Notes under the pieces: generated by a model
The model's input: the letters and a program-made list of their open reading frames with translations, nothing else
Told to the model about the DNA's origin: nothing
The model's database searches: none
Shown: in pieces, positions 1 through 64,000 of the stretch
How the letters are laid out: each line of letters starts with the position of its first letter
How positions within the stretch are numbered: the stretch's first letter is position 1
NCBI GenBank assembly: GCA_024235015.1
Contig: JACKNG010000001.1
Location: 77,934 to 141,933, forward strand
Direction of reading: 5' to 3'
Length of the DNA stretch: 64,000 bases
Origin: Gammaproteobacteria bacterium
GTDB taxonomy: Bacteria; Pseudomonadota; Gammaproteobacteria; Ga0077536
Translations under genes and position numbers: made by a program

Positions 1-330
1 CCTCGACGACGAAGCGGTAGTGGGCGTCGGTTGCTGCTTCGATCGCGGCCAGGCCGACCTTGTCGCGGGTGGCGCCGCGCAGGGCGGTGAGCCACGATTC
101 CCCGATCGCGCGGATGAGGAACGCGAACAGGCCGCCCTTGTTGCCGAAGCGGTAGCTGGCCAGCCCGCGGCTATAGCCGGCGCGTTCGCCGACGTCCTTG
201 AGCGTGGTGCCGCTGCTGCCGCGCTCGCAGATCAGGGCGACGGCGGCATCGAGCATGCGGGCGTCAGACAGCGCGGTGCGCTCGGCCTGGGTACGGCGTT
301 CGACTTCGCTGACGGCGCTGGATTGCATGA
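1..330 (-). CDS. TetR/AcrR family transcriptional regulator (partial; C-terminus beyond window edge)
   Basis: Reverse-strand translation from the ATG at 330 gives MQSSAVSEVERRTQAERTALSDARMLDAAVALICERGSSGTTLKDVGERAGYSRGLASYRFGNKGGLF..., a typical TetR N-terminal HTH. It is not in the ORF track because it runs off the window; read manually. Confidence 0.6.
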
Positions 331-353
331 CCCGGCAGTATGCAGGCCATCAT

Positions 354-374
354 ACTTGTTTGCAACAAGCAAGT
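354..374. promoter_or_regulatory. Imperfect palindrome ACTTGtttgcaacaagCAAGT in the TetR/GGDEF-EAL divergent intergenic region; candidate TetR operator
   Basis: Outer 5-bp inverted arms ACTTG/CAAGT around a palindromic TTGCAA core, 25 bp upstream of the TetR start codon. Coordinates approximate. Confidence 0.3.
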
Positions 375-444
375 GACTGTCCATGTCCAAGGCGCTGCGG
401 CTTGACCCTCATGAAGGGGAAAACCCCTGGTACGCACGCTGCGC

Positions 445-3400
445 TTGCGTGCAGCGCCGCATTTTCTGGTAGCTTGGACCCGTCCCACGTTTTCGAGTCC
501 GTCGTCGATGTCCGCCTCCAGAATCCTGCCCGGCGTGCTCACCCTGCTCGCCCTGGGGGCCTGTCTCGCGCTGTCCTGGATGGCCGAGGTCATCATCGTC
601 GAGCAGGCCCGCCGGCACGAGCGCGAGCATGTCGCCGACCAGCTCGACGCCCTGCGCCTGCGCATCGAGAAGCTGGTTGCCCGGGATATCTACTCCATCC
701 GCGGCCTCGCCACCTACGTCGAGGCGCGTCCGGGTCTCGACGCCGACGAGTTCGACGCCTTCGCGGCGCGCCTGGTCGACGCCGACTCGGCCATCCGTCA
801 CGTCGCCGCCGCACCGGACCTGGTGATTCGCTACGTCTACCCGCGCGAGGGCAACGAAGCGGCGCTCGGTTTTGCCTATCACGACGACGCCCTGCAGCAG
901 GCCGCCGCGGAACGCGCGGCCCGCAGCGACGACATTGTCGTCGCCGGACCGCTGGAACTGGTCCAGGGCGGCAGCGCTTTCGTCGCCCGCACGGCGGTGT
1001 GGACCCACGATGCCGCCGGCGCCGCCCGCCTGTGGGGACTGGTGGCGGTCATCATCGACAGCGGGCGCTTCTATGCCGCGGCCGGCCTGCTCGACGACGC
1101 GGCGCCGCTCGAAGTCGCGCTGCGCGGGCGCGATGCCACCGGTGCCGAGGGCCCGGCGTTCTTCGGCGATGCCAGCCTGTTCGAGCAGGACGTGGTTACC
1201 GGCTTCGCCGCGCTGCCGGTCGGTGGTTGGCAGATCGCGGCACGCCCGCGCCAGGGTTGGACGGCAGCGCACGCCGCCCCGGTGTGGTTGCCGCGCGCGT
1301 TCGGTGCCGGTGCCATGGTCCTGGTCGTGGCCTTCGCCGCCTTCCACGATCGTTTTCGCCGCGACCGCGCCGCGGCCGACCGCGCGGTGCACGAATCGCA
1401 GACCGACTTCCGCCTGCTGTTCGAGAACGTCAACGACGCCATCTTCATCCGCGACACGCCCAGCGGGCGCGTGATCGACGCCAACGTGCAGGCGGCCCGT
1501 TACCTCGGCTATCCCCGCGAGGCGCTGATCGGCATGTGCGTGTCGGACATCTATGCGACCGGCGACGACGGCGAACTCGAGCGCATCACCGCCCGGATCA
1601 AGAACCACGGTTCGGCCGTGTTCCAGGCCCGGCATCGCCGTGCCGACGGCAGCCTGGCCACGGTCGAAGTCTCCGCGCGTCGCGTGCAGCGCCCGGCCAG
1701 CGACGTCATCATCTCGGTGGTGCGCGACGTCACCGAGCGTGAGAGCGCCGCCGCCGCCCTGCGCCGCAGCCAGCAGGACCTGGTCAACTCGATCGAATCG
1801 ATCAGCGAAGGGTTTGCGCTGTGGGATCGCGACGACTGCCTGCAGGTCTACAACCGGCGCATGCTGGAGCTGTCGCCGCACCTCGAACCCTGCCTGGCGG
1901 TCGGCGTGCGCTTCGTCGACATGGTTGCCTATACCTATGACCAGGGCATCGTCAGCCATGAAATGCCGCGCGAGGACTGGATCGCCGCACGCCTGCGCCA
2001 GCATCGCGAACCAGGCGAACCGCTCGAGATCCTGAGCGAGACCGGCCGCTACCTGCGCATCTCCGAGCACCGTACCCCGGACGGCTACATCGTCGGCATC
2101 TACACCGACATCACCGCCATCAAGCAGGCCGAGGAGCACATCCGCTACCGGGCCTACTTCGACATGCTCACGGATCTGCCCAACCGCGAGAACTTCATGT
2201 CCCAGCTCGAGGCCACGGTGCGGCTGGCGCAGCGCAACCGCACCCTCTCGGCGCTGCTCTTCGTCGATCTCGACCGCTTCAAGAACGTCAACGACACCCT
2301 CGGCCACCAGACCGGTGACCTCTTGTTGCAGGAAGCCGCACGGCGCATCTGCCACAGCGTGCGCAATTCCGACATCGTGGCGCGCTTCGGCGGCGACGAG
2401 TTCGCCGTCATCCTGCGCGACATCGCCGAGACCAACGACGCCGCGCGCATCGCCGAGACCATCATCGGGCGCCTCGCCGAGGGCTACGTACTCGACGAGC
2501 AGGTGCTGTACTGCGGCGCCAGCATCGGCATCACGGTCTGTCCGAGCGACAGCGTCGAGCCGGAAGTCCTGCTGCGCAATGCGGACATGGCCATGTACCA
2601 GGCCAAGGCACTGGGTCGTAACACCTTCCGCTTCTTCACCGCGTCGATGACGGCACGCGCCGAGCAATTCGTGGCCCTGGAGAAGGATCTGCGCCGCTCC
2701 ATCGGCAGCGACGAGTTCGAACTCCACTACCAGCCGGTCATCCGCCTCGACGACGGCGCCCTGGGTGGCGCCGAGGCCCTGCTGCGCTGGCACCACCCCG
2801 AGCGCGGCACGGTCTCGCCGGCCGAGTTCATCCCGGTTGCCGAAGAGACCCGCCTCATCGTCGAGCTCGGCGCCTGGGTCCTGGAACGGGCCTGCCGCGA
2901 AATGCTCGAGTGGGTGGGGCCGAACGGCGCCCTGCCCCACCTTGCCCTGAACGTCTCCAGCCGCCAGCTGTGGGGTGGTTTCGATGGCGATTTCGTCCGC
3001 GGCGTGTTGAACGCGACGGGTTTCCCGGGAGAGCACCTCAAGTTCGAGATGACCGAGTCGCTGCTGATCGAGGACGACGAACGGGCCTCGGCCATCCTCG
3101 GCGATTTCCGCGACCTCGGCATCGGCATCTCGATCGACGATTTCGGTACCGGCTACTCGGCCCTCGGCTACCTGCGCCGCTTCCCCGTCACCACGCTCAA
3201 GATCGATCGCAGCTTCGTGCGCGACATCGAGGTCGACCGCAGCGACGCCAGCCTGGTCGAATCGATCATCGCCATGGCCCGGGCGCTGGGCATCGACGTC
3301 GTCGCCGAAGGGGTGGAGACGGCGGGCCAGGCGGCGATGTTGCGCGCCATGGGCTGCCAGTACGCGCAGGGCTTCCTGTTCGGGCGACCACAGCCGCGCG

Positions 3401-3453
3401 CCCGCTTCGCGGCCGATTTCGTCACCACCACGGACCGCCGGGCTGGCGGTTGA
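445..3453 (+). CDS. Membrane-anchored CHASE-PAS-PAS-GGDEF-EAL cyclic-di-GMP signalling protein
   Basis: 1002-aa ORF. N-terminal hydrophobic segment (LTLLALGACLALSW) and a second TM (WLPRAFGAGAMVLVVAFAAF) flank a CHASE-like periplasmic region, followed by PAS repeats, an intact RFGGDEF motif, and EAL motifs (EALLRW, DDFGTG). The more likely start is the ATG at 508 (MSASRILPGVL). Confidence 0.85.
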   Translation: MRAAPHFLVAWTRPTFSSPSSMSASRILPGVLTLLALGACLALSWMAEVIIVEQARRHEREHVADQLDALRLRIEKLVARDIYSIRGLATYVEARPGLDADEFDAFAARLVDADSAIRHVAAAPDLVIRYVYPREGNEAALGFAYHDDALQQAAAERAARSDDIVVAGPLELVQGGSAFVARTAVWTHDAAGAARLWGLVAVIIDSGRFYAAAGLLDDAAPLEVALRGRDATGAEGPAFFGDASLFEQDVVTGFAALPVGGWQIAARPRQGWTAAHAAPVWLPRAFGAGAMVLVVAFAAFHDRFRRDRAAADRAVHESQTDFRLLFENVNDAIFIRDTPSGRVIDANVQAARYLGYPREALIGMCVSDIYATGDDGELERITARIKNHGSAVFQARHRRADGSLATVEVSARRVQRPASDVIISVVRDVTERESAAAALRRSQQDLVNSIESISEGFALWDRDDCLQVYNRRMLELSPHLEPCLAVGVRFVDMVAYTYDQGIVSHEMPREDWIAARLRQHREPGEPLEILSETGRYLRISEHRTPDGYIVGIYTDITAIKQAEEHIRYRAYFDMLTDLPNRENFMSQLEATVRLAQRNRTLSALLFVDLDRFKNVNDTLGHQTGDLLLQEAARRICHSVRNSDIVARFGGDEFAVILRDIAETNDAARIAETIIGRLAEGYVLDEQVLYCGASIGITVCPSDSVEPEVLLRNADMAMYQAKALGRNTFRFFTASMTARAEQFVALEKDLRRSIGSDEFELHYQPVIRLDDGALGGAEALLRWHHPERGTVSPAEFIPVAEETRLIVELGAWVLERACREMLEWVGPNGALPHLALNVSSRQLWGGFDGDFVRGVLNATGFPGEHLKFEMTESLLIEDDERASAILGDFRDLGIGISIDDFGTGYSALGYLRRFPVTTLKIDRSFVRDIEVDRSDASLVESIIAMARALGIDVVAEGVETAGQAAMLRAMGCQYAQGFLFGRPQPRARFAADFVTTTDRRAGG

Positions 3454-3493
3454 GGCACGGTCGGGCCGGGCGCGCTGCGGGCTGCGGCGGCGC

Positions 3494-4351
3494 TCAGCGC
3501 GCGCCGACGCGGACCAGGCCCTCCTGGGCCACGGACACCACCAGCCGTCCGGCGGCATCGTAGAAGCTGCCGCGCGCCAGCCCGCGCGCACCGGCCGAAC
3601 TCACGCCTTCGCAGACGTAGAGCAACCAGTCGTCCATGCGGAAAGGCCGGTGGAACCACATCGCATGGTCGAGGCTGGCGAGGAAGATGTTCTCGTCGGT
3701 GGGGCGCACGCCCTGCGGCATGAGCAGGGTCGTGATCAGGCCGTAGTCCGACAGGTAGGCGAGGATGGCGCGGTGCAGATCGGTGTCGTCGGGCAGGCGG
3801 TCGACGGTGCGCAGCCACACGCGGCGCAGCGGCGGCGTGCCCGGCGCGGTGTCACCGAAATAGGCATCGATGGGCCGGAACTCGAACGGCGCGGCGATGC
3901 TTGCGATGCGCTGGACCTTGGGCGAGGCACCCTCGAGGTTGAGCTGGTCGAAGGTCACGCGGGCAAGTTCGCCGGGCGGCGGCACCGCGGGCATGGCGCC
4001 CTGGTACTCGATGCCGTCCTCGCTTTTGTGGAAAGACGCTTCGAGGGTGAAGATCGGCCGGCCGTTCTGTACCGCGGTGACACGACGGGCAGAGAAGCTG
4101 CCGCCGTCGCGACTGCGATCGACCTCGTAGATCACGGGCCTGGCCGACAGCGCCTCGCGCAGGAAGTAGGCATGGATGGAATGCACCGCGCGCGCCTCGA
4201 CGGTCGACTGCGCGGCCTTGATCGCCTCGCCCAGCACCTTGCCGCCGTAGACCCGTGGCAGGTGGGTGTCGCTGATGGCGCCGCGGAACAGGTTGTCCTC
4301 GAGACGTTCGAGTTCGAGGGCGTTAACCAGGCGTTCGAGGGCGGCGTCCAC
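3494..4351 (-). CDS. tesB: Acyl-CoA thioesterase II
   Basis: Strong end-to-end similarity to E. coli TesB (LFRG..., SFSARRV.A.QNG.PIF, HSMWFHRP, RGEFY..G.LVASTVQEG). There is no in-frame ATG at the right length; a GTG at 4351 gives 285 aa matching TesB length and sits 8 bp after the panB stop. The track's 350-aa version has an implausible Ser/Thr/Arg-rich extension. Confidence 0.8.
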   Translation of the reverse strand: MDAALERLVNALELERLEDNLFRGAISDTHLPRVYGGKVLGEAIKAAQSTVEARAVHSIHAYFLREALSARPVIYEVDRSRDGGSFSARRVTAVQNGRPIFTLEASFHKSEDGIEYQGAMPAVPPPGELARVTFDQLNLEGASPKVQRIASIAAPFEFRPIDAYFGDTAPGTPPLRRVWLRTVDRLPDDTDLHRAILAYLSDYGLITTLLMPQGVRPTDENIFLASLDHAMWFHRPFRMDDWLLYVCEGVSSAGARGLARGSFYDAAGRLVVSVAQEGLVRVGAR

Positions 4352-4358
4352 GGCGTTC

Positions 4359-5177
4359 TCAGCGGAAGGCGTATTCGTCGCTTGGGAAGGTGCCGCCGCG
4401 GACCTCGTTGACGTAGGTCTCGAGCGCGCCGTGGATCGAGCCTTCCTGCTCCATGTAGTTCTTCGAGAAGCGGGTGCGCTTGCCGGGGAAGATGTCGAGC
4501 ACGTCGTAGAGGACGAGGATCTGGCCGTCGACGTGGGGGCCGGCACCGATACCGATGACCGGCACCCCGGCGGCAGCGGTGATGTCGGCGGCGAGGTCGA
4601 TGGGCACGCATTCCAGCAGCAGCACGTCGGCGCCGGCCTCTTCCAGCGCGCGGGCGTCGTCCTTCATCTTCTGCGCCGCCTTTGCTTCGCGGCCCTGTAC
4701 GCGGTAGCCGCCGAACTTGTGGATGGCCTGCGGGGTGAGGCCGAGGTGGGCGCACACCGGCACGCCGCACTCGGTGAGGCGCGCGACCATGTCGATTTCG
4801 AGCTCACCCCATTCGAGTTTGACGATCTCCGCCCCGCCCTCCTTCATCAGGCGCGCGGCGTTGCGCAGGCAGTCGGCCGGCGACGAGTAGCTCATGAACG
4901 GCATGTCGGCCATGATCATCGCGCGCCGCGTGCCGCGCGCGACCATCTGGGTGTGGTACACGATGTGGTCGACGGTGACCGGGATGGTGGTGGCCTGACC
5001 CTGCACCACCATGCCGAGCGAATCGCCGACCAGGATGAAGTCGATGCCGACGCGGTCGAGGGCATGGGCGAAGGCGGCGTCGTAGGCCGTCATGCTCGCG
5101 ATCTTCTCGCCGCGCTCCTTCATCAGGCGCAGGGTACGCACCGTGACCTTGTCCGCCATGTCCTGCTGTGCGCTCAT
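4359..5177 (-). CDS. panB: 3-methyl-2-oxobutanoate hydroxymethyltransferase (ketopantoate hydroxymethyltransferase)
   Basis: 272 aa, collinear with E. coli PanB: TAYD..FA, LVGDSLGM..QG...PVT, AHLGLTPQ, GGY.VQGR, VLECVP, IPVIGIGAG...DGQILV. Confidence 0.9.
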   Translation of the reverse strand: MSAQQDMADKVTVRTLRLMKERGEKIASMTAYDAAFAHALDRVGIDFILVGDSLGMVVQGQATTIPVTVDHIVYHTQMVARGTRRAMIMADMPFMSYSSPADCLRNAARLMKEGGAEIVKLEWGELEIDMVARLTECGVPVCAHLGLTPQAIHKFGGYRVQGREAKAAQKMKDDARALEEAGADVLLLECVPIDLAADITAAAGVPVIGIGAGPHVDGQILVLYDVLDIFPGKRTRFSKNYMEQEGSIHGALETYVNEVRGGTFPSDEYAFR

Positions 5178-5201
5178 AAGGTGCCTCCTCCGGCGCGCCG
5201 C

Positions 5202-5612
5202 TCAGCGCGCTGCGCGTCTGCGTTCGATGCCCTGCACGAAGCGGGCGAGATCGACCGGCGCACGCTCGTGCCAGCCGTCGCCGATGGTTTCATGCTCGTC
5301 GTGGGCCTCGCAAGCGAAGCGCACGTGGCGCGCGCCGACCTCGACCACGCGGGCAGTGGCGGTGACCCGCTCGCCGACCGGGGTGGCGGCAAGGTGGCGG
5401 ACGTCGACCCGCGTGCCGACCGAGACCCAGCCCGCCGGCAGCAGCGCGGCGATGGCATCGGCCGCGGCCATTTCCATCAGCAGGATCATCTGTGGCGTGG
5501 CGTAGACCGCCGGCAGGCCGGCATAGGCATGTTGCACGGTGAGCTCGTGGGTGACCTCGATGCTGCGCGTCGCGCTGGCGCCCAGCGCGACCAGGCTGGC
5601 GAGGTCGATCAT
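5202..5612 (-). CDS. Hotdog-fold acyl-CoA thioesterase (PaaI/FlK-like)
   Basis: 136-aa C-terminal portion of the 5202..6773 ORF starting MIDLASLVALGASATRSIEVTHELTVQHAYAG..., with 4HBT/FlK-like hotdog thioesterase features. The start overlaps the dehalogenase stop (ATGA). Confidence 0.65.
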   Translation of the reverse strand: MIDLASLVALGASATRSIEVTHELTVQHAYAGLPAVYATPQMILLMEMAAADAIAALLPAGWVSVGTRVDVRHLAATPVGERVTATARVVEVGARHVRFACEAHDEHETIGDGWHERAPVDLARFVQGIERRRAAR

Positions 5613-6490
5613 GCGCCGCTGAATGCAGCAATCCAGTCGCGCAGGGCGGCGACGATCTCGGCCGGCGAATCCTCCTGGATGAAATGCAGGCCCTTGACCG
5701 TCACCTCGGTCGTGTTGGGCCAGGCGCGCGCGACCTCGGCCGGGGGGCCGTTCATGATCATGCCGGGGTCCGCACTGATGAACAGCTTGGGGATGGACGA
5801 CTGCGCCAGGTAGTCGGCGTAGTTCTCGACCACGTCGACGACGTCGGCCGGTTCGCCACCGAGCGGGATCTGGCGCGGCCAGGTCAGGGTCGGGCGACGG
5901 CCCTCGCCGGGTTCCAGGAAGGGCGCCCGGTAGGCCGCCATCTCCTCGTCGCTCAGCGTGCGCAGGATCGACGCCGGCAGCACGCGTTCGACGAACACGT
6001 TCTTCTCCAGCACCACGGTCTCGCCAGCCGGCGAGCGGAAAGTCTGGAACATCTCGCGCGCCGAGTCGGGCCACTCGTCCCAGCTCAGCGGCTTGACGAT
6101 GCCTTCCATGTGGGCGACGGCCGCAGCGGCTCCCGGGTGGGTCGCGATCCAGTCGAAGCCGAGCGCGCTGCCCCAGTCGTGGATGACGAAGACGACATCG
6201 CGTTCGACACCGAGTGCAGCCAGCGCACCCTGCCAGTAGCGCCGTTGCTCGGCGAAGGTGTAGCGCTCGGGACCGGAGTCCGGCAGCTTGTCCGAGTCGC
6301 CCATGCCGATGAGGTCGATGGCGATGCAGCGGCCGAGGTCGGCGAGCTGCGGCAGGATGTTGCGCCACAGGTAAGAGGAGGTCGGGTTGCCGTGCTGGAA
6401 CACGATCGGACGTCCCTGCCCCATCTCGACGTAGGCCATGCGGCGGCCTTCGACCTCGACGTATTGCTTCTTGTTCGACCAGTCGTTCAT
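5609..6490 (-). CDS. Haloalkane dehalogenase (DhaA-type alpha/beta hydrolase)
   Basis: 293 aa, collinear with Rhodococcus DhaA: HGNPTSSYLWRNI, IHDWGSALGF (nucleophile Asp), PFL.P, GEPA..V, GLHFIQED (His). Confidence 0.85.
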   Translation of the reverse strand: MNDWSNKKQYVEVEGRRMAYVEMGQGRPIVFQHGNPTSSYLWRNILPQLADLGRCIAIDLIGMGDSDKLPDSGPERYTFAEQRRYWQGALAALGVERDVVFVIHDWGSALGFDWIATHPGAAAAVAHMEGIVKPLSWDEWPDSAREMFQTFRSPAGETVVLEKNVFVERVLPASILRTLSDEEMAAYRAPFLEPGEGRRPTLTWPRQIPLGGEPADVVDVVENYADYLAQSSIPKLFISADPGMIMNGPPAEVARAWPNTTEVTVKGLHFIQEDSPAEIVAALRDWIAAFSGA

Positions 6491-6514
6491 GGGCGGTCTC
6501 CTCGCGGATGGGGC

Positions 6515-7405
6515 TCAGCGCGCGGCGCCGAGCTTGTCGAGTTGCGCAGCCAGGGCGACGATGCGTTCCGCCTGCACCAGGTGCGGGCGGTCGATCATCT
6601 TGCCGTCGAGCTGCAGGGTACCGGCATCGGGATTGCTGGCGAAGGCTTCGATCACGGCGCGTGCGTGGGCGAGCTCCTCGGCCGAGGGCGAGAACGCGGC
6701 GTTGATGACCTCGACCTGGGCCGGGTGGATGGCGATCTTGCCGGTGAAGCCATCGCGCCGTGCCTCGTCGCACACCACCTTAAGACGATCGGTGTCGCGG
6801 AAATCGGCCATCACGGTGTCGATGGCCTGCACGCCGGCGGCGTGGGCGCCGAACAGGCACAGCGAGCGCACCAGCTGGTAGGGGCTGGTCCATTCCTTGT
6901 CCGGGCGCAGGTTGGTGCTGGCACCGACCGCGGCGCCGAGATCCTCCGCGCCCCAGGTCATGCCGGCCAGGCGCGGGGTGTCGAAACGGTAGTCGCCGAG
7001 GGTGAACACCGCGGCGGCGGTCTCGGTCGCCACCGGCAGCAGGGCGATGGCCCCGGCCGGCAGGGCGTGTTCGGCCTCGAGCACGTCGATGTAGTGCGAG
7101 ACCGTGCGGAGATCTTCCGGGCCGTTGGCCTTGGGCACGACGATGCCATCGGGTGCGGCCGGCACCACGGCGGCGATGTCGTGCAGGGTGAGGCCCGAGT
7201 CGAGCGGGTTGACGCGCACGTAGAAGCGGACACCGGCTGCGCGCTCGCCGCGCAGGAAGTCAGCGACCATGCCGCGCGCGGTCGGCTTGCGCGTCGCGGC
7301 GACCGAATCCTCGAGGTCGAGGATCACGCAGTCGGCGCCGATCCCCGACGCCTTGGTCATCTTCTTGTCGCTGTCGCCCGGGGCGAAGAGGAGTGAGCGC
7401 AACAT
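6515..7405 (-). CDS. CitE-like acyl-CoA lyase (HpcH/HpaI aldolase family; citryl-/citramalyl-/malyl-CoA lyase beta-subunit type)
   Basis: Real start [19 protein letters not shown]... is at the ATG at 7405 (296 aa); the 105-aa upstream extension in the track is Arg-rich junk. CitE family hallmarks are present. It overlaps the upstream MaoC stop by 1 nt (ATGA). Confidence 0.8.
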   Translation of the reverse strand: MLRSLLFAPGDSDKKMTKASGIGADCVILDLEDSVAATRKPTARGMVADFLRGERAAGVRFYVRVNPLDSGLTLHDIAAVVPAAPDGIVVPKANGPEDLRTVSHYIDVLEAEHALPAGAIALLPVATETAAAVFTLGDYRFDTPRLAGMTWGAEDLGAAVGASTNLRPDKEWTSPYQLVRSLCLFGAHAAGVQAIDTVMADFRDTDRLKVVCDEARRDGFTGKIAIHPAQVEVINAAFSPSAEELAHARAVIEAFASNPDAGTLQLDGKMIDRPHLVQAERIVALAAQLDKLGAAR

Positions 7406-7860
7406 CAGGTCGGCTTCCTCAGCATCAGTCCCGAGCGCTTGCACACGGCGACCAGCTCGTCCTTCTGGTTGTAGGCGCGGTGCTCGAAGATGACGATGCC
7501 GTTCTGCGGCCGCGACTTGCTCTCGCGCAGCTCCATCACCTCCGACTCGACGCGGATGGTGTCGCCGTGGAACAACGGGCGCGGAAAGCGCACCTCGTCC
7601 CAGCCGAGGTTGGCGACGGTGGTGCCGAGGGTGGTCTCGTGCACGCTGATGCCGACCATCAGCGCCAGGGTGAAGCCCGAGTTGACGATACGCTGGCCGA
7701 ACTCGGTCTCGTTCCTGCAATACTCCTCGTCGAGGTGCAGCCGCGCCGGGTTGTGCGTCATCGCCGTGAACAGGACGTTGTCGGTCTCGGTCAGGGTGCG
7801 GCGGATCGGGTGATGGAAAATCTGCCCGACGCTGAATTCTTCGAAGTAAAGGCCTGCCAT
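7405..7860 (-). CDS. MaoC-like (R)-specific enoyl-CoA hydratase/dehydratase
   Basis: 151 aa from [15 protein letters not shown]..., a single hotdog MaoC dehydratase domain, with a GGAGG RBS upstream of the ATG at 7860. Confidence 0.8.
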
Positions 7861-7911
7861 GTTTCCTCCCGTGTGCGCTGCTGGCCGTGAAAGCGAGGCG
7901 GCATTATAGGG

Positions 7912-7964
7912 AAATCGGGGACAGACCACGGTTTCCGCCGGAAACCGTGGTCTGTCCCCGATTT
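7912..7964. repeat. Perfect ~26-bp-arm palindrome AAATCGGGGACAGACCACGGTTTCCG-c-CGGAAACCGTGGTCTGTCCCCGATTT (REP-like, GGGGACAG-headed)
   Basis: Read directly from the sequence in the 147-bp gap between the acyl-CoA synthetase stop and the MaoC start; a near-perfect hairpin with a 1-nt centre. Coordinates ±2. Confidence 0.7.
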
Positions 7965-8007
7965 TTCCTTCGATGCGAACCTGGTGCCGGTTCGCGGCCC
8001 GCGGTCG

Positions 8008-9522
8008 TCAAGCGCCGAACAACGTCGCGTAGCGCTCGCGCAACAGGTTCTTCTGTACCTTGCCCATGGTGTTGCGCGGCAGTTCGTCGAGCACCAGCAC
8101 GCGCTTGGGCACCTTGAACGTGGCCAGCTGGCCGCGCAGGCAGGCAATCACGGCCTGCTCGTCGACCGTCGTCGTGGTCACGACCGCCGCGACCACGGCT
8201 TCGCCGAAATCGGCATGCGGGACGCCGAACACGGCCGCTTCGCCGATGCCGTCGAGGGCTTCGAGTTCGCGTTCGATCTCCTTCGGATAGACGTTGAGCC
8301 CGCCCGAGATGACCATGTCCTTGCTGCGCCCGACGATGAACAGGTAGCCGTCGGCATCGAGGTAGCCCTGGTCGCCGGTGTCGAACCAACCGCCGGCGTC
8401 GAAGGCCTTGGCAGTCGCCTCGGGCAGCCGCCAGTAGCCGGGGAAGACGTTCGGCCCGCGGACCTCGATGTCGCCGATGTCGCCACTCGCGCAGACCTGC
8501 CGTTGAGCGTCGACCACGCGCACTTCCACCCCCGCCAGCGGCGGGCCGACCGAGGCCGGCTTGCGCTCCCCGAGCAGCGGGTTGGAGGTGTTGATGCCGG
8601 TCTCGGTCATGCCGTAACGCTCGAGGATGACGTGCCCGGTGCGTTCGACGAATTCGTGGAAGGTGGCCTCGGACAATGGCGCCGAGCCGGAGATGAACAG
8701 GCGCATGGAAGCGCAGTCGGCGGCACCGAAGCCGGGCAGCGCGAGCAGCCGGGTGTAATAGGTCGGCACCCCGGCCATCAGGGTGGCGCCGGCCAGCGTG
8801 TCTCGCACGGCCGCGGCGTCGAAACGCGGCAGGAAGCGCAGGGTCAGGCCGGCCAGCAGGGCCGGCCCGAGGGTGATGAACAGGCCGTGAACGTGGAACA
8901 CCGGCAGGGCGTGGACGAGCACGTCGTCAGCGTGGAAGCCCCAGGCTTCGCGCAGCGCGCAGGCATTGGCGTAGAGGTTGCCGTGGGTGATGCGGATGCC
9001 CTTGGGCGTGCCGGTGGTGCCCGAGGAATAGAGCAGCGCGGCATCGTCGTCGGCGGCGCGGCTGACGGTGGCGAAGGCCTCGGCGGCAGCGCTGCAGGCG
9101 GCGGCGAAGCCGCCCGCCCCGGCCGCGTCCATGTCGAGCCGCTGCGCGCTGCTGCCGGCCGCGTCGCAGGCGGCCGCCACCCGCGCGGCCAGGGCCGGGT
9201 CGCAGATCACCAGGCGCGAGCCGGCATCGCCGATGAAGAAGGCCAGTTCACGCTCGGTGTAGCCGGTATTGAGCGGATGGAAGACCAGCCCTGCACGCAG
9301 GCAGCCGAGGTAGAGCCAGAGGTAGCGCGGCGACTTCTCGGCGACGACCGACACGCGGTCCCCGGGGGCGAGGCCGAGGGCGCCGAGGGCATTGGCCGCG
9401 CGCGCCGTCTCGCGTTCGGCATCGGCGTAGCTGACCCGGCTGCCGTCCGGCAGTTCGAGCAGGGTGCGGGCGGGGTCGAAGGCGGCGGTGAAGCGCGCGT
9501 AGAGATTGGCGTTGGTCGTCAT
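8008..9522 (-). CDS. AMP-dependent acyl-CoA synthetase/ligase (MatB/long-chain-fatty-acid-CoA ligase-like)
   Basis: 504 aa with the AMP-binding motif YSSGTTGTPKG, TGD, and a C-terminal GKVQK lysine motif. Confidence 0.85.
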   Translation of the reverse strand: MTTNANLYARFTAAFDPARTLLELPDGSRVSYADAERETARAANALGALGLAPGDRVSVVAEKSPRYLWLYLGCLRAGLVFHPLNTGYTERELAFFIGDAGSRLVICDPALAARVAAACDAAGSSAQRLDMDAAGAGGFAAACSAAAEAFATVSRAADDDAALLYSSGTTGTPKGIRITHGNLYANACALREAWGFHADDVLVHALPVFHVHGLFITLGPALLAGLTLRFLPRFDAAAVRDTLAGATLMAGVPTYYTRLLALPGFGAADCASMRLFISGSAPLSEATFHEFVERTGHVILERYGMTETGINTSNPLLGERKPASVGPPLAGVEVRVVDAQRQVCASGDIGDIEVRGPNVFPGYWRLPEATAKAFDAGGWFDTGDQGYLDADGYLFIVGRSKDMVISGGLNVYPKEIERELEALDGIGEAAVFGVPHADFGEAVVAAVVTTTTVDEQAVIACLRGQLATFKVPKRVLVLDELPRNTMGKVQKNLLRERYATLFGA

Positions 9523-9571
9523 GGCCTGATTGAGCGCCCCGGCCGCCAGGCGACCGGGGCCGTGGGGCGGT

Positions 9572-10717
9572 TTACAGGGAACGCGAGATCAGCTCTTTCA
9601 TGATCTCGTTCGAGCCGCCGTAGATCATCTGCACGCGGCTGTCGGCGAAGTAATGCGCCACGGGGTATTCCATCATGTAGCCGTAACCGCCGTGCAACTG
9701 CAGGCATTCGTGGGCGGCTTCGAACTGCTTCTGGGTGCACCACCACTTGGCCATCGAGGCCGTCTCGGTATCGAGTTCGCCGACCTGGAGCTGGCTGATG
9801 CAGTGATCGACGAACACCCGCGCGATACGCGCCTCGGTGGCCAGTTCGGCCAAGGTGAACTTGGTGTTCTGGAAATCGAGCAGGCGCTGGCCGAAGGCCT
9901 TGCGCTCCTTCGTGTAGCCGACCGTCTCGGCGATCACGGCCTCCATCGCGGCGACGGCCATGACGGCGATGATGAGCCGTTCGCGCGGCAACTGCGCCAT
10001 GAGCTGGAAGAAGCCCTGGCCCTCGACGCCACCCAGCACGTTCTCCACCGGGATGCGGCAGTCGTCGAAGAACAGCTCACAGGTGTCCTGGCCCTTCATG
10101 CCGATCTTCTTCAGCGGCTTGTTGCGGCGGAAACCCTCCAGGCCCTCGACTTCGCACATCAGCAGCGAAATGCCCTTGGCGCGCTCCTCGGGGTTGGTCT
10201 TGCACACCACGCACACGAGGTTGGCATTCCAGCCGTTGGTGATGAAGGTCTTCGAACCGTTCAGCACGTAGGTGTCGCCGTCGCGCACGGCGCGTGTCTT
10301 CACCGCCTGCAGGTCGGAGCCGGTGCCGGGCTCGGTCATGGCGATGGAAGTGATGATCTCGCCCGTCGCCATGCCCGGCAGCCAGCGCTGCTTCTGTTCC
10401 TCGGTGCCGTAGCGCACCAGGTAGTGGGCGACGATGCTCTGGATGCCGTTGCCGAAACTCGTGATGCAGGCGCGCGCGCATTCCTCGTAGGTGATGGCGT
10501 CGAAACCGAAATCACCGCCGCCGCCGCCGTACTCGGTCGGCACGTCGGGGCACAGGATGCCGACCTCGCCGGCCTTGCGCCAGGCCTCGGGTTCGGGGTG
10601 GCCCTGTTCGATCCAGCGCTCGCGCTGCGGGACGAACTCGCTGTCGAAGAACTTGCGCACGGCGTCGCGGAAGATCTCGTGGTCTTCCGTCATCCAGGCA
10701 GAACGGTGCGGATTCAT
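9572..10717 (-). CDS. Acyl-CoA dehydrogenase
   Basis: 381 aa with ACAD N/M/C domains (TEPGTGSD, GSKTFITNG, YGGSNEI...). An alternative start is the ATG at 10693. Confidence 0.9.
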   Translation of the reverse strand: MNPHRSAWMTEDHEIFRDAVRKFFDSEFVPQRERWIEQGHPEPEAWRKAGEVGILCPDVPTEYGGGGGDFGFDAITYEECARACITSFGNGIQSIVAHYLVRYGTEEQKQRWLPGMATGEIITSIAMTEPGTGSDLQAVKTRAVRDGDTYVLNGSKTFITNGWNANLVCVVCKTNPEERAKGISLLMCEVEGLEGFRRNKPLKKIGMKGQDTCELFFDDCRIPVENVLGGVEGQGFFQLMAQLPRERLIIAVMAVAAMEAVIAETVGYTKERKAFGQRLLDFQNTKFTLAELATEARIARVFVDHCISQLQVGELDTETASMAKWWCTQKQFEAAHECLQLHGGYGYMMEYPVAHYFADSRVQMIYGGSNEIMKELISRSL

Positions 10718-10771
10718 GGCTCGGTTGCGGTCTCGTGGTGGTGGTCGGTGAGGACGGGCGCCAGGGTCGGA

Positions 10772-11971
10772 TCAGGAATGCAGGCCCAGCACCGACACGC
10801 TGGCGACGTTGCGGAAGGGGTGGCCGCCGAGATTGTGGGTCAGGCCCAGCGACGGGCTCGCCAGCTGGCGTTCGCCGGCGCGGCCGAGCAGCTGCAGGTA
10901 CATCTCGTAGGCCATGCGCAGGCCGCTGGCGCCGATCGGGTGGCCGAAGCACTTGAGCCCGCCGTCGATCTGGCACGGCACCGCGCCGTCGCGGTCGAAC
11001 TCGCCGTCGAGCACGGCCTTGATCGCGCCGCCGGGCTCGCACAGGCCGAGATCTTCCATCACCACCAGCTCGGTGACCGAGAAGCAGTCGTGGACCTCGG
11101 TCATGTCGAGTTCCTTGCGCGGGTCCTTGATGCCGGCCTCCTTGTAGGCGCGCTCGGCGGCGATGCGCGTGGTCAACAGGTAGCTGCCGTCCCAGGCGTT
11201 GTTCGACATCTCGAGGCCGTTGGACGGCGCGAGCTGCATGGCCTTGACGGTGACGAAGTCCTTGTAGCCCATCTCGCGCGCTTTCTCGACGCTGGTGACG
11301 ATGGCGCAGGCCGCGCCGTCGCTCACGCCGCAGCAGTCGTAGAGGCCGAGCGGTGCGGCGATCATGGGCGCGTTGATGGCCTGGTCCTCGGTGATGGTGC
11401 GGCGCAGGTGGGCCTTCGGATTGAGCGCACCGTTGGCGTGGCTCTTGACCGAGATGTGGGCCATGGCGCGCTTGAGATCCTTCGGGTCGCACTTGTGGCG
11501 CGCCTGGTAGGCGCTGGCGAGCTGGGCGAAGGCGCCGGGAGCGGTCGCGTTGGGCAGCCAGAGATCGTCGAACGAGCCCTTGGTGCGTTCCGGCAGGCCG
11601 GCATAGCCGGTGTCCTTGAGCTTCTCCACGCCGAGCGCGAGGGCCACGTCGCAGGCGCCGGCGGCGACCGCGTAGACCGCGCCGCGCAGCGCCTCGGTGC
11701 CGGTCGCGCACATGTTCTCGACCCGCGTCACCGGGATGTTCGGCAGGCGCAACGCCATCGACAGCGGCAGGGCCGACTTGCCGGCACTCTGTTCCTGGAA
11801 GAACAGGCCCAGCCAGGCCATCTCGATGGCCGAGCGCTCGATGCCGGCATCGCCCAGGGCCTCGGTGAAGGCCTCGACGATGAGTTCCTCCGGGCCGCAG
11901 TCCCAGCGTTCGCCGAACTGCGTGCAACCCATGCCGATGATGGCAACCTTGTCTTTGATTCCTGTGGCCAT
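10772..11971 (-). CDS. SCP-x/nonspecific-lipid-transfer-type thiolase (thiolase-like, DUF35-partner type)
   Basis: 399 aa with the thiolase fold (VENMCATGTEALR..., CFGHPIGASG...), typical of the thiolase subunits that pair with DUF35 proteins. Confidence 0.8.
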   Translation of the reverse strand: MATGIKDKVAIIGMGCTQFGERWDCGPEELIVEAFTEALGDAGIERSAIEMAWLGLFFQEQSAGKSALPLSMALRLPNIPVTRVENMCATGTEALRGAVYAVAAGACDVALALGVEKLKDTGYAGLPERTKGSFDDLWLPNATAPGAFAQLASAYQARHKCDPKDLKRAMAHISVKSHANGALNPKAHLRRTITEDQAINAPMIAAPLGLYDCCGVSDGAACAIVTSVEKAREMGYKDFVTVKAMQLAPSNGLEMSNNAWDGSYLLTTRIAAERAYKEAGIKDPRKELDMTEVHDCFSVTELVVMEDLGLCEPGGAIKAVLDGEFDRDGAVPCQIDGGLKCFGHPIGASGLRMAYEMYLQLLGRAGERQLASPSLGLTHNLGGHPFRNVASVSVLGLHS

Positions 11972-12138
11972 GGTCTGCCTCCTTAGCAGGCTGCTGAAAA
12001 ACTACTGCGGCGATCGTGGGCGGCGTTGCGCGCTCGCCTGCGGTCCTCATTCATCAACATAAACGCCGGTCCTCGTCTCGCGCGCGCCTTGCCCACGGCT
12101 TTCCTCGCGACGTTTTTCACCGGCCTGTGCGAGTTTCG

Positions 12139-13581
12139 TCAATCGCCGTCGACCGGGAGCGGCGCCGGTTTCCAGAAGTAACGGCGGAAGTGCCGCTTGG
12201 TGTCGTAGTCCTTGACCCGGAACACCAGGCGCACGGGGTCGCCGACCTTGATCTGTCCGGCGCCGAAATCGGTGAACTCGAGCATCACGTTGGCGCCGTC
12301 GGGGAACTCGACGTTGCCGTAGATGTAGGGCGGCGACGGCGTGTAGGCGAGCCAGTCCTCGGTGAAGGACTTCACCCGCCCGGTCAGGGCGGCGAGGCTC
12401 TCGGGGGTCTGCGATTCCGCCGCGCCGCATTTCACGCACACCAGCGCGCGCGGGAACTGCAGGGTGTTGCACTCGCGGCAGCGCCCGCCGCGCATCGCCG
12501 TGATGTCGCGGCGCTTGCGGTAGTAGGCCGACAGGGCGGTGCGGTTGTCGCGCTCGGAGCGCAACCCGAAGTCGATCGAAATCTGGTTGCGCAGCGAGAG
12601 GAACTGGGTGTAGTTGGCCAGCGGCCGGCGCTGCGCGAGGGCGCGGCCGGCGCCGCGGCCGGCCCGTACCAGAGCCAGCGCCGGAGTCGTGCGCAGGATG
12701 ATGGCATCCGCACCCTGGCCGAAGCCGATGACCAGCACGTACTGGTCGGGGCCCGCGTTGTCGAGCACGCTGGCCAGCATGAGCAGCGGATGGGGGACGC
12801 CGGTGTCGCCGCAGTTGGCCGTGAGCGGGTCGGCGAAGCGCTTGGGGTCGATGCCGAGGGGCTTGGCCAGCGCGCGGGCGACGCCGGTCGAGCCGTGCAG
12901 GACGACGTGGTCGATGTCGCCGACCTGGATGCCGGCGCCGGCAGCGGCCTGCTCGACGACGTCGGGCACGATCTTGAGGTAGCCCTCCTCGCGCACCCAG
13001 CGCTCTTCCAGCGCGTAGTCGAAATCGGTGTCGGTCGCCCGGTACTGGTCGACCATGTCCTCGTGCACGGAGGCCGCGGCGAGGAACTCCGCCACCGGCT
13101 TGCCTTCGCCGATGAGCAGCGCCGCGGCGCCGTGACCGTAGAGCATCTCCTGGCTGCTGCCGGGGCGGGTCTCGCGGGTGTCGGCAGCGACCAGCAGGGT
13201 GGTGTCGTGGCCATGGCCGCGGGCGGCGCGGGCCAGCGCGCTGGTGGCCGCGCGGCGGCTGCCGGCGAGATCCTCGGTCAGCACCTCGTGGTCGAGGTCG
13301 AGGGCATCGGCGACGACGCCGCTGTTGGAGCGATCGGCGAAGGGCAAGGTGGTCGAAGCCAGGCTGACCTGGCCGACCGGGCCGTCGACCCCGGCCAGGC
13401 AGTCACGCGCGGCCTCGACGGCCAGCGTGATGCTGTCCTCGTCCCAGTTGGCGACGGCGCGCTCGCCCGCGGCCAGGCCGCGCACGCCGGGGACGGCCCA
13501 GCCGACGGCGTCGAGGATCGCGCTGCGCGCGAGTCGCAGGTGGGGAACGTAGGCGCCGAAAGATAGGATGCCGTAAGTCAT
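12139..13581 (-). CDS. HMG-CoA synthase-like (thiolase-superfamily) protein fused to a C-terminal DUF35 Zn-ribbon/OB-fold domain
   Basis: 480 aa. The N-terminal ~340 aa resemble archaeal-type HMG-CoA synthase (GILSFGAYVPHLRL..., CGDTG). The C-terminal portion carries CRECNTLQFPRALVCVKCG (Zn ribbon) followed by an OB-fold-like region (GRVKSFTEDW...GDPVRLVFR). Confidence 0.7.
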   Translation of the reverse strand: MTYGILSFGAYVPHLRLARSAILDAVGWAVPGVRGLAAGERAVANWDEDSITLAVEAARDCLAGVDGPVGQVSLASTTLPFADRSNSGVVADALDLDHEVLTEDLAGSRRAATSALARAARGHGHDTTLLVAADTRETRPGSSQEMLYGHGAAALLIGEGKPVAEFLAAASVHEDMVDQYRATDTDFDYALEERWVREEGYLKIVPDVVEQAAAGAGIQVGDIDHVVLHGSTGVARALAKPLGIDPKRFADPLTANCGDTGVPHPLLMLASVLDNAGPDQYVLVIGFGQGADAIILRTTPALALVRAGRGAGRALAQRRPLANYTQFLSLRNQISIDFGLRSERDNRTALSAYYRKRRDITAMRGGRCRECNTLQFPRALVCVKCGAAESQTPESLAALTGRVKSFTEDWLAYTPSPPYIYGNVEFPDGANVMLEFTDFGAGQIKVGDPVRLVFRVKDYDTKRHFRRYFWKPAPLPVDGD

Positions 13582-13663
13582 CAGACCTCTTCTCGTGTGA
13601 AATGGTGTGCCGCAGGCAGCACGGCGATTCTAAGGGAATTGGCCGGCGACCGTCGCCGCCGGC

Positions 13664-14851
13664 TCATACCGCGCCGGCTGCGCGCAGGGCAGCGACTGCC
13701 GCGGCGTCGTAGCCGAGTTCGGCGAGGATGGCGTCGGTGTGCTCTCCCACCGTGGGCGCGCGCCGATGCGGCGGCGCATGGCCGGACATGGCGACCGGGA
13801 AGCGTGCCACGGGGGGCGCGGTGCCCGCGATGTCGGGATATTCGAGCGGGCGCAGGAAGCCCATCGCGGCGGCCTGCGGGTGGGTGACGGCCTGGTCGAG
13901 ATCGAGCACCGGTCCGGCCGGCACGCCGGCCGCGGCGAGGGCGTCGAGAACTTCCTCGGTGGTGCGGCTGCGGCACCAGTCGGCGACGTGGCCGCAGATC
14001 TCGTCGCGGTGGTCGCCGCGCAGGCCGTCGCTGGCGAACGCCGGGCGGTCGGCCCAGTCGACGTCCCCGATGAGACCGGCGAGGCGCCTGAACAGGCCGT
14101 TGCCGACCACGTGGGTCAGCACGTGGCCGTCGCGTGTCTCGAAGATGTCGGTCGGCGCGCTGGTCTGGCCGCGGTTGCCGCTCGGTACGCGGTTGACCGC
14201 GAGCACGGCCTGCTCGATGAGCGCGGCGTTGAAGAAGGTCAGCGAGGTGCCGAGCAGCGAGGCCTGCACGTGCTGGCCCCGGCCCGTGTCGCGCTTCTGG
14301 TAGAGCGCGGCGAGCGTAGCGAAGGCGCCGAGCGCGGCGGTGCCGAAATCGGCGAACGGGGTCGCGCTCTTGGCCGGCTGGCCGGGCTGCCCGGACATGA
14401 AGGCCGAGCCGGACATGGCCTGGCCGATGCCGTCGAAACCGCCGCGGTCACGCCACGGGCCTTCGTGGCCGAAACCGGTCTGGGTGGTGAGGATGATGTC
14501 GGGCTTGATGGCGGTGAGCGTGGCGTAGTCGAGGCCGGCGCGGACCAGCGCCTTGGGCGGCATGTTGGCGATGACGACGTCGGCCCGCTCGATCAGGCGG
14601 CGCTTGATGTCCGCCGCCTCGGCATGCTTGACGTCGAGCGTCATGCCGCGCTTGTTGCAGCCGGTTTCGAGGTAGACCGCGCTCGCCGTGGGACTGACCG
14701 TGCCGACGAAGCGGTCCTCGCTGCCACCCGGCTTCTCGATGCGGATGACGTCGGCGCCGAGGTAGGCGAGCAGCGCGGCGCAGTAGGGGCCGGCGATGTA
14801 GCGCGAGAAATCGAGCACGCGTACGCCGGCCAGGATGGCGTTGTCGGACAT
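13664..14851 (-). CDS. CoA transferase family III (CaiB/BaiF-type)
   Basis: Real start MSDNAILAGVRVLDFSRYIAGPYCAALLAYLGADVIRIEKPGG at the ATG at 14851 with a GGAGG RBS; 395 aa. The 20-aa extension in the track is not supported. Confidence 0.85.
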   Translation of the reverse strand: MSDNAILAGVRVLDFSRYIAGPYCAALLAYLGADVIRIEKPGGSEDRFVGTVSPTASAVYLETGCNKRGMTLDVKHAEAADIKRRLIERADVVIANMPPKALVRAGLDYATLTAIKPDIILTTQTGFGHEGPWRDRGGFDGIGQAMSGSAFMSGQPGQPAKSATPFADFGTAALGAFATLAALYQKRDTGRGQHVQASLLGTSLTFFNAALIEQAVLAVNRVPSGNRGQTSAPTDIFETRDGHVLTHVVGNGLFRRLAGLIGDVDWADRPAFASDGLRGDHRDEICGHVADWCRSRTTEEVLDALAAAGVPAGPVLDLDQAVTHPQAAAMGFLRPLEYPDIAGTAPPVARFPVAMSGHAPPHRRAPTVGEHTDAILAELGYDAAAVAALRAAGAV

Positions 14852-15034
14852 GGTTCCCCTCCTCCCCGTTGACAGGCTCGCCGCGCTGTCCGTCAGCGGC
14901 GGCCGCGGCATTGTCGCAATTCCGCCCGTTCTTGACGATGCAGTGGCGGAGCCTGGCCCGGGAGCACCGGCGGGCGTGTGCTAGGGTCGGGGTCCGACTC
15001 ACCGCGCCGAGCGCATCGGCGAGGAACAGCAGTG

Positions 15035-15553
15035 ATGATGAAATTCACCCACGGCGAACGTGCGACCGCCGCGGTGGCCGCACGCCGCCTGTGCCTGGGG
15101 GCCGTGGTGGGCCTGCTGCCGGCGGCCGGCCCGGTCGACGCGGCCTCGGTCTTCCGCTACGTCGACGACGCCGGCGTCACCGAGTACGCCGCCGACCCCC
15201 CGGCCGATGGACGCGACTACCAAGTGGTCGAGGTCGATGCCGAGTTACCCGACGCGGCCGTGCTCGCGGCCCAGCGGCGCCGCGATGCCCTGTTGTCAGG
15301 GGCCGCGACGGTCGAGGACGAGCTGGCGGCGGACAAGCGCGAGCGCGCACAGGCCGTGCAGGCCGCGCGGGCCGAGCTCGCCGCCGCGCGCAAGAAGCTG
15401 CGCGAGGCGCAGGCGGTGAAGGATGGCGACTGGCAGAACCTGGCCAACGGCCGGCGGCATCTCCAGCCGGCCTACTTCGACCGCGTCGCGGCCGCGCGGG
15501 CGGCCGAACGCGCCGCGCGCGACGCGCTGGCCGTAGCCCGCCGGGCGCACTGA
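15035..15553 (+). CDS. DUF4124 domain-containing secreted protein
   Basis: Start MMKFTHGERATAAVAARRLCLGAVVGLLPAAG (signal peptide) with a GAGGAA RBS 9 nt upstream. The VFRYVDDAGVTEYAADPP motif is characteristic of DUF4124; the C-terminal region is Ala/Arg-rich coiled-coil-like. Confidence 0.6.
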   Translation: MMKFTHGERATAAVAARRLCLGAVVGLLPAAGPVDAASVFRYVDDAGVTEYAADPPADGRDYQVVEVDAELPDAAVLAAQRRRDALLSGAATVEDELAADKRERAQAVQAARAELAAARKKLREAQAVKDGDWQNLANGRRHLQPAYFDRVAAARAAERAARDALAVARRAH

Positions 15554-15569
15554 GGCGGGCGGCGCCCGG

Positions 15570-16115
15570 CTACAGCCCCGCGGGGCGCTTCTGCAGCTTG
15601 CGTTGCAGGGTGCGTCGATGCAGGCCGAGCTTGCGCGCGGCGTCGGAGACGTTGCCCTTGCAGGCGATCAGGGTCTTCTGGATGTGTTCCCACTCGAGGT
15701 GTTGCAACGAGGTCGGCTCGCTCGGTACGGCCGCCTGCGGGTCGGGCCCGGGCGCGCCGAAGGCGGCGATGATCTCGTCGGCGTCGGCCGGCTTGGTGAG
15801 GTACTGCACGGCGCCGAGCTTGATGGCATGGACGGCGGTGGCGATGCTCGCGAAGCCGGTCAGCACGACGATGCGCAGCGCCGGGTCGATGGCGCGCAGG
15901 GGCTCGATCAGTTGCAGGCCCGAATCCTGTTCCAGGCGCAGGTCGAGGACGACGTAGGCCGGCGGCGTGGCGCGGGCCGCGACGAGGGCGGACGTCCCAT
16001 CGGCGGCGGTCGTAACCGCGTAGCCGCGCCGCGTCAGCGCCGCGGCCAGCACCTCGCGGAAGGCCTGGTCGTCGTCGATGATCAGGCAGCGCGGCGCGCT
16101 GGCGGTGGCCGTCAT
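15570..16115 (-). CDS. regA: Fis-type response regulator of the RegA/PrrA/ActR/RoxR family
   Basis: 181 aa from MTATASAPRCLIIDDDQAFREVL..., with a receiver domain (D at LVLDLRL) plus a C-terminal Fis-type HTH (GNVSDAARKLGLHRRTLQRKLQK). The ATG at 16115 overlaps the kinase stop (ATGA). The long upstream extension in the track is a wrong-frame continuation. Confidence 0.85.
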   Translation of the reverse strand: MTATASAPRCLIIDDDQAFREVLAAALTRRGYAVTTAADGTSALVAARATPPAYVVLDLRLEQDSGLQLIEPLRAIDPALRIVVLTGFASIATAVHAIKLGAVQYLTKPADADEIIAAFGAPGPDPQAAVPSEPTSLQHLEWEHIQKTLIACKGNVSDAARKLGLHRRTLQRKLQKRPAGL

Positions 16116-17365
16116 GTCGGCGACAGGGGCGCGATGGGGATGGCGATGCGGGCCAGGGTGCCGTGCGGCGGCCGCGCTTCGAGGGCCAGGCTGCCGCCGA
16201 GGCGCTCGACGATGGTGCGCGCCAGCAGCAGGCCGATGCCGAGACCGTCCTGCTTGGTGCTGACGGCCTCGCGGCCGAGGCGCGCGCCGAGCGCGGCGTC
16301 GATCCCCGGGCCGTCGTCGCCGACCGTGAGTGACAGCTCGGCGGCCGACCAGCGGCTCTCGATGTCGACCCGCGAGGCGGCCGCCTGGGCGGCATTGTCG
16401 AGCACGTTGACGATGGCCTGGGTGAGCACGCGGTCGACGACGATGCCGGGTGGTGGCGTGCTGCCGCGGTGCACATAGGCGACTTCGACTTCGGGGTGGC
16501 GGGCGCGCCAGTCGCGCACCACGCCGGCGACGAAGTCGTCGACGGCGACCGCCTCCCCGGCACTCGCCGGGCCGGCGCCGGCGACGTCGGCCATGCGCGC
16601 GAGAATTGCCTTGCAGCGCGCAATCTGCGCACGCAGGGTGGCGGCCTGAGCGCGCAGTTCGGCGCTGTCGGCGCCGTGCTCGATCTCGCCGGCGAGCACG
16701 GCCATGGTCGACAACGGCGTACCGAGTTCGTGCGCCGTGCCGGCGGCGAGGGTGCCGAGGGCGAGGAATCGCTCGCTCGCCAGCGCCTCTTCGCGCAGGG
16801 TCGCGAGTTCGTGATCGCGGCGGCGCAGGTGGCCGGCGAGCGCGGCGACGAACAGCGCCACCGAGACCGCGCTGAGCATGAAGCCGTACCACATGCCCCA
16901 CACGTGCAGGCTGAACGAGCCGGCCTGGTGATGGCCCTCGAGCGGCGGCGCCGGCACCAGCATGAGGCCCGTGTAGCAGGCCACGGCGATCACCGCCACC
17001 GCGGCCGTGGCGGGCCGTGGCAGGGCCGCCGCGGCGAACACGATCGGCAGCAGGAACAGCGAGATGAAGGGGTTGAAGGCACCGCCGGTGAAATAGACCA
17101 GGGCCGAGAGCGCGGCGAGATCCGCCAACAGCTGGGCGAGGTAGCCGCGCGCCGGGTGCACGCCCATGCCGGGTGTGCCCACCCACCAGGAGAACGCGGT
17201 GAACAGCGCCAGCACGACCAGCACGAGGTTGATCGCGGGCCATGGCAGGTGCGCGGCGAAGACCCCGTCCATGACCAGCAGGGCGAGGTATTGGCCGCCG
17301 ATCACGACCAGGCGGATCAGCAGCAGGTAGCGCAGGATGTGGTCGATGGGGGTGCGGTTGGGCAT
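16112..17365 (-). CDS. regB: Redox-sensing sensor histidine kinase of the RegB/PrrB/ActS/RoxS family
   Basis: 417 aa from MPNRTPIDHILRY... (alternative ATG at 17404). Multi-TM N-terminus with the quinone-binding heptad GGAFNPF (GGXXNPF), H-box TAHELGTPLS, conserved redox-box cysteine in QIARCKAILARM, and an HATPase domain. Confidence 0.85.
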   Translation of the reverse strand: MPNRTPIDHILRYLLLIRLVVIGGQYLALLVMDGVFAAHLPWPAINLVLVVLALFTAFSWWVGTPGMGVHPARGYLAQLLADLAALSALVYFTGGAFNPFISLFLLPIVFAAAALPRPATAAVAVIAVACYTGLMLVPAPPLEGHHQAGSFSLHVWGMWYGFMLSAVSVALFVAALAGHLRRRDHELATLREEALASERFLALGTLAAGTAHELGTPLSTMAVLAGEIEHGADSAELRAQAATLRAQIARCKAILARMADVAGAGPASAGEAVAVDDFVAGVVRDWRARHPEVEVAYVHRGSTPPPGIVVDRVLTQAIVNVLDNAAQAAASRVDIESRWSAAELSLTVGDDGPGIDAALGARLGREAVSTKQDGLGIGLLLARTIVERLGGSLALEARPPHGTLARIAIPIAPLSPT

Positions 17366-17449
17366 CGCGGTGGACGCTCGGCGCAGGGCCGCGGGCACGG
17401 CCATCCTAACCGCAGCACCGCCGCGGTGGAATCGGTGCCGCGACCGGGT

Positions 17450-17464
17450 GCGACGAAATGTCGC
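17450..17464. promoter_or_regulatory. Candidate RegA/PrrA-type box GCGAC-N5-GTCGC in the regB / cytochrome c divergent intergenic region
   Basis: The sequence tGCGACgaaatGTCGCag matches the GCGNC-N5-GNCGC PrrA/RegA consensus; additional GCGAC half-sites lie nearby. Coordinates ±1. Confidence 0.35.
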
Positions 17465-17596
17465 AGCTGGCGACCCTTGGGCAGAACGCCCGTCGGCCCC
17501 ATGTCTGAGGGCAATCAAGGCACGTCGTCGCCCGGCGTGCTCCGATAGCAACGACTGCCAGCCCCATGCCGGTGGTACGCACAGAGGAGATTGCCG

Positions 17597-18055
17597 ATGA
17601 CCAATAAGCTGCTCGTCATTCCCGCCGCACTCGCAGCCGGCCTGGCCGTGACCCCGGCACTGGCGGTTCACGAACCGCGCGTCGAGCCCGAGCATCCCGC
17701 GCCCGAGTACGCCGTCGAGTGTCCCGAGGGCACTGCGGACGCCGGCGCCTGCAAGGTCGACCAGCTCACCTACGACGGCTGGAAGACCTTCAAGATCGAA
17801 TGCCAGCAATGTCACGGCGGCGGCGCCATGGGCAGCACTTTCGCGCCCAACCTGATGGTGCGGTTCAACGAGGACGGGGTCGATTACGGCCGCTTCCTCT
17901 ACGTCATGAACCACGGTTACACCGGGCACACGGGGGCCATGCCGTCGATGGAGAAGAATCCGCGCGTGCAGAAGAACAAGGACGCGCTCTACGCCTATCT
18001 CAAGGCGCGCGCGGATGGTCGCCTGCCGAACGGGCGGCCGCCGAAGCCGGAGTGA
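17597..18055 (+). CDS. Periplasmic mono-haem c-type cytochrome
   Basis: Signal peptide MTNKLLVIPAALAAGLAVTPALA plus a CQQCHG haem-binding motif (CXXCH). The ATG at 17597 is preceded by a GAGGAG RBS at 7-nt spacing; the track starts at an upstream TTG at 17591. Confidence 0.75.
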   Translation: MTNKLLVIPAALAAGLAVTPALAVHEPRVEPEHPAPEYAVECPEGTADAGACKVDQLTYDGWKTFKIECQQCHGGGAMGSTFAPNLMVRFNEDGVDYGRFLYVMNHGYTGHTGAMPSMEKNPRVQKNKDALYAYLKARADGRLPNGRPPKPE

Positions 18056-18082
18056 GGCGCTGCTCGGCTGGGGTGCGGGAAC

Positions 18083-18107
18083 GGGGACAGTTAGGAAAAC
18101 TGTCCCC
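18083..18107. repeat. Palindrome GGGGACAGTT-aggaa-AACTGTCCCC (REP-like, GGGGACAG family) in the convergent intergenic region
   Basis: 10-bp perfect arms with a 5-nt loop, 28 bp after the cytochrome c stop. Confidence 0.65.
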
Positions 18108-18163
18108 ACCTTGGTGGTCTGATCGGTGCGGTCTGTTGACTGCCACCGCGGCGCCTCAGACGC

Positions 18164-18188
18164 GGGGAAGGTTTTCCTAACCGTCCCC
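18164..18188. repeat. Second, near-inverted copy GGGGAAGGTT-ttcct-AACCGTCCCC of the same palindromic repeat
   Basis: It is the reverse complement of the 18083 copy with 3 mismatches, the loop being the exact reverse complement. The two hairpins sit 56 bp apart between the convergent cytochrome c and MBL genes and likely act as a bidirectional terminator. Confidence 0.6.
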
Positions 18189-18238
18189 CTCTCCGGCAAC
18201 CGGAAGCAATCGAAGCCCCCGACCCGCTCCAATCTATC

Positions 18239-19111
18239 TCAGACGTCGAACTTGTACGTGTCCCCGTCTCGCACCAGGCGACCCGCCGTGGGACCGGCGA
18301 AGTGCGTGCCGATGATCAAGGTCGGCGTGTCGGCATACTCCTTGAATACGCGGCGGCGGGTAGCCACGGCGGCGTCGTTGTCGACGTCGAAGGGGCTGAC
18401 CAGGCCGGCATCCCAGAACTGGATCGGGTGATGGATGAAGTCGCCCGTGATCATGGCCGTCTCGCCCTTCGACTCGATCAGCACCGAGCAATGCCCCGGG
18501 GTGTGCCCGGGCGTCGGGATCAGGCGCACGTTGGTGCAGACGTCGCCCGGGCCGTCGATGGGCTTGGCGAGTCCCGCGTCGAGGATGGGCTGGATGGAGT
18601 CCGCCCACACCCGGTTCTGGATGTCGATGAAGTCCTCGCCGCTGTCCTTTGGCAGGTTGCCCCAGAACTCCTGGTCGCCCTTGCCCCACAGGTAGGACGC
18701 GTTGGGGAAGGTCGGCACCCACTTGCCATCCTTCTTGTAGGTGTTCCAGCCGACGTGGTCGAGGTGCAGGTGGGTGCACAGGACGTAGTCGATCTCCTCG
18801 GTCTTGAAGCCGGCCGCCTTGAAATCGTCCATGAAGCTCGTCTGCAGCATGTGCATGACTTCGAACGGGTTGCGGTCGCGCTCGTTACCGATGCAGGTGT
18901 CGACGACGAGCTTGTTGTTCGGCGTTTCGATGACCAGCATGTGGATGCTCAGGCTCAGCGCGCCTTCCGGGGTGACGAAGTGCGGGAACAGCCACGGCAC
19001 CTGCTTGACCACGTCGGGCGTGGCGGCCGGGATGACGTCGGAGAATTCCGGGTACTCGATTTCGCGGATGCGCGTGATGGTGCAATCGCCGATTTTCCAC
19101 TTCAGATTCAT
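18239..19111 (-). CDS. MBL-fold metallo-hydrolase (AHL-lactonase-like)
   Basis: 290 aa with the HLHLDHVG zinc-binding motif and downstream H and D ligands (TPGHTPGH, GDFIHH). Confidence 0.8.
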   Translation of the reverse strand: MNLKWKIGDCTITRIREIEYPEFSDVIPAATPDVVKQVPWLFPHFVTPEGALSLSIHMLVIETPNNKLVVDTCIGNERDRNPFEVMHMLQTSFMDDFKAAGFKTEEIDYVLCTHLHLDHVGWNTYKKDGKWVPTFPNASYLWGKGDQEFWGNLPKDSGEDFIDIQNRVWADSIQPILDAGLAKPIDGPGDVCTNVRLIPTPGHTPGHCSVLIESKGETAMITGDFIHHPIQFWDAGLVSPFDVDNDAAVATRRRVFKEYADTPTLIIGTHFAGPTAGRLVRDGDTYKFDV

Positions 19112-19141
19112 GCGTTGTTTCTCCCCTGAGTTTGACGCTGT

Positions 19142-20182
19142 TTACAGGATGTTTTCCGCGACGACGCGCAACTCGTCTGCGCTGTTCGCCGAGATGACCA
19201 TGGTGCCGACCTCCCCGCGCGCGCCGGCGGCCTTCCAGCGCGCGAGCTGCTCCTTGATGTGCGCTTCCGGGCCGACCAGGCAGACTTCGTCGACGTAGGC
19301 ATCGGGTACCGCGGCGGCGGCTTCGTCCTTCTTGCCGGCGAGGTAGAGATCCTGGATCTCGACCGCCGCCGCCTCGTAGCCGAGGCGCTTGGTGTAGTCA
19401 TTGTAGAAATTCTTCTCGCGCGCACCCATGCCGCCGATGTAGAGCGCGAGGTGATGCTTCATCTGCTCGCGGCACTTGGCGATGTCCGGCCCCATGGCCA
19501 TGCGCACGAACGGCGCGAAATCGAAATCGGCCCGCGTACGGCCGTCGTTGGCCTTGGCGATGCCGGCATCGATGGCCGGCGCGAAGACGTCGGCGCGATC
19601 GGGGTTGGCCCAGATCATGAAGCAGCCATTGGCGATCTCGGCAGCGAGTTCGACGCCCTTCTGGGTCGCGACGCCGGTGTAGATCGGGATGTCCGGGTTG
19701 CCGTGCAGGATGCTCTTCAGCGGCTTGCCCAGGCCCATGCTGCCCGGGCCCTTGTACGGGATCTGGTAGTGCTCGCCCTCGTGGGTGAGCGGCGCTTCAC
19801 GCTTGAAGATCTTGCGCATGATCGAGATGTACTCGCGGGTACGCAGCAGCGGTTTGCCATAGGGCTGGCCGTACCAGCCTTCGATGACCTGCGGACCGGA
19901 CGGCCCGATGCCGAGCAGGAAGCGCCCGCCGGAGAGCTGGTCGAGGGTCATCGCGGTCATCGCGGTCATCGACGGGGTGCGCGCGGCCATCTGCATGATG
20001 GCGGTGCCGGCGCGGATCTTCGTCGTCTGCGCCAGCACCCAGGCCACCGGGGTGACGGCGTCCGAGCCCCAGGCCTCGGCGCTCCACGCCGAGTCGTAGC
20101 CGAGCGCTTCCGCTGCCTTGATGAGATCCATCGGGATTTTCACGTGTGCGCCCGAGTAGCCGAAGACCATGCCGAGTTTCAT
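19142..20182 (-). CDS. LLM-class (luciferase-like) oxidoreductase of the F420-dependent type
   Basis: 346 aa from [19 protein letters not shown]...; the 32-aa extension in the track is unsupported. It is a paralogue (~55% identity by eye) of the 47378..48418 gene. Confidence 0.8.
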
Positions 20183-20439
20183 CGTCGCTCCTGGTGTGGT
20201 GAGCCGTGCGTTGGAGGTCGGGAGGATAGTCGAGCCGCGCCGGCTTGGCGACACGTCGGCGCGTCGCCCGTCGATCACGCGCCGTGCACACCATCGCCCT
20301 GGCCGCGCCGCACGCGGGCAATCTGCCCGGCACCGAGCGGGTGCCGCGCCCTGTCGGTGGCGCGGTCGCGCTCGCTAGCGTGTGGTCCCTGCTGTGCCAC
20401 GCATTCGTGGCCAGCGCTCTTATCCGGGAGACACGCCGC

Positions 20440-21696
20440 ATGCGCCACCACCAGCACGACCACGATTCCACCGACGCGCCCGTCGATGCGCAGACACCGC
20501 CGGATCACCGGCCCGGCAGCGTGTCGCGGCGCGACGTCCTGCGCGGGCTCGCCGCGCTCGGTCTGAGCGGGCCCGCGGCCCTCGCCGCCCTGCGCAGCGG
20601 CGACGCCGCCGCCGACCACGCCCTGCTCGACCGCGGCGAATTCGAAGCGGGTTTCGCACGCCTGCTCGACGCGGCGCCGCTCGCCGGTCTCGCCCGCCAC
20701 CAGACCTTCGAGATCCTGCCGGCCGACCTGCCGTGGAAGCCGCTCGAGGTCGAGCTGCGCGCCGGCCAGGCCGCGACCGTGCTGCTCAGCGGACGCTGGT
20801 GGCTGGTGGAGGATCTCGACGTGTGGGTCGAACCCGGGCTCGCCTTCTTCGCCCGTGTCGGCGAGCGCAATCCGGTCTACAACCCGCAGAAGAACACCGG
20901 CACCTTCACCGCCGCCCACGGCGGCCGCGTCGCGGTCGCGCGTGCCATCGGCGAGTGGGCCGACAGCCGGGCCGAGACGGTCGCCACGCCGGCGGAAGTC
21001 TACACGGCGGCGAAAGGTGCGATTCGCGGCGTGCTGCTGGTGTGGGACGGCGACCCGCTGAGCGGTCTCGAAGCACTGCGCCAGCGTGGCGACGTCGGCG
21101 GGCTGGTCGCTGCCGAGATCACCCGTTTGCGCACCGAACCACCCCCGCCGGCCGGCTGGCAGCCGATGTACGTGACCGGCAACGCGGGCATCTACTCGAC
21201 CTGCGCGCCGGGGCAGATCTGCTGCCACAGTCACAAGAATGCCTGCCTGCTGACCCGCGACGTCGACCTGCCGCTGGCCGCGGGCGCGCGGCTCGACTGG
21301 CGCTGGGCGGTCGAGGAATTACCCTCGGCGCGTGCCGAAGACGCGCTGCTCGCCCACGACTATCTCTCCATCGCGGTCGAGTTCGACGATGGCCAGGATC
21401 TCACTTACATGTGGAGCGTCGACCTGCCGGTCGGCCACGTCTTCCGCTGCCCGATCCCGAGCTGGCAGGCCATCGAGACGCACATGGTGGTGCGCTCGGG
21501 GCGGCAGGAACTCGGTCGCTGGCTGGCCGAATCGCGCGACGTTCACGCCGACTACCACGCCCACATCGGCGGTCCGGCGACGCGCATCGTCAAGGTCTGG
21601 CTGATCGCGCTGTCGTTCTTCCAGCGCGGTACCGGGCGGGCGCGCTATGCCGACATCGTGGTCAGCAGCGATGGTGCCGAGCGGCACCTGAGCTGA
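20440..21696 (+). CDS. Tat-secreted uncharacterized conserved protein (paralogue A of a two-member in-window family)
   Basis: Start MRHHQHDHDSTDAPVDAQTPPDHRPGSVSRRDVLRGLAALGLSG carries a twin-arginine motif and follows a GGGAGA RBS. About 350 aa are collinear with the 37272..38339 protein (for example PPPPAGWQPMYVTGNAGIYSTCAPGQICCHSH, LDWRWAVEELPSARAED, LAHDYLSIAVEFDDGQDLTYMWS). No confidently assignable domain; it is possibly DUF3047-like. Confidence 0.6.
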   Translation: MRHHQHDHDSTDAPVDAQTPPDHRPGSVSRRDVLRGLAALGLSGPAALAALRSGDAAADHALLDRGEFEAGFARLLDAAPLAGLARHQTFEILPADLPWKPLEVELRAGQAATVLLSGRWWLVEDLDVWVEPGLAFFARVGERNPVYNPQKNTGTFTAAHGGRVAVARAIGEWADSRAETVATPAEVYTAAKGAIRGVLLVWDGDPLSGLEALRQRGDVGGLVAAEITRLRTEPPPPAGWQPMYVTGNAGIYSTCAPGQICCHSHKNACLLTRDVDLPLAAGARLDWRWAVEELPSARAEDALLAHDYLSIAVEFDDGQDLTYMWSVDLPVGHVFRCPIPSWQAIETHMVVRSGRQELGRWLAESRDVHADYHAHIGGPATRIVKVWLIALSFFQRGTGRARYADIVVSSDGAERHLS

Positions 21697-21752
21697 CGCT
21701 GGGCGCCCTCCGGCCGGGGGCGGTCCAGCCCCGGCCGGTGCGGCGTTCCGCC

Positions 21753-22775
21753 TCAGCGGACCTCGTCGAGGATCTCGCCGAAGGCCTCCACGACTTCGAG
21801 ACATTCGGTCCGCGAGGGATAGGGCTGGCCGGGGTTGACCGGGTTACGCGTGCGGATGCACAGCCAGTCGGGATTGACCTTCTCCTTCATCTCGCCGAGG
21901 CGGTCGATCCATTTCTGCCGGTTGCCGAGGCACAGGAACATGTTCTCGATCTGGTCGAGCATGTCGGTCGCCTCGGCGTCGGGTGACAGGCCCTTCTCGG
22001 CGTAGAAGCTCCACTCGCGGACCCAGCGGTGACCGTGCTTTTGGCGCACCCCGGGGTCGTCGGACAACCAGCCCTCGAAGCCGATGGTGATCTGGAAATC
22101 GTCCTTGTTCCGCGCCGCGGCGCGCTCGCGCATGGACTGCGCGGCCGGGGCCAGTTCGTCCAGCGCCGGCGGGAACCACAGGCACCAGCCCTCGTAGTTC
22201 AGCGCGCGCTCCATGGCCTTGGGCGCGAATGCGCCGATCCAGATCGGCGGACGCGGTTTCTGGTAGGGATGCGGCAGCAGGCGCACCCCTTCGTAATGGT
22301 AGAACTCGCCGGCGTAGTTGAACTCGTCCTCGGTCCAGGCGCCGACGATGCAGTCCATGACTTCCTCGAAGCGCTTGCCGCGCTTGTCGAAAGGCACACC
22401 GAAGCAACGGAAATAGTCCTCGTGGTAGCCGACGCCGGCGCCGAAGACCAGCCGCCCGCGCGACAGGTTGTCGACCGCGGCGAGGCTCTCGGCGAGATGG
22501 ATGGGGTGGTGAAAGGTCGGCTGGATGACGGTCGAGGCGAGCTGCACCCGCTCGGTCACCGCCGCCAGCACCGCCAGCAGCGACGTCGCGTTCGGCCACC
22601 AGGTCTCCGGGCGCTGATGCCGCTCGGGGATCCAGAGGCCATCGAAACCGACCTTCTCCGCCAGTCTGGCCTCGGCGATACAGTGATCCATGGCGTCGGC
22701 GACCGCGTCGGGGGCGGGCGTTTCCACCTGGTCGTAGACGCCGAAATGGGTGTCGGGCATGAAGGCGATCTTCAT
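21753..22775 (-). CDS. LLM-class flavin-dependent oxidoreductase
   Basis: 340 aa from MKIAFMPDTHFGVYDQVE... with the luciferase-like TIM-barrel signature; RBS before the ATG at 22775. The 189-aa extension in the track is junk. Confidence 0.8.
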   Translation of the reverse strand: MKIAFMPDTHFGVYDQVETPAPDAVADAMDHCIAEARLAEKVGFDGLWIPERHQRPETWWPNATSLLAVLAAVTERVQLASTVIQPTFHHPIHLAESLAAVDNLSRGRLVFGAGVGYHEDYFRCFGVPFDKRGKRFEEVMDCIVGAWTEDEFNYAGEFYHYEGVRLLPHPYQKPRPPIWIGAFAPKAMERALNYEGWCLWFPPALDELAPAAQSMRERAAARNKDDFQITIGFEGWLSDDPGVRQKHGHRWVREWSFYAEKGLSPDAEATDMLDQIENMFLCLGNRQKWIDRLGEMKEKVNPDWLCIRTRNPVNPGQPYPSRTECLEVVEAFGEILDEVR

Positions 22776-22902
22776 CGTCGGTTCTCCGCGGACTGTGGGC
22801 GACGGGCGGATGGCGGCAGGCTGGTCGCGCCGCCACGCTCTGCGCGGCACGTTAGCCGCGCAACGCCGGGCGCACAAGGCAGCGGCCTGCCGGCCGGCGG
22901 GA

Positions 22903-23421
22903 TCAGTCCGAGGCGGCCCGCGCCGCGCCGTGACGGGCGGCGAGGATGGAGTGCAGGCGCGCGCTGCCGGGGGCGAACTGGTAGCGCTGCGGGAAGGCCC
23001 GCCAGGCGCGTGCCCAGGCCGCGGCGCGGCTTCCTTCGCCGACCGGCAGGTCGACGCTGTCGAAGCCGCAGCCGACGAGTTGCTGCGCCTGGTCGGGCAT
23101 GAGTGGCCCGCGCGCGCGAAGTTCGCCGGCGAAACCGGCGCACCGCAGTGCATGACCGACGGAGAAGCCGCGGCCATCGCCGACGTCGGCGAAGCCGACT
23201 TCGACCAGCCCGAGTCGCGGTAACCAGTCCAGCAGGCCGTCGACCAGCGGCGGGGTCTCGAGCGCGACGCCGAGCGGCCGCGGCCAGGCCGTCGTAGCCA
23301 TCGCGGCAGGCAGGGCCGTCGCCGGCACGATGACGTGGCCAAGATCTTCTACAGCGTCGGGCCAGTCGACGAGCCGGCGCCAGGAGTCGGCGCCGAGGCG
23401 GCCCTCAACGATCAAGGGCAC
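22903..23421 (-). CDS. DUF934 protein (sulfite-reductase-associated)
   Basis: A GTG start at 23421 with a GGGAGG RBS gives MPLIVEGRLGADSWRRL... (172 aa). It overlaps the cysI stop by 17 nt; the gene order cysI-DUF934 is conserved in pseudomonads. Confidence 0.65.
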   Translation of the reverse strand: MPLIVEGRLGADSWRRLVDWPDAVEDLGHVIVPATALPAAMATTAWPRPLGVALETPPLVDGLLDWLPRLGLVEVGFADVGDGRGFSVGHALRCAGFAGELRARGPLMPDQAQQLVGCGFDSVDLPVGEGSRAAAWARAWRAFPQRYQFAPGSARLHSILAARHGAARAASD

Positions 23422-25066
23422 GGCAGGCCTCCCGGAACGCGTCGACGCCGAGCCGCCGCACGGTATCGAGGAAGTGCTCGCCACGACGGCGCTCACGCCG
23501 GTAGTGGGCGACAAGTTCGTCGATCGCCTCGAGCGCGGTCTCGGCCTCCACGGCACGGCCGAGACGCTCACCGATCGCCGCGTCGTCCCCGGCAGCGCCG
23601 CCGAGGGTGAGCTGGTAGTACTCGCGGCCGCCCTTCTCCACGCCGAGGATGCCGATGTTGGCGGCGTGGTGGTGGGCGCAGGCATTGACGCAGCCCGAGA
23701 TGCGGATCGCGAGCGGACCGATGTCGCCGGCTTCCCGCTCGTCGTCGAAACGCGCGGCGAGGCGTCGCGCGAGCGGGATCGAGCGGGCGTTGGCGAGGTT
23801 GCAGTAGTCGAGCCCGGGGCAGGCGACGACGTCGCTCGCGCAGTCGAGGTTCGCCCGGGCCAGCCCGCGCGCGACCAGCGCCTGCCACAGCGCGGCCAGG
23901 TCGCAGCGTCTCACGTGCGGCAACACCACGTTCTGCGTGTGCGTGACGCGCAGCTCGCCGGCCGAGTAGCGCCCGACGAGATCGGCGAGCAGGCGCATGT
24001 CGTCAGCGCTCGCGTCGCCCGGTGCGGCGCCCGGCTGCTTGAGGGTCACGACGACGATGGCGTGGGTGTCGAGGCGGTGGCGCAGGACGTTACGGCGCAG
24101 CCAGCGCCGGTGCGCCGCGTCGTCGGCGATCTGAATCCCGACGTCGCCGGTGTTCGCACTTGCGTGGAACACCGCGGGCGGCAGCGCGAAAGCCGCCGCG
24201 ATGCGCTCGAGCTCGGCGCCGACGAGGGCGAACCGATCGCGCGGGGTGGCGGCGAACTCGCGTTCGACCTCGGCACGGAACGCTTCGAGGCCGAGCGCCT
24301 GGACGAGGATCTTGATGCGCGCCTTGTACTTGTTGTCGCGCCGCCCGTGCAGGTTGTACACGCGCAGGATCGCTTCGAGGTAGGGCAGCAACTGCTCGAG
24401 CTCGAGGCCGGGGTGGAGGGGCTCGGCGATGACCGGCGTACGGCCCTGCCCGCCGCCGACACTGACGGCATAACGCGGCTCACCGTCGGCGCCGGCGACG
24501 ATACGCACGGCGAGATCGTGGAACTGCAGCGCGGCGCGGTCGGCAGCGGCGCCGCTCAGCGCGAGCTTGAACTTGCGCGGCAGGAAAGCGAATTCCGGGT
24601 GCAGGGTCGACCACTGGCGCAGCAGCTCGGCGAGCGGGCGCGGGTCGCGGTACTCGTCCGCGGCGACCCCAGCGTAAGCGTCGCAGGTGATGTTGCGGAT
24701 GCAATTGCCGGAGGTCTGGATGGCGTGCATGTCGAGCGCCGCGAGGTCGGCGAGCAGGTCCGGCACGCGCTCGAGTTCCAGCCAGTTGAACTGGACGTTC
24801 TGGCGCGTGGTGAAGTGACCGTAGCCGCGGTCGTAGCGCTCGGCGATGGTGGCGAGACCCGCCAGCTGGCGTGCGCTCAGGGTGCCGTAGGGGATGGCGA
24901 CCCGCAGCATGTAGGCATGGCGCTGGCGATAGAGCCCGTTCTGCAGGCGCAGCGGTGCGAACTCCTCCTCGCTCAGGTAGCCCGCGAGGTAGCGCGCGAC
25001 CTGGTCGCGGAACTGGCCGACGCGTTCGTTGATCAGGGCACGGTCGAAATCGTCGTAGCGGTACAT
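23405..25066 (-). CDS. cysI: Sulfite reductase (NADPH/ferredoxin) hemoprotein beta-component
   Basis: 553 aa with a MYRYDDFDRALINERV... N-terminus and nitrite/sulfite reductase 4Fe-4S/sirohaem motifs (CPGLDYC, CVNACAHH). Confidence 0.85.
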   Translation of the reverse strand: MYRYDDFDRALINERVGQFRDQVARYLAGYLSEEEFAPLRLQNGLYRQRHAYMLRVAIPYGTLSARQLAGLATIAERYDRGYGHFTTRQNVQFNWLELERVPDLLADLAALDMHAIQTSGNCIRNITCDAYAGVAADEYRDPRPLAELLRQWSTLHPEFAFLPRKFKLALSGAAADRAALQFHDLAVRIVAGADGEPRYAVSVGGGQGRTPVIAEPLHPGLELEQLLPYLEAILRVYNLHGRRDNKYKARIKILVQALGLEAFRAEVEREFAATPRDRFALVGAELERIAAAFALPPAVFHASANTGDVGIQIADDAAHRRWLRRNVLRHRLDTHAIVVVTLKQPGAAPGDASADDMRLLADLVGRYSAGELRVTHTQNVVLPHVRRCDLAALWQALVARGLARANLDCASDVVACPGLDYCNLANARSIPLARRLAARFDDEREAGDIGPLAIRISGCVNACAHHHAANIGILGVEKGGREYYQLTLGGAAGDDAAIGERLGRAVEAETALEAIDELVAHYRRERRRGEHFLDTVRRLGVDAFREACRALDR

Positions 25067-25067
25067 G

Positions 25068-26474
25068 TCACACCGCCACGGCGTCGGGCAGGCTGGCCGT
25101 GGTCACGGCCGCCGCGTCACGCGGATGCAGGCCGAGCAGGATCACGGCGGGCCCGCTCGGCGCATGCCGGCGCAGGGTGCTCGTCAGCGTGGCCAGGGTG
25201 CAGGCCTGCACGCGCTCGCCGGCTTGCCCGACGGCCTCGACGATGGTCACCGGGGTGTTCGCATGGGCGCCGTGCAGGAGCAGCCGGCCCTGTACGAAGT
25301 GCGCTGCGCGCACCCCCATGTAGATGGCCGCCACCGCGCCCGCACGGGCCAGCCGGCGCCAGTCCTGCTCGGCATAGCCGCGGGTGTCGTGGCCGCTGAC
25401 GATGGCGAGCGCGCTGTTGCGCCCGCGCCGGGTGAGCGAGGCGCCGATGCGTGCAGCCGCGGCGGCAGCCGCGGTGATGCCGGGGACGACTTCGTAGTCC
25501 ACGCCTGCCGCCACCAGGGCGTCGAGCTCCTCGTCGGCGCGGCCGAAGACCATCGGGTCGCCTGATTTCAGCCTGACCACCTGCAGGCCGGCCCGGGCCT
25601 CACGGATCAGGCGTTCGTTGATGGACCGTTGCGCCGGGCTCGGCAGCCCGGCGCGCTTGCCGACGTCGACGATGCGTGCGTCGCGCCGCGCGAGGTCGAG
25701 GATGCGGCGGTCGACGAGGCCGTCGATGAGTACCACGTCGGCCTGTTCGAGCCGGGCGCGGGCGCGTTCGGTGAGCAGCTCGGGATCGCCCGGCCCGGCG
25801 CCGACCAGGCTCACCCTGCCCCGCGCGGCGAACATTACCGCGGCGCCGTCGCGACGCAGCGCGTCGTGCAGCAGGCGCCGGGCCTGTTCCGCACCCTGAT
25901 CCCGGAGCAGGCGGGCGCCGTCGTGGGCGAACAGCCGTGCCCAGAAACGCCGCCGTGCGGCCGGCGCGAGCGTGCTGCGCACCACCGGCCGCAGCGCGCC
26001 GGCGAGACGGGCCAGCGCAGCGGTCTCGGGCCCGAGCAGTTTCTCGATGCGCGACTTGAGGTGCCGGACCAGGGTCGGCGCTGCACCCTCGCTGCCGATG
26101 GCGACCACGACCGGGGCACGATCGACGATGGCCGGCGAGACGAAATCGGACGCCGCCGCGTCGTCGACGGTGTTGCACAGGACGCCGAGCCGTGTGCAGC
26201 GCGCGCGCAGTCCTCGCTGTGCGGGGAGCGCGGCACCGGCCAGGTAGACCAGGCGCGAACGCTGCAGCGCGTCGTCGTCGGGCAGGCCTGCGTGCAGGGC
26301 GATGCGCCCGTCGCACGCCAGCGCCACGAGCTCGCGGTCGGCCTGCGCGGTGTAGACCACGAGCTGCGCCGGAGTCTTGAGCAGGTGATGCAGCTTGGCG
26401 TGCAGCGGCACGCCCGCGCCGACCAGGCAGACTCGTGCATCGCGCAGGTCGAGGTAGATGGGGAGGTAGTTCAT
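25068..26474 (-). CDS. cysG: Siroheme synthase (precorrin-2 dehydrogenase/ferrochelatase + uroporphyrinogen-III C-methyltransferase)
   Basis: 468 aa from MNYLPIYLDLRDARVCLVGAGV (Rossmann), with a C-terminal SAM methyltransferase domain (VSLVGAGPGDPELLT...). The start at 26474 has a GGGAGG RBS; the upstream extension in the track is not supported. Confidence 0.85.
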   Translation of the reverse strand: MNYLPIYLDLRDARVCLVGAGVPLHAKLHHLLKTPAQLVVYTAQADRELVALACDGRIALHAGLPDDDALQRSRLVYLAGAALPAQRGLRARCTRLGVLCNTVDDAAASDFVSPAIVDRAPVVVAIGSEGAAPTLVRHLKSRIEKLLGPETAALARLAGALRPVVRSTLAPAARRRFWARLFAHDGARLLRDQGAEQARRLLHDALRRDGAAVMFAARGRVSLVGAGPGDPELLTERARARLEQADVVLIDGLVDRRILDLARRDARIVDVGKRAGLPSPAQRSINERLIREARAGLQVVRLKSGDPMVFGRADEELDALVAAGVDYEVVPGITAAAAAAARIGASLTRRGRNSALAIVSGHDTRGYAEQDWRRLARAGAVAAIYMGVRAAHFVQGRLLLHGAHANTPVTIVEAVGQAGERVQACTLATLTSTLRRHAPSGPAVILLGLHPRDAAAVTTASLPDAVAV

Positions 26475-26494
26475 GCGGTTGGCTCGTGTCGAGG

Positions 26495-27142
26495 TCACTG
26501 TTGCTGTTGCAGCCCGCACTCGAGTGTGCTGCCGGGCTTGGTCGGGTCGACGTAATCGTGGTTGTCCGGCAGCGCGTGGCGGGCCAGGTAGCCTGCGACG
26601 TCGGCGTCCGTCCACTCGAACAGCGGCGCCAGGCGGGTCACCCCGCCATAACCGCGCGAGCGGATGCCCAGAGTGTCGCGGTAGGCGGTCTGGCCGCGGC
26701 GGATGCCGGTCAGCCACAGGTCGGGGTGCAGTTCGTCGAAGGCGCGACGGAAGGGTTCGAGCTTGAAGTCCTCGACGAAACGTTCGAACGTCGCCTCACC
26801 GGGGCGCGGGGGGGGGCCGTGCAGCGCCACCCAGCGCGCCGGGCTGACGCGTGGCATGCAGGTTTTCAGCGCAAGGCCCAGGCGGGCTTCGAGCGCCGCG
26901 GCGTAGCGGTAGGTGGTCGTGGTGTTGTAACCGGTGTCGACCCAGATCACCGGGATTCCCCGGCGCACGCGCTGCACGAGGTGCAACAACGCCACCGCGC
27001 CGGGACGGAAGTTGGTGGTCAGAACGGGCCGCCGGGCGTGTTCGAGGGCGGCGCGGACGAGGGCCAGCGCAGTGCGCTCGCGGGTGTCGCCGGTGATGGC
27101 CGGCGGCCTGGCCGGAGATGGATGATCGAGGGTGCCCTGCAT
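26495..27142 (-). CDS. cysH: Phosphoadenosine phosphosulfate (PAPS) reductase
   Basis: 215 aa, PAPS reductase family with a C-terminal ECGLQ motif (the ECGLH catalytic-Cys region) and no Fe-S Cys cluster, so the PAPS rather than the APS type. Confidence 0.8.
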   Translation of the reverse strand: MQGTLDHPSPARPPAITGDTRERTALALVRAALEHARRPVLTTNFRPGAVALLHLVQRVRRGIPVIWVDTGYNTTTTYRYAAALEARLGLALKTCMPRVSPARWVALHGPPPRPGEATFERFVEDFKLEPFRRAFDELHPDLWLTGIRRGQTAYRDTLGIRSRGYGGVTRLAPLFEWTDADVAGYLARHALPDNHDYVDPTKPGSTLECGLQQQQ

Positions 27143-27180
27143 GGCGGCTGACCTGACTGCTATCGCAATGGCCGTGCATC

Positions 27181-27250
27181 CTGCCCATCGAGTTTAATTC
27201 CGTAAAAGAATATTAAAAAATATATTTATTCCATAAAGTCGATAACGACG
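27181..27250. promoter_or_regulatory. Sharply AT-rich segment inside the 369-bp divergent intergenic region (cysH operon and acx-like operon promoters)
   Basis: ttaattccgtaaaagaatattaaaaaatatatttattccataaagtcgataa (~20% GC in a 68% GC genome), followed by the palindrome GACGCGCC-N8-GGCGCGTC at ~27245. Confidence 0.5.
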
Positions 27251-27511
27251 CGCCTTGCCCGTGGCGCGTCACGCCGGTCGCGGCGTTGTCAGGGGCGCCG
27301 TCACTACCCGCCCCGGGGTGCCGTGCGCATACCGGTGCACGTGCTTTCGATGGCCCGCGTGAACGCCGGCGCAGGCGCGTGACCGGGCGGGGTTTGCCCG
27401 CGGCTGGCCAAGTTGCCTTTTATCAGGCGAGTCCCTAGGCTTGCGGCGGTTCGACGGCGTACGTCGCGGCGGCAAAGAGGTCCGTCCCGCGACCCTTGAG
27501 GGAGGACATCC

Positions 27512-29758
27512 ATGGCCACGATTGCCCGCGAAGCGGTACCCCACGATCCGGCCCGGCGCGAGCAGCGCCAGCCGACCCTGCGCGAGATGATCGCCGAACG
27601 CGACCGGCTCACCGCCGAGACCGGGCACTACTACGGCGTCACCGAACTCAGCCTGCGCGACTCCGATCCGATCCGTTACGAACGCTTCTACTCCAAGCTG
27701 CATGCCGCGGTGCTGGCGGCACGCGAATCGGCACGCTTCGTCGCCGCCTCGCCGGGTTCGCGCGAGATGGGCGAATGCCTGTGGGGCATCGCGACCCCCG
27801 AGGGCGACACCCTGGCCGTGTCGCTCGGCTTCCTCTCCCACACCGTGATCTTCCCGACCTCGATCCGCTACATGGCGGACAACGATTACGACGTCAATGA
27901 CGGCATCGAGGACGGTGACGTCTACGCCGTGTCCGACGGCCTCACCGGCGGCGTGCCGCACCCCGGCGATTTCTATTCCTTCGTGCCGATCTGCATCGAC
28001 GGCGAGATCGTCGCCTGGGCCATCGGTATCAACCACCTGATGGAGAACGGCGCGCCGGTGGCGGGGTCCTGGGCGACCTTCTCGGTCGACACCTTCATGG
28101 ACGGCCTGGTCTGCCCGCCCATGCGCACCGGGCGCAAGCTCAAGCAGGAATCCTGGTGGAAGGCGATCTGGGAGCGGCGCACGCGCGCGGCGACCATGAA
28201 CATCCTCGACGACAAGATGCGCCTGGCCGGCTGCGCGATGATCCTCAAGGCCACGCACGAGCTCATCGACGAGTTCGGCATCGAGTACTACAAACGCGCC
28301 ATCCGCGAGGTCATCGAGGAATCGCGCCGCATGGTCGTCGACAACATGCGCGCGACCCTGGTGCCCGGCACCTACAACGGCTGTGCCTTCCGCCTGGTCA
28401 AGTACGAAGGCCTGCAGAACGTCTGGTCGCATGCCAACAAGAACACCCTCATCCACGTGCGCGGCAGCGTCGAGCCGAACGAGAACGGCCTGCTGCTCGA
28501 TGCCGAGGGCAGCTCCAGGTGGGGCTACCACTCCTACAATGCGACCCCGGGCGGCGTCGACTGCGCGGTGTTCCTCGGCATGATCAATTCCTTCTCGCAC
28601 AACACCAAGGTCACCGCCGGCATCGATCTCGCCGTACAGCGCAACTACCCCAAGGGCAGCATCTACAACCCGGACAACGAGTACACCTCGAACGCCAACC
28701 TGTGGGCGCAGACGGTGGCCCTGAACAGCATCGGCTTCGGCGCCGTCAACCGCGCCATGTTCGCCCGCGGCTACCTCGAGGAGGTCTTCACCGTCGACGG
28801 CAACTGGGGCGCTTTCCAGGGCGCCGGCACCACCGCGGATGGCACCAACTACGGCTTCACCAACTTCGAATGGCTGGGCGGCACCGGGCGCGGCGCGTGG
28901 TGCTACAAGGACGGCGAGCCGCTGGTGTGGGCGGCGTGGTCGCAGATGGCGACGATCGGCGACGCCGAGGAATTCGAGTCGACCGTGCCGCCACTGTTCT
29001 ACCTTGGGCGCAAGCTGCTGCCGGGCTACTTCGGCTACGGCAGGTACCGCGGCGGGCCGGGCAACTCGGCCGTGCACTGGTGCGTGCAGCCGGGGCGCCA
29101 CGTCGCCCTCACGCGGCCCAACGGTGGCCTCTCGTGCACGCCCTCGGTCGGCATCGGCATGAGCGGCGCCTACCCCGGGCCGGGCAGTTTCATGATCTCG
29201 GCGCGCGGAACCAACCTCGATGACCTCATCGCCGAGGGCGAGACGCCGCGCGATGCGCGCGAATTGCTGGCGCAGGTCGAGGCCGGCGCGCTGAAGGTCA
29301 AGAACCTCGAGATCTGGAAGACCGACTGCCCCGAACTCGCACTCAAGGACAACGACCTGTTCGTCGATGCCGCCGGCTCCTCGGGCGGCTGGGGCGATCC
29401 GCTCGAACGCGACCCGCGGCTGGTCATCGCCGACCTCGACAGCGGCATTTGCCCGGACTACGAGTTCGTCAGCAACATGCACGGCGTGGTCGCCCACCGC
29501 CACGACGACGGCCACTGGGAACTCGACGAGGATGCGACGCGGGCCAAGCGCGCCCTGCTGCGCGAAGCACGGCTGGAGGAGTCGATGCCGGTCGAGAACT
29601 GGTGGCTGGCCGAGCGCGCACGCGTCGAGCGGCGCGACTTCGCGCCCGAGGTCAACGAGATGTACGCGCAGAGCCTGTCGTTCGCCAAGTTCCGCACCGA
29701 GTTCACCCGTTTCTGGCAGTTGCCGGGTGATTTTTCCTTCGGCGAAGCGGAGGTCTGA
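27512..29758 (+). CDS. Acetone carboxylase alpha-subunit-like protein (hydantoinase B/oxoprolinase family)
   Basis: 748 aa, collinear with AcxB (GHYYGVTELSLRDSDPIRYERFYSKLHAAVLAARESA, GYLEEV...). RBS GAGGGAGGA before the ATG. Confidence 0.85.
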   Translation: MATIAREAVPHDPARREQRQPTLREMIAERDRLTAETGHYYGVTELSLRDSDPIRYERFYSKLHAAVLAARESARFVAASPGSREMGECLWGIATPEGDTLAVSLGFLSHTVIFPTSIRYMADNDYDVNDGIEDGDVYAVSDGLTGGVPHPGDFYSFVPICIDGEIVAWAIGINHLMENGAPVAGSWATFSVDTFMDGLVCPPMRTGRKLKQESWWKAIWERRTRAATMNILDDKMRLAGCAMILKATHELIDEFGIEYYKRAIREVIEESRRMVVDNMRATLVPGTYNGCAFRLVKYEGLQNVWSHANKNTLIHVRGSVEPNENGLLLDAEGSSRWGYHSYNATPGGVDCAVFLGMINSFSHNTKVTAGIDLAVQRNYPKGSIYNPDNEYTSNANLWAQTVALNSIGFGAVNRAMFARGYLEEVFTVDGNWGAFQGAGTTADGTNYGFTNFEWLGGTGRGAWCYKDGEPLVWAAWSQMATIGDAEEFESTVPPLFYLGRKLLPGYFGYGRYRGGPGNSAVHWCVQPGRHVALTRPNGGLSCTPSVGIGMSGAYPGPGSFMISARGTNLDDLIAEGETPRDARELLAQVEAGALKVKNLEIWKTDCPELALKDNDLFVDAAGSSGGWGDPLERDPRLVIADLDSGICPDYEFVSNMHGVVAHRHDDGHWELDEDATRAKRALLREARLEESMPVENWWLAERARVERRDFAPEVNEMYAQSLSFAKFRTEFTRFWQLPGDFSFGEAEV

Positions 29759-29761
29759 GCG

Positions 29762-30334
29762 ATGAGCGAGGAATTCAGCGTCAGCCGCGATCTCATCCGC
29801 CAGCTCGTCGAGGGCACCATCGACGACGACAACACCGAGCGGCTGCTCAAGCTGCCGCGCAAGGACAAGGATCGCTTCCTCAACTACATCGCCGTGCTGC
29901 AGGAACGTGTGCCGTGGGACGATCGCATCCTGCTGCGCCTGGGCGACAAGCTCTACGTGGTGTCGAAAGGCGCCGGGCGGCGCGAGACCCAGTGCGAGTG
30001 CGGTCACAGCTTCGGCGACTACCGTGAGAACTGGAAGCTGAAGTGCCGCATCCGCGTGCGTGACACCTTGGAGCGTATGGCCGAGGTCTACGATCCCGCC
30101 CCGGCCGTGCCCGAGGCGGGCTGGCAGGAAATCCGCGAATTCTTCTGCCCCGGCTGCGCCACCCAGCACGCGGTCGAAGTGGTCGCGCCGGGTTACCCGG
30201 TGGTATTCGAACTGCTGCCGGATCTCGATCGCTTCTACCGCGATTACCTCGGCCAACCGCTCGCGGACGAAGCCGGGGACTGGTACGAGGACCGCTCGGC
30301 GCAGGTGACGGCGCACTGGAAACAAGCCGGCTGA
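29762..30334 (+). CDS. Acetone carboxylase gamma-subunit-like protein (AcxC-like Zn-ribbon subunit)
   Basis: 190 aa with IAVLQERVPWDD, CECGHSF..NWKL..RVRD, and IREFFCPGC, matching AcxC blocks; starts 4 nt after the alpha-like stop. Confidence 0.8.
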   Translation: MSEEFSVSRDLIRQLVEGTIDDDNTERLLKLPRKDKDRFLNYIAVLQERVPWDDRILLRLGDKLYVVSKGAGRRETQCECGHSFGDYRENWKLKCRIRVRDTLERMAEVYDPAPAVPEAGWQEIREFFCPGCATQHAVEVVAPGYPVVFELLPDLDRFYRDYLGQPLADEAGDWYEDRSAQVTAHWKQAG

Positions 30335-30384
30335 GTACGCGGCGCGGTCGGGACGCCGGCCTAACAAACCGGGACGGAGCTAAG

Positions 30385-30450
30385 GGGGACAGTATACTTT
30401 CGCACGCGCTGTGGGCCGGCCCGTGCGCCGGGCGAAAGTATACTGTCCCC
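30385..30450. repeat. Long hairpin GGGGACAGTATACTTTCGC-N28-GCGAAAGTATACTGTCCCC (GGGGACAG palindrome family) between the acxC-like and acxA-like genes
   Basis: 19-bp perfect arms with an internal AT-rich GTATAC core; the spacer is itself partly palindromic (CGCACG...CGTGCG, GGGCCGGCCC). Confidence 0.7.
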
Positions 30451-30541
30451 ATTCCCGCTACCCGTCCCCGCCCGACGCACAGACGACGACGCGCTGCCGC
30501 ACCTGCGGTGGCGAGCAGAATTTCTTCGAGGGGAGACATCC

Positions 30542-32728
30542 ATGAGCACGAGCTCCGAGCACGTCGGCGCCGAGCGCGACCTGATCCTGGCGCTCGACGC
30601 CGGCGGCACCATGACCGACGCCATCCTGGTCAAGCCCGATGGCACCTTCACCGTCGGCAAGTCGATCAGCCGGCGTGAAGACCAGGCGTTGAGCTACTAC
30701 GAGTCGGTCGCCGACGCCGCGCAGATGATCGGTCTCGATGCCGAGACCGTGCACCGCCGCTGTGCCGCGGACATCTACTGCGGCACCGGCATGCTGAACA
30801 GCGTGCTGACCGGCGACGGGCGCAAGGTCGGGCTGGTCGTCACGCGCGGCTTCGAGGACATCACCGTCATGGAAGGCGGTCTCACCTACCTCGGCCAGAG
30901 CCAGGCCGAGGGCCTGCACCAGCAATTGCACCGCCACACCCGGCAGCTGGTCGATCCGCGCAACGTGGTCAGCGTCAGCGAGCGCATGGGCGGCGGATGC
31001 TACCAGGGCAACATCCACCTGCCGGCCGGGCACACGCTCATCCCGGTCAACGAGCGCCAGGTGCGCGAGGGCGTCAACAAGCTGCTCGACCAGGGCTGCG
31101 AGGTCATCGGCATCCTCTTCATCTACTCCTTCGTCGATCCGCGCCACGAGCACCAGGCGCGCGACATCGCGCGGCAGGAGATCGCGAAACGCGGGGTCGA
31201 GGTGCCAGTGGTGTGTTCGGCCGACGTCGCGCCGGTGGCGAAGGAGAACAACCGCCTGAAGAGCCTGCTCTTCCAATGCTTCGCTGCCGAACAGGTGCGC
31301 GAATCCCTGCTCGACGTCGAGCGGCGCGCGCGCGGTCTCGGCTTCAGCGGCCGCCTGCTGACCCTGTTGTCCTACGGCGGCGCGGTGAACATGGAATACC
31401 CGCGCCTCTACGAGACCATGATCTCGGGGCCCATCGGCGGCCTCATCGGCGCCCAGTTCGTCGCCAGCCAGCTCGGCCTCGACAACGTCGTCACCGCCGA
31501 CATGGGCGGCACCAGCTTCGATGTCGGCCTGCTCGTCGACGGCCGCATGGGCATCGCGCGCAGCGCCGACATCGCCGGCCACCGTCTCGCCCTGCCCATG
31601 GTCGAACTCGACTCGGTCGGCAGCGGCGCGGGCTCGGTGGTGTGGGTCGACGAGTACAAGCGCCTGCACGTCGGGCCGGACTCGGCCGGCGCCCGGGTCG
31701 GCATCTGCCACGAGTTCGATCGCCTCACCGTCACCGACATCAACGTCGCGCTCGGCTACGTCGACCCCGACTACTTCCTCGGCGGCCATATCAAGCTCGA
31801 TCGCGAACGTGCCCTGGCCGCGCTCAAGGAAGCCGTCGCCGACCCGCTCGGCCTCGACGTCTACGAGGCCGGTGCCGGCGTGCTCGCCATCGTCAACGCC
31901 GAGATGAACGACCTGCTGCGTACCATGGTCGCGGCCAAGGGTTACGACACGCGCGACTTCACCCTGCTCTACTACGGCGGCGCCGGCCCGGTGCACATGT
32001 ACGGTTTCGCCGAGGGTATTCCCTTCAAGGACGTCATCACCCTGCCGTGGGCGGCCGGCTTCTCGGCCTTCGGCGCGGCCTGCGCCGAGTACATGCATCG
32101 CTACGACCGCGGCCTGCGCGTGCTGGTGCCGGCCAGGGCCGATACAGCCGAACTCGCGGCGACGGCGACCGAGGTCGATCGCGCCTGGCGCGAACTCGAA
32201 GCGGAAGCCCGCGCCGAGATGGCGGCCGAAGGCATTGACCCGGACAAGGTGCGCTTCCGCTACGGCGTCGCCATGCGCTACATCGGCCAGATCGAGAGTT
32301 TCGATACCGCCCTCGCCAGTGGCGACATGCGCGGCCCCGAGGACATCCGCGCCATGGTCGAGGCCTTCGAGACGATGTACTCCAAGGTCTATCCCGAGGG
32401 CGCCAAGTTCAGCGGCGCCGGCTACTCGCTGACCGAGGTCAGCATCGAGGCGATCGCGCCCAAGCCGCAGCCGCGCCTGGCGCGCCATGCGCTGGCCGGC
32501 AGTGAACCCGCCGCCCAGGCACGGGTCGGTACGCGCGAGGTCTACCACCAGGATGCCTGGGTGACGTTCGCCGTCTACGAGATGAAGGAGCTCACCGCCG
32601 GCAATGTCGTGCACGGGCCGGCCATCATCCGCGATCCCATGACGACGGTGGTCGTCCCGCCCGGCCACGAGATGGCCTTCGACGAACACCTGATCCTGCA
32701 CTACCGCGCCAGCGCGGCCACGCACTGA
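30542..32728 (+). CDS. Acetone carboxylase beta-subunit-like protein (hydantoinase A/oxoprolinase family)
   Basis: 728 aa, collinear with AcxA (LALDAGGTMTD, ISGPIGGLIGA, DMGGTSFDV, ELDSVGSGAGS...). Confidence 0.85.
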   Translation: MSTSSEHVGAERDLILALDAGGTMTDAILVKPDGTFTVGKSISRREDQALSYYESVADAAQMIGLDAETVHRRCAADIYCGTGMLNSVLTGDGRKVGLVVTRGFEDITVMEGGLTYLGQSQAEGLHQQLHRHTRQLVDPRNVVSVSERMGGGCYQGNIHLPAGHTLIPVNERQVREGVNKLLDQGCEVIGILFIYSFVDPRHEHQARDIARQEIAKRGVEVPVVCSADVAPVAKENNRLKSLLFQCFAAEQVRESLLDVERRARGLGFSGRLLTLLSYGGAVNMEYPRLYETMISGPIGGLIGAQFVASQLGLDNVVTADMGGTSFDVGLLVDGRMGIARSADIAGHRLALPMVELDSVGSGAGSVVWVDEYKRLHVGPDSAGARVGICHEFDRLTVTDINVALGYVDPDYFLGGHIKLDRERALAALKEAVADPLGLDVYEAGAGVLAIVNAEMNDLLRTMVAAKGYDTRDFTLLYYGGAGPVHMYGFAEGIPFKDVITLPWAAGFSAFGAACAEYMHRYDRGLRVLVPARADTAELAATATEVDRAWRELEAEARAEMAAEGIDPDKVRFRYGVAMRYIGQIESFDTALASGDMRGPEDIRAMVEAFETMYSKVYPEGAKFSGAGYSLTEVSIEAIAPKPQPRLARHALAGSEPAAQARVGTREVYHQDAWVTFAVYEMKELTAGNVVHGPAIIRDPMTTVVVPPGHEMAFDEHLILHYRASAATH

Positions 32729-32738
32729 GGAAAACAAC

Positions 32739-33599
32739 ATGAAACTCGTGACCTTCACCGAGGGCGGCCACACGCGCCCCGGACGCGTCGACGGCGACAG
32801 CGTCGTCGACCTCGGCGACGCCGGCCTGCCGGGCGAGATGAGTGCCCTGCTCGCCGCCGGCGCCGCTGCGCTGGCCAGGGCCGCGGCCGCCGATGGTGCC
32901 CGCTTTGCACTCGATACGGTGACCCTGGAAGCCCCGATCCTGCGCCCGCCCAAGATCCTCGCCGTCGGCCTCAACTATCGCGATCACATCGAGGAAACCG
33001 GTCTCGACACGCCCAAGGTACCGATGATCTTCAACAAGCAGTCGACTGCCGCGCACGGACCCTATGCGCCGTTTCACCTGCCGCGGGTCTCGACCAAGCT
33101 CGACTACGAGGGCGAACTCGGCATGGTCATCGGGCGACGCTGCCGCCACGTGCCGGCGGCGCGGGCGCGCGAGGTGATCGCCGGTTACACGGTGTGCAAC
33201 GACGTCAGCGTGCGCGACTGGCAGATGCGCTCGCAGACCTTCATCATGGGCAAGTCCTTCGACACCCACTGTCCCTTCGGGCCGTGGATCACCACCGCCG
33301 ACGAGGTGCCCGACCCGCACGCGCTGGACCTGAAGACCTGGGTCAACGGCGAGCTGCGCCAGGATTCCAACACCCGCCACCTGGTGTTCGACTGCTTCGC
33401 CCTGGTCGAGCACCTCACGACCGCCTTCACCCTCGAGCCCGGCGACCTCATTCTCACCGGCACGCCGAGCGGGGTCGGCATCGGCTTCGAGCCCAAGCGC
33501 TTCCTCGCCGCCGGCGATCACGTGAAGGTCGAAATCCAGGGCCTGGGTTTCATCGCCAACGAAGTCGTGGCCGAGCCCGACTCGACCACGCTGATCTGA
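32739..33599 (+). CDS. Fumarylacetoacetate hydrolase (FAH) family protein
   Basis: 286 aa with the FAH fold signature (GLNYRDH, YEGELGMVIG, GTPSGVG). Confidence 0.85.
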   Translation: MKLVTFTEGGHTRPGRVDGDSVVDLGDAGLPGEMSALLAAGAAALARAAAADGARFALDTVTLEAPILRPPKILAVGLNYRDHIEETGLDTPKVPMIFNKQSTAAHGPYAPFHLPRVSTKLDYEGELGMVIGRRCRHVPAARAREVIAGYTVCNDVSVRDWQMRSQTFIMGKSFDTHCPFGPWITTADEVPDPHALDLKTWVNGELRQDSNTRHLVFDCFALVEHLTTAFTLEPGDLILTGTPSGVGIGFEPKRFLAAGDHVKVEIQGLGFIANEVVAEPDSTTLI

Positions 33600-33613
33600 C
33601 GGGGGCGCAAGCC

Positions 33614-34603
33614 ATGACGACGATGATGAAAGCCTGGCAGTTCGAACGCTACGGGCGCTACGACGAGGTCCTCGAGTGGGTCGACCGGCCGCTGCCCGAG
33701 CCTGGCCCGAACGAGGCGCGCGTGCGCACCCGGGCGGTGTCGCTCAACTTTCCCGATCTCCTCATCACCCAGGGCCTGTACCAGGCGCGGGCGCCGCTGC
33801 CGGCGGTATCCGGCGTCGAAGGCGTCGGTATCGTCGAGGCGGTCGGTCCCGGCAGCCCGTTCGAGGTCGGCCAGCGGGTGGTCTCGTTCAACAACCTCGC
33901 CGGCATGCTGGCGGACTGCTTCATCGCCCACAACGCGACCTCGTGGGCGGTGCCGGACCACGTCAGTGACAGCCAGGCGGCTGCGCTCAGCACCACCTAC
34001 GGCACCTCCTACTACGCGCTCGTGCACCGCGCCCACATCCAGCCCGGCGAGACCCTGCTCGTGGCCGGTGCCGCGGGTGGCGTCGGCCTCGCCGCGGTCC
34101 AGCTCGGCAAGGTTTTCGGCGCGCGCGTCATCGCCGCCGCGGGTAGCGCCGAGAAACTCGCCGTGTGTCGCGACAACGGTGCCGACGAGCTCATCAACTA
34201 CCAGGAAGAAGACATCGTCGAACGGGTCAAGGCACTGACCGATGGCCGCGGCGCCGACGTCATCTACGACCCGGTGGGCGCGGATCTGTTCGACCAGATG
34301 AAACGCTGCATCGCCTGGGAAGGCCGCATGCTGGTGATCGGTTTCGCCGGCGGGCGCATCCCCACCATCGAGTGCAACCGCATGCTGCTGAAGAACATGG
34401 CCGTGGTCGGCCTGGCCTGGGGCCCGTGCGTCGAGCGCAACCCGGCCCAGGGCGCTGCTTGCCAGCAGCATCTCTACGACCTGTTACGGGTCGGCGCGAT
34501 CGACCCGGTCATCTACCGCACCCTGCCTTTCGCCGAAGTGCGCGAAGGCATGCGCCTGATGGAGAGCCGCGCACTCTACGGCAAGATCGTCATCGAACGC
34601 TGA
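33614..34603 (+). CDS. NADPH:quinone oxidoreductase / zinc-independent MDR-family alcohol dehydrogenase
   Basis: Start MTTMMKAWQF at the ATG at 33614; GAAGGVG Rossmann motif; 329 aa. Confidence 0.85.
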   Translation: MTTMMKAWQFERYGRYDEVLEWVDRPLPEPGPNEARVRTRAVSLNFPDLLITQGLYQARAPLPAVSGVEGVGIVEAVGPGSPFEVGQRVVSFNNLAGMLADCFIAHNATSWAVPDHVSDSQAAALSTTYGTSYYALVHRAHIQPGETLLVAGAAGGVGLAAVQLGKVFGARVIAAAGSAEKLAVCRDNGADELINYQEEDIVERVKALTDGRGADVIYDPVGADLFDQMKRCIAWEGRMLVIGFAGGRIPTIECNRMLLKNMAVVGLAWGPCVERNPAQGAACQQHLYDLLRVGAIDPVIYRTLPFAEVREGMRLMESRALYGKIVIER

Positions 34604-35121
34604 ACGCGTGGGCGCGCCGCGGTGGTGCGCCGCACAATCCGGCTGCCCGGAGACGGCGACGAAATCGTTGCGAGCCGGGCCGTACGCGGTCTATGCTTGG
34701 GCTGCGCGCGCAAGGCGCGATTTCTTTAGACGAGGACTCGAACAACAGCAGCACACGCGGGTGGTGCAGCGCCCCGGGGGCAGAACCGCGCAACGGCGCG
34801 CTCACCCCGGACGACGCCGATGCCCCCCCGGTCCGCAGCGCCAGGTCTTCGTTTCCCATCGCACGAGTTTCCCAGGATCCGTTCGCTTGTTTCCGCACCC
34901 GAGATCGCGCCAGCCGCACGACCCCTACCGGGCGTTCGTGGCGAGCTCTTCGCGGCGTGTCCGGGTGAGATCTGTTCCGTGCCATCGAATTGTCTCTAGC
35001 CGCATGGCCTCGTCCAGCGCCATGCCTTCCGTACTTCGCTACCTGTTCCGGTCCGTGTCACCGCCGTCAGTCGCGGCCCGGGGAGTCAGTCGCGACGGCG
35101 CGTTTCCAGAGGCAATCACGC

Positions 35122-35388
35122 ATGGATATATATGTCGGTAACCTGTCCTACGCAATGACCGCGGAAGAATTGCGCGAGGCTTTCGAGCAACACGGCGAGG
35201 TCACGAACGCCAAGGTGATCATGGATCGTGACACCGGTCGTTCGAAAGGCTTCGGCTTCGTCGAGATGCCGAACCAGGCGGAGGGCGAAGCGGCGATCGC
35301 CGAGTTGAACGGCGCCATGCTCAAGGGCCGCACGGCGCGGGTCAACGAGGCGCGTCCGCGCGACAACGATCGCCCGCCCCGGCGCTGA
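35122..35388 (+). CDS. RRM-type RNA-binding protein (RNP-1/RNP-2; glycine-rich-RBP-like)
   Basis: 88 aa from MDIYVGNLSYAMTAEELREAF... with KGFGFVEM (RNP-1) and IYVGNL (RNP-2). The track start at 34990 adds an unsupported 44-aa extension. Confidence 0.8.
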   Translation: MDIYVGNLSYAMTAEELREAFEQHGEVTNAKVIMDRDTGRSKGFGFVEMPNQAEGEAAIAELNGAMLKGRTARVNEARPRDNDRPPRR

Positions 35389-35442
35389 AGGCGGCGCCCG
35401 TCGCGGCGCGTTGACGCGGAATCCGGCGGATCCCCGCGGCGT

Positions 35443-36369
35443 TCAGTTCTCGATGACGGGCTTGACCTCCTCGATGATGCGCCGGGTCTGCTCGACGGTG
35501 TCCTGCTCGCCGGCGGCGATCGGGAAGAGCACGAACTTCGAGGCGCCGGCGTCGATGTAGCGGCGCAGGCGATCGATCACGTCCGCGCTGCTGCCGATGC
35601 AGAACAGCGGGTCGAGGTCGAGCGTTTCGCCGATGCCGGTGCGCTTGACGAAGGGCGAGTTGACCACGGCGTCGTCGTCGCGGCTGCCGATGCGGTAGGC
35701 CAGCGACGTGCCGTAGTGGTCGTCGTCGATGTGGCGGCCGAGCCGCGCGGCCTCGGCCTTGATCCCGGCGATCACCGTGCGCACGTCGTCGGGCGAGGCG
35801 ATGCCGCCGATCCAGCCGGTGCCGAGACGCGCGGTGCGCTTGATTGCGGCCTGGCTGTTTCCGCCGATCCACAGCGGCAAGGGCTGCTGCACGGGGCGTG
35901 GCGCAATGGTCGCATCGCGGTACTGGAAGTACTTGCCCTCGTAGGTCACCTTCTCCTCGCGCCACAGACGGTCGATGAGTTCGAACATCTCGTTGGCGAT
36001 CGAACCGCGATGGTCCGAACTGCGCCCGGTCGCGCCCCACTCCGCCGCCTTCGGGTAACCGACACCGAACATCGGCAGCAGGCGCCCGTTGGACAGGTAG
36101 TCGATGGTCGCGCACTGCTTGGCCAGCACCAGCGGGTCGCGCAACGGCGCGACGATCGCGTTCATGCCGAACTTGATGCGTTCGGTGCAACCGGCCAGGG
36201 CGGCCAGCGCCGACAGCGATTCGAGGTAGTTGTCAGTCGAGATCAGGCGGTCGGACTGCCACACCGAGTCGACCCCGGCACGTTCGAGCATCTCCACCCA
36301 GCGGAAATAGCCGCGGCCATCCTCGAAGGGGTAATTGACGAGGCCGAAGCCGATCCGGATTTTCAGCAT
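35443..36369 (-). CDS. LLM-class (F420/FMN-dependent) oxidoreductase
   Basis: 308 aa from MLKIRIGFGLVNYPFEDG... The 148-aa Arg/Ala-rich extension in the track is not supported. Confidence 0.75.
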   Translation of the reverse strand: MLKIRIGFGLVNYPFEDGRGYFRWVEMLERAGVDSVWQSDRLISTDNYLESLSALAALAGCTERIKFGMNAIVAPLRDPLVLAKQCATIDYLSNGRLLPMFGVGYPKAAEWGATGRSSDHRGSIANEMFELIDRLWREEKVTYEGKYFQYRDATIAPRPVQQPLPLWIGGNSQAAIKRTARLGTGWIGGIASPDDVRTVIAGIKAEAARLGRHIDDDHYGTSLAYRIGSRDDDAVVNSPFVKRTGIGETLDLDPLFCIGSSADVIDRLRRYIDAGASKFVLFPIAAGEQDTVEQTRRIIEEVKPVIEN

Positions 36370-36386
36370 GGCGGCGCCCCCCGGGC

Positions 36387-37151
36387 TCACATTTCCATCG
36401 GTAGCTTGAAATGCGCGCGCAGGACGCGCTCGCGGTGTTCCATCAACAACGGCGTCAGCGCTGCTTTCACCTCGGGCGCGAGGAGTTCGAACATGGCGCG
36501 GAAACCCTCGGCGACCGGCACGTCCTCCGGCGGCGGCAGGAGGTAGATGGTCGAGAACGCGGCCCAGTAGAAATCGACCGCGGTGAGGGTGTCGCCGACG
36601 AAGTAGGCGCAGCCGCGCGCCCGCTGCGCCTCGAGTTCGGCATGCAGCAATTGCAGCGTTTCGACCTGGCGGCGATCGGCGAGCGCGACATCGCTTTCGT
36701 TGTAGTTGTACTTGCGCGCCATGCTGAGCACCGGCGCCGGCGGCTGGCCCGATTCCATCGCCGGGCGGAACAGTGACAGACGCCGGTTCCAGCCGAGACC
36801 GAGCGGGCCACACATCTCGTAGGCGAGGCCGAGTGCCCGCGCGCGATCGGCGCGTTTCTCCGGCAGCAGGCGCTTGTTGGGGGCGAGACGCTCGAGGAGG
36901 AAGAGGATGTCGTCCCAGCGATTGAGCGGCGGCTCGTCGTTCCAGGCCACCACCGGGCCGCTGTTGATGCCGGCCCAGGCCACCAGTGCCACGTTGTCAC
37001 CGCCCGGCATCTGCGCGCCGCAGGCGAAGTCGAGGCCCTTGTATTCCATCATCGCCTTGGCCGCCTGGCCCCACGGGCTCGGCGTGCCGGCGACGAGGAC
37101 GAGGCGCAGGCCGTCGCGCTTGATCAGGTCTTCGATGGCGATGAATTCCAT
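36387..37151 (-). CDS. Glutathione S-transferase family protein
   Basis: 254 aa from MEFIAIEDLIKRDGLRLVLVAGTPSPWG... with GST N- and C-terminal domains; GGAGGG RBS before the ATG at 37151. The 737-aa track ORF is mostly wrong-frame read-through. Confidence 0.8.
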   Translation of the reverse strand: MEFIAIEDLIKRDGLRLVLVAGTPSPWGQAAKAMMEYKGLDFACGAQMPGGDNVALVAWAGINSGPVVAWNDEPPLNRWDDILFLLERLAPNKRLLPEKRADRARALGLAYEMCGPLGLGWNRRLSLFRPAMESGQPPAPVLSMARKYNYNESDVALADRRQVETLQLLHAELEAQRARGCAYFVGDTLTAVDFYWAAFSTIYLLPPPEDVPVAEGFRAMFELLAPEVKAALTPLLMEHRERVLRAHFKLPMEM

Positions 37152-37271
37152 GGTCCCTCCCCGGGCTTGCTGACAGGTCGTGCTCGAACAGCCGCACGAG
37201 CGGGCCGTATCGAGTGCGCTATCGTACGATGCCGGGCGCAGGGCCGCGACCGTGCGGCGCGAGAGCGAGCG

Positions 37272-38339
37272 ATGAACGATACGATCGAACGACTGTGGGC
37301 GGCACTCGTCGAACACCGCGAGGGCCGCGCCTGGCGCAGCGCGCGCTGTACGCTGGCCGGCAATCGGCGCCCGTGGCAGGGCACCGGCCTGCGGCTCGCG
37401 CAGGGCCAGGCCTACTCGATCCTCGCCGACGGCCGTGTGCACTGGTCTGAGCGCCATCCCCATCTGCACGGCGGACCGGGCTTTCATCTCTACGCGCGGG
37501 TCAGCCCCGGCGGACGCCTGGTCAACGTCACCCGCACGAGCGGCAGTTTCGTCGCCGATGTCGCGGGCGAACTCGAACTCGGCATCTATCTCGGCATGTG
37601 GCGCGATGACTACGGCGGCCTCGATACCCCCGACAGTGCCTACGCCCGCCTGCGCGGCGATATCGACGTCGTCGTGCTGGCCTGGCCGGGCGCGGCCGTG
37701 CGCGGACTGGCCACCCTCGCCGCGGAACTCGACGATCCCCTGCTCCAGGTCGAGGCTGCGCGCGCCGCCGCGCCGGTGGCGCCGCCGCGCGGCTGGGATT
37801 ACCTCGTCGAAACCGGCACCAGCGACATCTGGCAAGCCTGTGACGAGCAGGCGCCGCGCATCTGCCTGCACGCCGTCGACGACCAGGGCATCATCCGCAA
37901 GCCGCTCGACTTCGAACTGCAGCCCGGCACGCAACTCCAGTGGCGCTGGCGACTGGACGAGCATCCGAGCCGTGCGCCCGAGGACAGCAGGCTCGCCCAC
38001 GACTACGTCTCGATCGCGCTCGAGTTCGACGACGGCCGCGATCTCACCTGGCTGTGGAGCAGCTGCCTGCCGGTCGAGACCTGGTTCGCCTGCCCGGTCA
38101 AGGCCTGGAGCGCGCGCGAGACCCACTACGTCGTACGCAGCGGTCTGCAACGCCGTGGCACCTGGGTGAGCGAGCAGCGCGACGTCCACGCCGACGTCGC
38201 GCGTGCCCTGGGTACGGTGCCCTGCCGCATCGTGGCCTGCTGGCTGATCGCCGTGGCGAGCTTCCAGCACGGCACCGCGCGGGCGGCCTTCGAGGACATC
38301 GTCCTGGCTGCTGGCACCACTCGCCAGGTCGTGCTGTAA
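37272..38339 (+). CDS. Cytoplasmic uncharacterized conserved protein (paralogue B of the 20440..21696 protein)
   Basis: 355 aa from MNDTIERLWAALVEHREG with no signal peptide, collinear with paralogue A (RPWQGTGLRLAQGQAYSILADGRV, PPRGWDYLVETGTSDIWQACDEQAPRICLH, LQWRWRLDEHPSRAPEDS, LAHDYVSIALEFDDGRDLTWLWS, RDVHAD). Confidence 0.6.
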   Translation: MNDTIERLWAALVEHREGRAWRSARCTLAGNRRPWQGTGLRLAQGQAYSILADGRVHWSERHPHLHGGPGFHLYARVSPGGRLVNVTRTSGSFVADVAGELELGIYLGMWRDDYGGLDTPDSAYARLRGDIDVVVLAWPGAAVRGLATLAAELDDPLLQVEAARAAAPVAPPRGWDYLVETGTSDIWQACDEQAPRICLHAVDDQGIIRKPLDFELQPGTQLQWRWRLDEHPSRAPEDSRLAHDYVSIALEFDDGRDLTWLWSSCLPVETWFACPVKAWSARETHYVVRSGLQRRGTWVSEQRDVHADVARALGTVPCRIVACWLIAVASFQHGTARAAFEDIVLAAGTTRQVVL

Positions 38340-38346
38340 GTCCGGC

Positions 38347-38844
38347 TCAGGCGAGATCCAGCACGTAACGCCGTTCTTCGACCTCGCTGCCCCATTGCCG
38401 CCCGCGGCGCGTTTCGGCCAGGGCGAAGCCGGCCCGCTCATACAGGTGTCGCGCCGGCTCGAGGCCGGCGAAGGTCCACAGCCACACACCGGGGTAGCGC
38501 CGCGCGCGGCAGAAGGCGACGGCCGCATCGAGCAGGCGCCCGCCCCAGCCCTGGCCGCGCAGCGCGGTGCCGGCGACGAACCAGCGCAGGTGTGCGCCAT
38601 CGACCTCGGCGTCTGCGCCGTCGATGGTCAGGCTGGCTGCGACGACATCGTCCAGCAGGACCACCCAGGTGCAATCACGGGCCGCATCGTAGCGCCGCGC
38701 GAAGTCCGCGAGCCCGGCCGCGACGCCGTCGCGGAAGACGTCGCCGAAATCCCAGACCGCGCGGTAATAGGCATCGTGCAACGCGACGATGTGTGAGACG
38801 CGCCGCGCGTCGAGACCGGTTTCGACGCGTGGCGTCGTGCTCAT
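38347..38844 (-). CDS. GNAT family N-acetyltransferase
   Basis: 165 aa with an acetyl-CoA-binding motif region (RGQGWGGRLLDAAVAFCRA). Confidence 0.75.
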   Translation of the reverse strand: MSTTPRVETGLDARRVSHIVALHDAYYRAVWDFGDVFRDGVAAGLADFARRYDAARDCTWVVLLDDVVAASLTIDGADAEVDGAHLRWFVAGTALRGQGWGGRLLDAAVAFCRARRYPGVWLWTFAGLEPARHLYERAGFALAETRRGRQWGSEVEERRYVLDLA

Positions 38845-38883
38845 GCGCGCCGCTGCGCCGCCGGCGGGCGGCCCGGCACGGGG

Positions 38884-39348
38884 TCAGTAGGGACTCTGAC
38901 CGGGGCGAAGACCGCTTGCATGTGCCTTCTCGATGGCGTCGAGGAACAAGGCGTAGAAGTCGATCAGCATCGCGTCGACCTGCGCGGCAGCGAGACCGTG
39001 CTCGGTGTAATGACCCTCCCAGGTGACCACGGTGCCACCGTCCGACGCATCGGCGAAGCGCACCACGGCGACGTAGTCGCGCATCGGCAACGGGTAGCTC
39101 TCGACGATGGAATAGACGATGGCCTGTTCGGGCAGGGCCAGGTCGAGGCGCTCGATGATCTGCCCCTCGACGCCGAGTTCCGGCTTGAAGCGGGCGAAGC
39201 GGCGGGCGCCGACGTGGCTGCCTTCGCAGCTGAATTCGCTCAGGTTGCCGGGCGGATGCAGGTACTGCAGGGCGTCGAAATCGGCCAGCCAGGCCCAGCA
39301 GTAGCTGCGCGGTGCGCTGAGCGTGCGTTCGAGTATGGCGACGGGCAT
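38884..39348 (-). CDS. SRPBCC-family (Bet v1-like/polyketide-cyclase-like) protein
   Basis: 154 aa from MPVAILERTLSAPRSYCWAWLADFDALQYLHP; GAGGAG RBS before the ATG at 39348. Confidence 0.6.
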   Translation of the reverse strand: MPVAILERTLSAPRSYCWAWLADFDALQYLHPPGNLSEFSCEGSHVGARRFARFKPELGVEGQIIERLDLALPEQAIVYSIVESYPLPMRDYVAVVRFADASDGGTVVTWEGHYTEHGLAAAQVDAMLIDFYALFLDAIEKAHASGLRPGQSPY

Positions 39349-39391
39349 GCGTTGTTCTCCTCGGTCGTGCAACGATGGACGGGCGAGCCGC

Positions 39392-39715
39392 TCAGGGATG
39401 CGGCCCCCACGGCGCCGGGTTGAGCAACTGCACTTCCTGGTCGCGCAGCAACGGGCGGATCTGCAGGGCAAAGGGTTTGAACCCTTCGTCGGCGAACAGC
39501 CGCGCCCAGAACGCGCGCCGCTCGGCATCGTCCTCGAAGCGCCACAGGTGGACGAGTTGGTGCAGGGTGCCGGTATCGCTGACGAAGTAGCCGACGCAGT
39601 TCCTGGCGAAGCCGCCCGCTTCGAGCGCGGGCCAGCCGATCTCGGCATAGAGTTTCTGGGCTTCGGCCATCTTGCCGACGGTGACGGTATAGGTGCGCTT
39701 CTCGTACAGGGCCAT
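39392..39715 (-). CDS. NIPSNAP family protein
   Basis: 107 aa from MALYEKRTYTVTVGKMAEAQKLYAE... (dimeric alpha+beta barrel, NIPSNAP-like); GGGGAGG RBS before the ATG at 39715. Confidence 0.7.
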   Translation of the reverse strand: MALYEKRTYTVTVGKMAEAQKLYAEIGWPALEAGGFARNCVGYFVSDTGTLHQLVHLWRFEDDAERRAFWARLFADEGFKPFALQIRPLLRDQEVQLLNPAPWGPHP

Positions 39716-39904
39716 GACGTGCCTCCCCAACGTGCATGAATGTGGCTGCCGGGCTGGCGAACTGGCCCTGCCCGGCGCGAGGCCTGATTGTAAGGCGGCC
39801 CGCGATGGGATGTGAGGTCCCCGCGCGGGTCGTGGCCGGTCGCCGTCCCGATCCACGCGCCGTATACTCCGGCGCGCCCGAGTATCACGAGGAGAACGGT
39901 CATC

Positions 39905-40552
39905 ATGCTCGCCATGGGGCGCGTCCACGACATCAGCGTCACCCTCGGTCGAGAATCGATCGACTACCCGGGTGATACCCCCTATGCCCGCTCGCTGTTG
40001 ATGGCGGCGCCGCAGGATTTCTGCACCCTGTCACGTGTCGAGATGTCCGCCCATAGCGGGACCCATATCGACGTGCCCAGTCACTTCGAGGACGGTGGGC
40101 GGAGCCTGACCGATTACGCCGCGGCGGACTTCGTCTTCCCGGCGCTGGTCATCGAGATTGCCGACACGGAGTGCGTGCGCGCCGATGCGCTCGCCGGCGC
40201 CGACGTGCGGGCCGGTGACGCGGTGTTGTTCAAGACGGCCAATTCGCGCGACGGCCGCGTGCGCAGCGGCGTGTTCAGCGAGGATTTCGTCTACGTCGCG
40301 CCGGACGCCGCCGCCTGGCTGCGCGAGCGTGGCGCGCGGCTGGTCGGCATCGACTACATCACCATCGAGGGTTATGCCAACCGCGGCTTCGACAGCCACC
40401 ACATCGTGCTCGGCGCGGGCATGATCGTGCTCGAATCGGTCGATCTCGGCGCGGTCGCGCCGGGCCGCTACACCCTGTTCTGCCTGCCGCTCAAGATGGC
40501 TGGCGCCGAGGCCTCGCCGGTGCGCGCGATCCTGGTCGAGGACCCCGCCTGA
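39905..40552 (+). CDS. Cyclase family protein (kynurenine-formamidase-like)
   Basis: 215 aa with the HSGTHIDVPSHF metal-binding motif; GAGGAG RBS before the ATG at 39905. Confidence 0.8.
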   Translation: MLAMGRVHDISVTLGRESIDYPGDTPYARSLLMAAPQDFCTLSRVEMSAHSGTHIDVPSHFEDGGRSLTDYAAADFVFPALVIEIADTECVRADALAGADVRAGDAVLFKTANSRDGRVRSGVFSEDFVYVAPDAAAWLRERGARLVGIDYITIEGYANRGFDSHHIVLGAGMIVLESVDLGAVAPGRYTLFCLPLKMAGAEASPVRAILVEDPA

Positions 40553-40610
40553 GCGGGGCGCGGTGCCGGCGACGGCGGGCAGGCGCCGGCCCGCCCACCG
40601 TCGCCGCGCT

Positions 40611-41045
40611 TCAGCGCGGTTCGGCCATGCGCAGCACCACGCGCAGGTGCTGGTACTTCCACTCGCCGTCGACCTTCACGTAATCGTCGTCGTAGCGCAG
40701 CGTCATCCAGATCTTCTCGCCGGTCTCGGCGTTGTCCCACGGCCCCATGATGTACCAGATGCCGGTGGCGCGATTGCCGTCGACGGTGATGACCGGGTTC
40801 ATCATGTTGTGCTGTGAGAACGAGAACATCTTCTGGAATTTCTTGAACAGCTCGCGGATGGCGGCATGGCCCTGGGCCTGGCCGAAATCGGGGCTCTCCC
40901 AGATGCCGTCCTCGGCGAACACCGAGGCGATGGTGTCCGGGTTGTGCATGTCGTCGCAGATGTGCGAGTAGCGGGCCTTGAGTTGCTTGATGGCCTCGAT
41001 GTCTTCGAGGCGGGTGATGCGCTTTTCCAGATCCTGCATGTCCAC
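40611..41045 (-). CDS. NTF2-like/SnoaL-like domain protein
   Basis: 144 aa from MDMQDLEKRITRLEDIEAIKQLKARYSHICDD..., a nuclear-transport-factor-2 fold family. Confidence 0.6.
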   Translation of the reverse strand: MDMQDLEKRITRLEDIEAIKQLKARYSHICDDMHNPDTIASVFAEDGIWESPDFGQAQGHAAIRELFKKFQKMFSFSQHNMMNPVITVDGNRATGIWYIMGPWDNAETGEKIWMTLRYDDDYVKVDGEWKYQHLRVVLRMAEPR

Positions 41046-41142
41046 GGCGTTCCTCCCCTGCGTGGTGGTGAATGAGCGAGCGCCCTAGGATGCGCGATGC
41101 GCGGTGCCCGGCACAAGGCGCCCGCCGGCCGTGTGGCCGCCC

Positions 41143-41580
41143 TCAGGCACCGACCGCCATCATGGTCGTGACCATGTGCAGGATGTGGCGCCCCTCCCCT
41201 TCACCCTCGGCGTAGACGTCGGCTTCGCACACCGACAGGGTACGGCCGGCGCGCAGCACGCGGCCGCTGGCGCGCAGGCGCTCACCGACCCCGGGGGCGA
41301 GGAAATTGACCTTGTACTCGACCGTGACGATGTGCTGATCGATGGCGACCAGGGTCTCGGCGGCATAGCCGGCGGCGCTGTCGGCGAGTGCGGTAGCCAC
41401 CGTGCCGTGGACCTGGCCCTGCGGCTGCAGGAGGTCGGCGCGCAGCGGCATCTCGATGACCACGTGCCCGGCTTCGACGAGCGTGGCGTGGGCGCCGAGC
41501 ACGCTGCTGATGAAGGGCTGGTCGCGCAGGGCCTGGTGGACGCGCTCGACGTAGCCGTCGAAACGGGGCTGGAAGCGCAT
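41143..41580 (-). CDS. PaaI-family hotdog thioesterase
   Basis: 145 aa from MRFQPRFDGYVERVHQALRDQPFISSVLGA... with the HGG.. motif region (QVHGTVATALADSAAG); GGAGGT RBS. Confidence 0.75.
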   Translation of the reverse strand: MRFQPRFDGYVERVHQALRDQPFISSVLGAHATLVEAGHVVIEMPLRADLLQPQGQVHGTVATALADSAAGYAAETLVAIDQHIVTVEYKVNFLAPGVGERLRASGRVLRAGRTLSVCEADVYAEGEGEGRHILHMVTTMMAVGA

Positions 41581-41605
41581 GCGGGTTACCTCCGTGCGGT
41601 CTGGT

Positions 41606-42664
41606 TCAGGCGAGGATGGCGTCGAGCGCGGCGACGAGTTCGCGGCACTCGTCCTCGGTGCCGATGGTGATGCGCAGGAAGTCGGCAATGCGTGGCCTGG
41701 CGAAGTGCCGCACCAGCACGCCGCGCTCGCGCAGGGCCGCCTGCAGCGCCGCGCCGGCGTACGCGGGGTGGCGGGCGAAGAGGAAGTTGGCTTGTGAAGG
41801 CAGCACCTCGAAACCGCGCGCGGCGAGCGCCCCGGCGAGCCGTTCGCGACTGGCCACGATGCGCTCGCAGGTCTGTTCGAACCACGCCTGGTCGCGCAGG
41901 GCGGCTTCGGCCGCGGCCAGGGCGACGCGGTCGAGCGGATAGGAGTTGAAGCAGCCCTTGACCGTCTCCAGCGCGGCGACCAGGTTGGCGTCGCCGAGGG
42001 CGAAGCCGACGCGCAGCCCGGCCAGCGCACGCGACTTGGAGAAAGTCTGCACGACGAGCAGGTTGGGATGGCGGGCGATCAGCGGCACCGCGCTGGCCGC
42101 GCCGAAATCGACGTAGGCCTCGTCCACCACCACGACGACGTCGGGATGGGCGGCGAGCAAGCGTTCGATGTCGGCGAGCGCGAGGCCGCGCCCGGTCGGG
42201 GCATTGGGGTTGGGCAGGATGATGCCGCCGTTGGGCCGCGCATAATCGTCGACCTCGACCTGGAAATCCGCGCCGAGCGGCACGCTTTCGTAGGCGATGC
42301 CGTAGAGCGCGCAGTAGACCGGGTAGAAGCTGTAGGTGATGTCCGGGAACAGCAGCGGCCGCGACTGCTTGAGCAGGCCGAGGAAGGCATGCGCAAGGAC
42401 CTCGTCCGAACCGTTGCCGAGAAACACCTCCGCCGGTTCGCGGCCGTAGTGCGCGGCGATCGCGGCCTTCAGGTGGCTGCCGTCCGGATCGGGGTAGAGC
42501 CTGAGGTCGGCCGTGGCCTGGGCGCGTACCGCCTCCAGCGCCGCCGGCGACGGCGGGTACGGACACTCGTTGGTGTTCAGTTTGATCACCCGGCCGCCCT
42601 TGGGTTGTTCGCCCGGCACGTAGGGCGCGAGGCCGCGGATGGATGCGCTCCAGTACTTGTTCAT
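41606..42664 (-). CDS. hisC: Histidinol-phosphate aminotransferase
   Basis: 352 aa, class-II aminotransferase ([27 protein letters not shown] with the PLP lysine). Confidence 0.85.
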
Positions 42665-42725
42665 GGGGGCGGATTGTACGGGATGCTCCGCACCAGTGAG
42701 CGCGCCGTGCCTGATTGCGCGCGCC

Positions 42726-43130
42726 TCAGTCGCCGCGGCTCAGCTGGGCCAGGTCGCCGGCGTGATCCTCCCAGTTGTGGCCATCGAAGGGGCGGATGTC
42801 GACCACCGTGGGCGCTTCGTCGAGACACCGCAGGTTGACGTCGATGCCGTCGGGGTTCGAGCGTGGTACGTAGAAGGCCTTGATGCCGCAGGTGCGGCAG
42901 AAGGTATGCCGGGCAATGCCGGTATTGAAGGTGTAGGTGGCGAGTGCGTCCGCGCCGGCGCGCAGGTGGAAGCGCGTGGCCGGGACGATGAGATGGAGGA
43001 AGCCGCTCATGCGGCAGATCGAGCAGTTGCAGTCGACGACCTCGAGTTGCTCCGGCGCCTCGACCTCGAAGCGCACCGCGCGGCAATGACAGCCGCCGGC
43101 GTAACGCCGCAGCCCGGCAGCCGATGTCAT
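42726..43130 (-). CDS. GFA-family protein (glutathione-dependent formaldehyde-activating-enzyme/CENP-V fold)
   Basis: 134 aa from [23 protein letters not shown]... with a Cys-rich Zn site (CHC, CNCSIC, CRTCG). Confidence 0.75.
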
Positions 43131-43519
43131 GCCGGCGGGCGCCCGGAAGAAGCCTGTTCGCGCCGGTCGAAAGCGGCGTCGGCGAGGTCGCGACGGCGGC
43201 CGAGGTACCAGGCGTCGGCGATGCCGCCCAGCCACAGCGCCAGCAGGGCGAAGGTCGGCCAGCGCGCCTGGGCATGGGCTGCCGCCGAGCGCTGGTCGAT
43301 GAGGGTGGTGAGCGCGGTGACGTCAGCCGGCACGGCGCCGGATTGGATCTCGGCGCTGAGTTCGAGCGCGGTGCTCACCGCGACGGAGAGGATGAACCAG
43401 GTGGCGATGCCTGCGCCGATCACGAGCAGCAGGCCGCGCAACCGGCGCCGCAGGTAGAGCTGGCCGAGCCCCGGAAACACCAGCCCCGACAGCAGCGCGG
43501 CCTTGGTCGCTGCCTTCAC
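43127..43519 (-). CDS. Small hypothetical membrane protein
   Basis: 130 aa with two predicted TM segments (GLGQLYL... ILSVAVSTAL; WPTFALLALWLGGIADAWYL). Overlaps the GFA start by 4 nt. Confidence 0.45.
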   Translation of the reverse strand: MKAATKAALLSGLVFPGLGQLYLRRRLRGLLLVIGAGIATWFILSVAVSTALELSAEIQSGAVPADVTALTTLIDQRSAAAHAQARWPTFALLALWLGGIADAWYLGRRRDLADAAFDRREQASSGRPPA

Positions 43520-43781
43520 CGGGAGTGCCCTGCCGGATGGCGGATGGGAGGCAGCGGGCGTGAAGGCATGGCGCGATCACCGGCCGCACGCGGTGCGCCG
43601 GCGGGGCGATAGCGCGTAGTGTGAGCAATTGGGCAGTGTTGCATGGTCGTCGGCGTCGTACGCGATTGTTGTCGACTGCCCGCTTTGGCAGACTCCGGAC
43701 GGCCGCGCCGGCGGGCGGTGCCCGTACGGTGCGGCGTTGGAAACGACAATAGCAAATGGAACATCCAGGAGGGTGAACAGC

Positions 43782-44453
43782 ATGATGGGAGAATTCCCAA
43801 TCGCTCGCGCCGGTGCCGGCGCTGCCATGGTCCTGGCCGGTGCGCTGGCCTGCACGGCCGCCCAGGCCACTTACGTCGCCGAGGTCGAGGCCAATGACGG
43901 TTTCGCCACGGCCCAGGTTCTCGACGGCAACTTCTCGCTCGACTTCGACGCCGACATCGGCGACCTGTCCGGCGCCAATACCTCGACCAGCTTGGCCCAC
44001 GCCTCGGTGCGCGCCACGGGCAACGACAGCGTGGACATCTACCGCTTCACGGTCAATGCGCCCGGCAGCCGGGTGATCCTCGACATCGACTACGGCGCGC
44101 CCGGCTTCGACAGCGCGCTGTGGCTGTTCAGCGCGGCCGACCTGGTCAACGAGCTCCGCAACGACTGGGATACCACGGCCACCGCCGGCGCGGGCGGTTC
44201 GGTGGCCAACCTCGGCGGCGGCCTGTCCGACGATTCCTTCATCGAAGAGGTCGTCGCCAGCGCCGGTGTCTACTACGCCCTGGTCGGCCGCCAGGCCAGC
44301 GGGGTCCCGGGCTACGACGTGGTACCGGTGGGTGCCTCCTACGTCCTGCACGTCTCGGTCGACCAGGCCGAAGTGCTGCCGTCGCCAGCGGTGTTGCCGC
44401 TCTTCGCCACGGGCCTGCTGGGCTTCGCCTGGTCGCGCCGTCCCGGCGCCTGA
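43782..44453 (+). CDS. Secreted protein with PPC-like domain and variant PEP-CTERM sorting tail
   Basis: Start MMGEFPIARAGAGAAMVLAGALA (signal) after an AGGAGGG RBS. The C-terminus VLPSPAVLPLFATGLLGFAWSRRPGA resembles PEP-CTERM (P-S/E-P + TM + RR). Confidence 0.6.
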   Translation: MMGEFPIARAGAGAAMVLAGALACTAAQATYVAEVEANDGFATAQVLDGNFSLDFDADIGDLSGANTSTSLAHASVRATGNDSVDIYRFTVNAPGSRVILDIDYGAPGFDSALWLFSAADLVNELRNDWDTTATAGAGGSVANLGGGLSDDSFIEEVVASAGVYYALVGRQASGVPGYDVVPVGASYVLHVSVDQAEVLPSPAVLPLFATGLLGFAWSRRPGA

Positions 44454-44629
44454 GCCGCCCCCGCCCGGGCCATGCCGGTGCGCGTGGCCCGGTGCTTCCA
44501 CGCCGGCCGACCCGGTCGGCGTGACGTCTCTACCAAGGGCCGTTGCGACCTGCCCTCGCCGCCCGCCCGGGGTGCTTCCCGGCAGCGGCTGTCACGCGTG
44601 CCGATCGCCGCACAGGCCCGGCGCCAAGC

Positions 44630-45031
44630 TCAGCCGTCCGCTTCCGGCGCGTGGCACACGATACCGATCTTGTTGCCGTCGGGGTCACGTACGTAGGCGC
44701 CGTAGTAATCGGGATGGTAGTGCGGCCGCAGCCCGGGCGCGCCGTCGTCGCGGCCGCCGTGGGCCAGCGCCGCGGCATGGGCAGCGCGCACGACGGCACG
44801 GCTGGCGGCGTCGAAGGCGACCATCTGGCCGTTGCCGGGCTGGTGCGCGTGGCCGTCGAACGGACGCGCGATGACGAACAGCGGGCGGCCGCCGCCCGCA
44901 GTCTGCCAGCCGGCCCAGGGGCGCGCCGGGTCGCAGAAACGCTGCTCGAGGCCGAGGCTCGCCAGTACCGGTGCGTAGAAGCGGAGTGCGCGTTCGAAAT
45001 CGCTCACCCCGAAGAAGACGTGGGAGAACAT
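44630..45031 (-). CDS. VOC-family (glyoxalase/bleomycin-resistance/dioxygenase-like) protein
   Basis: 133 aa from MFSHVFFGVSDFERALRFYAPVL... with the VOC beta-alpha-beta-beta-beta fold. Confidence 0.75.
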   Translation of the reverse strand: MFSHVFFGVSDFERALRFYAPVLASLGLEQRFCDPARPWAGWQTAGGGRPLFVIARPFDGHAHQPGNGQMVAFDAASRAVVRAAHAAALAHGGRDDGAPGLRPHYHPDYYGAYVRDPDGNKIGIVCHAPEADG

Positions 45032-45263
45032 GGCGGGCTTCCTCGCTTGGCGACGGGATGGTGCGGCACTGGACCTGCCGAGGGCGGGACGCGGTGCGAC
45101 CCCGCACAGTTTAATGCGGCTGCAGGCCCGGGCGCGGCGCGGGCATCGCGCCGGCCCCGGCCGGCGGCACCGCGGTGGGTCGTCGGCGCTGCGACACTTT
45201 GTCGCATTCCGGTCGGCTGCCGTGGCCCCTATTCTTGGCCCCGGTCGAACGGGGGAACTCGAG

Positions 45264-46298
45264 ATGTCGATGCGATTGTCTGGTTGGTGCCTGGTGTTGT
45301 GCGGCGCGCTCGCCTGCGCCGGTGCCGAGGCCTGCGACTATTGCCTGCTCTCGCAAGGGATCTCACCGCTCGACACCATCGACGGCCGCGGCCTGCGCCT
45401 GGTCCAGCGCTACACCGAGCTCGACCGCGTCTATGCCGGCAGCCGCGAACTCGACAACCCGGGTGCGCGCGAGACCTACCACACCACGGAACTCAGCGGA
45501 TTCTGGTCGGCGCGTCCATGGTTGACCGTGATGGCCGTGCTGCCCTTCCGCGTGACCGCGGTCGATGGTCATCTCGAACACCACGGCGGTCACCACCACG
45601 CGGACGCGGACGACCACGAAGATCACGATCACCACGACGAGGAGAGCGTCGTCGACCCGGCCGTACGCGCGGTCGAGGACCAGCACGGCGGGGATGGTGG
45701 CCTCGGTGACGTCTCGCTGCTGGCCCGCGCGCGGGTTTTCCAGCGCCACACCCTGGACAGCACGACCACCCTCGCGCTGCTGGCCGGGGTCAGGTTGCCC
45801 ACCGGCAACACCGACGGTCGCGCCGACGACGGCGCTTACCTCGACGCCCACCTCCAGCTTGGCAGTGGCGCGACCGACGGCCTGTTCGGTGCCGCCTTCC
45901 AGCACGTCAGGGGACGCTGGGCGCTCAACGGCAACGTCCTCGGCGCCCTGCGCGGCCAGGGCGAAGCCGGCGCCCACGACTACGACTACGGCGATTCTCT
46001 GAACTACGACCTCACCGTGCGTTACCGTGTAAGCCCGGCGACGCTCGGTGGCGGGCCACGGCGCTGGTTCCTGTCCTGCGGCCTGGGGGGCGAGGTCCGC
46101 GGCAAGGAGATCGAGGCCGGCAGCCGTATCGACGATTCCGGCGGGCACGTGCTGTTCGTGCAACCCGGCCTGCAGCTCGGCGTCGGTGCGCGCTGGACTT
46201 TCGAAGTGGGCGCCCAGGTGCCCGTCCACCACGACCTCGCCGGCACCCAGCTCGGCGAGGATCTCAAGGTGTTCGGTGCACTCAACGTGCTGCTTTGA
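45264..46298 (+). CDS. Outer-membrane beta-barrel protein (MetA-pathway-of-phenol-degradation-like 'transporter' family) with a His-rich segment
   Basis: Start MSMRLSGWCLVLCGALACAGA (signal); HHGGHHHADADDHEDHDHHDEE His/Asp-rich stretch; C-terminal terminal-F-like beta-barrel ending FGALNVLL. Confidence 0.55.
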   Translation: MSMRLSGWCLVLCGALACAGAEACDYCLLSQGISPLDTIDGRGLRLVQRYTELDRVYAGSRELDNPGARETYHTTELSGFWSARPWLTVMAVLPFRVTAVDGHLEHHGGHHHADADDHEDHDHHDEESVVDPAVRAVEDQHGGDGGLGDVSLLARARVFQRHTLDSTTTLALLAGVRLPTGNTDGRADDGAYLDAHLQLGSGATDGLFGAAFQHVRGRWALNGNVLGALRGQGEAGAHDYDYGDSLNYDLTVRYRVSPATLGGGPRRWFLSCGLGGEVRGKEIEAGSRIDDSGGHVLFVQPGLQLGVGARWTFEVGAQVPVHHDLAGTQLGEDLKVFGALNVLL

Positions 46299-46807
46299 AG
46301 CACCGTGCGGCCATCCTGTTACTGTGCCTGCTGGCGGCGGCGCCCGCCGCGGCGCGCGACGCGCTGCGCCTGGACCGCTTGAGTGACGCCGTGCCGCCCT
46401 TCACGCTCGAGCCCGCCCTGGGCGATGGGCCGGCGCTCGAGCTCGACGATCTCGCCGGGCGCACCGTGTTGCTGCACTTCTGGGCGACGTGGTGCGGACC
46501 CTGCCGCGAAGAGTTGCCGGCCCTGCAGGCGCTCGCCGACCGTCTCGAGGCGACCCGCTTCGCGCTCGTGCTGGTCGCCATCGACGATACCGCCACGGGC
46601 GCCGAGGTAGCGCGCTTCGCCGCCGATCTCGGCGTTACCGTGCCGGTCTACCTGGCGCGGACTAGCACGGTGAGCGATCGCTACTGGCGCTGGGGTGTGC
46701 CGGTGAGTTACCTCGTCGACCCTGCCGGCGGCTTCGTCGGCCGCGCACTCGGGCCGCGCGCCTGGAACGCGCCGGCGAGCATCGCGGCGCTGCGCGCGAT
46801 CGAGTGA
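46295..46807 (+). CDS. TlpA-family thiol:disulfide oxidoreductase (thioredoxin fold)
   Basis: Signal peptide MKHRAAILLLCLLAAAPAAA; WCGPC active site. A TTG start overlaps the upstream stop (TTGA). Confidence 0.7.
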   Translation: MKHRAAILLLCLLAAAPAAARDALRLDRLSDAVPPFTLEPALGDGPALELDDLAGRTVLLHFWATWCGPCREELPALQALADRLEATRFALVLVAIDDTATGAEVARFAADLGVTVPVYLARTSTVSDRYWRWGVPVSYLVDPAGGFVGRALGPRAWNAPASIAALRAIE

Positions 46808-46828
46808 GCGCCGAACGCCGCGGGCTGC

Positions 46829-47314
46829 TCAGGCTGTTACGCGGGTGAGGACGAAGATCGGGATCTCGCGCGTCGTCTTGGCCTGGTAGGCACGGTACGG
46901 CGGGTAGAGGTTGGCCATCATCTCCCACAGGCGCGTGCGCTCGGCACCGGTGGCCAGGCTGGCCTCCGCCGCGAAGACCTCGGCGCCCACCTGCAGCTCG
47001 ACCCGCGGCTGCGCGCGCAGGTTGAAATACCACGCCGGGTGGGTGTCGGCGCCACCCTTGGAGCCGACGATGACGTAGCGCTCACCGTCCTCGCCGTACA
47101 GCAGCGGGTGGGTCACGACCTGGCCCGAGCGCCGCCCGACCGTGGTCAACAGCAGGCAGGGCAAGGGGCCGTCGCCGCCGAAGGCGGTGGCGTCCCACAG
47201 GTGGCCGCGCGCGCCGCCGCTCTCGCGGTATTCGCGCAGGTGTTGCTGGATCCAGTCCGGTACCGCGCCCTGGGCCAGGGTGGCGACGGCGTCGTCGGCG
47301 GGGTCGTTGCTCAT
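46829..47314 (-). CDS. Deazaflavin(F420)-dependent nitroreductase-family oxidoreductase (DUF385/PNPOx-like)
   Basis: 161 aa with the DUF385 hallmark HPAWYFNLRAQPRVELQVG and split-barrel fold motifs. Confidence 0.75.
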   Translation of the reverse strand: MSNDPADDAVATLAQGAVPDWIQQHLREYRESGGARGHLWDATAFGGDGPLPCLLLTTVGRRSGQVVTHPLLYGEDGERYVIVGSKGGADTHPAWYFNLRAQPRVELQVGAEVFAAEASLATGAERTRLWEMMANLYPPYRAYQAKTTREIPIFVLTRVTA

Positions 47315-47377
47315 GTCGGGATCTCCGTGCGGGGGCGCCGGCGGACCGGCGCGGTGATGGGGATGCGGGGTCTAGTT

Positions 47378-48418
47378 TCAGGCGTGGTGGCGGGCGGCCT
47401 CGGCGATCACTTCCACCGCCTCGTCCTGCTGGGTGCGCACGGCCAGGGTCGTCGCGCCCGAATCGGTCCAGGCGCGGAAACGCTCGATGATGCGCGCCTT
47501 CGGACCGACCAGGCTCTTGTGGTCCACCCATTCGTCGGGCACGGCCGCCGCCGCCTCGTCCTTGCGACCGGCGAGAAAGAGTTCCTGGATGCGCTCGGCG
47601 GCCGCGCCGTAGCCGCGCCGGGTCATGAGATCCTTGTGGTAGTTCTTGCCCCGTGCGCCCATGCCGCCCACGTAGAGCGCGACCTCGGGCTTCAGCGCGG
47701 CGAGCGCTGCGCCGACGTCGTCGGCGACCTGCACGTGGCAGTTGGCGACGATGTCGAATCCGGCCAGCGACTTGCCGCCGCCGGCGCGACGGAAGCCCTC
47801 CTCCAGCCACGGCCGGTACTCGGGCAGCGAACCCGGCACGAAGCCGAGCGGCAGCCAGCCGTCGGCGATCTCGGCGGTCAGGCGAACGGAGGCGGCGTTG
47901 CCGGTGCCGAGGTAGATGGGAATGGCCGGGTTCATGTGCAGGATGGACTTGAGCGGCTTGGCCAGGCCGGCCGCGCCGGGGCCCTGGTAAGGCAGGGAGA
48001 TCTCCTCGCCGGCATGCGTCACCGGCGCTTCGCGCGCCCAGATCTTGCGGATGATGGCGACGTAGTCCCGGAGCCGGTAATACGGCCGTCCCCACGGCTC
48101 GCCGTACCAGCCCTCGACGATCTGCGGCCCGGACACGCCGATGCCGAGCAGCATGCGGCCGCCGCCGCCCATGGCGTCGATGGTGCCCGCGGTCATCGCC
48201 GCGTTGGCGGCGGTCCGTGCGGCGAGTTGGATGACCCCGGAACCGAGCTTGATGCGTTGGGTGACGGCGGCGAGGTAGGCCAGCGGCGAGAGCGCGTCCG
48301 AGCCATAGGCCTCGGCCGTCCACACCGAGTCGTAACCGAGCGCTTCGGCGCGCTGGACGCGGGCGACCGGTAGCGCCATGCGGGCGCCGGAATAACCGAT
48401 GGCGAGGGCGAGTTTCAT
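47378..48418 (-). CDS. LLM-class F420-dependent-type oxidoreductase (paralogue of 19142..20182)
   Basis: 346 aa from MKLALAIGYSGARMALP..., collinear with the 19142 gene ([41 protein letters not shown]). Confidence 0.8.
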   Translation of the reverse strand: MKLALAIGYSGARMALPVARVQRAEALGYDSVWTAEAYGSDALSPLAYLAAVTQRIKLGSGVIQLAARTAANAAMTAGTIDAMGGGGRMLLGIGVSGPQIVEGWYGEPWGRPYYRLRDYVAIIRKIWAREAPVTHAGEEISLPYQGPGAAGLAKPLKSILHMNPAIPIYLGTGNAASVRLTAEIADGWLPLGFVPGSLPEYRPWLEEGFRRAGGGKSLAGFDIVANCHVQVADDVGAALAALKPEVALYVGGMGARGKNYHKDLMTRRGYGAAAERIQELFLAGRKDEAAAAVPDEWVDHKSLVGPKARIIERFRAWTDSGATTLAVRTQQDEAVEVIAEAARHHA

Positions 48419-48667
48419 GCTGCGCTTCCGGGACTGGCGATGCCGGCAGGATAACGGAGGTTCGGCGGAGTCGTAAGGCCGGTGGCGGCCGGCGCCCGGT
48501 GGTTTCAGACACCGCCGGGCAGGCCGTCGATCCCGGGGCGATGGCGCGGGCGATGGTGTCTGACACCGCCAGGCATGTGCTTGATTTCGTGCCGGGCGGG
48601 CCCGTTAACGCGAAGCGTGCGCCATCCGGGCTATGCTTGGCACCGCTTGCCGACACGAGACCTGGCC

Positions 48668-49969
48668 ATGGGGCTGAGCCTGGATACCCTCGACATCCAT
48701 CACCCGGACGACTATGCCGCGCACGGTTTCCCCTGGGCCGCGTGGGACTTGTTGCGGCGCGAAGCGCCGGTGTTCTACTACGAGCGCGACGACATCGAGC
48801 CGTTCTGGGCGGTGACCCGTTACGACGACGTCATGACGGTGTCCAACCACCCTGACGTCTTCATCAACGGCGGGCCGCGTCTGCGCCTGGCGCTCAAGGG
48901 GCAGCCCGAGATCGCCCGCGCCGGGCTCGATCGCTTCGGCGCGGCACGCGGCTGGGACCCGGACGAGCCACCGGACCTGGTGTTCATGGACAATCCGCGC
49001 CACCGGCGCATGCGTCGCCTGGCCAGCTGGGCCTTCACCCAGGGCGCGATGCGGCGCATGCAGCAGCATTTCCAGGCCCTGGCCGAGGACTTCACCCGCG
49101 ATTTCATGGCCGATCTCAAAGCCGCCGCGGCGCGTGGCGAGAGTCGCGATCTCGTCCAGGGCCTCGCGGCCAAGCTGCCGCTCGCCGCCATCGGCGAGAT
49201 CCTCGGCCTGCCGCCGGGCGACTGGCAGCGCGTGCTGGTGTGGTCGAACGCCCTGCTCGGCGAGTTCGCGCCGGGCTACCGCCACCCGGGCGAGAGCCGC
49301 GGCGCGGCCGGCTATCGCAGCATGGACGAGTTCCGCGGTTACCTCGAAGCCCTGGTGCAGGAAAGCCGTGCCGCGGGCGCCGCACGCGGCGGCTTCATCG
49401 ATCACCTGGTGCACACCCCGGTCCACGGTGCCCTGCTCAGCGACCAGCAGCTCATCGGTTACCTCTTCCTGCTCGTCGCTGCCGGCAACGACACCACGCG
49501 CAACGCCTTCAGCGGCGGCGTGGCCGCGCTCCTGGAGCATCCCGAACAGCTGGCCCGGCTGCAGGCCGAGCCGGCCCTGCTGCCGGACGCCGTGGAGGAA
49601 ATCCTGCGCTGGACGTCGCCGGTCGGCAGCTTCCTGCGTACGGTGACGCGTGATTTCGTCCTCAATGGCGTGACCCTGCGCGAAGCCGATACCGTCGGCG
49701 TGTTCTATCCCTCCGCCAACCGCGACGAGCGTGTGTTCGCCAATCCCTACCGCTTCGACATCACGCGTCGGCCCAACCCACACCTGACCTTCGGTTTCGG
49801 CGCCCATTTCTGCCTCGGCACCAACCTCGCGCGGGCCGAGTTGGCGGCGAGCCTGGCGGCCCTGCTACCCCACCTGCATCGCCTGGAACGGGCCGGGCCG
49901 GGCGAACGCATGGCGCAGACCCACGTGCTCGGCTACTCCCACTTGCCAATGCGGCTGCGCGCGGGCTGA
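48668..49969 (+). CDS. Cytochrome P450
   Basis: 433 aa from MGLSLDTLDIHHPDDY... with the FGFGAHFCLG haem-thiolate loop, EEILRW (EXXR) and AGNDTT I-helix. Confidence 0.9.
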   Translation: MGLSLDTLDIHHPDDYAAHGFPWAAWDLLRREAPVFYYERDDIEPFWAVTRYDDVMTVSNHPDVFINGGPRLRLALKGQPEIARAGLDRFGAARGWDPDEPPDLVFMDNPRHRRMRRLASWAFTQGAMRRMQQHFQALAEDFTRDFMADLKAAAARGESRDLVQGLAAKLPLAAIGEILGLPPGDWQRVLVWSNALLGEFAPGYRHPGESRGAAGYRSMDEFRGYLEALVQESRAAGAARGGFIDHLVHTPVHGALLSDQQLIGYLFLLVAAGNDTTRNAFSGGVAALLEHPEQLARLQAEPALLPDAVEEILRWTSPVGSFLRTVTRDFVLNGVTLREADTVGVFYPSANRDERVFANPYRFDITRRPNPHLTFGFGAHFCLGTNLARAELAASLAALLPHLHRLERAGPGERMAQTHVLGYSHLPMRLRAG

Positions 49970-50158
49970 CCATCGCGGCGCACTCAGTATCGGGATTCAA
50001 TGCCTAAAGAGCGGCTCTTTGACATTTGTTTTCTTTACCCGGGATTCCGGCCGGGCTCCAATGGCGTGACATGCGACCGGCGTCGCGGGCTGCGGGTGCG
50101 GCATTCGAACACGCCATCGCCGGCAGGCAAATCCAATAACAAGGCGGGAGACCTGATC

Positions 50159-50926
50159 ATGAAAAAACAAAACATTCTCGCGCACTCCGGCGCGCCGACC
50201 AGGCGTGCGGGCTTGCTCGCGGCGACCCTGCTGCTCGCTCTCGGAAGTGGCGGTGCGCAAGCCGGCCTGATCACGTTGAGCGGCGCTGGCCTGCTCGGCC
50301 AGGCGGGCGTCGTGCAGCCGAACGGAAACTGGACCGTGGCTGGCAGCTCGATCCAGCATGCCCTCAACAACGGTGGCAACCTCGTGTTGCTGCGCTGGGA
50401 CAACGTGTTCGGCGCCAACCTGTTCAGCGGTGGCGGTGAAGTCAAGGTCCGACTGGACATGACCAGCCTGAGCGGTGACCAGGATCCCATGATCGCGCTC
50501 GCGGATTCCTCGCAGTTGATCGGTGCCGGCGCATTTGATCAGGTCCATGCCTTCACGGGTACCGGTAGCCACAACGGGTCTACCTTCACTTATGACCTGC
50601 AGACCGGTAGCGGTCCCAACGTCGCGTTGAACAACTTCATCCTCGAAGGGGTGTTCACCATCGCCGCCAGCGGCCAGACGACGGTGCGTTCGAATGTCAC
50701 CCAGGGTGCCAACAATGCGACGCTGGTCGAGAGCGACAGCGTCTCGTTCGATCTCAGCCAGCCGCTGTCGCTGCTGTTCCTCGGCCAATCCAGCAGCGAG
50801 AGCTATCAGATCAACAGCATCACCCTGGAAGGCGACATGATCGGTGCCGCGGTGCCGGAGCCGGCCACGGCGCTGTTGCTCTCGTTGGGTGGCCTGTTGG
50901 GGCTGACCCGGCGTCGCGCTGCCTGA
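50159..50926 (+). CDS. PEP-CTERM sorting-domain secreted protein
   Basis: Signal MKKQNILAHSGAPTRRAGLLAATLLLALGSGGAQA. The C-terminus AAVPEPATALLLSLGGLLGLTRRRAA is a canonical VPEP + TM + RRR. Confidence 0.75.
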   Translation: MKKQNILAHSGAPTRRAGLLAATLLLALGSGGAQAGLITLSGAGLLGQAGVVQPNGNWTVAGSSIQHALNNGGNLVLLRWDNVFGANLFSGGGEVKVRLDMTSLSGDQDPMIALADSSQLIGAGAFDQVHAFTGTGSHNGSTFTYDLQTGSGPNVALNNFILEGVFTIAASGQTTVRSNVTQGANNATLVESDSVSFDLSQPLSLLFLGQSSSESYQINSITLEGDMIGAAVPEPATALLLSLGGLLGLTRRRAA

Positions 50927-51011
50927 GCGCATAAGCCCGCCTTTCCCGGATTTGCGGCACCGGCCGGGGGATCTCCGGTCGGGCGCCGCAATCCCCGCCT
51001 GCTTCCCCTGG

Positions 51012-51034
51012 ACTCGATACCACCCGGGTATCGA
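51012..51034. terminator. Hairpin CTCGATAC-cacccgg-GTATCGAG between convergent genes (candidate bidirectional terminator)
   Basis: 8-bp perfect stem with a 7-nt loop, 85 bp after the PEP-CTERM gene stop and 20 bp before the NtaA-like gene stop; no U-tract. Confidence 0.3.
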
Positions 51035-51053
51035 GCGTTCGCCGGTCCGCGGC

Positions 51054-52463
51054 TCAACCCGCGGACTTCTGCACCCCGTCGACGGCGGCCGGCGCCAACG
51101 AGACCCGGCGCGCCGGGTGATCGTCGGCGATCCGCGCGTTGCCCTCGCCCGCATAGAGTTCGCGCAGGGTCGTGCGGCGTTCCGGGTAGGCCGTGCGCAT
51201 GCGCCCGCGGCGCTGCAGTTCGGGTACGACGAGGTCGACGAAGTCGCGCAGGGAGCCCGGCTGGTCGACCGGGATGAGGTTGAAGCCGTCCACCCGGCCT
51301 TCGTCCACCCAGCGCTCGAGTTCGTCGGCGACCTGGGTCGGCGAGCCGCAGATCACGGGGCACACCGAGCTCAGCTTCATGTAGTCGCACATGTCGGCGA
51401 AGGTCCAGTCGCGCTCGGGATCGATGTCGCCGAAGAAGGCGGCGAGGTGCTGCATGCCGTTGGAGGCGAAGGCACCGAGGGTGTCCTCCGGCTGGTACCC
51501 CTTCAGATCGATGCCGGTCCAACCGCCGAACAGCGCCAGCGCGCCCTCCACCGCGGCGTATTCCTTGCACCGCTCGAGCTTGAGCCGCGCCTCGGCCTCG
51601 GTCTCCGCCACCACCACGCCGATACCCTGCATGAGCTTCATGCTGCCGGCGGCGCGGCCGGCGCGGGCTTCCAGTTCACGCACCAGCTTCTCGCCGTCGC
51701 GCGCCCGCGCCAGGTTCTGGAACACCACGAACTGCGCCTCGGCGTGCTTGGTGGCGAACTCGTAGCCGCGCGGCGACTGGCCGGCCTGGACCAGGAACGG
51801 CGTGCGCTGGCGCGTGGGCGTGCACATGTGCGGCCCGGCGACCTGGTAGTGCGGCCCCTGGTGATCGATCAGATGCACCCGCGAGGGGTCGACCAGGCTG
51901 TCGTTGGCGACGTCGTAGACCAGGGCGTCCTCCTCCCACGACAGCTCCCACAGCTTGTAGCAGACCTCCATGTATTCTTCGGCGCGGTCGTAGCGCGCGT
52001 CGTGCTCGAGGATTTCGCCCAGCCCGTTGCGGCAGGCGCTGTCGAGGTAGGAGGTGACGATGTTCCAGCCGATGCGCCCGCGGGTGAAGTGATCGAGCGA
52101 GGAGAACAGCTTGGCGGTCAGGAACGGCGCGAAGTAGGTCGTGCTGTAGGTGACGATGAAGCCGAGATGACGCGTCTCGTGGGCGAGCAGGGGCAGCAAT
52201 ACCGTGGGGTCGTTGCCGGGCAGCTGGATCCCGTGACGGATGCCGGCCTCCATGCTGCCGCCATAGACGTCGTAGCCGCCGTGGACGTCGGCGAAGAACA
52301 GCGAGTCGAAGCAACCCCGTTCGGCCGTGCGGGCGAGTTCGATCCAGAAATCCGGGTCGTTGAAGCCGGGCACCGAGCGGTCCCGCGGGTTCTTCCACTG
52401 CCCCTCCGACTGCGGTGTCGGACAGCATTGCGAGAATGCGTTGATGAGCATCTGTTGCGCCAT
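51054..52463 (-). CDS. LLM-class FMN-dependent monooxygenase (NtaA/SnaA/DszA family)
   Basis: 469 aa from MAQQMLINAFSQCCPTPQSEGQWKNP..., a nitrilotriacetate-monooxygenase-component-A-type bacterial luciferase fold. Confidence 0.85.
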   Translation of the reverse strand: MAQQMLINAFSQCCPTPQSEGQWKNPRDRSVPGFNDPDFWIELARTAERGCFDSLFFADVHGGYDVYGGSMEAGIRHGIQLPGNDPTVLLPLLAHETRHLGFIVTYSTTYFAPFLTAKLFSSLDHFTRGRIGWNIVTSYLDSACRNGLGEILEHDARYDRAEEYMEVCYKLWELSWEEDALVYDVANDSLVDPSRVHLIDHQGPHYQVAGPHMCTPTRQRTPFLVQAGQSPRGYEFATKHAEAQFVVFQNLARARDGEKLVRELEARAGRAAGSMKLMQGIGVVVAETEAEARLKLERCKEYAAVEGALALFGGWTGIDLKGYQPEDTLGAFASNGMQHLAAFFGDIDPERDWTFADMCDYMKLSSVCPVICGSPTQVADELERWVDEGRVDGFNLIPVDQPGSLRDFVDLVVPELQRRGRMRTAYPERRTTLRELYAGEGNARIADDHPARRVSLAPAAVDGVQKSAG

Positions 52464-52539
52464 GAGCGTGACCTCCCCTCGCGACCGTCATGGTGATCCG
52501 CGGGCGTCGACGGCGTGGCGCCGGCGCCCGCGGGGCATC

Positions 52540-52610
52540 GTTCAACTTTAGTTAATTGATATAAATATCACAAGTATTGATTCATCGGTCATGAAAAGCG
52601 AAGACGTGGC
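52540..52610. promoter_or_regulatory. AT-rich promoter/operator region upstream of the NtaA-like monooxygenase gene with two small palindromes (TGATAT-aa-ATATCA; TTCAT-cggtc-ATGAA)
   Basis: caactttagttaattgatataaatatcacaagtattgattcatcggtcatgaaaagc, which lies between the monooxygenase start and the TetR stop. These are candidate TetR operators. Confidence 0.4.
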
Positions 52611-52636
52611 GCGGCTGCAGGGTGTCGGTGTACACG

Positions 52637-53266
52637 TCACCGTTTGCTCCCGGCGCCGCCCGGCAGGTCCTGGTGCAGGGCCATGTACAGGGTCTGGCGG
52701 ATGAAGCGGTTGATCTCGCGCTTGTCTCGCCACATGAAATGCAGCTGGGTGATGGTGATGCCGCTCGACAGGATCAGGCGTGCGGCGTCGGTCGCGTTGG
52801 TCGAACGGGCGATGTCGCCCTGCTTCTGGCCACGGCGGATCGACGAGGCCATCATCTCGACGATGCGGTTGTGGTAGTCGAGAAAAGAGTCCCAGATGCC
52901 GTCCTCGTTGCGCACCGCCGTGCACCATTCCAGCCACACCTGTGCATATTGCGGCTCGTCCTTGATCGATTCCGAGTAGGCCTTGACGTGCCCCTCGAGG
53001 GCTGCGAGGGGTGGGATCTCGGGCCGGTGCCAGTAGGCGGCGAGTTCGAGGTAGACGCGCTTGACCTCCTCGACCGTGCTCTTGACCAGCGCCGTGCGGT
53101 TTTCGAAGTAGGAGAAGACCGTCGGCACCGAGACGCCGCATTCGCGGGCGACACCGGCATGGGTGAGGCGGCCGAGGCCGACGTTGGCGGCCTCGGCGAT
53201 GGCACCACGCAACAGTTGCGCGCGGCGCTCGGCCTGGGACAGTCTCTGGCGGGGCTTGTGCGGCAC
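52637..53266 (-). CDS. TetR/AcrR family transcriptional regulator
   Basis: HTH RLTHAGVARECGVSVPTVFSYFENRTAL. There is no in-frame ATG at a sensible position; the GTG at 53266 (MPHKPRQRLSQAERRAQLL...) is the best guess and the start is uncertain. The long N-terminal extension in the track is Arg-rich junk. Confidence 0.6.
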   Translation of the reverse strand: MPHKPRQRLSQAERRAQLLRGAIAEAANVGLGRLTHAGVARECGVSVPTVFSYFENRTALVKSTVEEVKRVYLELAAYWHRPEIPPLAALEGHVKAYSESIKDEPQYAQVWLEWCTAVRNEDGIWDSFLDYHNRIVEMMASSIRRGQKQGDIARSTNATDAARLILSSGITITQLHFMWRDKREINRFIRQTLYMALHQDLPGGAGSKR

Positions 53267-53719
53267 GTCGGTCGGCGAGAGGAGCGTCAGCGGTGGATGC
53301 GCGGGCCTGGCGGTGAGGGGCGACGTCGCGATCCTACCACCGGCCCGCGCCGCGGCGCGCCGCTTGCGCGTGGAACGGGCGCCGTTCAGTTCACCACGTT
53401 GCGCGGTACGCCGGCGACGAAGGCCTCGACGTTGCCGAGCAACTGCCCGGCCAACGCGGCCGGGGTGTGATCGCTGGCGAAGCCTGCCGCGGTGAGGTCG
53501 CGCCGCAGGGCCCGGCACAGGGCCCGGCGTCGCCTGGCGGTACGACACCGCGGGGATTGACGGCCGGCGTCGGGCGCGCCATCGTCACGCCTCGTTTCCG
53601 ACGGGAGCGACCATGCGCGCCGCCCTGCCCGACAGTCAGCGCCTCGCGGCCCGCCCGCGCGGCGGCCAGCACGGCACGCGCCGCTGGCTGGCAGCGTGCC
53701 GGCGACGGTTGGCGGTGAC

Positions 53720-54676
53720 ATGACGCCGCGCCATCGCGCCGTCCCGCCGGCCGCCCTCCAGCCCCGCGGGCGCTACCTCGAGGACAAGCGCAGCTTCGTC
53801 GACACCAGCGACGGCGACGGCGTCAGCGTGAGCCTGCGCACGGCCGTCGCGCCGGCGCGGGGCGTGCCCTATCGCTTCGAACACCCGCTCGTCTGTCTCA
53901 CCAACGTCGGCGCCATCCGTTTCAGCACCGCCAGCGGCGCGAGTACGCGCCACGCCGCCGGCGACATCCTGTTGATCCCGGCCGGCGAGCCGGTCTTCAC
54001 GGACTACCTCGCGCCGAGCGCCGCGGCGCCGCTCGCCTGCACCACGCTGGAGCTCGACAACGCGCTGGTTACGGCGGTCGCCGACCGGCTCGGCGCGGCC
54101 TGGCCGGATGGCGAGCGCTATGCCGCGCTCTATACCGTCGAATCGATCGGCGAGTTCGTCGACGAGGCGACCCGCGTCTGCATCCGCCAGCTCGACCAGC
54201 TGCTGCGTACCGGGTTCCCCGTCGCGCACCGCGAGCACCTGGTCGAGCTCGCCTCGGCGCAACTCGTCACCCTGCTGCTGCAATCGAACGCGCGCGAGGC
54301 GCTGCTCGCGCGGCGCGGCGCCGTGGGCGATGCCTCGCGCCTCGGCGGGCTCGTGGCCTACATCGCGGCGAACCTCGCGGGCGATCTCGACGTCACCGCC
54401 CTCGCCGCCCGCTGCTACATGAGCGTGGCCACCTTCCATCGCCACTTCGTGCGCCGCTTCGGCTGTCCACCGGCCCGTTTCGTACTCGATGCGCGGCTGC
54501 GCGAGGCCGCGCGGCGCCTGCGCGCCGACCCTGCCGTCGCCGTCGCCGAGGTGGCGCGGGCCACGGGGTTCGGCAGCGCCGCCCACTTCAGCACCATGTT
54601 CCGGCGGCGGTTCCGCATGAGTCCGCGCGCCTGGCGCGCGGCGGCGCGGCCGGCCGGCGGAGTTGCGGATTCCTAG
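53720..54676 (+). CDS. AraC-family transcriptional regulator (cupin-like N-domain + AraC HTH)
   Basis: C-terminal HTH_AraC (YMSVATFHRHFVRRFGCPPARFV...ATGFGSAAHFSTMFRRRFRMSP). Start taken at MTPRHRAV at 53720; the track start at 53696 is also possible. Confidence 0.75.
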   Translation: MTPRHRAVPPAALQPRGRYLEDKRSFVDTSDGDGVSVSLRTAVAPARGVPYRFEHPLVCLTNVGAIRFSTASGASTRHAAGDILLIPAGEPVFTDYLAPSAAAPLACTTLELDNALVTAVADRLGAAWPDGERYAALYTVESIGEFVDEATRVCIRQLDQLLRTGFPVAHREHLVELASAQLVTLLLQSNAREALLARRGAVGDASRLGGLVAYIAANLAGDLDVTALAARCYMSVATFHRHFVRRFGCPPARFVLDARLREAARRLRADPAVAVAEVARATGFGSAAHFSTMFRRRFRMSPRAWRAAARPAGGVADS

Positions 54677-54816
54677 CAGAGACTTGCGTCGCCGGGGCAA
54701 GTTCGCGGCGCGAGCTTGACGAGCACTGCGGCCCTGCCTTTCGATGGCCGGCGGTACCGCGCCCGCGGCGCACGCCGCATGCGGCCGGTACGGAAGAGCA
54801 CTACGGGAGGTGGAGG

Positions 54817-55575
54817 ATGTCGACGACTGCCAATCGCGTGGCCCTGCCGACGGGCGCCGAAGGGATCTTCGTGCGCGCACTGCGCCTGGTCTTCGCCGTC
54901 GCCTGCGTGGCCTACGCGGTGATGGCTTTCGATTATTTCATCGGCTACACCAGCGGCCGCGAAGGCCTGTGGTTGCGCCTGTTCACGGCCCTGACCTCGC
55001 CCGAGCACGGCCTCGGCGCGGGTTCGGTCCATGTCGAGCAGGCCGCGCCCTACCGGGCCGGGCTGCCCTTCATGCTGATGCACACCATGATGGGCGCGCT
55101 CTGCCTCGCCGTGGGGCCGTTCCAGTTCTCCGCCGCCGTGCGCCGTCGGTATCCCTACGCCCACCGCGCGATGGGCCGCGTCTACCTCGTCTCCGCCGTG
55201 ATGAGCATGATCGGCGGGCTGCTCTATCTCGGCACGACGTCGTTCGCCGAGGTCTACGCCGGCAAGCCGTTCGCGCTCGCGCTGACCGGGCTCGACCTCA
55301 TGGTGCTGTTCTCGGCCTGGCTCGCCTACGCGGCGATCCGCCGCCGCGAGGTGCGCCGGCACCAGGCCTGGATGGCGTTCAACTTCGGCCTCATCCTGGC
55401 GACCCCGGCGCTGCGCCTGTTCTGGATCCTGTTCGGCTGGTTCGCGCCCGGCCTCGACCAGGAGCAGGCCAACATGGCCATCACCACCTTCCTCCTGCCG
55501 CTGTGCCTGTTCGCGACCCTGGCCTGGATGAGCCTGCAGTACCCGCGCCGGCGCGCGGCCGGGGCGGCGTCGTGA
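54817..55575 (+). CDS. Hypothetical polytopic membrane protein
   Basis: 252 aa with ~6 predicted TM helices and no recognisable catalytic motif. Confidence 0.5.
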   Translation: MSTTANRVALPTGAEGIFVRALRLVFAVACVAYAVMAFDYFIGYTSGREGLWLRLFTALTSPEHGLGAGSVHVEQAAPYRAGLPFMLMHTMMGALCLAVGPFQFSAAVRRRYPYAHRAMGRVYLVSAVMSMIGGLLYLGTTSFAEVYAGKPFALALTGLDLMVLFSAWLAYAAIRRREVRRHQAWMAFNFGLILATPALRLFWILFGWFAPGLDQEQANMAITTFLLPLCLFATLAWMSLQYPRRRAAGAAS

Positions 55576-56210
55576 GCACGGCCGGCGGCTGGGCGCGCGC
55601 GGCCGCGCTCGTTCTCGCCGTGCTGGTGCTCGACCAGGCGGTCGGACGCTTCGTCCTCGGCCATGACCTGCTCGGCGGGCTCAGGGATGCCGCGCAGGCG
55701 GCCGCCGGGCTCGCCCGCTTCCAGGCCGCCTGGCCGTTCGCGTTGCTCCAGGTCGCCGCCGCCGCGGCCGCGGCCTGGTGGGGGCCGGCGGCGGTTCGGC
55801 GTGCGCTCGACGCGGGCCGGGTGTCGCCGCCCTTCCTCGCCGCCTGCGCGGTGTCCGCCGTGACGGCCGTCGTGCTCGCCGAGCCGGGCGAACTCGGCGG
55901 GCGCGACCTGGTGGCCTACGCCTGGGGCATGGGGCTGCTGTGGCTGGGCGCGCTCGGCATGGCGCTATGGGCCGCGCGACGCGGCATCGCGCCCGCGGTG
56001 CGCGACTGGACGGCCTACAGCTACGCCGTGGCCCTGGTGCCGCTCACCGCCCTGCCGAGCATCCCGTTGTGGGCGGCGCTGATAGGCATGTCCGGCGACG
56101 AGGCGGCCGTCTCCGCGTTCACCCTCTCGGCCGCCTTCCACGTGCTGGTTGCGCACTACTGGATCTTCGAGCGGCTGGACGCGCGCCCGCGACCACCTGC
56201 CGCCGCTTGA
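55572..56210 (+). CDS. Hypothetical membrane protein (GTG start overlapping upstream stop)
   Basis: Tail of the 54744..56210 frame from VSTAGGWARAAALVLAVLVLDQ...; hydrophobic segments consistent with 5-6 TM helices; GTGA overlap with the upstream gene. Confidence 0.4.
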   Translation: MSTAGGWARAAALVLAVLVLDQAVGRFVLGHDLLGGLRDAAQAAAGLARFQAAWPFALLQVAAAAAAAWWGPAAVRRALDAGRVSPPFLAACAVSAVTAVVLAEPGELGGRDLVAYAWGMGLLWLGALGMALWAARRGIAPAVRDWTAYSYAVALVPLTALPSIPLWAALIGMSGDEAAVSAFTLSAAFHVLVAHYWIFERLDARPRPPAAA

Positions 56211-56377
56211 CGGGCCGCCGAGCGCGATCGAATTGCGGACGAATGGCGCGTCGCCCCCGGCTCCGTCACCCCCCACCACCCGCGCGTCACTCCGGCGCCC
56301 GCTGCGCCCCGGTGCGGCCATGCACCGAGCGACGATCGCCGCCGTTGCCGGGGCGCCATCGCCACCCCGTGCGCGGC

Positions 56378-57772
56378 TCAGAGCACCGGTCGCCGCAGGT
56401 GCCAGTCGGTGCGCTGCTGGTAGGCGGCGCCGGCGGCGACCAGGCGGTCCTCCTCGAAATGCCGCCCGACCAGTTGAAACACGATCGGCAGGCCTTCGGC
56501 GTTGCTCCCGTTCGGCATGATCACGCCCGGGTGGCCGGAGAGGTTGAACGGGCAGGTGAAGCGATGGAAGCCGGCGATCATGTCGTCGTCGACCTCGGCC
56601 ATGCGGGCACAGGTCGGCACCGGGAAACCGAGCACCGGCAGGGCCAGCGCATCGACGGTGGTGAAGAGCGCGTTCAGGCGGCCCCGGAAATCCTCGCGCC
56701 TGAGCAGCAGTTGCTGGTACTCGCAGCCGCTCATGCGGTTGCCGAGTTCGAGCAGCTGCGTCAGCGCCGGGCCGTAGGCGTCGCGCCGCGCCGGGAAGGT
56801 GTCGCGGTGGGCGAGCGCCGTCTGCACCGCGCACACGCCGAACCAGTCCCAGATCATGTCGGTAACGTCGGGCACGCGGACCTCGCGTACCGTGGCCCCG
56901 GCCGCGGCGAGTTCGGCGACGGCCGCATCGAGCGCCGTCGCCGTCTCGCGATCGGCGCCGGCGGCGATCCAGGCCGTGTCGATGCCGAGGACCAGCCCCT
57001 CGCAGCCGCGCGCGACGGCGGCGGCGAAGTCCGGTACCGGGCGCTGGGCGGCGGTCGGGTCGCGCGGGTCGGGCCCGGCGATGACGCCGAGCACGGCCGC
57101 GGCATCGGCAACGGAGCGTGCGAACGTGCCGACGTGGTCGAGCGTGGCGGCGAGTTCGAACACGCCGTGGCGCGACACCCGGCCCCAGCTCGGCTTGATC
57201 GCGCTCGCGCCGTTGGCCGCGGCCGGCAGCTTGATCGAACCGCCGGTCTCCGAGCCGATCGCCGCGACGCAGAGGCCGCCGACGGTAGCCACCCCGCTGC
57301 CGCTCGACGAGGCACCCGACCAGTGCGCAGCCGACCACGGGTTGCGCGGCGCCGGGAACGGCGGGCGGTGCTCGGCGTAGACGCCCTCGGTCAGGGCGAG
57401 CTTGGCGGTGAGGATGGCGCCGGCGGCTTCGAGGTGTTCGACCACGGTGGCGTCGGTGCGCGCGATGCGCTCGCGGTGGATGCCCATGCCGGCCGTGGTC
57501 GGCAGGCCGCTGACGTCGAGGATGTCCTTGATGGCGATGGGCACGCCGGCCAGTGGTCCGACACGCTCGCCGCGCGCGATGCGGGCGTCGAGCGCGGCGG
57601 CCTGGGCGCGGGCGCGCTCGCGCATGTCGGTGATGATGGCGCCGAGCGCGGGCTCGCGGCGGTCGACCTCGGCGAGTTGGGCCTCGAGCACCGCGCCGGC
57701 GGTGAGTTCGCCGGCGGCGACGCGACGCGCGAGGCCGGTGACGGTGTACGCTTCTGGGCCTGCTGGGGACAT
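56378..57772 (-). CDS. Amidase (amidase-signature family)
   Basis: 464 aa from MSPAGPEAYTV... with the AS signature GGSSSGSGVATVGGLCVAAIGSETGGSIKLPA (Ser-cisSer-Lys triad region); CAGGAG RBS. Confidence 0.85.
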   Translation of the reverse strand: MSPAGPEAYTVTGLARRVAAGELTAGAVLEAQLAEVDRREPALGAIITDMRERARAQAAALDARIARGERVGPLAGVPIAIKDILDVSGLPTTAGMGIHRERIARTDATVVEHLEAAGAILTAKLALTEGVYAEHRPPFPAPRNPWSAAHWSGASSSGSGVATVGGLCVAAIGSETGGSIKLPAAANGASAIKPSWGRVSRHGVFELAATLDHVGTFARSVADAAAVLGVIAGPDPRDPTAAQRPVPDFAAAVARGCEGLVLGIDTAWIAAGADRETATALDAAVAELAAAGATVREVRVPDVTDMIWDWFGVCAVQTALAHRDTFPARRDAYGPALTQLLELGNRMSGCEYQQLLLRREDFRGRLNALFTTVDALALPVLGFPVPTCARMAEVDDDMIAGFHRFTCPFNLSGHPGVIMPNGSNAEGLPIVFQLVGRHFEEDRLVAAGAAYQQRTDWHLRRPVL

Positions 57773-57845
57773 CGTCGGGGCTCCTGGGCGTGGAACGGGG
57801 GTGTGAACCGGCGCCAGGGTCCGGCCGGCACGGGAGGATGGCAGC

Positions 57846-58874
57846 ATGAATGAGAAAACGGGCGAGCGCGAGGGCGTGCCGGCGGACTACCCGGGGCGCA
57901 TCGTCGACTTCGGCGGGCGGGCGTCGCACATGGTCATCGCCCTGCTCGGCGTGCAGAGCACGGCTGAAGCGCAGCACGCCGCTTTCATGGACACCATGCG
58001 CGGACTCGCGCGCGAGGCACACGGCCCGGCACGGCTCGAAGCCGGCCGTCATGGTGGCAAAGTGGGTGTGCCGACGACGCTGGCCGTGGCCTACTGGACG
58101 GATCGCCAACGGGCGGATGACTGGTGGCGGAGCGGCGCGGTCTCCCGCTGGTGGCAGGGCCTGGCTTGCGACGGCGAGGCCGGTTGGTTCTGCGAGCGCA
58201 TGGCCATCCCCGAGGCGCGCTTCAACTATGCCGCCGGTACCGAGGATCGCCACGGTTCGGCCGCCACCCTGCCGCTCGCGCCGTGCAAGATCTTCGGCTA
58301 CTGGGGCGCCTACCGCGATCGGCTGCCGGCGTCGGCCGCCGATCCCTTCGAGAGCCCGCTGGCCGAGCCGCCCGCGCCGCGCGACCCGGTGACGCGAGGC
58401 CGCCGTCTCGCCGTTCGCATCCCCGACAACCTCTGCTACATCCGCGAGGGCCAGGGCTGGGCCGACTGCGGCGCGGAGGAACGCGCGGTGTGGAACGAGC
58501 AGATGAAGGACAAGGTCGACACCTGGGTGGGCCGCCTCGCCGCCGACCCGGTGGCGACCGGCTGCCTGGCCTTGCGCGACATCGCCGAGTTCGACGCCCT
58601 CACCGGCGCACCGCTCGAACGTCGTTCGCAACTCGCCTTCCTGCTCTCGCTCGGGCACATCGAACGCGCGGCGCGGACCGACCCCGCCCACCTCGCCGTA
58701 CATGGTGCCTTCGCGCAGATGTACCGGGAGCCGCGCTTCACGCCGCGCATGCACGTGTGGGTGGAGGTGGGGATCCTGAAGGAAGACGAGTTCGCGGCCG
58801 AGTACGTCAACTGTCACCCCGGGACGGGCTTGCTGCCGTTCTTCACGGCCACGCCGGTTTCGGAGCGTGGCTGA
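57846..58874 (+). CDS. Aldoxime dehydratase (haem-dependent Oxd family)
   Basis: 342 aa, collinear with Pseudomonas OxdA (GYWGAYRDRLPASAAD vs GYWGSMRDRFPISQTD; IREGQGWADCGAEERAVW; EYVNCHPGTGLL). Confidence 0.85.
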   Translation: MNEKTGEREGVPADYPGRIVDFGGRASHMVIALLGVQSTAEAQHAAFMDTMRGLAREAHGPARLEAGRHGGKVGVPTTLAVAYWTDRQRADDWWRSGAVSRWWQGLACDGEAGWFCERMAIPEARFNYAAGTEDRHGSAATLPLAPCKIFGYWGAYRDRLPASAADPFESPLAEPPAPRDPVTRGRRLAVRIPDNLCYIREGQGWADCGAEERAVWNEQMKDKVDTWVGRLAADPVATGCLALRDIAEFDALTGAPLERRSQLAFLLSLGHIERAARTDPAHLAVHGAFAQMYREPRFTPRMHVWVEVGILKEDEFAAEYVNCHPGTGLLPFFTATPVSERG

Positions 58875-59097
58875 ATCCTGGTGCGCGACGGGCAGCACTT
58901 ACCGGCAGCCTCGCCGGGAGAGTGAACCAGCAATACGCGCGGCTCAGGTGCTCCCTGCTCGCCCAGCCTGTTTGCAGATCGCCGCGTATACCGTGGGACG
59001 CAAGGCAAGACCTCACGCCGATGTTCGTTTTCATTCCTTGCGGGCACGACCATGCGCCCCGTGGAACCGGTTCGTTCCCCGCGGTATCTAAGCCGGC

Positions 59098-60351
59098 CTA
59101 CTTGCGCACGAGCGAGCGCACTTTCGAAGAGACGATGACTTCACCCTCCCGCACGTAGGCGCGGTGATTGGCCTCGGTGCGTGCCGGGTCGTAACGATAA
59201 TTCACCATCACGCCCCAGGCGTTCTGCAGGCCGACCGGCGATGGGTCGGCGTCAGCGTGGATGTCGTACAGCTCGGCACCGTTCGAGAGGTGAAAATTGG
59301 CGACCGGATCATGCGCCCAGCCGTTACTGCGCTTGGCGCCGGTCAGGTACCGCGCCGCGAGCTTGCGCGCCGCTTCCTTGCCGGGGGGCGAACCGTCCGT
59401 GCCCGCGATGTCGCCGAGCAACTCGTGGTTGCGCTCGGCACTGTCGACATAGCGCCGCAGCCCGGGTACCGGCGACAAGGTGACGTAGGTCGTCAATCCC
59501 GGGAGCTCGTCGTTCAGGTTGGCGACGACCTGCTTGATGAGGAAATTCCCGAACGAGATGCCCTTGAGCCCTGCGTGGCAGTTCGAGATGGAATAGAACA
59601 CCGCCACCTTTGCATCGACCGGATCCAGCGACTCGCGTTCAGCAGCAATGATGGCGCCGATACTCGCCGGGATGCGCTTCATCAGCGCGATCTCGACGAA
59701 GATCAGCGGCTCGTCTCCCATGGCCGGGTGAAAGAACCCGAACAGCCTGCGATCCGGATCGGCGACACGCTGGCGCAGATCGTCCCATCCGGCGATTTCA
59801 TGCACGGCCTCGTACTCGATGATTTTCTCCAGTACGGCCGCTGGCGTGGACCAGTCGATGCGCCGCAGTTCGAGGAAGCCGCGATTGAACCAGGAGGAAA
59901 AAACGTGCTGAAAATCGTTGTCCAGGCCACTCAGGCCGGGCGCCTGTTGCAGGTTGCCCAGGAGCTTCTCGCGCATGCGGACCAGGCGCGCCGTCGCGCC
60001 CGGAACGCGATTCAGCGTACGCAGTAAAGCCAGGCTGCGGGGTTCGGCGGCGTAGTGGAGGCGCCGGGTCGCGTCGGCATCACCCGCGCGCCAATCCGAG
60101 ATCGCCTGGCTCAACGAGGTCTCGTCGGCCCCGAACCTGTCCGCGACCTGCTCGAAGAACGCCGCTTGGTCGGCGGCAGCGGCTGCTTCGAAGCGGTCGA
60201 GAATGTCGCGCGCGAGCACGAGCCCCGCGGCTTCACTCCGCTCTTCGATGAGCGTGCGGCAGGCGTCGGCAATCGAGGAATCGCTGTCGACCGACCAGGG
60301 CATGCTCGAAACGCGACGAAGGATGTCGCTCAGGAAGCTCCGGCTCAGCAT
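59098..60351 (-). CDS. Malonyl-CoA decarboxylase family protein
   Basis: 417 aa with MCD family blocks (FFHPAMGDEPLIFVEIAL, FYSISNCHAGLKGISFGNFLIKQVV, LSPVPG). Confidence 0.8.
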   Translation of the reverse strand: MLSRSFLSDILRRVSSMPWSVDSDSSIADACRTLIEERSEAAGLVLARDILDRFEAAAAADQAAFFEQVADRFGADETSLSQAISDWRAGDADATRRLHYAAEPRSLALLRTLNRVPGATARLVRMREKLLGNLQQAPGLSGLDNDFQHVFSSWFNRGFLELRRIDWSTPAAVLEKIIEYEAVHEIAGWDDLRQRVADPDRRLFGFFHPAMGDEPLIFVEIALMKRIPASIGAIIAAERESLDPVDAKVAVFYSISNCHAGLKGISFGNFLIKQVVANLNDELPGLTTYVTLSPVPGLRRYVDSAERNHELLGDIAGTDGSPPGKEAARKLAARYLTGAKRSNGWAHDPVANFHLSNGAELYDIHADADPSPVGLQNAWGVMVNYRYDPARTEANHRAYVREGEVIVSSKVRSLVRK

Positions 60352-60427
60352 GTTTCAAATCCCCTGTTGATGCCTGCCAACCGCGAAATTCCGGACGTCC
60401 ACATTCCCCGTGCCGTCGCGGCAAAGC

Positions 60428-60937
60428 TCAATGCATGCCAGCGCGTGTGAACTGCACCGCGACGGCGCAAAGATACAGGCCTATTCCAAATATCGAATGG
60501 GACATCAAAGTCTTGAGCCGGGCGACGGTGGGATTCGGCGTGTTCGAAGAGGCCACGCCCATTCCGAAACAAGGCTGCATGACGAAAAAAGGGAAGACCA
60601 TCGTGGCGAGGCCGAACAGCAGCGCAGGCAGAACCGATGGCCGAGCCAGCCATGCACCGGACATCAACACGACCAGCGCAAGGCCATAGACCCCACCGAT
60701 CGCGTAATGCGCCGCCCAGCCCACGGCACATTCGTGCGGCCTCGATTCCGCCCCGGCGATGCTCGTGTGCACGAAGCGGCCACTCGGCATGTGGCAGAAC
60801 CAGCGCCCGACGATGCACCAGTTCGTCGGCGCGATTCCCACGGTGAATTTCAACGTGATGGCCCAGAGATCCAGGACCGCTGTCGCACCCAGGCCTACCA
60901 GGAGCGCCACCCCGAAGGGCTCGGTATCGATGGTCAT
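60428..60937 (-). CDS. DUF2938-like small membrane protein
   Basis: 169 aa with 4 predicted TM segments; GC (~60%) already lower than the bulk of the window. Confidence 0.5.
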   Translation of the reverse strand: MTIDTEPFGVALLVGLGATAVLDLWAITLKFTVGIAPTNWCIVGRWFCHMPSGRFVHTSIAGAESRPHECAVGWAAHYAIGGVYGLALVVLMSGAWLARPSVLPALLFGLATMVFPFFVMQPCFGMGVASSNTPNPTVARLKTLMSHSIFGIGLYLCAVAVQFTRAGMH

Positions 60938-60985
60938 GCTCGCGACCCCGGTTACGATTTGTAGCGTCGGATTCTAGCGTGAGAT

Positions 60986-61766
60986 GGTGTCAGGTTTATT
61001 TTTCGTTCAAGCCCCGGCCGGTTCCCGGCCTGCCGGGACCGAGCGCGCTCATCCGCCTTCCCAGTTTCTCCTCGATCGCCATCCGGAACCGCCTGCCGCC
61101 GGTCAACTGGTTTCGCCTAACCGCGGTGCGCACGGCCTCGTCCGTCTCGGGGCATGCCGCCGTTCTGACGAAAGCCACGTAGTTCGATAGGTCGTCGTCC
61201 GTCCCATGGGCGAGAGGTAACAGCGGCAGGGCATGCACGTCTGCCTTCGTCATTCCTGAGCGGACACTGAAACTCGACCACGGATAATCTTCCGGGGCCG
61301 CCACCATGCCGGCGCGCACCGGGTTCATTTCGATATAACGGCAGCAGGCCCAGAGATAGTCGTCGCGATCCACGAGAGAGCACTTGAAACGACCTTCCCA
61401 AAGGGTGCCGCTACGACGTTCGAGGCGATTCACGTAACGCGTTTGCCGCGCGGCTACCACGCGCATGAGTTCGGAGAGTGCATCGGGCTCGTCGTGCGGT
61501 TCGAGCAGCAGGTGGACATGGTTTGTCATCAGGCACCAGGCGTACAACCCGACTCCCCGCACCTGCATCTGTTCTATGAGGTTGTCGACGTAGTACGCAT
61601 AGTCCGCGTCGGCAGCGAAAACCGGTTTACGGTCATGCCCTCGGTGGACGACGTGATGCGGGAAGCCGGTGAGAAAGGCGCGTGGGTATCTCGGCATCTT
61701 GGAACCTCCTTGTTCCTTGATGAGTCATGGTGCCGGGTGGCTTAGTGGGAAAATAAACCTGACACC
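60986..61766. mobile_element. REP-associated tyrosine transposase (RAYT) unit bounded by perfect 17-bp inverted repeats GGTGTCAGGTTTATTTT / AAAATAAACCTGACACC
   Basis: Left inverted repeat at 60986..61002 and right at 61750..61766, read directly from the sequence; they flank the Y1-transposase gene. Coordinates ±1. Confidence 0.7.
60996..61697 (-). CDS. REP-associated tyrosine transposase (IS200/IS605 TnpA-like Y1 transposase, RAYT class)
   Basis: 233 aa from MPRYPRAFLTGFPHHVVHRGHDRKPVF..LMTNHVHLLLEP (HuH motif), with the catalytic Tyr region YPWSS typical of RAYTs. Confidence 0.8.
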   Translation of the reverse strand: MPRYPRAFLTGFPHHVVHRGHDRKPVFAADADYAYYVDNLIEQMQVRGVGLYAWCLMTNHVHLLLEPHDEPDALSELMRVVAARQTRYVNRLERRSGTLWEGRFKCSLVDRDDYLWACCRYIEMNPVRAGMVAAPEDYPWSSFSVRSGMTKADVHALPLLPLAHGTDDDLSNYVAFVRTAACPETDEAVRTAVRRNQLTGGRRFRMAIEEKLGRRMSALGPGRPGTGRGLNEK

Positions 61767-61787
61767 TTTTCTCTTGAGGCCTCAGAT

Positions 61788-62234
61788 TCACGCGACGATA
61801 CCGGTGTCGAATTCCTCGAAAACACCGTTATTGCAGCGTAGGCAAGTCCGCCCGACCATATTCTTAACGGAGAAAATGGCGGAAGCGCTGCACTTCGGGC
61901 ATTTCAATTCGTCGCGATTCAGGTCTAGGCCTGTCATATTCCCGCAAGCTTCACAGAAGCAGTCTGAAAGGAACCCGGTTCGCTTATCAAACGCCTCTTT
62001 TATTCGCGCTCGACGCGCCTTTCGATCCGAGGACCACCACCATTTTTGACCTGCGTTGAGATCGGCGAGTTCTTCTTTAGAGAATCCAAGCACTTGCGCG
62101 ACGTATTCTAATTCGCCGGGATGCGGGCAAATCTGTCGTTCCCCCAAACTCGTTGCCACATAGAACATCCCGCCCCAACCGGACGCGAGCCGCAACGCGC
62201 AGTTAGCGCACCGAATTTCGCGGATTCTCGGCAT
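61788..62234 (-). CDS. Hypothetical Cys-rich (multi-CxxC, Zn-ribbon-like) protein in the low-GC islet
   Basis: 148 aa with CANC...CPHP, CFCEAC, CPKC and CLRC; ~50% GC; a hairpin TGAGGCCTCA sits right after the stop. Confidence 0.5.
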   Translation of the reverse strand: MPRIREIRCANCALRLASGWGGMFYVATSLGERQICPHPGELEYVAQVLGFSKEELADLNAGQKWWWSSDRKARRARIKEAFDKRTGFLSDCFCEACGNMTGLDLNRDELKCPKCSASAIFSVKNMVGRTCLRCNNGVFEEFDTGIVA

Positions 62235-62239
62235 GCCGA

Positions 62240-62704
62240 TTAGGTGTTTCGTCTGTACGGGATATTGAAGACTCTCGCCAGTCCCACGTGCTCTACGGGC
62301 CGCGACTCTTGACGTTCTGATTGGCGTTGAAGCTCGTTCTTGTTTATAGCGTCCTCGATGCCGAATTTGAACATATCAATCGTGACTTGCTCAAAGAGGT
62401 CGCCCATATCGGAACTCTCTTCTCGGATACCTCGGAGCTGACTTACTACGGCGGGCAGATGCTTAACAGCGGACACTACGTGGGGCATGTGCCGACTATA
62501 GGTCTCGACGAGGGCGCCTTGGGATCTCGCCGGAAAAATGTCCTTTAGGTCAGTTAGACCACCGAAATCCTGCTGGGCTGACTTGATTGCGAAGTAATAA
62601 ATGTTGGCAATGGTGTTGACCAATTCTTCCGACAGGTCGGACGTATCGCCGAATCCGTCTCGGATAGCGGCGCGGACGCTCTCTTTGAACTTCGTTGCCG
62701 TCAT
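62240..62704 (-). CDS. Hypothetical protein in the low-GC islet
   Basis: 154 aa from MTATKFKESVRAAIRDGFGDTSDLSEELV...; AGGTGG RBS; stops 5 nt before the next gene start. Confidence 0.5.
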   Translation of the reverse strand: MTATKFKESVRAAIRDGFGDTSDLSEELVNTIANIYYFAIKSAQQDFGGLTDLKDIFPARSQGALVETYSRHMPHVVSAVKHLPAVVSQLRGIREESSDMGDLFEQVTIDMFKFGIEDAINKNELQRQSERQESRPVEHVGLARVFNIPYRRNT

Positions 62705-62722
62705 CGACGTACCACCTGAGGC

Positions 62723-62791
62723 CTAACGCCACAATGAGCCGCACTTGACGGCGACGACTGGAGCGGCAGCGAAAGGAGGAGCGGTCAAGTG
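62723..62791. repeat. Conserved upstream element, copy 1: CTAACGCC...GC(A)CTTGACGGCGAC...GGAGCGGCAGCG...GGAGCGGTCAAG
   Basis: ~70 bp homologous to 63561..63631. Contains the inverted pair CTTGAC...GTCAAG ~40 bp apart and sits ~45 bp upstream of the 62704 start codon. Confidence 0.6.
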
Positions 62792-62824
62792 TCGGCCTCG
62801 ATTGTGATGTTAGAAGGAGCTTTC

Positions 62825-63547
62825 TTACTTATCCACTGGAGGCCGCACCCGATCTAGGTATCGTGAAAGCGTTGGATTCACAACGACCTTCCCAGGTTCT
62901 TCGGAGCTTACTGATATTTGCAGGATGCCTTGTACTAGCGAATTGACTGACTTGAATGCGGCCAAAGCATCGTTCTGGATTTCGTCGATGTTCTCATCCC
63001 ATAAGTGGAAGTACTTCCTCCGCGTAGTGCGGAGATAAGTAAACGCTTCAACGTGATCTTCTGGAACGCGTTTTGTCACGGCAAGTATTCTGATCCGATG
63101 CTCTTGGCCGAGCTTTTCGAACGTGCGGCCGAAGAAAGCCCTCTCGACCTCTTCAGAGCGCTCTTCGGGGTTCTTCGAAAGAGGCTCCATCTCCCAGACA
63201 AGTTGGGCGAGCATTTCCGCGACATGTGCACAAAGCTCAATTGCGGCCAAAAACTCGCCTAAGCAATAGCACCGCTTCGCGGACTTAAAGGGAGCCAATA
63301 GCCGTTCGAATAGTTTCTCGGTATGTGGGAGAAACGGCAGGTATAGCTCCGGTGTGCTTAGTTCTGCATACCGTTCAAGCACTTCGATGGATAGAGCGGT
63401 TAAAGGCAATTCGAAGAACGACTCTGCCAACGCGTACTCATGAGACCTGCCGGGATCAATCTCCCCAGTGTGAACACGGCGAGGAAAATCGCTCCTGACC
63501 GGGACTCCCATGAAATTGAGCGTTACTTGGACCGTTCCATTGGCCAC
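62825..63547 (-). CDS. Hypothetical protein in the low-GC islet (GTG start)
   Basis: 240 aa; a GTG start follows a GAAGGAG RBS; no recognisable domain. Confidence 0.5.
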   Translation of the reverse strand: MANGTVQVTLNFMGVPVRSDFPRRVHTGEIDPGRSHEYALAESFFELPLTALSIEVLERYAELSTPELYLPFLPHTEKLFERLLAPFKSAKRCYCLGEFLAAIELCAHVAEMLAQLVWEMEPLSKNPEERSEEVERAFFGRTFEKLGQEHRIRILAVTKRVPEDHVEAFTYLRTTRRKYFHLWDENIDEIQNDALAAFKSVNSLVQGILQISVSSEEPGKVVVNPTLSRYLDRVRPPVDK

Positions 63548-63560
63548 GGATTAGCTCCTT

Positions 63561-63631
63561 CTAACGCCGCGTTAACCTGCGCTTGACGGCGACTGACCGG
63601 AGCGGCAGCGCAGGGAAGGAGCGGTCAAGCG
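63561..63631. repeat. Conserved upstream element, copy 2 (same element as 62723..62791)
   Basis: gcgCTTGACGGCGACtgaCCGGAGCGGCAGCGcagGGAaGGAGCGGTCAAGcg, at an equivalent distance upstream of the 63547 start. Confidence 0.6.
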
Positions 63632-63661
63632 TCAGGTTCAACGTTTTGTTGGGCGGCGTGT

Positions 63662-64000
63662 TCATTGATCTCGAATCTGCGAGGCCCTAATTTTCGACTC
63701 CAGATGCGGCTTCAATCTCTTTATCGTTTCCGACAGAGCGCCAATAAACCACGACGCAGCGAATGGAGAAATATAGATCTCGTCTATGAGCAGATTAACG
63801 TTTGTTCTAACGTGGCGTCCTTGGGACACATCGTAGGGTGGCGTGTAGCCAGGGTTCGAATTGGGGTTATGTAGGATAAAGAGCCTTAGCTCGTTTTCGT
63901 ATCTATAGAATTCCCGCTTGGTTGTGACCAACCGGTGCCGGCTGAGATCCGTTTCCGGAAGATAATCTCGATACTGAACTTCTCCGGCAAATATCGTTTC
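63662..64000 (-). CDS. Hypothetical protein in the low-GC islet, partial (open to the window edge)
   Basis: The track lists 63662..63931 (TTG start), but the frame stays open through 64000 (...ETIFAGEVQYRDYLPETDLSRHRLVTTKREFYRYENELRLFILHNPN...), so the gene probably starts beyond the window. Confidence 0.4.
   Translation of the reverse strand, partial: ETIFAGEVQYRDYLPETDLSRHRLVTTKREFYRYENELRLFILHNPNSNPGYTPPYDVSQGRHVRTNVNLLIDEIYISPFAASWFIGALSETIKRLKPHLESKIRASQIRDQ

Follow-up and report, generated by a model that had tools for sequence, protein, structure and literature searches.

The window, the whole 64,000-nucleotide stretch of DNA analysed here, carries seven co-oriented minus-strand genes at positions 6515–14911; an earlier note on this sequence had placed the cluster at 6515–14851. 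Gene families were assigned by Pfam and NCBIfam profile matches with the cut-offs of the models. In the direction of transcription, the genes encode a family-III (CaiB/BaiF) CoA transferase of 415 aa (13664–14911; PF02515/CoA_transf_3, 355 bits), a 480-aa protein fusing an HMG-CoA synthase (HMGS)-like domain to DUF35 (12139–13581), an SCP2/archaeal-ACAT-type thiolase of 399 aa (10772–11971; NF004810/PRK06157, 672 bits against a cut-off of 403), an LCAD-like acyl-CoA dehydrogenase (ACAD) of 381 aa with all of the Pfam N, M and C domains (9572–10717), a MatB-type malonyl/methylmalonyl-CoA synthetase of the AMP-ligase type (504 aa, 8008–9522; NF005702/PRK07514, 674 bits against 558), a single-domain MaoC (R)-specific enoyl-CoA hydratase of 151 aa (7405–7860; PF01575 and PF19315) and a CitE/HpcH-type acyl-CoA lyase of 296 aa (6515–7405; PF03328, 119 bits). 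The CoA transferase frame extends to 14911, the previously noted end at 14851 being an ATG inside that frame, and both coding signal and Pfam match place the start of the lyase at the ATG at 7405, where the ORF list had 6515–7720. The codon-position GC pattern is typical of real genes in all seven (GC3 0.85–0.93). Just beyond the range 6515–14851 lie two more co-transcribed minus-strand genes, encoding a haloalkane dehalogenase of the HLD-II type (293 aa, 5609–6490; NF002938 equivalog, 409 bits against 241) and a FlK-family hotdog thioesterase (136 aa, 5202–5612; PF22636, 113 bits). The domain calls made earlier for the cluster stand, as does the degradative setting given to it.

The fusion protein is encoded by one uninterrupted ORF of uniform composition (GC3 0.92). 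An HMGS/PhlA-like thiolase-fold domain (aa 1–335, 12577–13581) is followed by a conserved linker and by DUF35, consisting of a rubredoxin-like zinc ribbon (aa 364–388, 12418–12492; PF12172/zf-ChsH2) and an OB-fold (aa 399–455, 12217–12387; PF01796/OB_ChsH2_C, 33 bits against a cut-off of 27). The four zinc-ribbon cysteines (C368, C371, C382 and C385) are invariant in the A1 relatives and retained in ∼90% of 113 diverse relatives. Residues 2–335 match the archaeal HMGS model PRK04262 with 177 bits, falling short of the model's cut-off (244). The closest PDB matches are PhlA (5m3k_A, 1e-29) and HMGS (6esq_I, 8e-24) for the N-terminal part and PhlB (5m3k_B) and DUF35 (6esq_E) for the C-terminal part. 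An AF2 model of moderate confidence (pLDDT 73) places PhlA, HMGS and MucA at the top of the Foldseek ranking. The fusion is encoded at full length in at least 395 species-level genomes, and of the 150 best cluster representatives at 50% identity, 113 are full-length fusions. Megaplasmids of cultured strains of Niveispirillum, Azoarcus, Variovorax and Sphingobium carry it too. We therefore reject a frameshift or assembly artefact, which the earlier note had raised as a way in which the fusion might prove spurious.

To place the HMGS catalytic residues, we used a HMMER alignment to 6esq_I, where posterior probabilities are high. The archaeal tetrad E82/C114/H238/N270 corresponds to T77/R109/H229/D259 in the fusion. 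Thr77 and Arg109 are invariant among 18 close relatives and His229 is variable; the glutamate and the cysteine are absent at the aligned positions in all 113 fused representatives (30–58% identity), and the histidine is not conserved among fused relatives. The earlier note had treated this domain as catalytic and had itself named loss of the catalytic residues as evidence against that view; the aligned residues contradict it. The HMGS-like half of the fusion is most likely catalytically dead, and would serve only to support the adjacent thiolase.

The domain is nevertheless under strong purifying selection, with invariant charged residues that include GSRR, DRSN, R136, H173 and R181, and this degree of conservation exceeds what a pure scaffold might need, so that a binding or new catalytic role is possible. 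In such a scheme the domain would be neofunctionalised: its Ser/Arg-rich site would bind a carboxylate or polar group or catalyse a new reaction, and the complex would be a thiolase dedicated to carboxylated or bulky 3-oxoacyl-CoAs. There is a precedent in BbsAB, a DUF35-associated thiolase that releases succinyl-CoA (PMC12960953), and dicarboxylate-linked neighbours (MatB, the SUGCT-like transferase and, in Variovorax, Bug-type binding proteins) fit the idea. The G107-S108-R109-R110 motif at the former cysteine site is invariant across the 18 close relatives, and of the 113 diverse fused relatives, 93 retain S108 and 100 retain R110. However, the residue at the cysteine position itself varies across the wider family, being mostly Leu or Gln and Arg in only 9 of 113, and a related system, PfACAT/HMGS-DUF35, takes plain acetoacetyl-CoA (PMC12960953). 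We consider neofunctionalisation unlikely on balance.

The thiolase, by contrast with its partner, is catalytically complete as judged by its motifs: NMC88ATG, H294DCF and GHP align with the catalytic motifs of the archaeal ACATs 6esq_A and 7yvy_A. These are also its closest PDB matches (7yvy_A, 3e-57; 6esq_A, 8e-56), followed by BbsB (3e-44). The kinship of the fusion with the archaeal thiolase/HMGS/DUF35 complex, as proposed earlier, is upheld. An AGGAGG ribosome-binding site precedes the thiolase ATG. Among 82 related loci, 78 have the thiolase (64–98% identity) as the next gene downstream of the fusion, and three of the four others are contig ends; because group-A synteny represents one lineage of related MAGs, common descent rather than a functional link may account for part of this adjacency. 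The reversed aldol-type role suggested earlier for the HMGS-like domain is not supported, given the lost tetrad; retro-Claisen cleavage is plausible, but by the adjacent thiolase with its Cys88, HDCF and GHP.

The prominence of PhlA, the top solved relative of the N-terminal domain and first in Foldseek, together with the PhlB match of the C-terminal part, could suggest a Friedel–Crafts C-acyltransferase of the PhlABC/MucABC type serving a secondary metabolite. This seems extremely unlikely. PhlC and MucB have lost the HDxF motif (PMC12960953) that the window thiolase retains, and the thiolase matches PhlC only weakly and in its C-terminal part (2e-17). The surrounding genes encode an ACAD, a ligase and a hydratase; type III PKS and NRPS–PKS genes were not found in the window, and no PKS, NRPS or mevalonate gene was present among the window ORFs scanned.

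The genes around this pair fall into two sets. The CoA transferase reaches no NCBIfam equivalog cut-off; among solved structures it comes closest to 4ed9 and human SUGCT (9br7), with 1e-48 to 1e-50 for the two, and homologues 53–92% identical to it are encoded close to the fusion–thiolase pair in 20 loci of group A and 17 of group B. The ACAD, found in 31 of 43 group-A loci, is closest to 2pg0 (377 bits) and human long-chain ACAD (8w0t, 364 bits). The ligase, present in 30 of the 43, matches Rhodopseudomonas palustris MatB (4fuq) over its full length with 535 bits. Between ligase and MaoC lies a perfect 20-bp inverted repeat with a 3–5 nt loop (7915–7961), followed on the minus strand by TATAAT ∼40 nt upstream of the MaoC ATG. 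The palindrome, conserved only in a 93%-identical relative (L003), is likely to be a terminator or an operator that sets two transcription units apart. Beyond it the genes are tightly packed. The MaoC stop codon overlaps the lyase start by 1 nt, the dehalogenase gene begins 24 nt after the lyase gene and is syntenic in 25 group-A loci, and the thioesterase gene, which overlaps the dehalogenase stop codon, comes next in 16 of 27 dehalogenase-bearing loci. The thioesterase matches FlK (3kv7, 3e-17), and both the Thr/Glu/His triad and Arg120 align in this match. The MaoC–CitE pair is limited to one lineage and is accompanied by the dehalogenase every time. The palindrome and TATAAT, a ligase–MaoC spacing that differs between relatives (58–1815 nt), and a relative (L002) with fusion, thiolase, ACAD and ligase but without MaoC/CitE all indicate that MaoC–CitE is separate from the fusion–thiolase module.

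This arrangement bears on the earlier proposal of an itaconate-type trio. In its full form, the cluster would be one integrated pathway for a C5-dicarboxylate (itaconate, mesaconate, methylsuccinate or another), in which a trio resembling Ict/Ich/Ccl works with an HMGS-like domain running a reversed aldol or Claisen reaction on a branched acyl-CoA. Several of its proteins do match dicarboxylyl-CoA families: SUGCT for the transferase, mesaconyl- and beta-methylmalyl-CoA hydratases for MaoC (closest to the N-half of beta-methylmalyl-CoA dehydratase, 8hgn), and CLYBL (5vxc), RipC (3qll) and Mycobacterium tuberculosis CitE (6aq4) for the lyase. The top NCBIfam matches of MaoC and lyase include RipB/Ich and RipC/Ccl, and an ACAD lies alongside, as is reportedly the case in the itaconate cluster of Pseudomonas aeruginosa. 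However, the scores are less than half of the equivalog cut-offs (MaoC, 132 bits against 340 for RipB/Ich; lyase, 152 against 375 for RipC/Ccl and 161 against 443 for citE), which undercuts an itaconate-type identity for either enzyme. The trio also fails as a unit: the CoA transferase stands at the opposite end of the cluster, separated from MaoC/CitE by four genes and the hairpin, and tracks the fusion–thiolase pair across genomes in both synteny groups. The ACAD is LCAD-like rather than methylsuccinyl-CoA dehydrogenase-like, the ligase is a MatB orthologue, and the HMGS tetrad is missing. We regard an integrated C5 pathway as unlikely.

Related loci elsewhere are likewise catabolic in content. 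The Variovorax locus combines SDR, MaoC, fusion, thiolase, ACAD, CoA transferase and a Bug-type binding protein, and the Azoarcus locus contains hydratases, an SDR, ETF and thiolase. Group-B loci, including Niveispirillum, have Rieske oxygenases, SDR, glutathione S-transferases and a TonB receptor as neighbours. The window cluster contains no 3-hydroxyacyl-CoA dehydrogenase (no SDR or HAD gene), whereas the group-B and Variovorax loci have an SDR; the source of a 3-oxoacyl-CoA substrate is therefore not encoded locally. The missing dehydrogenase would be accounted for if the thiolase-like protein were a retro-aldolase of the Ltp2/Sal type acting directly on the MaoC product, a 3-hydroxyacyl-CoA. 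Such aldolases typically have DUF35 partners, and a MaoC hydratase is at hand. Yet the protein has the residues of a true thiolase (Cys88 nucleophile, His294-Asp-Cys296-Phe and GHP), unlike Sal (Tyr302/Cys304) and Ltp2 (paired Tyr), and its match to Ltp2 (6ok1_A) is weak (7e-18, against ∼1e-57 for the ACATs). The CitE-like lyase would, moreover, already provide an activity that cleaves 3-hydroxyacyl-CoAs. A retro-aldolase is accordingly very unlikely.

The interpretation that we favor, with a probability of about 0.6, is a catabolic acyl-CoA locus of two adjacent modules in an uncultured, high-GC gammaproteobacterium, in which a thiolase is paired with a non-catalytic HMGS-like/DUF35 scaffold. 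Module 1 (14911 to 8008) would comprise the CoA transferase, a heteromeric degradative thiolase, the LCAD-like ACAD and the MatB-type acid–CoA ligase. The SCP2/ACAT-type protein, with its Cys88 nucleophile, HDCF and GHP, would be the sole catalytic subunit of the thiolase complex and would probably carry out thiolytic (retro-Claisen) cleavage of a 3-oxoacyl-CoA. Its 480-aa partner would be a pseudo-enzyme docked onto it by the DUF35 zinc-ribbon/OB part. The archaeal, PhlABC and PfACAT/HMGS-DUF35 complexes suggest, by analogy, that this partner may provide solubility or stability and part of a shared CoA/substrate chamber, and thereby selectivity for the substrate. Module 2 (7860 to 5202), with MaoC, CitE-like lyase, dehalogenase and FlK-like thioesterase, would be a separate, translationally coupled hydratase/lyase branch. 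The SUGCT, MatB, CLYBL/Ccl and mesaconyl-CoA hydratase matches hint at a short dicarboxylic or branched acid as substrate.

The earlier note had considered a fused bacterial version of the archaeal complex unusual. However, the "ACAT/HMGS-DUF35" architecture, a dead-HMGS fusion with an intact thiolase, has been characterized and assayed from Pseudomonas fluorescens (Liao et al. 2026, PMC12960953). There, the fused HMGS-DUF35 is without the tetrad and the ACAT has the Cys, HDxF and GHx motifs; the system cleaves acetoacetyl-CoA and forms neither HMG-CoA nor acetoacetyl-CoA, and mutation of H294 abolished activity (PMC12960953). Compared with this published description, the window pair has the same combination of a tetrad-less fusion and an intact thiolase, and the histidine of its HDCF motif, His294, carries the same residue number. 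The fused pairing is common in proteobacteria, and the locus is an ordinary example of a known architecture, to which it adds, modestly, the conserved catabolic context left open by the P. fluorescens study (PMC12960953).

Pfam and NCBIfam profiles resolve positions 5202–14911 into a single run of minus-strand genes. Reading downstream, these encode a family-III CoA transferase (13664–14911; 355 bits), a 480-aa fusion protein (12139–13581; PRK04262, zf-ChsH2 and OB_ChsH2_C), a thiolase (10772–11971; PRK06157, 672 bits against a cut-off of 403), a three-domain acyl-CoA dehydrogenase (ACAD; 9572–10717), an AMP-forming ligase annotated as malonyl-CoA synthase (8008–9522; PRK07514, 674 bits against 558), a single-domain MaoC hydratase (7405–7860), an HpcH/CitE-type lyase (6515–7405), a haloalkane dehalogenase equivalog (5609–6490; NF002938, 409 bits against 241) and a 136-aa hotdog thioesterase of the FlK family (5202–5612; 113 bits). 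The window has a G+C content of ∼69% and its ORF lists are crowded with spurious frames; real genes were told apart by codon-position GC (GC3 0.85–0.93, GC1 > GC2). The first seven genes are those described in an earlier note on this DNA, and both the profile matches and the codon-position GC bear them out; the dehalogenase and thioesterase genes lie just beyond the range it covered. The run is flanked downstream by panB and an acyl-CoA thioesterase II gene, and upstream by a divergent DUF4124 gene and a RegB/RegA-like two-component pair. By its scores (NF005702, 674 bits against 558; RpMatB 4fuq, 535 bits over residues 4–502), the ligase is a full-length MatB orthologue and thus a putative malonyl/methylmalonyl-CoA synthetase. 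The ACAD is LCAD-like (2pg0, 377 bits; human ACADL, 364 bits). Malonyl-CoA decarboxylase and MatB genes usually form a mat operon; here a decarboxylase gene (MCD_N and MCD domains; 59098–60354, minus strand) lies ∼50 kb from the MatB-type synthetase gene. Beyond it, at 60400–64000, G+C drops from ∼0.70 to 0.53–0.61 across a region that holds an IS200/RAYT-like Y1 transposase gene (60996–61697), a DUF2938 gene and three ORFs with no Pfam match, and that is probably an acquired island. Scans of the whole window for tRNAs and Rfam families gave no match.

The fusion protein is a genuine single polypeptide. Its N-terminal part matches the archaeal HMG-CoA synthase (HMGS) profile PRK04262 over residues 2–335, scoring 177 bits where the cut-off is 244; with TIGR00748 the score is 108, against a cut-off of 353. 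The DUF35 part follows, with a zinc ribbon (zf-ChsH2, residues 364–388) and an OB fold (OB_ChsH2_C, residues 399–455). The ORF is uniform in composition and the fused architecture is conserved, which excludes an origin by frameshift or mis-assembly. An identical protein is on record from a gammaproteobacterial MAG (849-kb contig), and at least 120 full-length homologues share 55–79% identity with it. In a scan of one genome per species, relatives are encoded in at least 395 genomes, mostly of uncultured Gammaproteobacteria, with others in Steroidobacteraceae, Woeseiaceae, Phreatobacter and Niveispirillum. Searching plasmids with tblastn showed that the full-length fused gene is also carried by megaplasmids or chromids in cultured members of Niveispirillum, Azoarcus (sp. 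KH32C), Variovorax, Tistrella, Sphingobium, Novosphingobium and Rhodococcus. When 1.84 billion cluster representatives were searched exhaustively with HMMER, 474 scored ≤1e-30; among the 150 best, 113 are full-length fusions of 455–520 aa with 30–58% identity. The zinc-ribbon cysteines C368, C371, C382 and C385 are invariant in close relatives and present in ∼90% of the wider family. Also among the most conserved motifs in close relatives is the linker between the two parts (window 12499–12622, residues ∼320–361), with Y324, L328, D337, G339, R341 and E343-R-D-N-R-T-A349. AlphaFold pLDDT falls below 50 at residues 332–361, and the linker may be an interface element that folds only within a complex.

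The N-terminal domain no longer carries the HMGS catalytic residues. The closest solved structures for this part are PhlA (5m3k_A, 1e-29), a PhlA-type protein (9skh_A, 1.5e-27) and archaeal HMGS (6esq_I, 8e-24), and those for the C-terminal part are PhlB and archaeal DUF35 (6esq_E, 1e-5). An AlphaFold2 model (pLDDT 73) is ranked by Foldseek in the order PhlA, HMGS, MucA. The archaeal catalytic tetrad is E82/C114/H238/N270 (Liao et al., PMC12960953), and the window protein aligns to it with high posterior probability at all four positions. E82 is replaced by T77, which is invariant in 18 relatives of 55–77% identity; in an alignment of the 113 fused representatives anchored with the 6ESQ HMGS and PhlA sequences, this position is Thr in 93 and never Glu. 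C114 is replaced by R109, which lies in a G107-S108-R109-R110 motif that is invariant in the 18 relatives; the wider set has Leu, Gln, Arg or other residues there, but never Cys. H238 corresponds to H229, which is not conserved in the 18 (His, Pro, Ala or Thr) and is mostly Pro, Tyr or Ala in the 113. D259 stands in place of N270 and is nearly invariant in the 18, with Asp or Asn in the 113. An active HMGS is therefore rejected, because the tetrad is absent from the window protein and its Glu and Cys are absent family-wide. A one-residue register shift that would bring Ser108 to the position of Cys114 was also considered. HMMER and MAFFT both give ungapped alignments in which Ser108 pairs with Ala113, R110 with K115 and T113 with T118; whatever the register, Ser would serve poorly as the nucleophile of a thiolase fold. 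The earlier note had suggested a reversed catalytic role for the domain, to be refuted if the Cys/His/Glu triad were lacking; the triad is absent, and the suggestion is refuted on those terms. Such fusion proteins should not be named HMG-CoA synthases or KAS III enzymes in annotation. In addition to GSRR, close relatives share invariant D83-R84-S85-N86, R136, H173, D175 and R181, and the domain seems more conserved than a bare scaffold would need.

The neighboring thiolase, judged by its motifs, is catalytically intact. It is closest to archaeal acetoacetyl-CoA thiolases (7yvy_A, 3e-57; 6esq_A, 8e-56), followed by SCP2-type thiolases and by BbsB (3e-44). Aligned to 6esq_A and 7yvy_A, it has the nucleophile motif N-M-C88-A-T-G, the HDxF motif as H294-D-C-F and the GHx motif as G-H-P. 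His294 has the same residue number as the His of PfACAT, the thiolase of a Pseudomonas fluorescens complex, in which an H294Y substitution nearly abolishes activity (PMC12960953). In Sal/Ltp2-type steroid aldolases a Tyr replaces the His of HDxF, and Sal uses Y302 and C304; with H294 in place and only a weak match to Ltp2 (6ok1_A, 7e-18), an aldolase of this type is very unlikely. The retained HDCF motif and an equally weak match to PhlC (2e-17, over the C-terminal 120 residues only) likewise make a Friedel–Crafts acyltransferase of the PhlABC/MucABC type very unlikely. The thiolase is the obligatory partner of the fusion protein. Of 82 related loci found with tblastn, 78 have its gene as the next one downstream of the fusion gene, and three of the four exceptions are contig ends. 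Across these loci, the thiolase is more conserved (64–98% identity) than the fusion protein (47–93%).

Tblastn searches with the window proteins, combined with clustering of neighboring ORFs, place the pair in two contexts. Group A comprises 43 loci, all from gammaproteobacterial MAGs, in which the fusion protein is at least 59% identical to that of the window. The fusion and thiolase genes are followed by ACAD (31 loci) and MatB-like ligase (30) genes and then, after a spacer of 58–1815 nt, by genes for MaoC (25), CitE (24), dehalogenase (25) and FlK-like thioesterase (17), and by panB (24); a CoA transferase gene is upstream in 20 loci. One locus, L002, retains fusion, thiolase, ACAD and ligase without MaoC or CitE. 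Group-A synteny may partly reflect lineage inertia. In the window, the regions 18239–23348, 47378–52487 and 56378–58874 contain four luciferase-like monooxygenase genes, a metallo-beta-lactamase-fold gene, a P450 gene and an aldoxime dehydratase gene adjoining an amidase gene. Synteny in several group-A loci extends to the monooxygenase and metallo-beta-lactamase-fold genes upstream of the cluster. Two DUF3047 genes are located at 20230–21696 and 36777–38339.

In group B (39 loci, of lower identity), Rieske oxygenase alpha-subunit genes flank the pair (in 22 and 20 loci), with an SDR gene directly after the thiolase in 19 loci and genes for glutathione S-transferases (18), a TonB-dependent receptor (16) and a CMD-family protein (10) nearby. 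A CoA transferase found in 17 of these loci is 53–59% identical to that of the window. In L083 and L084 (8784–15560) and L087 (4568–12502), the pair lies between two Rieske alpha-subunit genes, accompanied by SDR, CMD-family, glutathione S-transferase, TonB-dependent receptor, CoA transferase and CoA ligase genes. Some 9 kb downstream of the pair, five group-A loci and one group-B locus have a gene for an IcmF-type fused acyl-CoA mutase with B12-binding, MeaB and MM_CoA_mutase domains (19404–21422 in L036, 19027–21455 in L084), a hint of branched-chain acyl-CoA metabolism. Cultured betaproteobacteria carry the pair within full beta-oxidation-type gene sets. In Variovorax paradoxus VAI-C the set comprises SDR, MaoC, fusion, thiolase, ACAD, CoA transferase and a Bug-type binding protein; in Azoarcus sp. 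KH32C the pair is surrounded by hydratases, MaoC, SDR, ETF and a second thiolase. The constant element across contexts is the fusion and thiolase, often with a family-III CoA transferase, in surroundings of catabolic acyl-CoA chemistry.

Within the window, the nine-gene run appears to consist of two modules. The CoA transferase gene is 82 nt from the fusion gene, which is separated from the thiolase gene by 167 nt (11972–12138); this second gap is 15–71 nt in twelve relatives, and 15 nt in the 93%-identical locus L003. Gaps of 54 nt (thiolase to ACAD), 49 nt (ACAD to ligase) and 147 nt (ligase to MaoC) follow. The MaoC stop overlaps the CitE start by 1 nt, and the dehalogenase gene, 24 nt from CitE, has an overlapping stop/start with the FlK-like gene; dehalogenase and FlK-like genes are co-oriented and tightly spaced with MaoC–CitE. 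A perfect 20-bp inverted repeat (7915–7961) lies in the ligase–MaoC gap. It occurs nowhere else in the window, L003 is the only relative that retains it, and it may act as a terminator, an operator or a REP-like element. A TATAAT comes after it on the coding strand, ∼40 nt before the MaoC ATG; this was seen by eye, and a sigma-70 promoter scan of 3300–16200 gave no match. The palindrome, the TATAAT and the variable spacer in relatives argue for two transcription units, one with CoA transferase, fusion, thiolase, ACAD and ligase and the other with MaoC, CitE, dehalogenase and thioesterase. The FlK-like protein conserves the Thr/Glu/His triad and Arg120 of FlK, with Leu at the gate residue Phe36, and its gene is directly after the dehalogenase gene in 16 of 27 dehalogenase-bearing related loci. 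We found no literature on FlK-type thioesterases paired with haloalkane dehalogenases.

This organization bears on the proposal in the earlier note that CoA transferase, MaoC and CitE form an itaconate-type trio for C5-dicarboxylate degradation, one strand of an interpretation that, taken as a whole, is partly supported. At the family level the proposal is a fair one, with CLYBL, RipC and M.tuberculosis CitE as the nearest matches for the lyase, beta-methylmalyl/mesaconyl-CoA hydratases for the MaoC protein and SUGCT for the CoA transferase. As in the itaconate Ict/Ich/Ccl (RipABC) system and M.tuberculosis Rv2498c/Rv2499c, MaoC is translationally coupled to a CitE-like lyase, with a family-III CoA transferase and an ACAD nearby. 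However, the scores fall well short of equivalog identity (MaoC, 132 bits against 340 for RipB/Ich, NF038241; lyase, 152 bits against 375 for RipC/Ccl, NF038242), the ACAD is LCAD-like, and the ligase scores as a MatB orthologue. Nor do the three genes behave as a unit. The CoA transferase gene is four genes and a hairpin away from MaoC–CitE, in the other module, and tracks the thiolase pair, whereas MaoC–CitE track the dehalogenase and, unlike Ict/Ich/Ccl, are coupled to it and to the FlK-like thioesterase. C5-dicarboxylate degradation is, on balance, an improbable function for the cluster.

The fused pair occurs in acyl-CoA degradation clusters of at least three designs: ACAD plus MatB-like ligase in the first, SDR, MaoC, ACAD and CoA transferase in the second, and Rieske oxygenases together with SDR and glutathione S-transferases in the third. 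Such settings suggest that the thiolase is degradative and the fusion protein its pseudo-enzyme scaffold. In the most likely mechanism, by homology to 6ESQ, PhlABC, MucABC, BbsAB and Shy–Sal, the fusion protein would bind the thiolase through its DUF35 part, adding stability and part of a shared CoA/substrate chamber, and the thiolase would cleave a 3-oxoacyl-CoA thiolytically. Since the cluster contains no hydroxyacyl-CoA dehydrogenase gene, the 3-oxo substrate must come from elsewhere. Acetoacetate freed by an HMG-CoA-lyase-like action of CitE and re-activated by the CoA transferase is a speculative source. A separate acetone-carboxylase-like set (Hydantoinase_B, Acetone_carb_G and Hydantoinase_A, then an FAA-hydrolase-family gene; 27500–33599, plus strand) would yield a beta-keto acid such as acetoacetate. 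A link to the cluster through acetoacetate was considered and set aside, because the carboxylase-like genes (27.5–32.7 kb) are 13 kb from it, with sulfate-assimilation genes between. The related locus L001 also has a Hydantoinase_B gene, at its edge. Family matches allow speculation on the substrate class, among glutarate, HMG, alkylmalonate or omega-halo acids. A more novel but improbable reading (roughly 15%) is that the fused pair, rather than an idle evolutionary intermediate, would serve as a thiolase dedicated to at least one uncharacterised catabolic pathway, the former HMGS site having been repurposed to recognise a carboxylated or otherwise polar acyl group. In the window lineage, the pair would work with the MatB-type ligase, the LCAD-like ACAD and the MaoC–CitE–dehalogenase–FlK module, and the invariant G-S-R-R, DRSN, R136, H173 and R181 of this subfamily would form an Arg-rich pocket. 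Candidate substrates would be aliphatic acids with substituents (dicarboxylic, or possibly omega-halogenated), and a toxic haloacetyl-CoA end product would be cleared by the FlK-like enzyme. Variovorax paradoxus VAI-C, Azoarcus sp. KH32C and Niveispirillum cyanobacteriorum TH16 are cultured carriers in which the degradative role of the pair could be tested. The locus is otherwise ordinary.

Several known systems share parts of this architecture. The archaeal thiolase/HMGS/DUF35 complex has the same three structural units and a thiolase with identical catalytic motifs (1e-56 to 6esq_A), but comprises three separate proteins rather than two. Its HMGS is active and anabolic, serving the mevalonate pathway, whereas the window protein lacks a competent HMGS and has ACAD, ligase, hydratase, lyase and CoA transferase as neighbors; scans of the window revealed no mevalonate genes. 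PhlABC (PpATase; PDB 5M3K/5MG5) provides, in PhlA, the best solved relative of the N-terminal domain, likewise without the tetrad (C/G/Q/D), and PhlB corresponds to the DUF35 part. As predicted for the window pair, the thiolase-type subunit is the sole catalytic one in PhlABC and MucABC (9VBO). PhlC and MucB, however, no longer have the His of HDxF, their acceptor pocket is remodelled, and they transfer acyl groups to small aromatic or tetramic acceptors; the Phl proteins are unfused and encoded beside PKS/NRPS genes, none of which were found in Pfam scans of ORFs across the window. BbsAB (PDB 7PXP) and IpfDE (ibuprofen degradation) likewise pair a DUF35 protein with an SCP2-type thiolase in a degradation cluster of CoA transferase, ACAD and hydratase genes, but neither BbsA nor IpfE is reported to have an HMGS-like domain. 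Identity with BbsAB is rejected on equivalog scores (BbsB, 143 against 750 bits; BbsA, 26 against 250). IpfDE acts with a Rieske dioxygenase, a glutathione S-transferase and a CoA ligase to remove an acyl-CoA side chain, and the group-B pairs are found among genes of the same families.

The closest counterpart is the ACAT/HMGS-DUF35 type, to which the locus can be assigned on architecture and motifs, agreeing with it in every sequence-level feature. The earlier note considered a fused bacterial version unusual, but Liao et al. (Nat Commun 2026, PMC12960953) have already described it among 1030 bacterial loci with co-localised HMGS, ACAT and DUF35 genes, 1001 of them without secondary-metabolism neighbors. 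Their chosen representative, P. fluorescens PfACAT/HMGS-DUF35, has a fused HMGS-like and DUF35 protein that has lost the tetrad, a thiolase that keeps Cys, HDxF (His at 294 in both) and GHx, and no PKS/NRPS neighbors; orthology with the window pair is suggested by these shared features of architecture and motif only. The invariant GSRR at the former Cys site is, in contrast, a trait of the window subfamily. The P. fluorescens complex formed neither HMG-CoA nor acetoacetyl-CoA from acetyl-CoA but cleaved acetoacetyl-CoA thiolytically; the authors view the complex as an evolutionary intermediate that no pathway has so far recruited (PMC12960953). Whereas that complex has no assigned pathway, the window and at least 80 related loci have the pair in conserved catabolic acyl-CoA clusters, and this context gives direction to the physiological role that the 2026 study left open.

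What the first reader, a model, noticed from the sequence alone, without database searches (positions are those of the whole stretch)
7912..7964. Family of GGGGACAG...CTGTCCCC-headed intergenic palindromes with variable cores (4 copies)
Hairpins at 7912-7964 (26-bp perfect arms), 18083-18107 and 18164-18188 (a mutually inverted pair between convergent genes), and 30385-30450 (19-bp arms around an AT-rich GTATAC core) all begin with GGGGACAG and end with CTGTCCCC, but their internal sequences differ. This conserved-cap, variable-core architecture is not that of a simple rho-independent terminator (no U-tracts). It resembles REP/BIME-like elements or protein-recognised hairpins; two copies lie inside operons (ligase-MaoC, acxC-acxA) where they could act as processing, stability or attenuation elements.
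Basis: seen in the sequence. Interest (0 to 1): 0.55.

Follow-up and report, generated by a model that had tools for sequence, protein, structure and literature searches.

The report
Transposase-linked GGGGACAG-capped palindromic repeats
The GGGGACAG…CTGTCCCC hairpins are real, and they are short repeats of a published kind: the inverted-repeat ends that flank a widespread family of tyrosine transposase genes (TIRYT / group-1 RAYT), here present without the gene, so this is a new example of a known but little-studied element.

Summary
Three exact GGGGACAG…CTGTCCCC palindromes (7917-7959, 18083-18107, 30385-30450) and one degenerate inverted copy (18164-18188) are the strongest inverted repeats in the window. 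All are intergenic, and about 0.0015 such pairs are expected by chance.

The cap matches GGGGWSAS, the published signature of the terminal inverted repeats (TIRs) flanking TIRYT genes (group-1 RAYT, TnpA-Y1 subclass 2.1). The window encodes one such gene (60996-61697, minus strand). Among 80 metagenomic homologues, the cap lies upstream in 65 of 76 and, inverted, downstream in 60 of 78 usable flanks.

Copy 1 is a head-to-head dimer of a 26-nt TIR. It is 25/27 identical to TIRs flanking distant homologues (about 40% protein identity). The other copies share the cap plus a one-sided tail.

The copies are present with compensatory arm changes in one close relative and absent from the same sites in the next relatives.

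The resident gene's own TIR (GGTGTCAGGTTTATTTT) is a different subtype, so the mobilising enzyme is unidentified.

Verdict: a new member of a known kind, of modest interest.

The parts
7912..7964 (.). Copy 1 (family A). A head-to-head dimer of a 26-nt ACCACG-type TIR (GAAATC-GGGGACAG-ACCACGGTTTCC), with 1 nt between the arms.
   Evidence: Perfect 26-nt arms. Each arm is 25/27 identical to the TIRs flanking TIRYT genes in L187, L194 and L199. As RNA it folds at -51.5 kcal/mol, z = -9.4. The same element sits at the same site in L206 and is absent from L208 and L209; L207, L210 and L212, whose spacer carries an extra ORF, contain no capped palindrome.
18076..18107 (-). Copy 2 (family B unit, read on the minus strand). 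Hairpin GGGGACAGTT-AGGAA-AACTGTCCCC at 18083-18107, plus the one-sided tail GTTCCCGC (18076-18082 and beyond).
   Evidence: I3. The tail is shared with copies 3 and 4 (alignment A2). Conserved in L206/L217 and absent from L208 and L218.
18164..18200 (+). Copy 3 (family B unit, inverted relative to copy 2). Degenerate hairpin GGGGAAGGTTTTCCTAACCGTCCCC at 18164-18188, plus tail.
   Evidence: In L206/L217 the orthologous unit is a perfect hairpin, GGGGACGG…CCGTCCCC, which is a compensatory A>G / T>C change relative to copy 2. There it is also duplicated in tandem.
30385..30466 (+). Copy 4 (family B unit with a long core). Arms of 19 nt around a 28-nt GC-rich core (hairpin 30385-30450), followed by the tail ATTCCCGCTACCC.
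   Evidence: (I1). RNA fold -64.8 kcal/mol, z = -8.0. Present in L217 with a compensatory change in both arms (TTTCGC/GCGAAA becomes TTTTGC/GCAAAA). Absent from L218, L219 and L220.
60996..61697 (-). TIRYT / group-1 RAYT gene (233 aa). It has a Y1 HUH core (NHVH, WE, YIEMNP) and a conserved C-terminal extension.
   Evidence: Pfam Y1_Tnp 1.2e-09. NCBIfam NF047646 REP_Tyr_transpos, 85.8 bits against an 80-bit cut-off. Alignment A1. Weak match to E. coli TnpA-REP 4ER8. It is the only such gene in the window.
60986..61002 (.). Downstream TIR of the resident TIRYT, GGTGTCAGGTTTATTTT. It overlaps the stop codon.
   Evidence: The same TIR flanks the 72-74% identical homologues in L213, L214 and L215, which sit in different gene neighbourhoods.
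61750..61766 (.). Upstream TIR of the resident TIRYT (AAAATAAACCTGACACC on the plus strand), a perfect 17-nt inverted repeat of 60986-61002.

Best explanation
The palindromes are gene-less copies of the terminal inverted repeats that flank TIRYT genes. TIRYT is the same group as group-1 RAYT and TnpA-Y1 subclass 2.1: an HUH single-tyrosine transposase of the IS200 superfamily. These TIRs carry the published motif GGGGWSAS at their outer end, and GGGGACAG fits it exactly.

Copy 1 is two complete 26-nt TIRs joined head to head (a REPIN-like doublet). Copies 2, 3 and 4 are units of a second sub-family, built as cap, self-complementary core of variable length, inverted cap, then a one-sided tail.

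Inferred mechanism, by analogy with E. coli TnpA-REP and IS608 TnpA. The elements fold into hairpins on single-stranded DNA. A cognate TIRYT recognises the cap and hairpin, then cuts and rejoins the strand, so that copies are deposited in, or lost from, intergenic DNA.

The inner part of the TIR co-varies with the transposase clade. The cap is therefore the family-wide constant and the core is the subtype-specific or free part, which explains the 'conserved cap, variable core' picture.

Once inserted, the very stable hairpins (-50 to -65 kcal/mol as RNA) probably also act on transcripts, as 3'-exonuclease blocks, RNase III-type substrates or partial terminators.

What is shown: the family link, the anatomy, presence/absence among relatives, and compensatory arm evolution. 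What is inferred: catalysis by a TIRYT, which TIRYT is responsible, and any RNA-level effect.
For: 1. The window encodes a TIRYT-type protein. Its motifs (NHVH, WE, YIEMNP; 233 aa) fit subclass 2.1 in Table 1 of PMC6006769.
2. In 80 metagenomic homologue loci, GGGGACAG (at most 1 mismatch) lies within 250 nt upstream in forward orientation in 65/76, and downstream in reverse orientation in 60/78. The wrong-orientation controls are 10 and 9.
3. The published TIR consensus is GGGGWSAS, also written GGGG[AT][CG]A[CG], and TIR families are reported to occur as singles, dimers and clusters.
4. The inner sequence of the TIR clusters with the protein clade. The copy 1 arm is 25/27 identical to the TIRs of clade-3 genes.
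5. Contigs carrying clade-3 genes hold many gene-less head-to-head dimers of the same design. L175 has about 10 in 9.8 kb.
6. Copies 1-4 are present at identical sites in GCA_050184115.1. They are absent from the syntenic sites of the next relatives; for the copy 1 spacer the direct comparison is L208 and L209, while L207, L210 and L212, whose spacer carries an extra ORF, contain no capped palindrome.
7. There are two independent compensatory double changes in the arms.
8. Copies 2, 3 and 4 share a tail beyond the cap.
9. A chance origin is excluded.
Against: - The resident TIRYT's own TIR is GGTGTCAGGTTTATTTT. It deviates from GGGGWSAS at position 3, and no other copy of it exists in the window.
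- No clade-3 TIRYT gene is present in the window or in the relatives' syntenic loci.
- No TIRYT locus recovered here has a TTAGGAAAAC or TATACTTTCGC inner sequence, so family B has no identified cognate gene.
- Only 5 of 44 TIRYT loci of at least 4 kb have gene-less dimers nearby, so dispersal is not a universal property of the family.
- No biochemical activity of any TIRYT was found in the literature searched.
- The whole source genome could not be scanned, so copy number and intergenic bias rest on 64 kb plus about 60 kb of one relative.
Confidence: 0.8

Rival explanations
1. Fossil copies. The palindromes came from a TIRYT system but are now immobile relics, because the cognate transposase for the ACCACG type and for family B is no longer in this genome. 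They would persist because the hairpins are useful as RNA or DNA structures, or because arm-to-arm correction keeps them symmetric.
For: The resident TIRYT has a different TIR subtype. There is no second TIRYT gene in the window or in syntenic relatives. All four copies sit at the same sites in the one close relative that has them, so no insertion newer than the split between the two genomes was seen. The arms change only by compensatory pairs.
Against: Most of the genome was not examined, so a cognate gene may lie elsewhere. The arms of copy 1 are still perfect over 26 nt, which suggests youth or active maintenance. L206/L217 has gained an extra tandem unit at the cytochrome c / MBL site, so some turnover continues.
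Confidence: 0.3
2. Independent functional hairpins (terminators or mRNA stabilisers). On this view each arose in place, and the shared cap reflects selection for a good GC-rich stem foot rather than common descent.
For: Copy 1 passes a simple terminator scan on the plus strand. Many unrelated genomes have A-tract-GGGGACAG…CTGTCCCC-T-tract hairpins that look like bidirectional terminators. Copies 2 and 3 lie between convergent genes.
Against: Identity extends far beyond the cap: 25/27 to TIRs flanking transposase genes in other organisms, and a shared one-sided tail in copies 2-4. Copies 2-4 have no T-tract. For copy 1, the terminator-like tail is antisense to both flanking genes. Close relatives manage without any hairpin at the same sites. 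The chance expectation is 0.0015 pairs per window.
Confidence: 0.05
3. Operator sites. The capped palindromes would be binding sites for a DNA-binding regulator, for example the C-terminal helix-turn-helix-like domain of a domesticated TIRYT, controlling the adjacent catabolic operons.
For: Copy 1 abuts a conserved CCTATAATGCCGCC box upstream of the MaoC-type gene. Subclass 2.1 proteins carry an HTH-like C-terminal domain.
Against: The spacing between the two caps varies from 9 to 50 nt, which does not suit a dimeric operator. The sites are missing upstream of the same operons in relatives whose genes are 94-96% identical. Copies 2 and 3 lie between convergent 3' ends, where there is no promoter.
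Confidence: 0.05

Closest known systems
TIRtrons and TIR repeat families of TIRYTs (Di Nocera et al. 2013, BMC Genomics 14:522, PMC3733652). Equivalent to TnpA-Y1 subclass 2.1 (Quentin et al. 2018, PMC6006769) and group-1 RAYTs (Bertels et al. 2017, PMC5581495).
   Same: A Y1 HUH protein of about 235 aa with NHVH / WE / YIExNP motifs and a conserved C-terminal extension. The gene is flanked by long TIRs, one of which overlaps the 3' end of the gene. The outer TIR motif is GGGGWSAS. There are moderately abundant gene-less TIR copies arranged as singles, dimers and clusters, and some TIRs are self-complementary.
   Different: The dispersed copies in this window belong to TIR subtypes other than that of the resident gene, and the resident TIR has T instead of G at cap position 3. 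Family B units have a one-sided tail and cores from 9 to 50 nt; I did not find this layout in the passages of those papers that I read. Quentin et al. list subclass 2.1 as having no REP.
REPINs and REP/BIME elements with their RAYTs (E. coli TnpA-REP, Pseudomonas group 2/3 RAYTs).
   Same: Short intergenic palindromes, often as inverted doublets that form one long hairpin. They are linked to a single-copy Y1 transposase gene flanked by the same repeats, are lineage-specific in presence, and have hairpin arms kept complementary.
   Different: There is no GT[AG]G guide tetranucleotide at the foot of the hairpin. The conserved element is an 8-nt GGGGWSAS cap. The protein belongs to a different subclass and has an extra C-terminal domain. 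Copy number appears lower: 3-4 per 64 kb here, and group-1 flanking 16-mers occur about 12 times per replicon according to PMC5581495.
IS200/IS605 insertion sequences (IS608, ISDra2).
   Same: An HUH single-tyrosine catalytic core and recognition of hairpin-forming ends on single-stranded DNA. This is the model for the inferred mechanism.
   Different: IS200-type ends are subterminal, non-identical hairpins, and the gene moves with them at high copy number. Here the ends are true terminal inverted repeats, the gene is single-copy in the window, and the Y motif is Y---NP rather than Y---Q.

Membership tests
TIRYT / TIRtron system (TnpA-Y1 subclass 2.1, group-1 RAYT) | Y1 HUH protein with NHVH, W[EQ] and YIELNP-type motifs, median length about 238 aa, and a conserved C-terminal extension | tested here: met
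   The 233-aa protein has NHVH, LWEGRF and YIEMNP, and a C-terminal region conserved across 20 homologues. Pfam Y1_Tnp. NCBIfam REP_Tyr_transpos 85.8 bits against 80. Motif table in PMC6006769.
TIRYT / TIRtron system (TnpA-Y1 subclass 2.1, group-1 RAYT) | Gene flanked by terminal inverted repeats carrying GGGGWSAS | tested here: inconclusive
   The resident gene has a perfect 17-nt TIR, but its cap is GGTGTCAG, which matches GGGGWSAS at 7 of 8 positions. Homologues meet the feature in 65/76 upstream and 60/78 downstream flanks.
TIRYT / TIRtron system (TnpA-Y1 subclass 2.1, group-1 RAYT) | Dispersed gene-less repeats are copies of TIRs that flank such genes | tested here: met
   The copy 1 arm is 25/27 identical to the TIRs of L187, L194 and L199. 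GGGGACAG fits GGGGWSAS exactly. The same dimer design is abundant next to TIRYT genes in L175 and L178. For family B (copies 2-4), only the cap and the architecture match; no cognate gene was found.
TIRYT / TIRtron system (TnpA-Y1 subclass 2.1, group-1 RAYT) | Repeats are cut and rejoined, or mobilised, by the TIRYT | not testable with these tools
   No experimental report was found. The only support is presence/absence among relatives.
Canonical REP/BIME (GTAG-tagged REP) | GT[AG]G tetranucleotide at the 5' foot of an imperfect palindrome of 20-40 nt | tested here: not met
   The flanks read AAATC, GGAAC, CTAAG, GATTT, ACCTT and ATTCC. No GTAG or GTGG sits at any foot.
REPIN (REP doublet forming a hairpin) | Two inverted copies of a repeat unit that fold into one long hairpin | tested here: met
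   Copy 1 is two 26-nt units with a 1-nt spacer. Copies 2 and 3 are 32-nt units with a 56-nt spacer. Folds.
REPIN (REP doublet forming a hairpin) | Genome-wide over-representation in extragenic space | tested here: inconclusive
   Within the window there are 3 pairs against 0.0015 expected, and all are intergenic.
Intrinsic (rho-independent) terminator | GC-rich stem-loop followed by a U-tract on the transcribed strand | tested here: not met
   Only copy 1 is flagged, and only on the plus strand, antisense to both neighbouring genes. Copies 2-4 are not flagged.
Known structured RNA families (Rfam 15) | Match to a covariance model at its gathering score | tested here: not met
   There are 0 matches in the whole window.

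The most novel reading that the evidence does not exclude
The 8-nt GGGGWSAS cap plus hairpin geometry may be all that a TIRYT needs. If so, any TIRYT, including the resident one with its divergent GGTGTCAG ends, could mobilise capped palindromes with arbitrary cores. The largest and most widespread RAYT group, listed in the 2018 classification as having no REP, would then drive a pan-bacterial, cap-defined class of REPIN-like elements. These would be seen here from Gammaproteobacteria to Clostridia and Collinsella, and their cores would be free to evolve or to capture sequence.
Probability: 0.15. Interest if true: 0.55.

Novelty: new member of a known kind. Interest (0 to 1): 0.3.

Why it matters
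It explains four otherwise puzzling hairpins and places an uncultured gammaproteobacterial lineage in the TIRYT/TIR system. That system was described in 2013 from 26 examples and has hardly been studied since.

The survey done here adds some support at larger scale:
- The cap flanks most of the 80 metagenomic homologues.
- The inner TIR sequence tracks the transposase clade.
- Some contigs carry about one gene-less dimer per kb. This sits awkwardly with the 'no REP' entry for subclass 2.1 in the 2018 classification.

For annotation, it warns that very stable hairpins between co-directional catabolic genes can be selfish-element debris rather than dedicated regulatory sites. They may still affect mRNA processing.

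Tried and rejected
It could not give genome-wide counts or locate the source genome. It did supply the first lead, recurrent GGGGACAGACCNCG hairpins.
2. BLAST of the copy 2/3 region and of copy 1 against PLSDB plasmids found nothing meaningful. The TIRYT protein is rare on plasmids, with 8 records.
3. Megablast of 25 kb against plasmids gave only housekeeping-level similarity of 70-77% to Proteobacteria.
4. A literature search by the sequence strings returned only irrelevant eukaryotic papers. A search for the assembly accession found nothing.
5. I considered that each half of every palindrome is itself a small hairpin (X-GGGG-ACAGA-CCNC-X'). This holds loosely for the ACCACG type, but not for the ATTTATTT type or for family B, so I did not generalise it.
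6. I considered that copy 4 inserted into an older GGGACGG…CCGTCCC hairpin (30371-30468). I rejected this because the outer left arm is not conserved in L217.
7. Tn3-type or other MITEs with target-site duplications were rejected: no direct repeats flank any copy.
8. DNA-uptake sequences, attC sites and CRISPR were rejected on density, motif and context.
9. Four small ORFs tested as candidate RAYTs turned out to be a SnoaL-like protein, a GNAT acetyltransferase, an F420H2-dependent quinone reductase, and one with no hit.
10. A sigma-70 promoter formed by copy 1 plus the adjacent TATAAT was not supported: no acceptable -35 was found by the scan.

Full report
**Observation.**

Reading the sequence confirms three exact capped palindromes.
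- Copy 1, 7912-7964: perfect 26-nt arms AAATCGGGGACAGACCACGGTTTCCG / CGGAAACCGTGGTCTGTCCCCGATTT, separated by one base.
- Copy 2, 18083-18107: GGGGACAGTT-AGGAA-AACTGTCCCC.
- Copy 4, 30385-30450: 19-nt arms GGGGACAGTATACTTTCGC / GCGAAAGTATACTGTCCCC around a 28-nt GC-rich core.

It is an inverted, slightly decayed copy of copy 2. The 32-nt arms 18076-18107 and 18164-18195 are 81% complementary.

These are the three longest inverted repeats in the 64-kb window. All six exact GGGGACAG 8-mers of the window lie in them. In 2000 Markov simulations, the expected number of capped inverted pairs within 70 nt was 0.0015 per window, against three observed.

All copies are intergenic, in DNA that is about 93% coding.
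- Copy 1 lies between an AMP-dependent ligase (8008-9522) and a MaoC/MC-hydratase gene (7405-7861), both on the minus strand.
- Copies 2 and 3 lie between a convergent cytochrome c gene and a metallo-beta-lactamase-fold gene.
- Copy 4 lies between an acetone-carboxylase-gamma-like gene (29762-30334) and a hydantoinase-A-like gene (30542-32728), both on the plus strand.

NCBI labels the identical MaoC protein as coming from a 'MAG: Gammaproteobacteria bacterium'.

**First lead.**

It therefore gave no counts.

The hits were still informative. About half had stems of 12 bp or more. A sub-type, GGGGACAGACC[ACT]CG, recurred in unrelated proteobacterial MAGs (L009, L039, L047, L088, L107, L119) with the same layout as copy 1. 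Multi-copy capped families also appeared in a Lachnospiraceae isolate (L043), a 29%-GC Clostridia MAG (L081) and in Collinsella.

**The transposase link.**

A look-up of the malonyl-CoA decarboxylase gene near the window's right end showed an adjacent Y1_Tnp gene. In the window this is 60996-61697 on the minus strand, encoding 233 aa.
- Pfam Y1_Tnp, 1.2e-09.
- NCBIfam NF047646 'REP-associated tyrosine transposase', 85.8 bits against a cut-off of 80.
- A weak match to E. coli TnpA-REP (4ER8) over the catalytic core.

The gene is flanked by a perfect 17-nt inverted repeat, GGTGTCAGGTTTATTTT (60986-61002 and 61750-61766). The downstream copy overlaps the stop codon.

The protein has more than 7700 homologues. 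I aligned 20 of them (A1) and fetched 80 metagenomic loci.

In most of these loci the gene is bracketed by an inverted repeat whose outer part is (A)n-GGGGACAG. Counting GGGGACAG with at most one mismatch within 250 nt gives the following:
- forward orientation upstream: 65 of 76 usable flanks;
- reverse orientation downstream: 60 of 78;
- the wrong orientations: 10 and 9.

The cap is therefore the signature of this transposase family's terminal repeats.

**Subtypes.**

After the cap, the TIR continues in a way that depends on the protein clade.

| Protein clade | TIR sequence | Identity to window protein |
|---|---|---|
| Largest clade | GGGGACAGAT[TC]TATTT | 43-52% |
| Window's own small clade (L213, L214, L215) | GGTGTCAGGTTTATTT | 72-74% |
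| Clade 3 | RGGGACAGACCACGTTTT | about 40% |
| Others | GGGGCCAGGCTC, GGGGACGGAGG, and more | |

The homologues in the window's own clade sit in different gene neighbourhoods.

The clade-3 TIR, GAAATCAGGGACAGACCACGTTTTCC (L187, L190, L194, L199), is 25/27 identical to each arm of copy 1. Copy 1 is thus two complete clade-3-type TIRs joined head to head.

Contigs that carry clade-3 genes hold many gene-less dimers of the same design. L175 has about ten in 9.8 kb, and L178 has about five in 4.7 kb.

Dispersal is not universal, however. Only 5 of 44 loci of at least 4 kb have gene-less dimers near the gene.

**Copies 2, 3 and 4.**

No TIRYT locus retrieved here has their inner sequences. They are nonetheless related to each other beyond the cap. 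Read in one orientation, all carry a similar tail (N-TTCCCG-S-N-AMCC) immediately after the inverted cap (alignment A2).

I treat them as a second sub-family, family B. Its units are cap, self-complementary core of 9 to 50 nt, inverted cap, then tail. It is comparable to the self-complementary TIRs reported in the literature. Copies 2 and 3 form a tail-out doublet, and copy 4 is a solo unit.

**Evolutionary behaviour.**

Synteny around the sites is conserved in several related MAGs.
- The closest relative, GCA_050184115.1 (MaoC 98% identical; loci L206 and L217), has copies 1, 2, 3 and 4 at the same sites.
- The next relatives (MaoC 96% and 94%; L207-L212, L218) and GCA_041984765.1 (gamma subunit 83% identical; L219, L220) have no capped palindrome in about 106 kb of syntenic DNA.

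Between the two carriers, the arms changed only by compensatory pairs.
- The copy 3 unit in L206 is GGGGACGG…CCGTCCCC, against GGGGACAG…CTGTCCCC in copy 2.
- Copy 4 has TTTCGC/GCGAAA in the window and TTTTGC/GCAAAA in L217.
- The 28-nt core of copy 4 took three unpaired changes.
- L206 has also gained a tandem duplicate of the copy 3 unit.

This pattern fits elements that were inserted in the common ancestor of the two carriers and whose hairpin is actively maintained. The maintenance could come from selection or from arm-to-arm correction.

**What the hairpins could do.**

As RNA on the transcribed strand they are extremely stable.
- Copy 1: -51.5 kcal/mol, z = -9.4.
- Copy 4: -64.8 kcal/mol, z = -8.0.
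- The copy 2-3 region: about -71 kcal/mol.

Only copy 1 is terminator-like in a simple scan, and only on the strand antisense to its neighbours. No Rfam family matches anywhere in the window.

A 26-bp perfect duplex between co-directional genes is a plausible 3'-exonuclease block or double-strand-specific RNase substrate. That is inference from general knowledge of REP elements and was not tested here.

Copy 1 abuts a CCTATAATGCCGCC box that is conserved in relatives lacking the palindrome. This box may be the -10 element of an internal promoter, but no acceptable -35 is present.

**Comparison with what is known.**

- Di Nocera et al. 2013 (PMC3733652) described Y1 transposase genes flanked not by GTAG-tagged REPs but by long terminal inverted repeats. 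They named the proteins TIRYTs and the units TIRtrons. They reported that many TIRs share the motif GGGGWSAS, and that moderately abundant TIR families occur as singles, dimers or clusters in some genomes.
- Quentin et al. 2018 (PMC6006769) equate TIRYTs with TnpA-Y1 subclass 2.1. Its features are a median length of 238 aa, NHVH, W[EQ], YIELNP and an HTH-like C-terminal domain. They quote the consensus GGGG[AT][CG]A[CG] and list the subclass as having no REP.
- Bertels et al. 2017 (PMC5581495) call the same proteins group-1 RAYTs. It is the largest and most widely distributed group, and its flanking 16-mers occur about 12 times per replicon.

The window's protein and palindromes fit this description. 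GGGGACAG is an exact instance of GGGGWSAS. They are not canonical REP/BIME elements, because no GT[AG]G foot is present.

Only these two papers in the searched library use the term TIRYT, and I found no biochemical study.

**Verdict.**

The kind of element is already published, so this is a new member of a known kind.

Open points:
- which transposase, if any, still moves these copies, given that the resident one has a different TIR subtype and no second gene lies in the window;
- whether the cap alone is enough for recognition;
- whether the hairpins affect expression of the flanking catabolic genes.

Noticed in passing
window 61700-64000: GC content drops to 50-54% from a window mean of 69%, immediately beside the TIRYT gene. 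The three ORFs there (61788-62234, 62240-62704, 62825-63547, all minus strand) have no Pfam or NCBIfam match. This is probably a horizontally acquired segment.
   Followed up: partly
window 7896-7909 (minus strand CCTATAATGCCGCC): A TATAAT-containing box directly next to copy 1 is conserved upstream of the MaoC-type gene in all relatives, including those without the palindrome. It may be an internal promoter -10 element. No acceptable -35 was found by the scan.
   Followed up: partly
L207 9170-9835 and L210 8820-9647 (the ligase / MaoC spacer in relatives): The same intergenic spacer that holds copy 1 in the window carries an extra opposite-strand ORF in two relatives (221 and 275 aa, no Pfam hit). 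Between the window and L206, the ligase-proximal flank of copy 1 cannot be aligned. The spacer looks like a hot spot for turnover.
   Followed up: no
L206 344-443 / L217 2949-3048: The copy 3-type unit is duplicated in tandem together with about 50 nt of flank (period about 75 nt) in the close relative GCA_050184115.1.
   Followed up: partly
L043, L081, and L007/L051/L076/L114/L122: GGGGACAG-capped palindromes occur as multi-copy families in a Lachnospiraceae isolate (4 in 8 kb), a 29%-GC Clostridia MAG (4 in 3 kb) and several Collinsella genomes. Capped repeat families therefore reach Firmicutes and Actinobacteria. Whether TIRYT genes accompany them was not checked.
   Followed up: no
window, whole: One-mismatch variants of GGGGACAG are under-represented: 38 observed against 71 ± 8 in shuffles. 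No explanation was sought.
   Followed up: no
window 48494-48574: An imperfect 36-nt inverted repeat containing the palindrome GGTGTCTGACACC lies at the junction of two divergent ORFs (47378-48604 minus, 48482-49969 plus). It may be an operator. L197 has a similar CAGGTGTCTGACACCTG next to its TIRYT homologue.
   Followed up: no
L219 127-4491: In relative GCA_041984765.1, the cytochrome c / MBL spacer (the site of copies 2 and 3 in the window) instead holds a nucleotidyltransferase/HepT pair and an MmeI-type restriction-modification gene.
   Followed up: no
window 46829-47314: An F420H2-dependent quinone reductase family protein (PF04075, 1.3e-40) is encoded in what is labelled a gammaproteobacterial MAG. 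The family is best known from Actinobacteria.
   Followed up: no

Follow-up and report, generated by a model that had tools for sequence, protein, structure and literature searches.

Why does a single gammaproteobacterial locus hold two versions of the same uncharacterised protein, one of them with a predicted export signal and the other without? The window analysed here, a stretch of 64,000 nucleotides, contains the two open reading frames in question, both on the + strand:

20440..21696, + strand: copy A, a 418-aa two-domain DUF3047 protein of the clade predicted to be Tat-exported; stop codon included
37272..38339, + strand: copy B, a 355-aa two-domain DUF3047 protein of a predicted cytoplasmic clade; stop codon included

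The start sites at 20440 and 37272 match those of orthologues. A GGGAGA lies ahead of the copy A start, while the purine-rich stretch ahead of copy B is weaker. Scanning the surroundings of the two genes for promoters and terminators yielded nothing useful.

Comparison of the two proteins by BLASTP revealed 125/317 identities (39%, E 1e-65), with residues 98-410 of copy A collinear with residues 34-347 of copy B. Such a similarity over 317 aa greatly exceeds chance and does not come from low-complexity segments; the collinearity and the shared blocks quoted in the preliminary description are real. The closest relatives are found elsewhere: copy A has an orthologue (P0122) with 84% identity in the metagenome-assembled genome GCA_050184115.1, and copy B is 99% identical to P0001 and 77% identical to P0002. 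Identities to relatives in other taxa range from 45 to 84% for copy A and from 50 to 99% for copy B, and GCA_050184115.1 contains syntenic counterparts of both. The copies are ancient paralogues, each nearer to proteins of other bacteria than to its partner. A recent duplication or an assembly artefact was rejected because of the 39% identity and the distinct orthologue sets.

The family had been guessed correctly as Pfam DUF3047 (PF11249), which matches residues 259-407 of copy A with 99.1 bits and residues 192-344 of copy B with 95 bits (gathering threshold 27); close homologues carry the public annotation 'DUF3047 domain-containing protein'. The copies are already catalogued, as two members of this family, and membership demonstrates no surprising mechanism. 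DUF3047 is itself uncharacterised, and the proteins do not fall into a well-studied family. Literature searches on DUF3047/PF11249/IPR021409 turned up one paper with an ecological correlation, but no assigned function, no experiment on the family and no description of a two-domain architecture, of clades or of export status. Together with the BLASTP and Pfam results, this bears out the initial view of two full-length paralogues in an uncharacterised family. In both copies the Pfam model spans no more than the C-terminal ~150 aa, leaving an N-terminal beta-sandwich and linker of ~170 residues without any model. Single-sequence and profile searches of the PDB gave no significant match (PsaD, E 1.3; YJL217W, E 0.06).

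The copies differ at the N-terminus, where in copy A a His-rich n-region (residues 1-29) precedes SRRDVLRGLAALGLSGPAALAALRSGDAAA; copy B has no such region:

20440..20613, + strand: predicted twin-arginine signal peptide, copy A residues 1-58, with conserved RR, h-region and AAA

The motif reads SRRDVLR, with R30 and R31 encoded at 20527-20532, and is followed by the h-region GLAALGLSGPAALAAL and by R...AAA|D. The AAA occupies positions 56-58, and cleavage would probably occur after A58. Copy A combines the features expected of Tat substrates, namely a motif of the S/T-R-R-x-F-L-K type, a mildly hydrophobic h-region and an AxA site. R30/R31 are invariant in 37/37 aligned sequences of the copy A clade, where they are again followed by an h-region and AxA, and an RR motif was present in 91/120 clade A matches versus 4/120 clade B matches. 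In the AlphaFold2 (AF2) model, residues 1-27 and 41-58 have pLDDT values below 50, the signal region being disordered. The Tat signal HMMs stayed below their cut-offs for copy A (PF10518, 14.0 bits versus 22.7; TIGR01409, 12.2 versus 16.7); since short Tat HMMs often miss true signals, these scores lower the Tat claim and do no more than that. Compared with the mature part, clade A's Tat n-regions contain about ten times as much Cys and four times as much His. The signal and its His-rich pre-region, noted for copy A alone in the preliminary description, were confirmed, and the split between signal-bearing and signal-less proteins is genuine and is maintained from clade to clade. By its sequence, the copy A clade is predicted to be Tat-exported and the copy B clade, which lacks a signal, to be cytoplasmic.

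Structure prediction gave models (copy A, pLDDT 86.1; copy B, pLDDT 95.7 and pTM 0.91) with a fixed architecture of a short N-terminal helix, a beta-sandwich, two linker helices and the DUF3047 jelly-roll. The domains are delimited as follows:

20689..21045, + strand: N-terminal beta-sandwich domain of copy A, about residues 84-202; strands in the model, no Pfam match
21214..21660, + strand: DUF3047 jelly-roll domain of copy A, residues 259-407; Pfam match and model
37335..37682, + strand: N-terminal beta-sandwich domain of copy B, residues 22-137; PA-IL/LecA-like in fold
37845..38303, + strand: DUF3047 jelly-roll domain of copy B, residues 192-344; Pfam match and model, bearing the invariant polar set

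The modelled strands of the copy A N-domain (residues 84-202) are collinear with those of copy B. The best structural matches were the lectins LecA, PllA and the EclA N-domain, carbohydrate-binding modules (CBM16/30/11/61) and a hyaluronan-binding module. The proteins had been thought to have an unknown fold, a view that the models and fold comparison do not sustain: as modelled, both domains are beta-sandwiches of the lectin/carbohydrate-binding-module/jelly-roll type.

The N-domain of copy B shares the small jelly-roll beta-sandwich of the PA-IL/LecA lectins (PF07828; LecA of Pseudomonas aeruginosa, PllA and the EclA N-domain) at fold level, and no LecA-type match was among the top 60 structural matches of copy A. 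No Pfam match to PA-IL was obtained for either copy at E<=1, and hhalign of the N-domain against LecA/PllA gave a probability of 52% over 31 columns and of 11% in global mode. Membership in the LecA family was rejected because this result is only marginal, and the fold resemblance was kept. The LecA Ca2+/galactose ligands compared were Y36, H50, Q53, D100, T104, N107 and N108; in a low-confidence global profile alignment, N107/N108 coincide with the R/L of a conserved Y-x-R-L-x-G, and D100 comes close to D112. A phmmer search with the N-domain against 1.84 billion representatives gave 116 clusters. Judged by length and by the position of the match, these are consistent with the two-domain family or its truncated fragments, and none was shown to be a stand-alone LecA-type lectin. 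In EclA, a LecA-type domain is fused to a second sugar-binding domain (PMC11875179); the partner there is the EclA C-domain, whereas here it is DUF3047.

The DUF3047 domain has the jelly-roll fold of GH16-type glucanases, and its likeness to concanavalin-like jelly-roll proteins (GH16/GH12/GH11, PL7, carbohydrate-binding modules, calreticulin, CFAP20) is generic, with a target TM-score of ~0.45. It differs from them in having no sequence-family membership and no catalytic signatures; the catalytic GH16 motif E-x-D-x-(x)-E of a cleft strand was absent.

Alignment of 392 homologues from four clades revealed 38 positions conserved to at least 95%. In copy B numbering, the invariant polar set comprises W224, W226, E237, H243, D244, Y245, S247, E251, D257, T259, S263, C274, P275, E283, H285 and R289, corresponding to the motifs WxW, E237, HDY, E251, D257, C274-P, E283-x-H285 and R289; the invariant Cys and His residues are C274, H243 and H285. 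A search for conserved His/Cys/Asp clusters, suggested at the outset, found a set other than the motifs then named. CCHSH and CLH are not family-wide (in CCHSHK only the second Cys and the Lys are conserved, and only within the exported clade), and of the supposedly invariant RDVHAD only the R (97%) and the last D (99%) are conserved. W224/W226, Y245/S247/E251, D257/T259/S263 and E283/H285/R289 show an i, i+2 spacing on strands 221-230, 245-252, 257-263 and 283-290. Judged from this strand periodicity in the model, the invariant residues most probably cluster on one face of the DUF3047 sheet.

The genes around the two copies in the window are the following:

18239..19111, - strand: metallo-beta-lactamase-fold (MBL) hydrolase, 290 aa, adjoining the LLM gene upstream of copy A; Lactamase_B E 4e-20
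19142..20182, - strand: LLM oxidoreductase, 346 aa, divergent from copy A; TIGR03559 'F420_Rv3520c' type
21753..22775, - strand: LLM oxidoreductase, 340 aa, convergent with copy A; Pfam Bac_luciferase E 1.4e-55
35443..36369, - strand: LLM oxidoreductase, 308 aa, in the unit divergent from copy B; Pfam Bac_luciferase
36387..37151, - strand: GST-like protein, 254 aa, between the 308-aa LLM gene and copy B; marginal GST_C

The 346-aa LLM protein scored 395.8 bits with NCBIfam TIGR03559 (cut-off 335) and also matches Pfam Bac_luciferase. With TIGR03619 (cut-off 166.9), the 308-aa protein reached 169 bits and the 340-aa protein, at 164.2 bits, stayed just under. The GST-like protein had 20.8 bits for GST_C (cut-off 20.7), and the best NCBIfam matches of the MBL-fold hydrolase were lactonases, far under their cut-offs. 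The LLM and GST/MBL neighbours are present as previously described, but the MBL gene and the LLM genes flanking copy A are a feature of this lineage only. The kinase/regulator pair nearest to copy A, at 15.6-17.4 kb, is RegB/RegA-like (best NCBIfam matches, under cut-off). As a counterpart of the sensor systems of the exported clade it was rejected, being RegB/RegA-like, ~2 kb off and on the opposite strand with three genes between.

The gene context of relatives was called by domain detection on six-frame ORFs and with a forced-target caller. Across 78 scanned loci of the exported clade, 11 have a response regulator gene immediately upstream, 10 have a histidine kinase gene there, and 2 have a kinase gene downstream. 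Examples with an adjacent kinase are loci of Xanthobacter (L035, L038), Hydrogenophaga (L053, L057) and Thauera (L059), and culturable hosts identified in the analysis are Xanthobacter autotrophicus, Bradyrhizobium elkanii, Hydrogenophaga pseudoflava, Thauera mechernichensis, Amphritea atlantica and Hyphomicrobium denitrificans. By species, a kinase or regulator lay within 1 kb in 26/56, with only 3 loci having one further out; about half of the loci have no adjacent regulator. Three gene orders occur, both OmpR- and NarL-type systems are involved, and the kinases have two TM helices around a periplasmic loop of 125-240 aa. In Vibrionaceae, the possibility that the upstream regulator is ToxR-like, with DUF3047 in the ToxS position, was rejected because its wHTH is C-terminal (residues 293-369 of 382); phmmer 'RR/HK' matches in loci L020 and L071 were left out of the kinase/regulator counts.

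The cytoplasmic relatives have other neighbours. For clade B, an orthologue of the 308-aa LLM protein (at least 300 bits) was found within 1.6 kb upstream in 15/24 loci with enough flank, and a GST-like homologue occupies the equivalent position in ~10 clade B loci and also in L001, L003 and L005. In clade D, a TIGR03559-type LLM gene lies 4-40 bp upstream on the same strand. Clade C genes are part of a DUF2505/WS-DGAT/DUF3047/AMP-binding operon (wax-ester synthase, acyl-CoA synthetase). The LLM association noted in the window recurs among cytoplasmic relatives elsewhere, although these genomes abound in LLM genes, which makes plain adjacency weaker evidence.

Several two-component systems have periplasmic accessory proteins, such as CpxP with CpxA, ZraP with ZraS, TorT with TorS and HbpS with SenS/SenR; HbpS is a Tat substrate. 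The exported DUF3047 clade resembles these in its small, predicted periplasmic proteins, encoded beside or divergently from a kinase/regulator pair, and in the periplasmic loop of the kinase; it shares with HbpS the predicted Tat export. DUF3047 proteins have no homology to any of them, and the likeness is an analogy from gene order, by which the exported clade may be an accessory of sensor kinases. This linkage recurs across lineages of the clade; in the window, unlike in 26/56 clade species, copy A itself is not beside such a system and is flanked by cytoplasmic LLM genes.

We propose that one conserved module is used on both sides of the inner membrane. In this small proteobacterial family, the copy A clade would be sent folded to the periplasm via Tat and the copy B clade kept in the cytoplasm. 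The functional centre may be one face of the DUF3047 sheet, on which the invariant Trp, Tyr, His, Asp, Glu and Arg residues and one Cys would alternate on four strands; it would adjoin a D-(D/N)-G-x-D hairpin and resemble the binding cleft of jelly-roll glycan-active proteins. There the module may bind, and possibly hydrolyse or transform, a small polar or amphiphilic ligand, e.g., a sugar- or acyl-bearing compound. The periplasmic clade might serve as a ligand-binding accessory, or be a tightly controlled target, of the adjacent membrane sensor kinases, and the cytoplasmic clades might work alongside LLM-type (F420/flavin) oxidoreductases and lipid enzymes. Taken as a whole, this account of ancient paralogues in compartment-specific clades, with a ligand-binding, possibly catalytic DUF3047 module in kinase or LLM partnership, is given an even chance of being right.

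Two other accounts, both unlikely in our judgement, would explain the same conservation differently. In one, the proteins are metal- or cofactor-dependent enzymes whose invariant His/Cys/Asp/Glu residues bind a cofactor loaded in the cytoplasm, hence the Tat route of the periplasmic paralogue. The invariance of H243, H285, C274, D244, E251, D257 and E283 in 392 sequences agrees with this, as do the conserved Tat signal of clade A and the Cys (about ten-fold) and His (four-fold) enrichment of its n-regions. Tat also exports cofactor-less proteins, however, so that Tat export does not require, and alone proves nothing about, a cofactor, and the Cys/His-rich stretch belongs to the segment that cleavage should remove. 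Pfam, NCBIfam and PDB sequence searches found no metal- or cofactor-binding family, the CCHSH, CLH and RDVHAD motifs are not conserved, and the proteins nearest in structure belong to the lectins, binding modules and glycan-active enzymes rather than to the metalloenzymes.

The second account is a purely non-catalytic lectin-like binder or scaffold, acting as a periplasmic co-sensor for kinases and as a cytoplasmic adaptor. Lectins and carbohydrate-binding modules are the best structural matches, EclA, with its LecA-type domain joined to another sugar-binding domain (PMC11875179), sets a precedent, and the kinase adjacency fits an accessory sensor. Sixteen charged or polar residues, among them a Cys, two His and two Arg, are nevertheless invariant in clades that share only ~36-45% identity, which is more than usual for a binder; D100, N107 and N108 of LecA align with non-equivalent residues, albeit in a low-confidence alignment, and the 4-bp spacing to enzyme genes in cytoplasmic operons suggests a pathway step. 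A third reading, which we consider very improbable, places the proteins in the concanavalin-like clan as a divergent hydrolase of glycosides or lyase of polysaccharides, akin to GH16, GH12 or PL7: Pfam and NCBIfam gave no match to a hydrolase or lyase family, the GH16 E-x-D-x-x-E motif is missing (E251-F-D-(D/N)-G-x-D257 being nearest), the fold scores are only at the generic jelly-roll level, and the cytoplasmic clades are surrounded by genes for lipid enzymes and oxidoreductases instead of genes for sugar utilisation.

A bolder and rather doubtful extension of the one-module reading is that DUF3047 represents a new ligand-processing module in matched periplasmic and cytoplasmic versions. In the periplasm it would form an unrecognised third component of many OmpR-/NarL-type two-component systems, in the cytoplasm it would be devoted to working with F420/flavin LLM oxidoreductases and with wax-ester/triacylglycerol synthesis operons, and the Cys/His-rich Tat n-region would add a control step to export. 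If the context links are functional, DUF3047 would gain three testable roles, as a sensor-kinase partner, as an LLM partner and as part of wax-ester/lipid operons. A genome that has the fold in both an exported and a non-exported form also provides a handy system for learning what the Tat route serves.

Two genes encoding DUF3047 proteins were found in the ORF listing of the window:

20440–21696, + strand: copy A, ATG at 20440, 418-aa protein
37272–38339, + strand: copy B, ATG at 37272, 355-aa protein

Both start codons match those of the nearest homologues (P0122, 417 aa; P0001 and P0002, 355 aa), and that of copy A is preceded by GGGAGA, 8 nt upstream. The collinear similarity of the two reading frames, proposed in the preliminary description, was confirmed by BLASTP, with residues 98–410 of copy A aligning with residues 34–347 of copy B; 125 of 317 positions are identical (39%; E = 1e-65), and gaps take up seven positions overall. 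The genes lie 16.8 kb apart, and no third DUF3047 copy is present within the window. Pfam scores of 99.1 and 95 bits for the pair, against a threshold of 27, bore out the earlier guess of DUF3047 (PF11249, IPR021409) and make both copies members of an already catalogued family. The match covers only the C-terminal ~150 residues of both proteins; the N-terminal ~170 residues gave no Pfam match, and there is no NCBIfam model for either copy. The family remains uncharacterised, as had been stated, full-text literature searches having returned one marine-metagenome correlation study and no functional work on DUF3047.

AF2 modelling of copy B (mean pLDDT 95.7, pTM 0.91) revealed a short helix, a beta-sandwich (residues 22–137), two helices (142–166) and a second, larger beta-sandwich (187–353); the model of copy A (pLDDT 86.1) has the same order of elements. 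The description of the fold as unknown was thus not upheld, both domains being of the lectin, binding-module or jelly-roll type. Neither can be assigned to a characterised family: comparison of the N-domain with LecA gave a marginal hhalign probability of 52% over 31 columns, and in a forced global alignment of low confidence the LecA Ca2+ ligands N107/N108 aligned with non-equivalent residues.

Conservation was assessed in 392 aligned sequences from all four clades of the two-domain family at a cut-off of at least 95% (copy B numbering). Residues reaching it were P34, W35, G45, G54, R76, G99, G115 and Y124 in the N-domain; P172, W175 and G182 in the linker; and, in the DUF3047 domain, L216, W224, W226, P232, E237, H243, D244, Y245, S247, E251, G255, D257, T259, W262, S263, L266, C274, P275, W279, E283, H285, R289, R303, D308, W324, L325 and F331. 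Several of the latter are spaced i, i+2 along four strands of the copy B model:

221–230: W224, W226
245–252: Y245, S247, E251
257–263: D257, T259, S263
283–290: E283, H285, R289

Given this spacing, the invariant residues would line one face of the DUF3047 sheet. A D-(D/N)-G-x-D hairpin sits between two of these strands, a predicted layout like that of the binding or catalytic cleft of jelly-roll proteins. The motifs singled out earlier fared less well. Conservation does not extend to CLH of copy B. From the CCHSHK stretch of copy A, the second Cys (at least 90%) and the Lys alone are kept, and these within clade A only; the supposedly invariant RDVHAD retains just its R and final D.

Homologues of copy B show 99%, 77% and then 45–69% identity and derive nearly all from gammaproteobacterial MAGs. 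Those of copy A show 84% and then 43–79% identity and include proteins from cultured Alpha-, Beta- and Gammaproteobacteria (Hyphomicrobium, Xanthobacter, Bradyrhizobium, Azospirillum, Hydrogenophaga, Thauera, Parazoarcus, Amphritea and Parasalinivibrio). Each copy is therefore far nearer to proteins of other organisms than to its partner, and the two are, on sequence comparison, old paralogues. Both occur in the same order on a single contig of MAG GCA_050184115.1. Scans of species-representative genomes and metagenomes, followed by BLAST against clade representatives, defined four groups:

Clades of the two-domain DUF3047 family
Clade A: exported (copy A); Alpha-, Beta- and Gammaproteobacteria
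Clade B: cytoplasmic (copy B); mostly gammaproteobacterial MAGs
Clade C: cytoplasmic, N-terminal amphipathic helix; Steroidobacteraceae and related Gammaproteobacteria
Clade D: cytoplasmic; soil metagenomes

With the N-domain alone as phmmer query, only 116 clusters were retrieved among 1.84 billion representatives, all of complete two-domain proteins or what seem to be pieces of them, which implies that the domains travel together and that the family is small.

The N-terminus of copy A reads MRHHQHDHDSTDAPVDAQTPPDHRPGSV-SRRDVLR-GLAALGLSGPAALAAL-RSGDAAA|DH (bar, predicted cleavage). The RR pair is invariant in 37 aligned clade A proteins; a weakly hydrophobic segment and then an AxA-type site come after it. 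A simple motif search found RR in 91/120 clade A homologues versus 4/120 of clade B, the clade A sequences missed having mostly apparently truncated N-termini or a variant residue before the pair (e.g., PRR). Copy A fell below the thresholds of the curated Tat HMMs, a weak negative since these models are short. In its AF2 model, pLDDT is below 50 at residues 1–27 and 41–58, and the protein body is modelled confidently from around residue 60. Signal peptides are absent from clades B, C and D. The proposed division into a Tat-exported and a cytoplasmic copy thus stands, with export predicted, as a conserved clade property and not a genome peculiarity. The clade A n-regions preceding RR are strongly enriched over the mature part in Cys (8.8% against 0.9%) and His (8.6% against 2.3%; homologues P0121–P0240), with Cys at position 2 or 3 in 64/94 sequences (e.g., MCTLPHHAGC, MCLSD); that of copy A (20440–20526) is a His-rich variant, MRHHQHDHD.

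A genome scan covered the upstream neighbour in 78 loci and the downstream one in 80, 24 of these loci being clade C. In clade A, a response regulator immediately precedes the DUF3047 gene in 11 loci and a histidine kinase does so in 10; a kinase follows it in two. By phmmer, a kinase or regulator lies within 1 kb in 26/56 species, and only three species have one more distantly within the 6-kb flanks. Three gene orders occur: kinase-regulator-DUF3047, DUF3047-kinase-regulator (4-bp gap) and divergent. The systems include OmpR-type as well as NarL-type, and the adjoining kinases have two TM helices flanking a periplasmic loop of 125–240 aa. Other clade A loci carry AraC-type regulators (6) or ECF sigma factors (2). 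On a 472-kb metagenome contig (L007, 6001–8710), two tandem exported-clade genes (407 and 409 aa) come directly after a histidine kinase/OmpR-type regulator pair.

In clade B, an orthologue (at least 300 bits) of the 308-aa luciferase-like oxidoreductase (LLM) beside copy B lies up to 1.6 kb upstream in 15/24 loci with enough flank, often with the GST-like gene in between, and further LLM paralogues lie downstream. In clade D, seven to eight loci have a TIGR03559-type LLM, the type beside copy A, encoded in the same orientation 4–40 bp upstream of the DUF3047 gene. In clade C, the genome scan showed wax-ester synthase/diacylglycerol acyltransferase (WS/DGAT) upstream in 19 loci and AMP-binding acyl-CoA synthetase downstream in 13, often at 4-bp spacing. 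The conserved operon of Steroidobacteraceae and related uncultured Gammaproteobacteria (L066–L090; e.g., L079, 4507–8889, and L090, 1369–6308) runs DUF2505 (SRPBCC-like), WS/DGAT, DUF3047, acyl-CoA synthetase with 4-bp gene spacing, with an ExoD or NAD-dependent epimerase/reductase gene upstream in some loci.

The LLM, GST-like and metallo-beta-lactamase-fold genes reported beside the copies are present in the window, the last being divergent from copy A:

19142–20182: TIGR03559-type LLM, divergent from copy A (395.8 bits; cut-off 335)
21753–22775: second LLM, convergent with copy A
35443–36369: 308-aa LLM, divergent from copy B
36387–37151: GST-like gene, divergent from copy B

The suggested co-occurrence of orthologues with Tat signals and redox partners held in part: the Tat motif is conserved in clade A and LLMs lie near clades B and D, but an LLM directly adjoins exported copies in the window lineage only (L011, L012); one further locus, L056, has an LLM about 1.8 kb away.

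A group probably unrelated to copy A lies some 2 kb upstream of it: a RegA/ActR-like response regulator (15573–16133, −), a RegB/ActS-like kinase (16115–17398, −; both named from best NCBIfam matches under equivalog cut-offs) and then a small c-type cytochrome (17591–18055, +). A sulfate-assimilation block (22903–27142; DUF934, sulfite reductase hemoprotein, sirohaem synthase, PAPS reductase) separates the LLM downstream of copy A from hydantoinase genes. In the syntenic MAG contig L006, hydantoinase B directly follows that LLM, so the two genomes seem to differ by an insertion or deletion of the block. An F420H2-dependent quinone reductase family gene (46829–47314; Pfam E = 1e-40) adjoins another TIGR03559 "F420-dependent" LLM (47378–48418); with the one at 19142–20182, this raises the possibility that a gammaproteobacterium uses F420. 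Thiolase, ChsH2/DUF35-type, family III CoA-transferase, acetone-carboxylase/hydantoinase subunit and fumarylacetoacetate hydrolase-family genes (10772–14911 and 27512–33599) give the neighbourhood the appearance of an island for the catabolism of hydrophobic compounds; the combination of thiolase, DUF35 and TIGR03559 LLM is reminiscent of the Rv3520c–Rv3523 region of Mycobacterium tuberculosis.

Starting from the observed architecture, fold class, conserved surface pattern, clade-level export status and context statistics, we propose that the DUF3047 sheet face may be a ligand site and that the same chemistry would operate in both the periplasm and the cytoplasm. The number of invariant polar residues, one Cys and two His among them, tends to favour catalysis or metal binding, and the identity of the structural neighbours tends to favour binding. 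Periplasmic clade A proteins may work with, or under tight control of, the neighbouring sensor systems, a role that could be likened to those of CpxP, ZraP, TorT and the Tat-exported HbpS, and the cytoplasmic clades may act in pathways of hydrophobic or lipid-like compounds with LLM oxidoreductases, acyl-CoA synthetases and WS/DGAT. What this proposal says on structure and evolution is nearly certain; joined to a ligand site shared across the membrane with context partners, the whole has about an even chance of being right, and each specific functional reading, taken singly, is rather unlikely. None of the new points overturns expectations; what they add to the family is a fold for both domains, a four-clade structure with conserved export status, three context associations and Cys/His-rich Tat n-regions.
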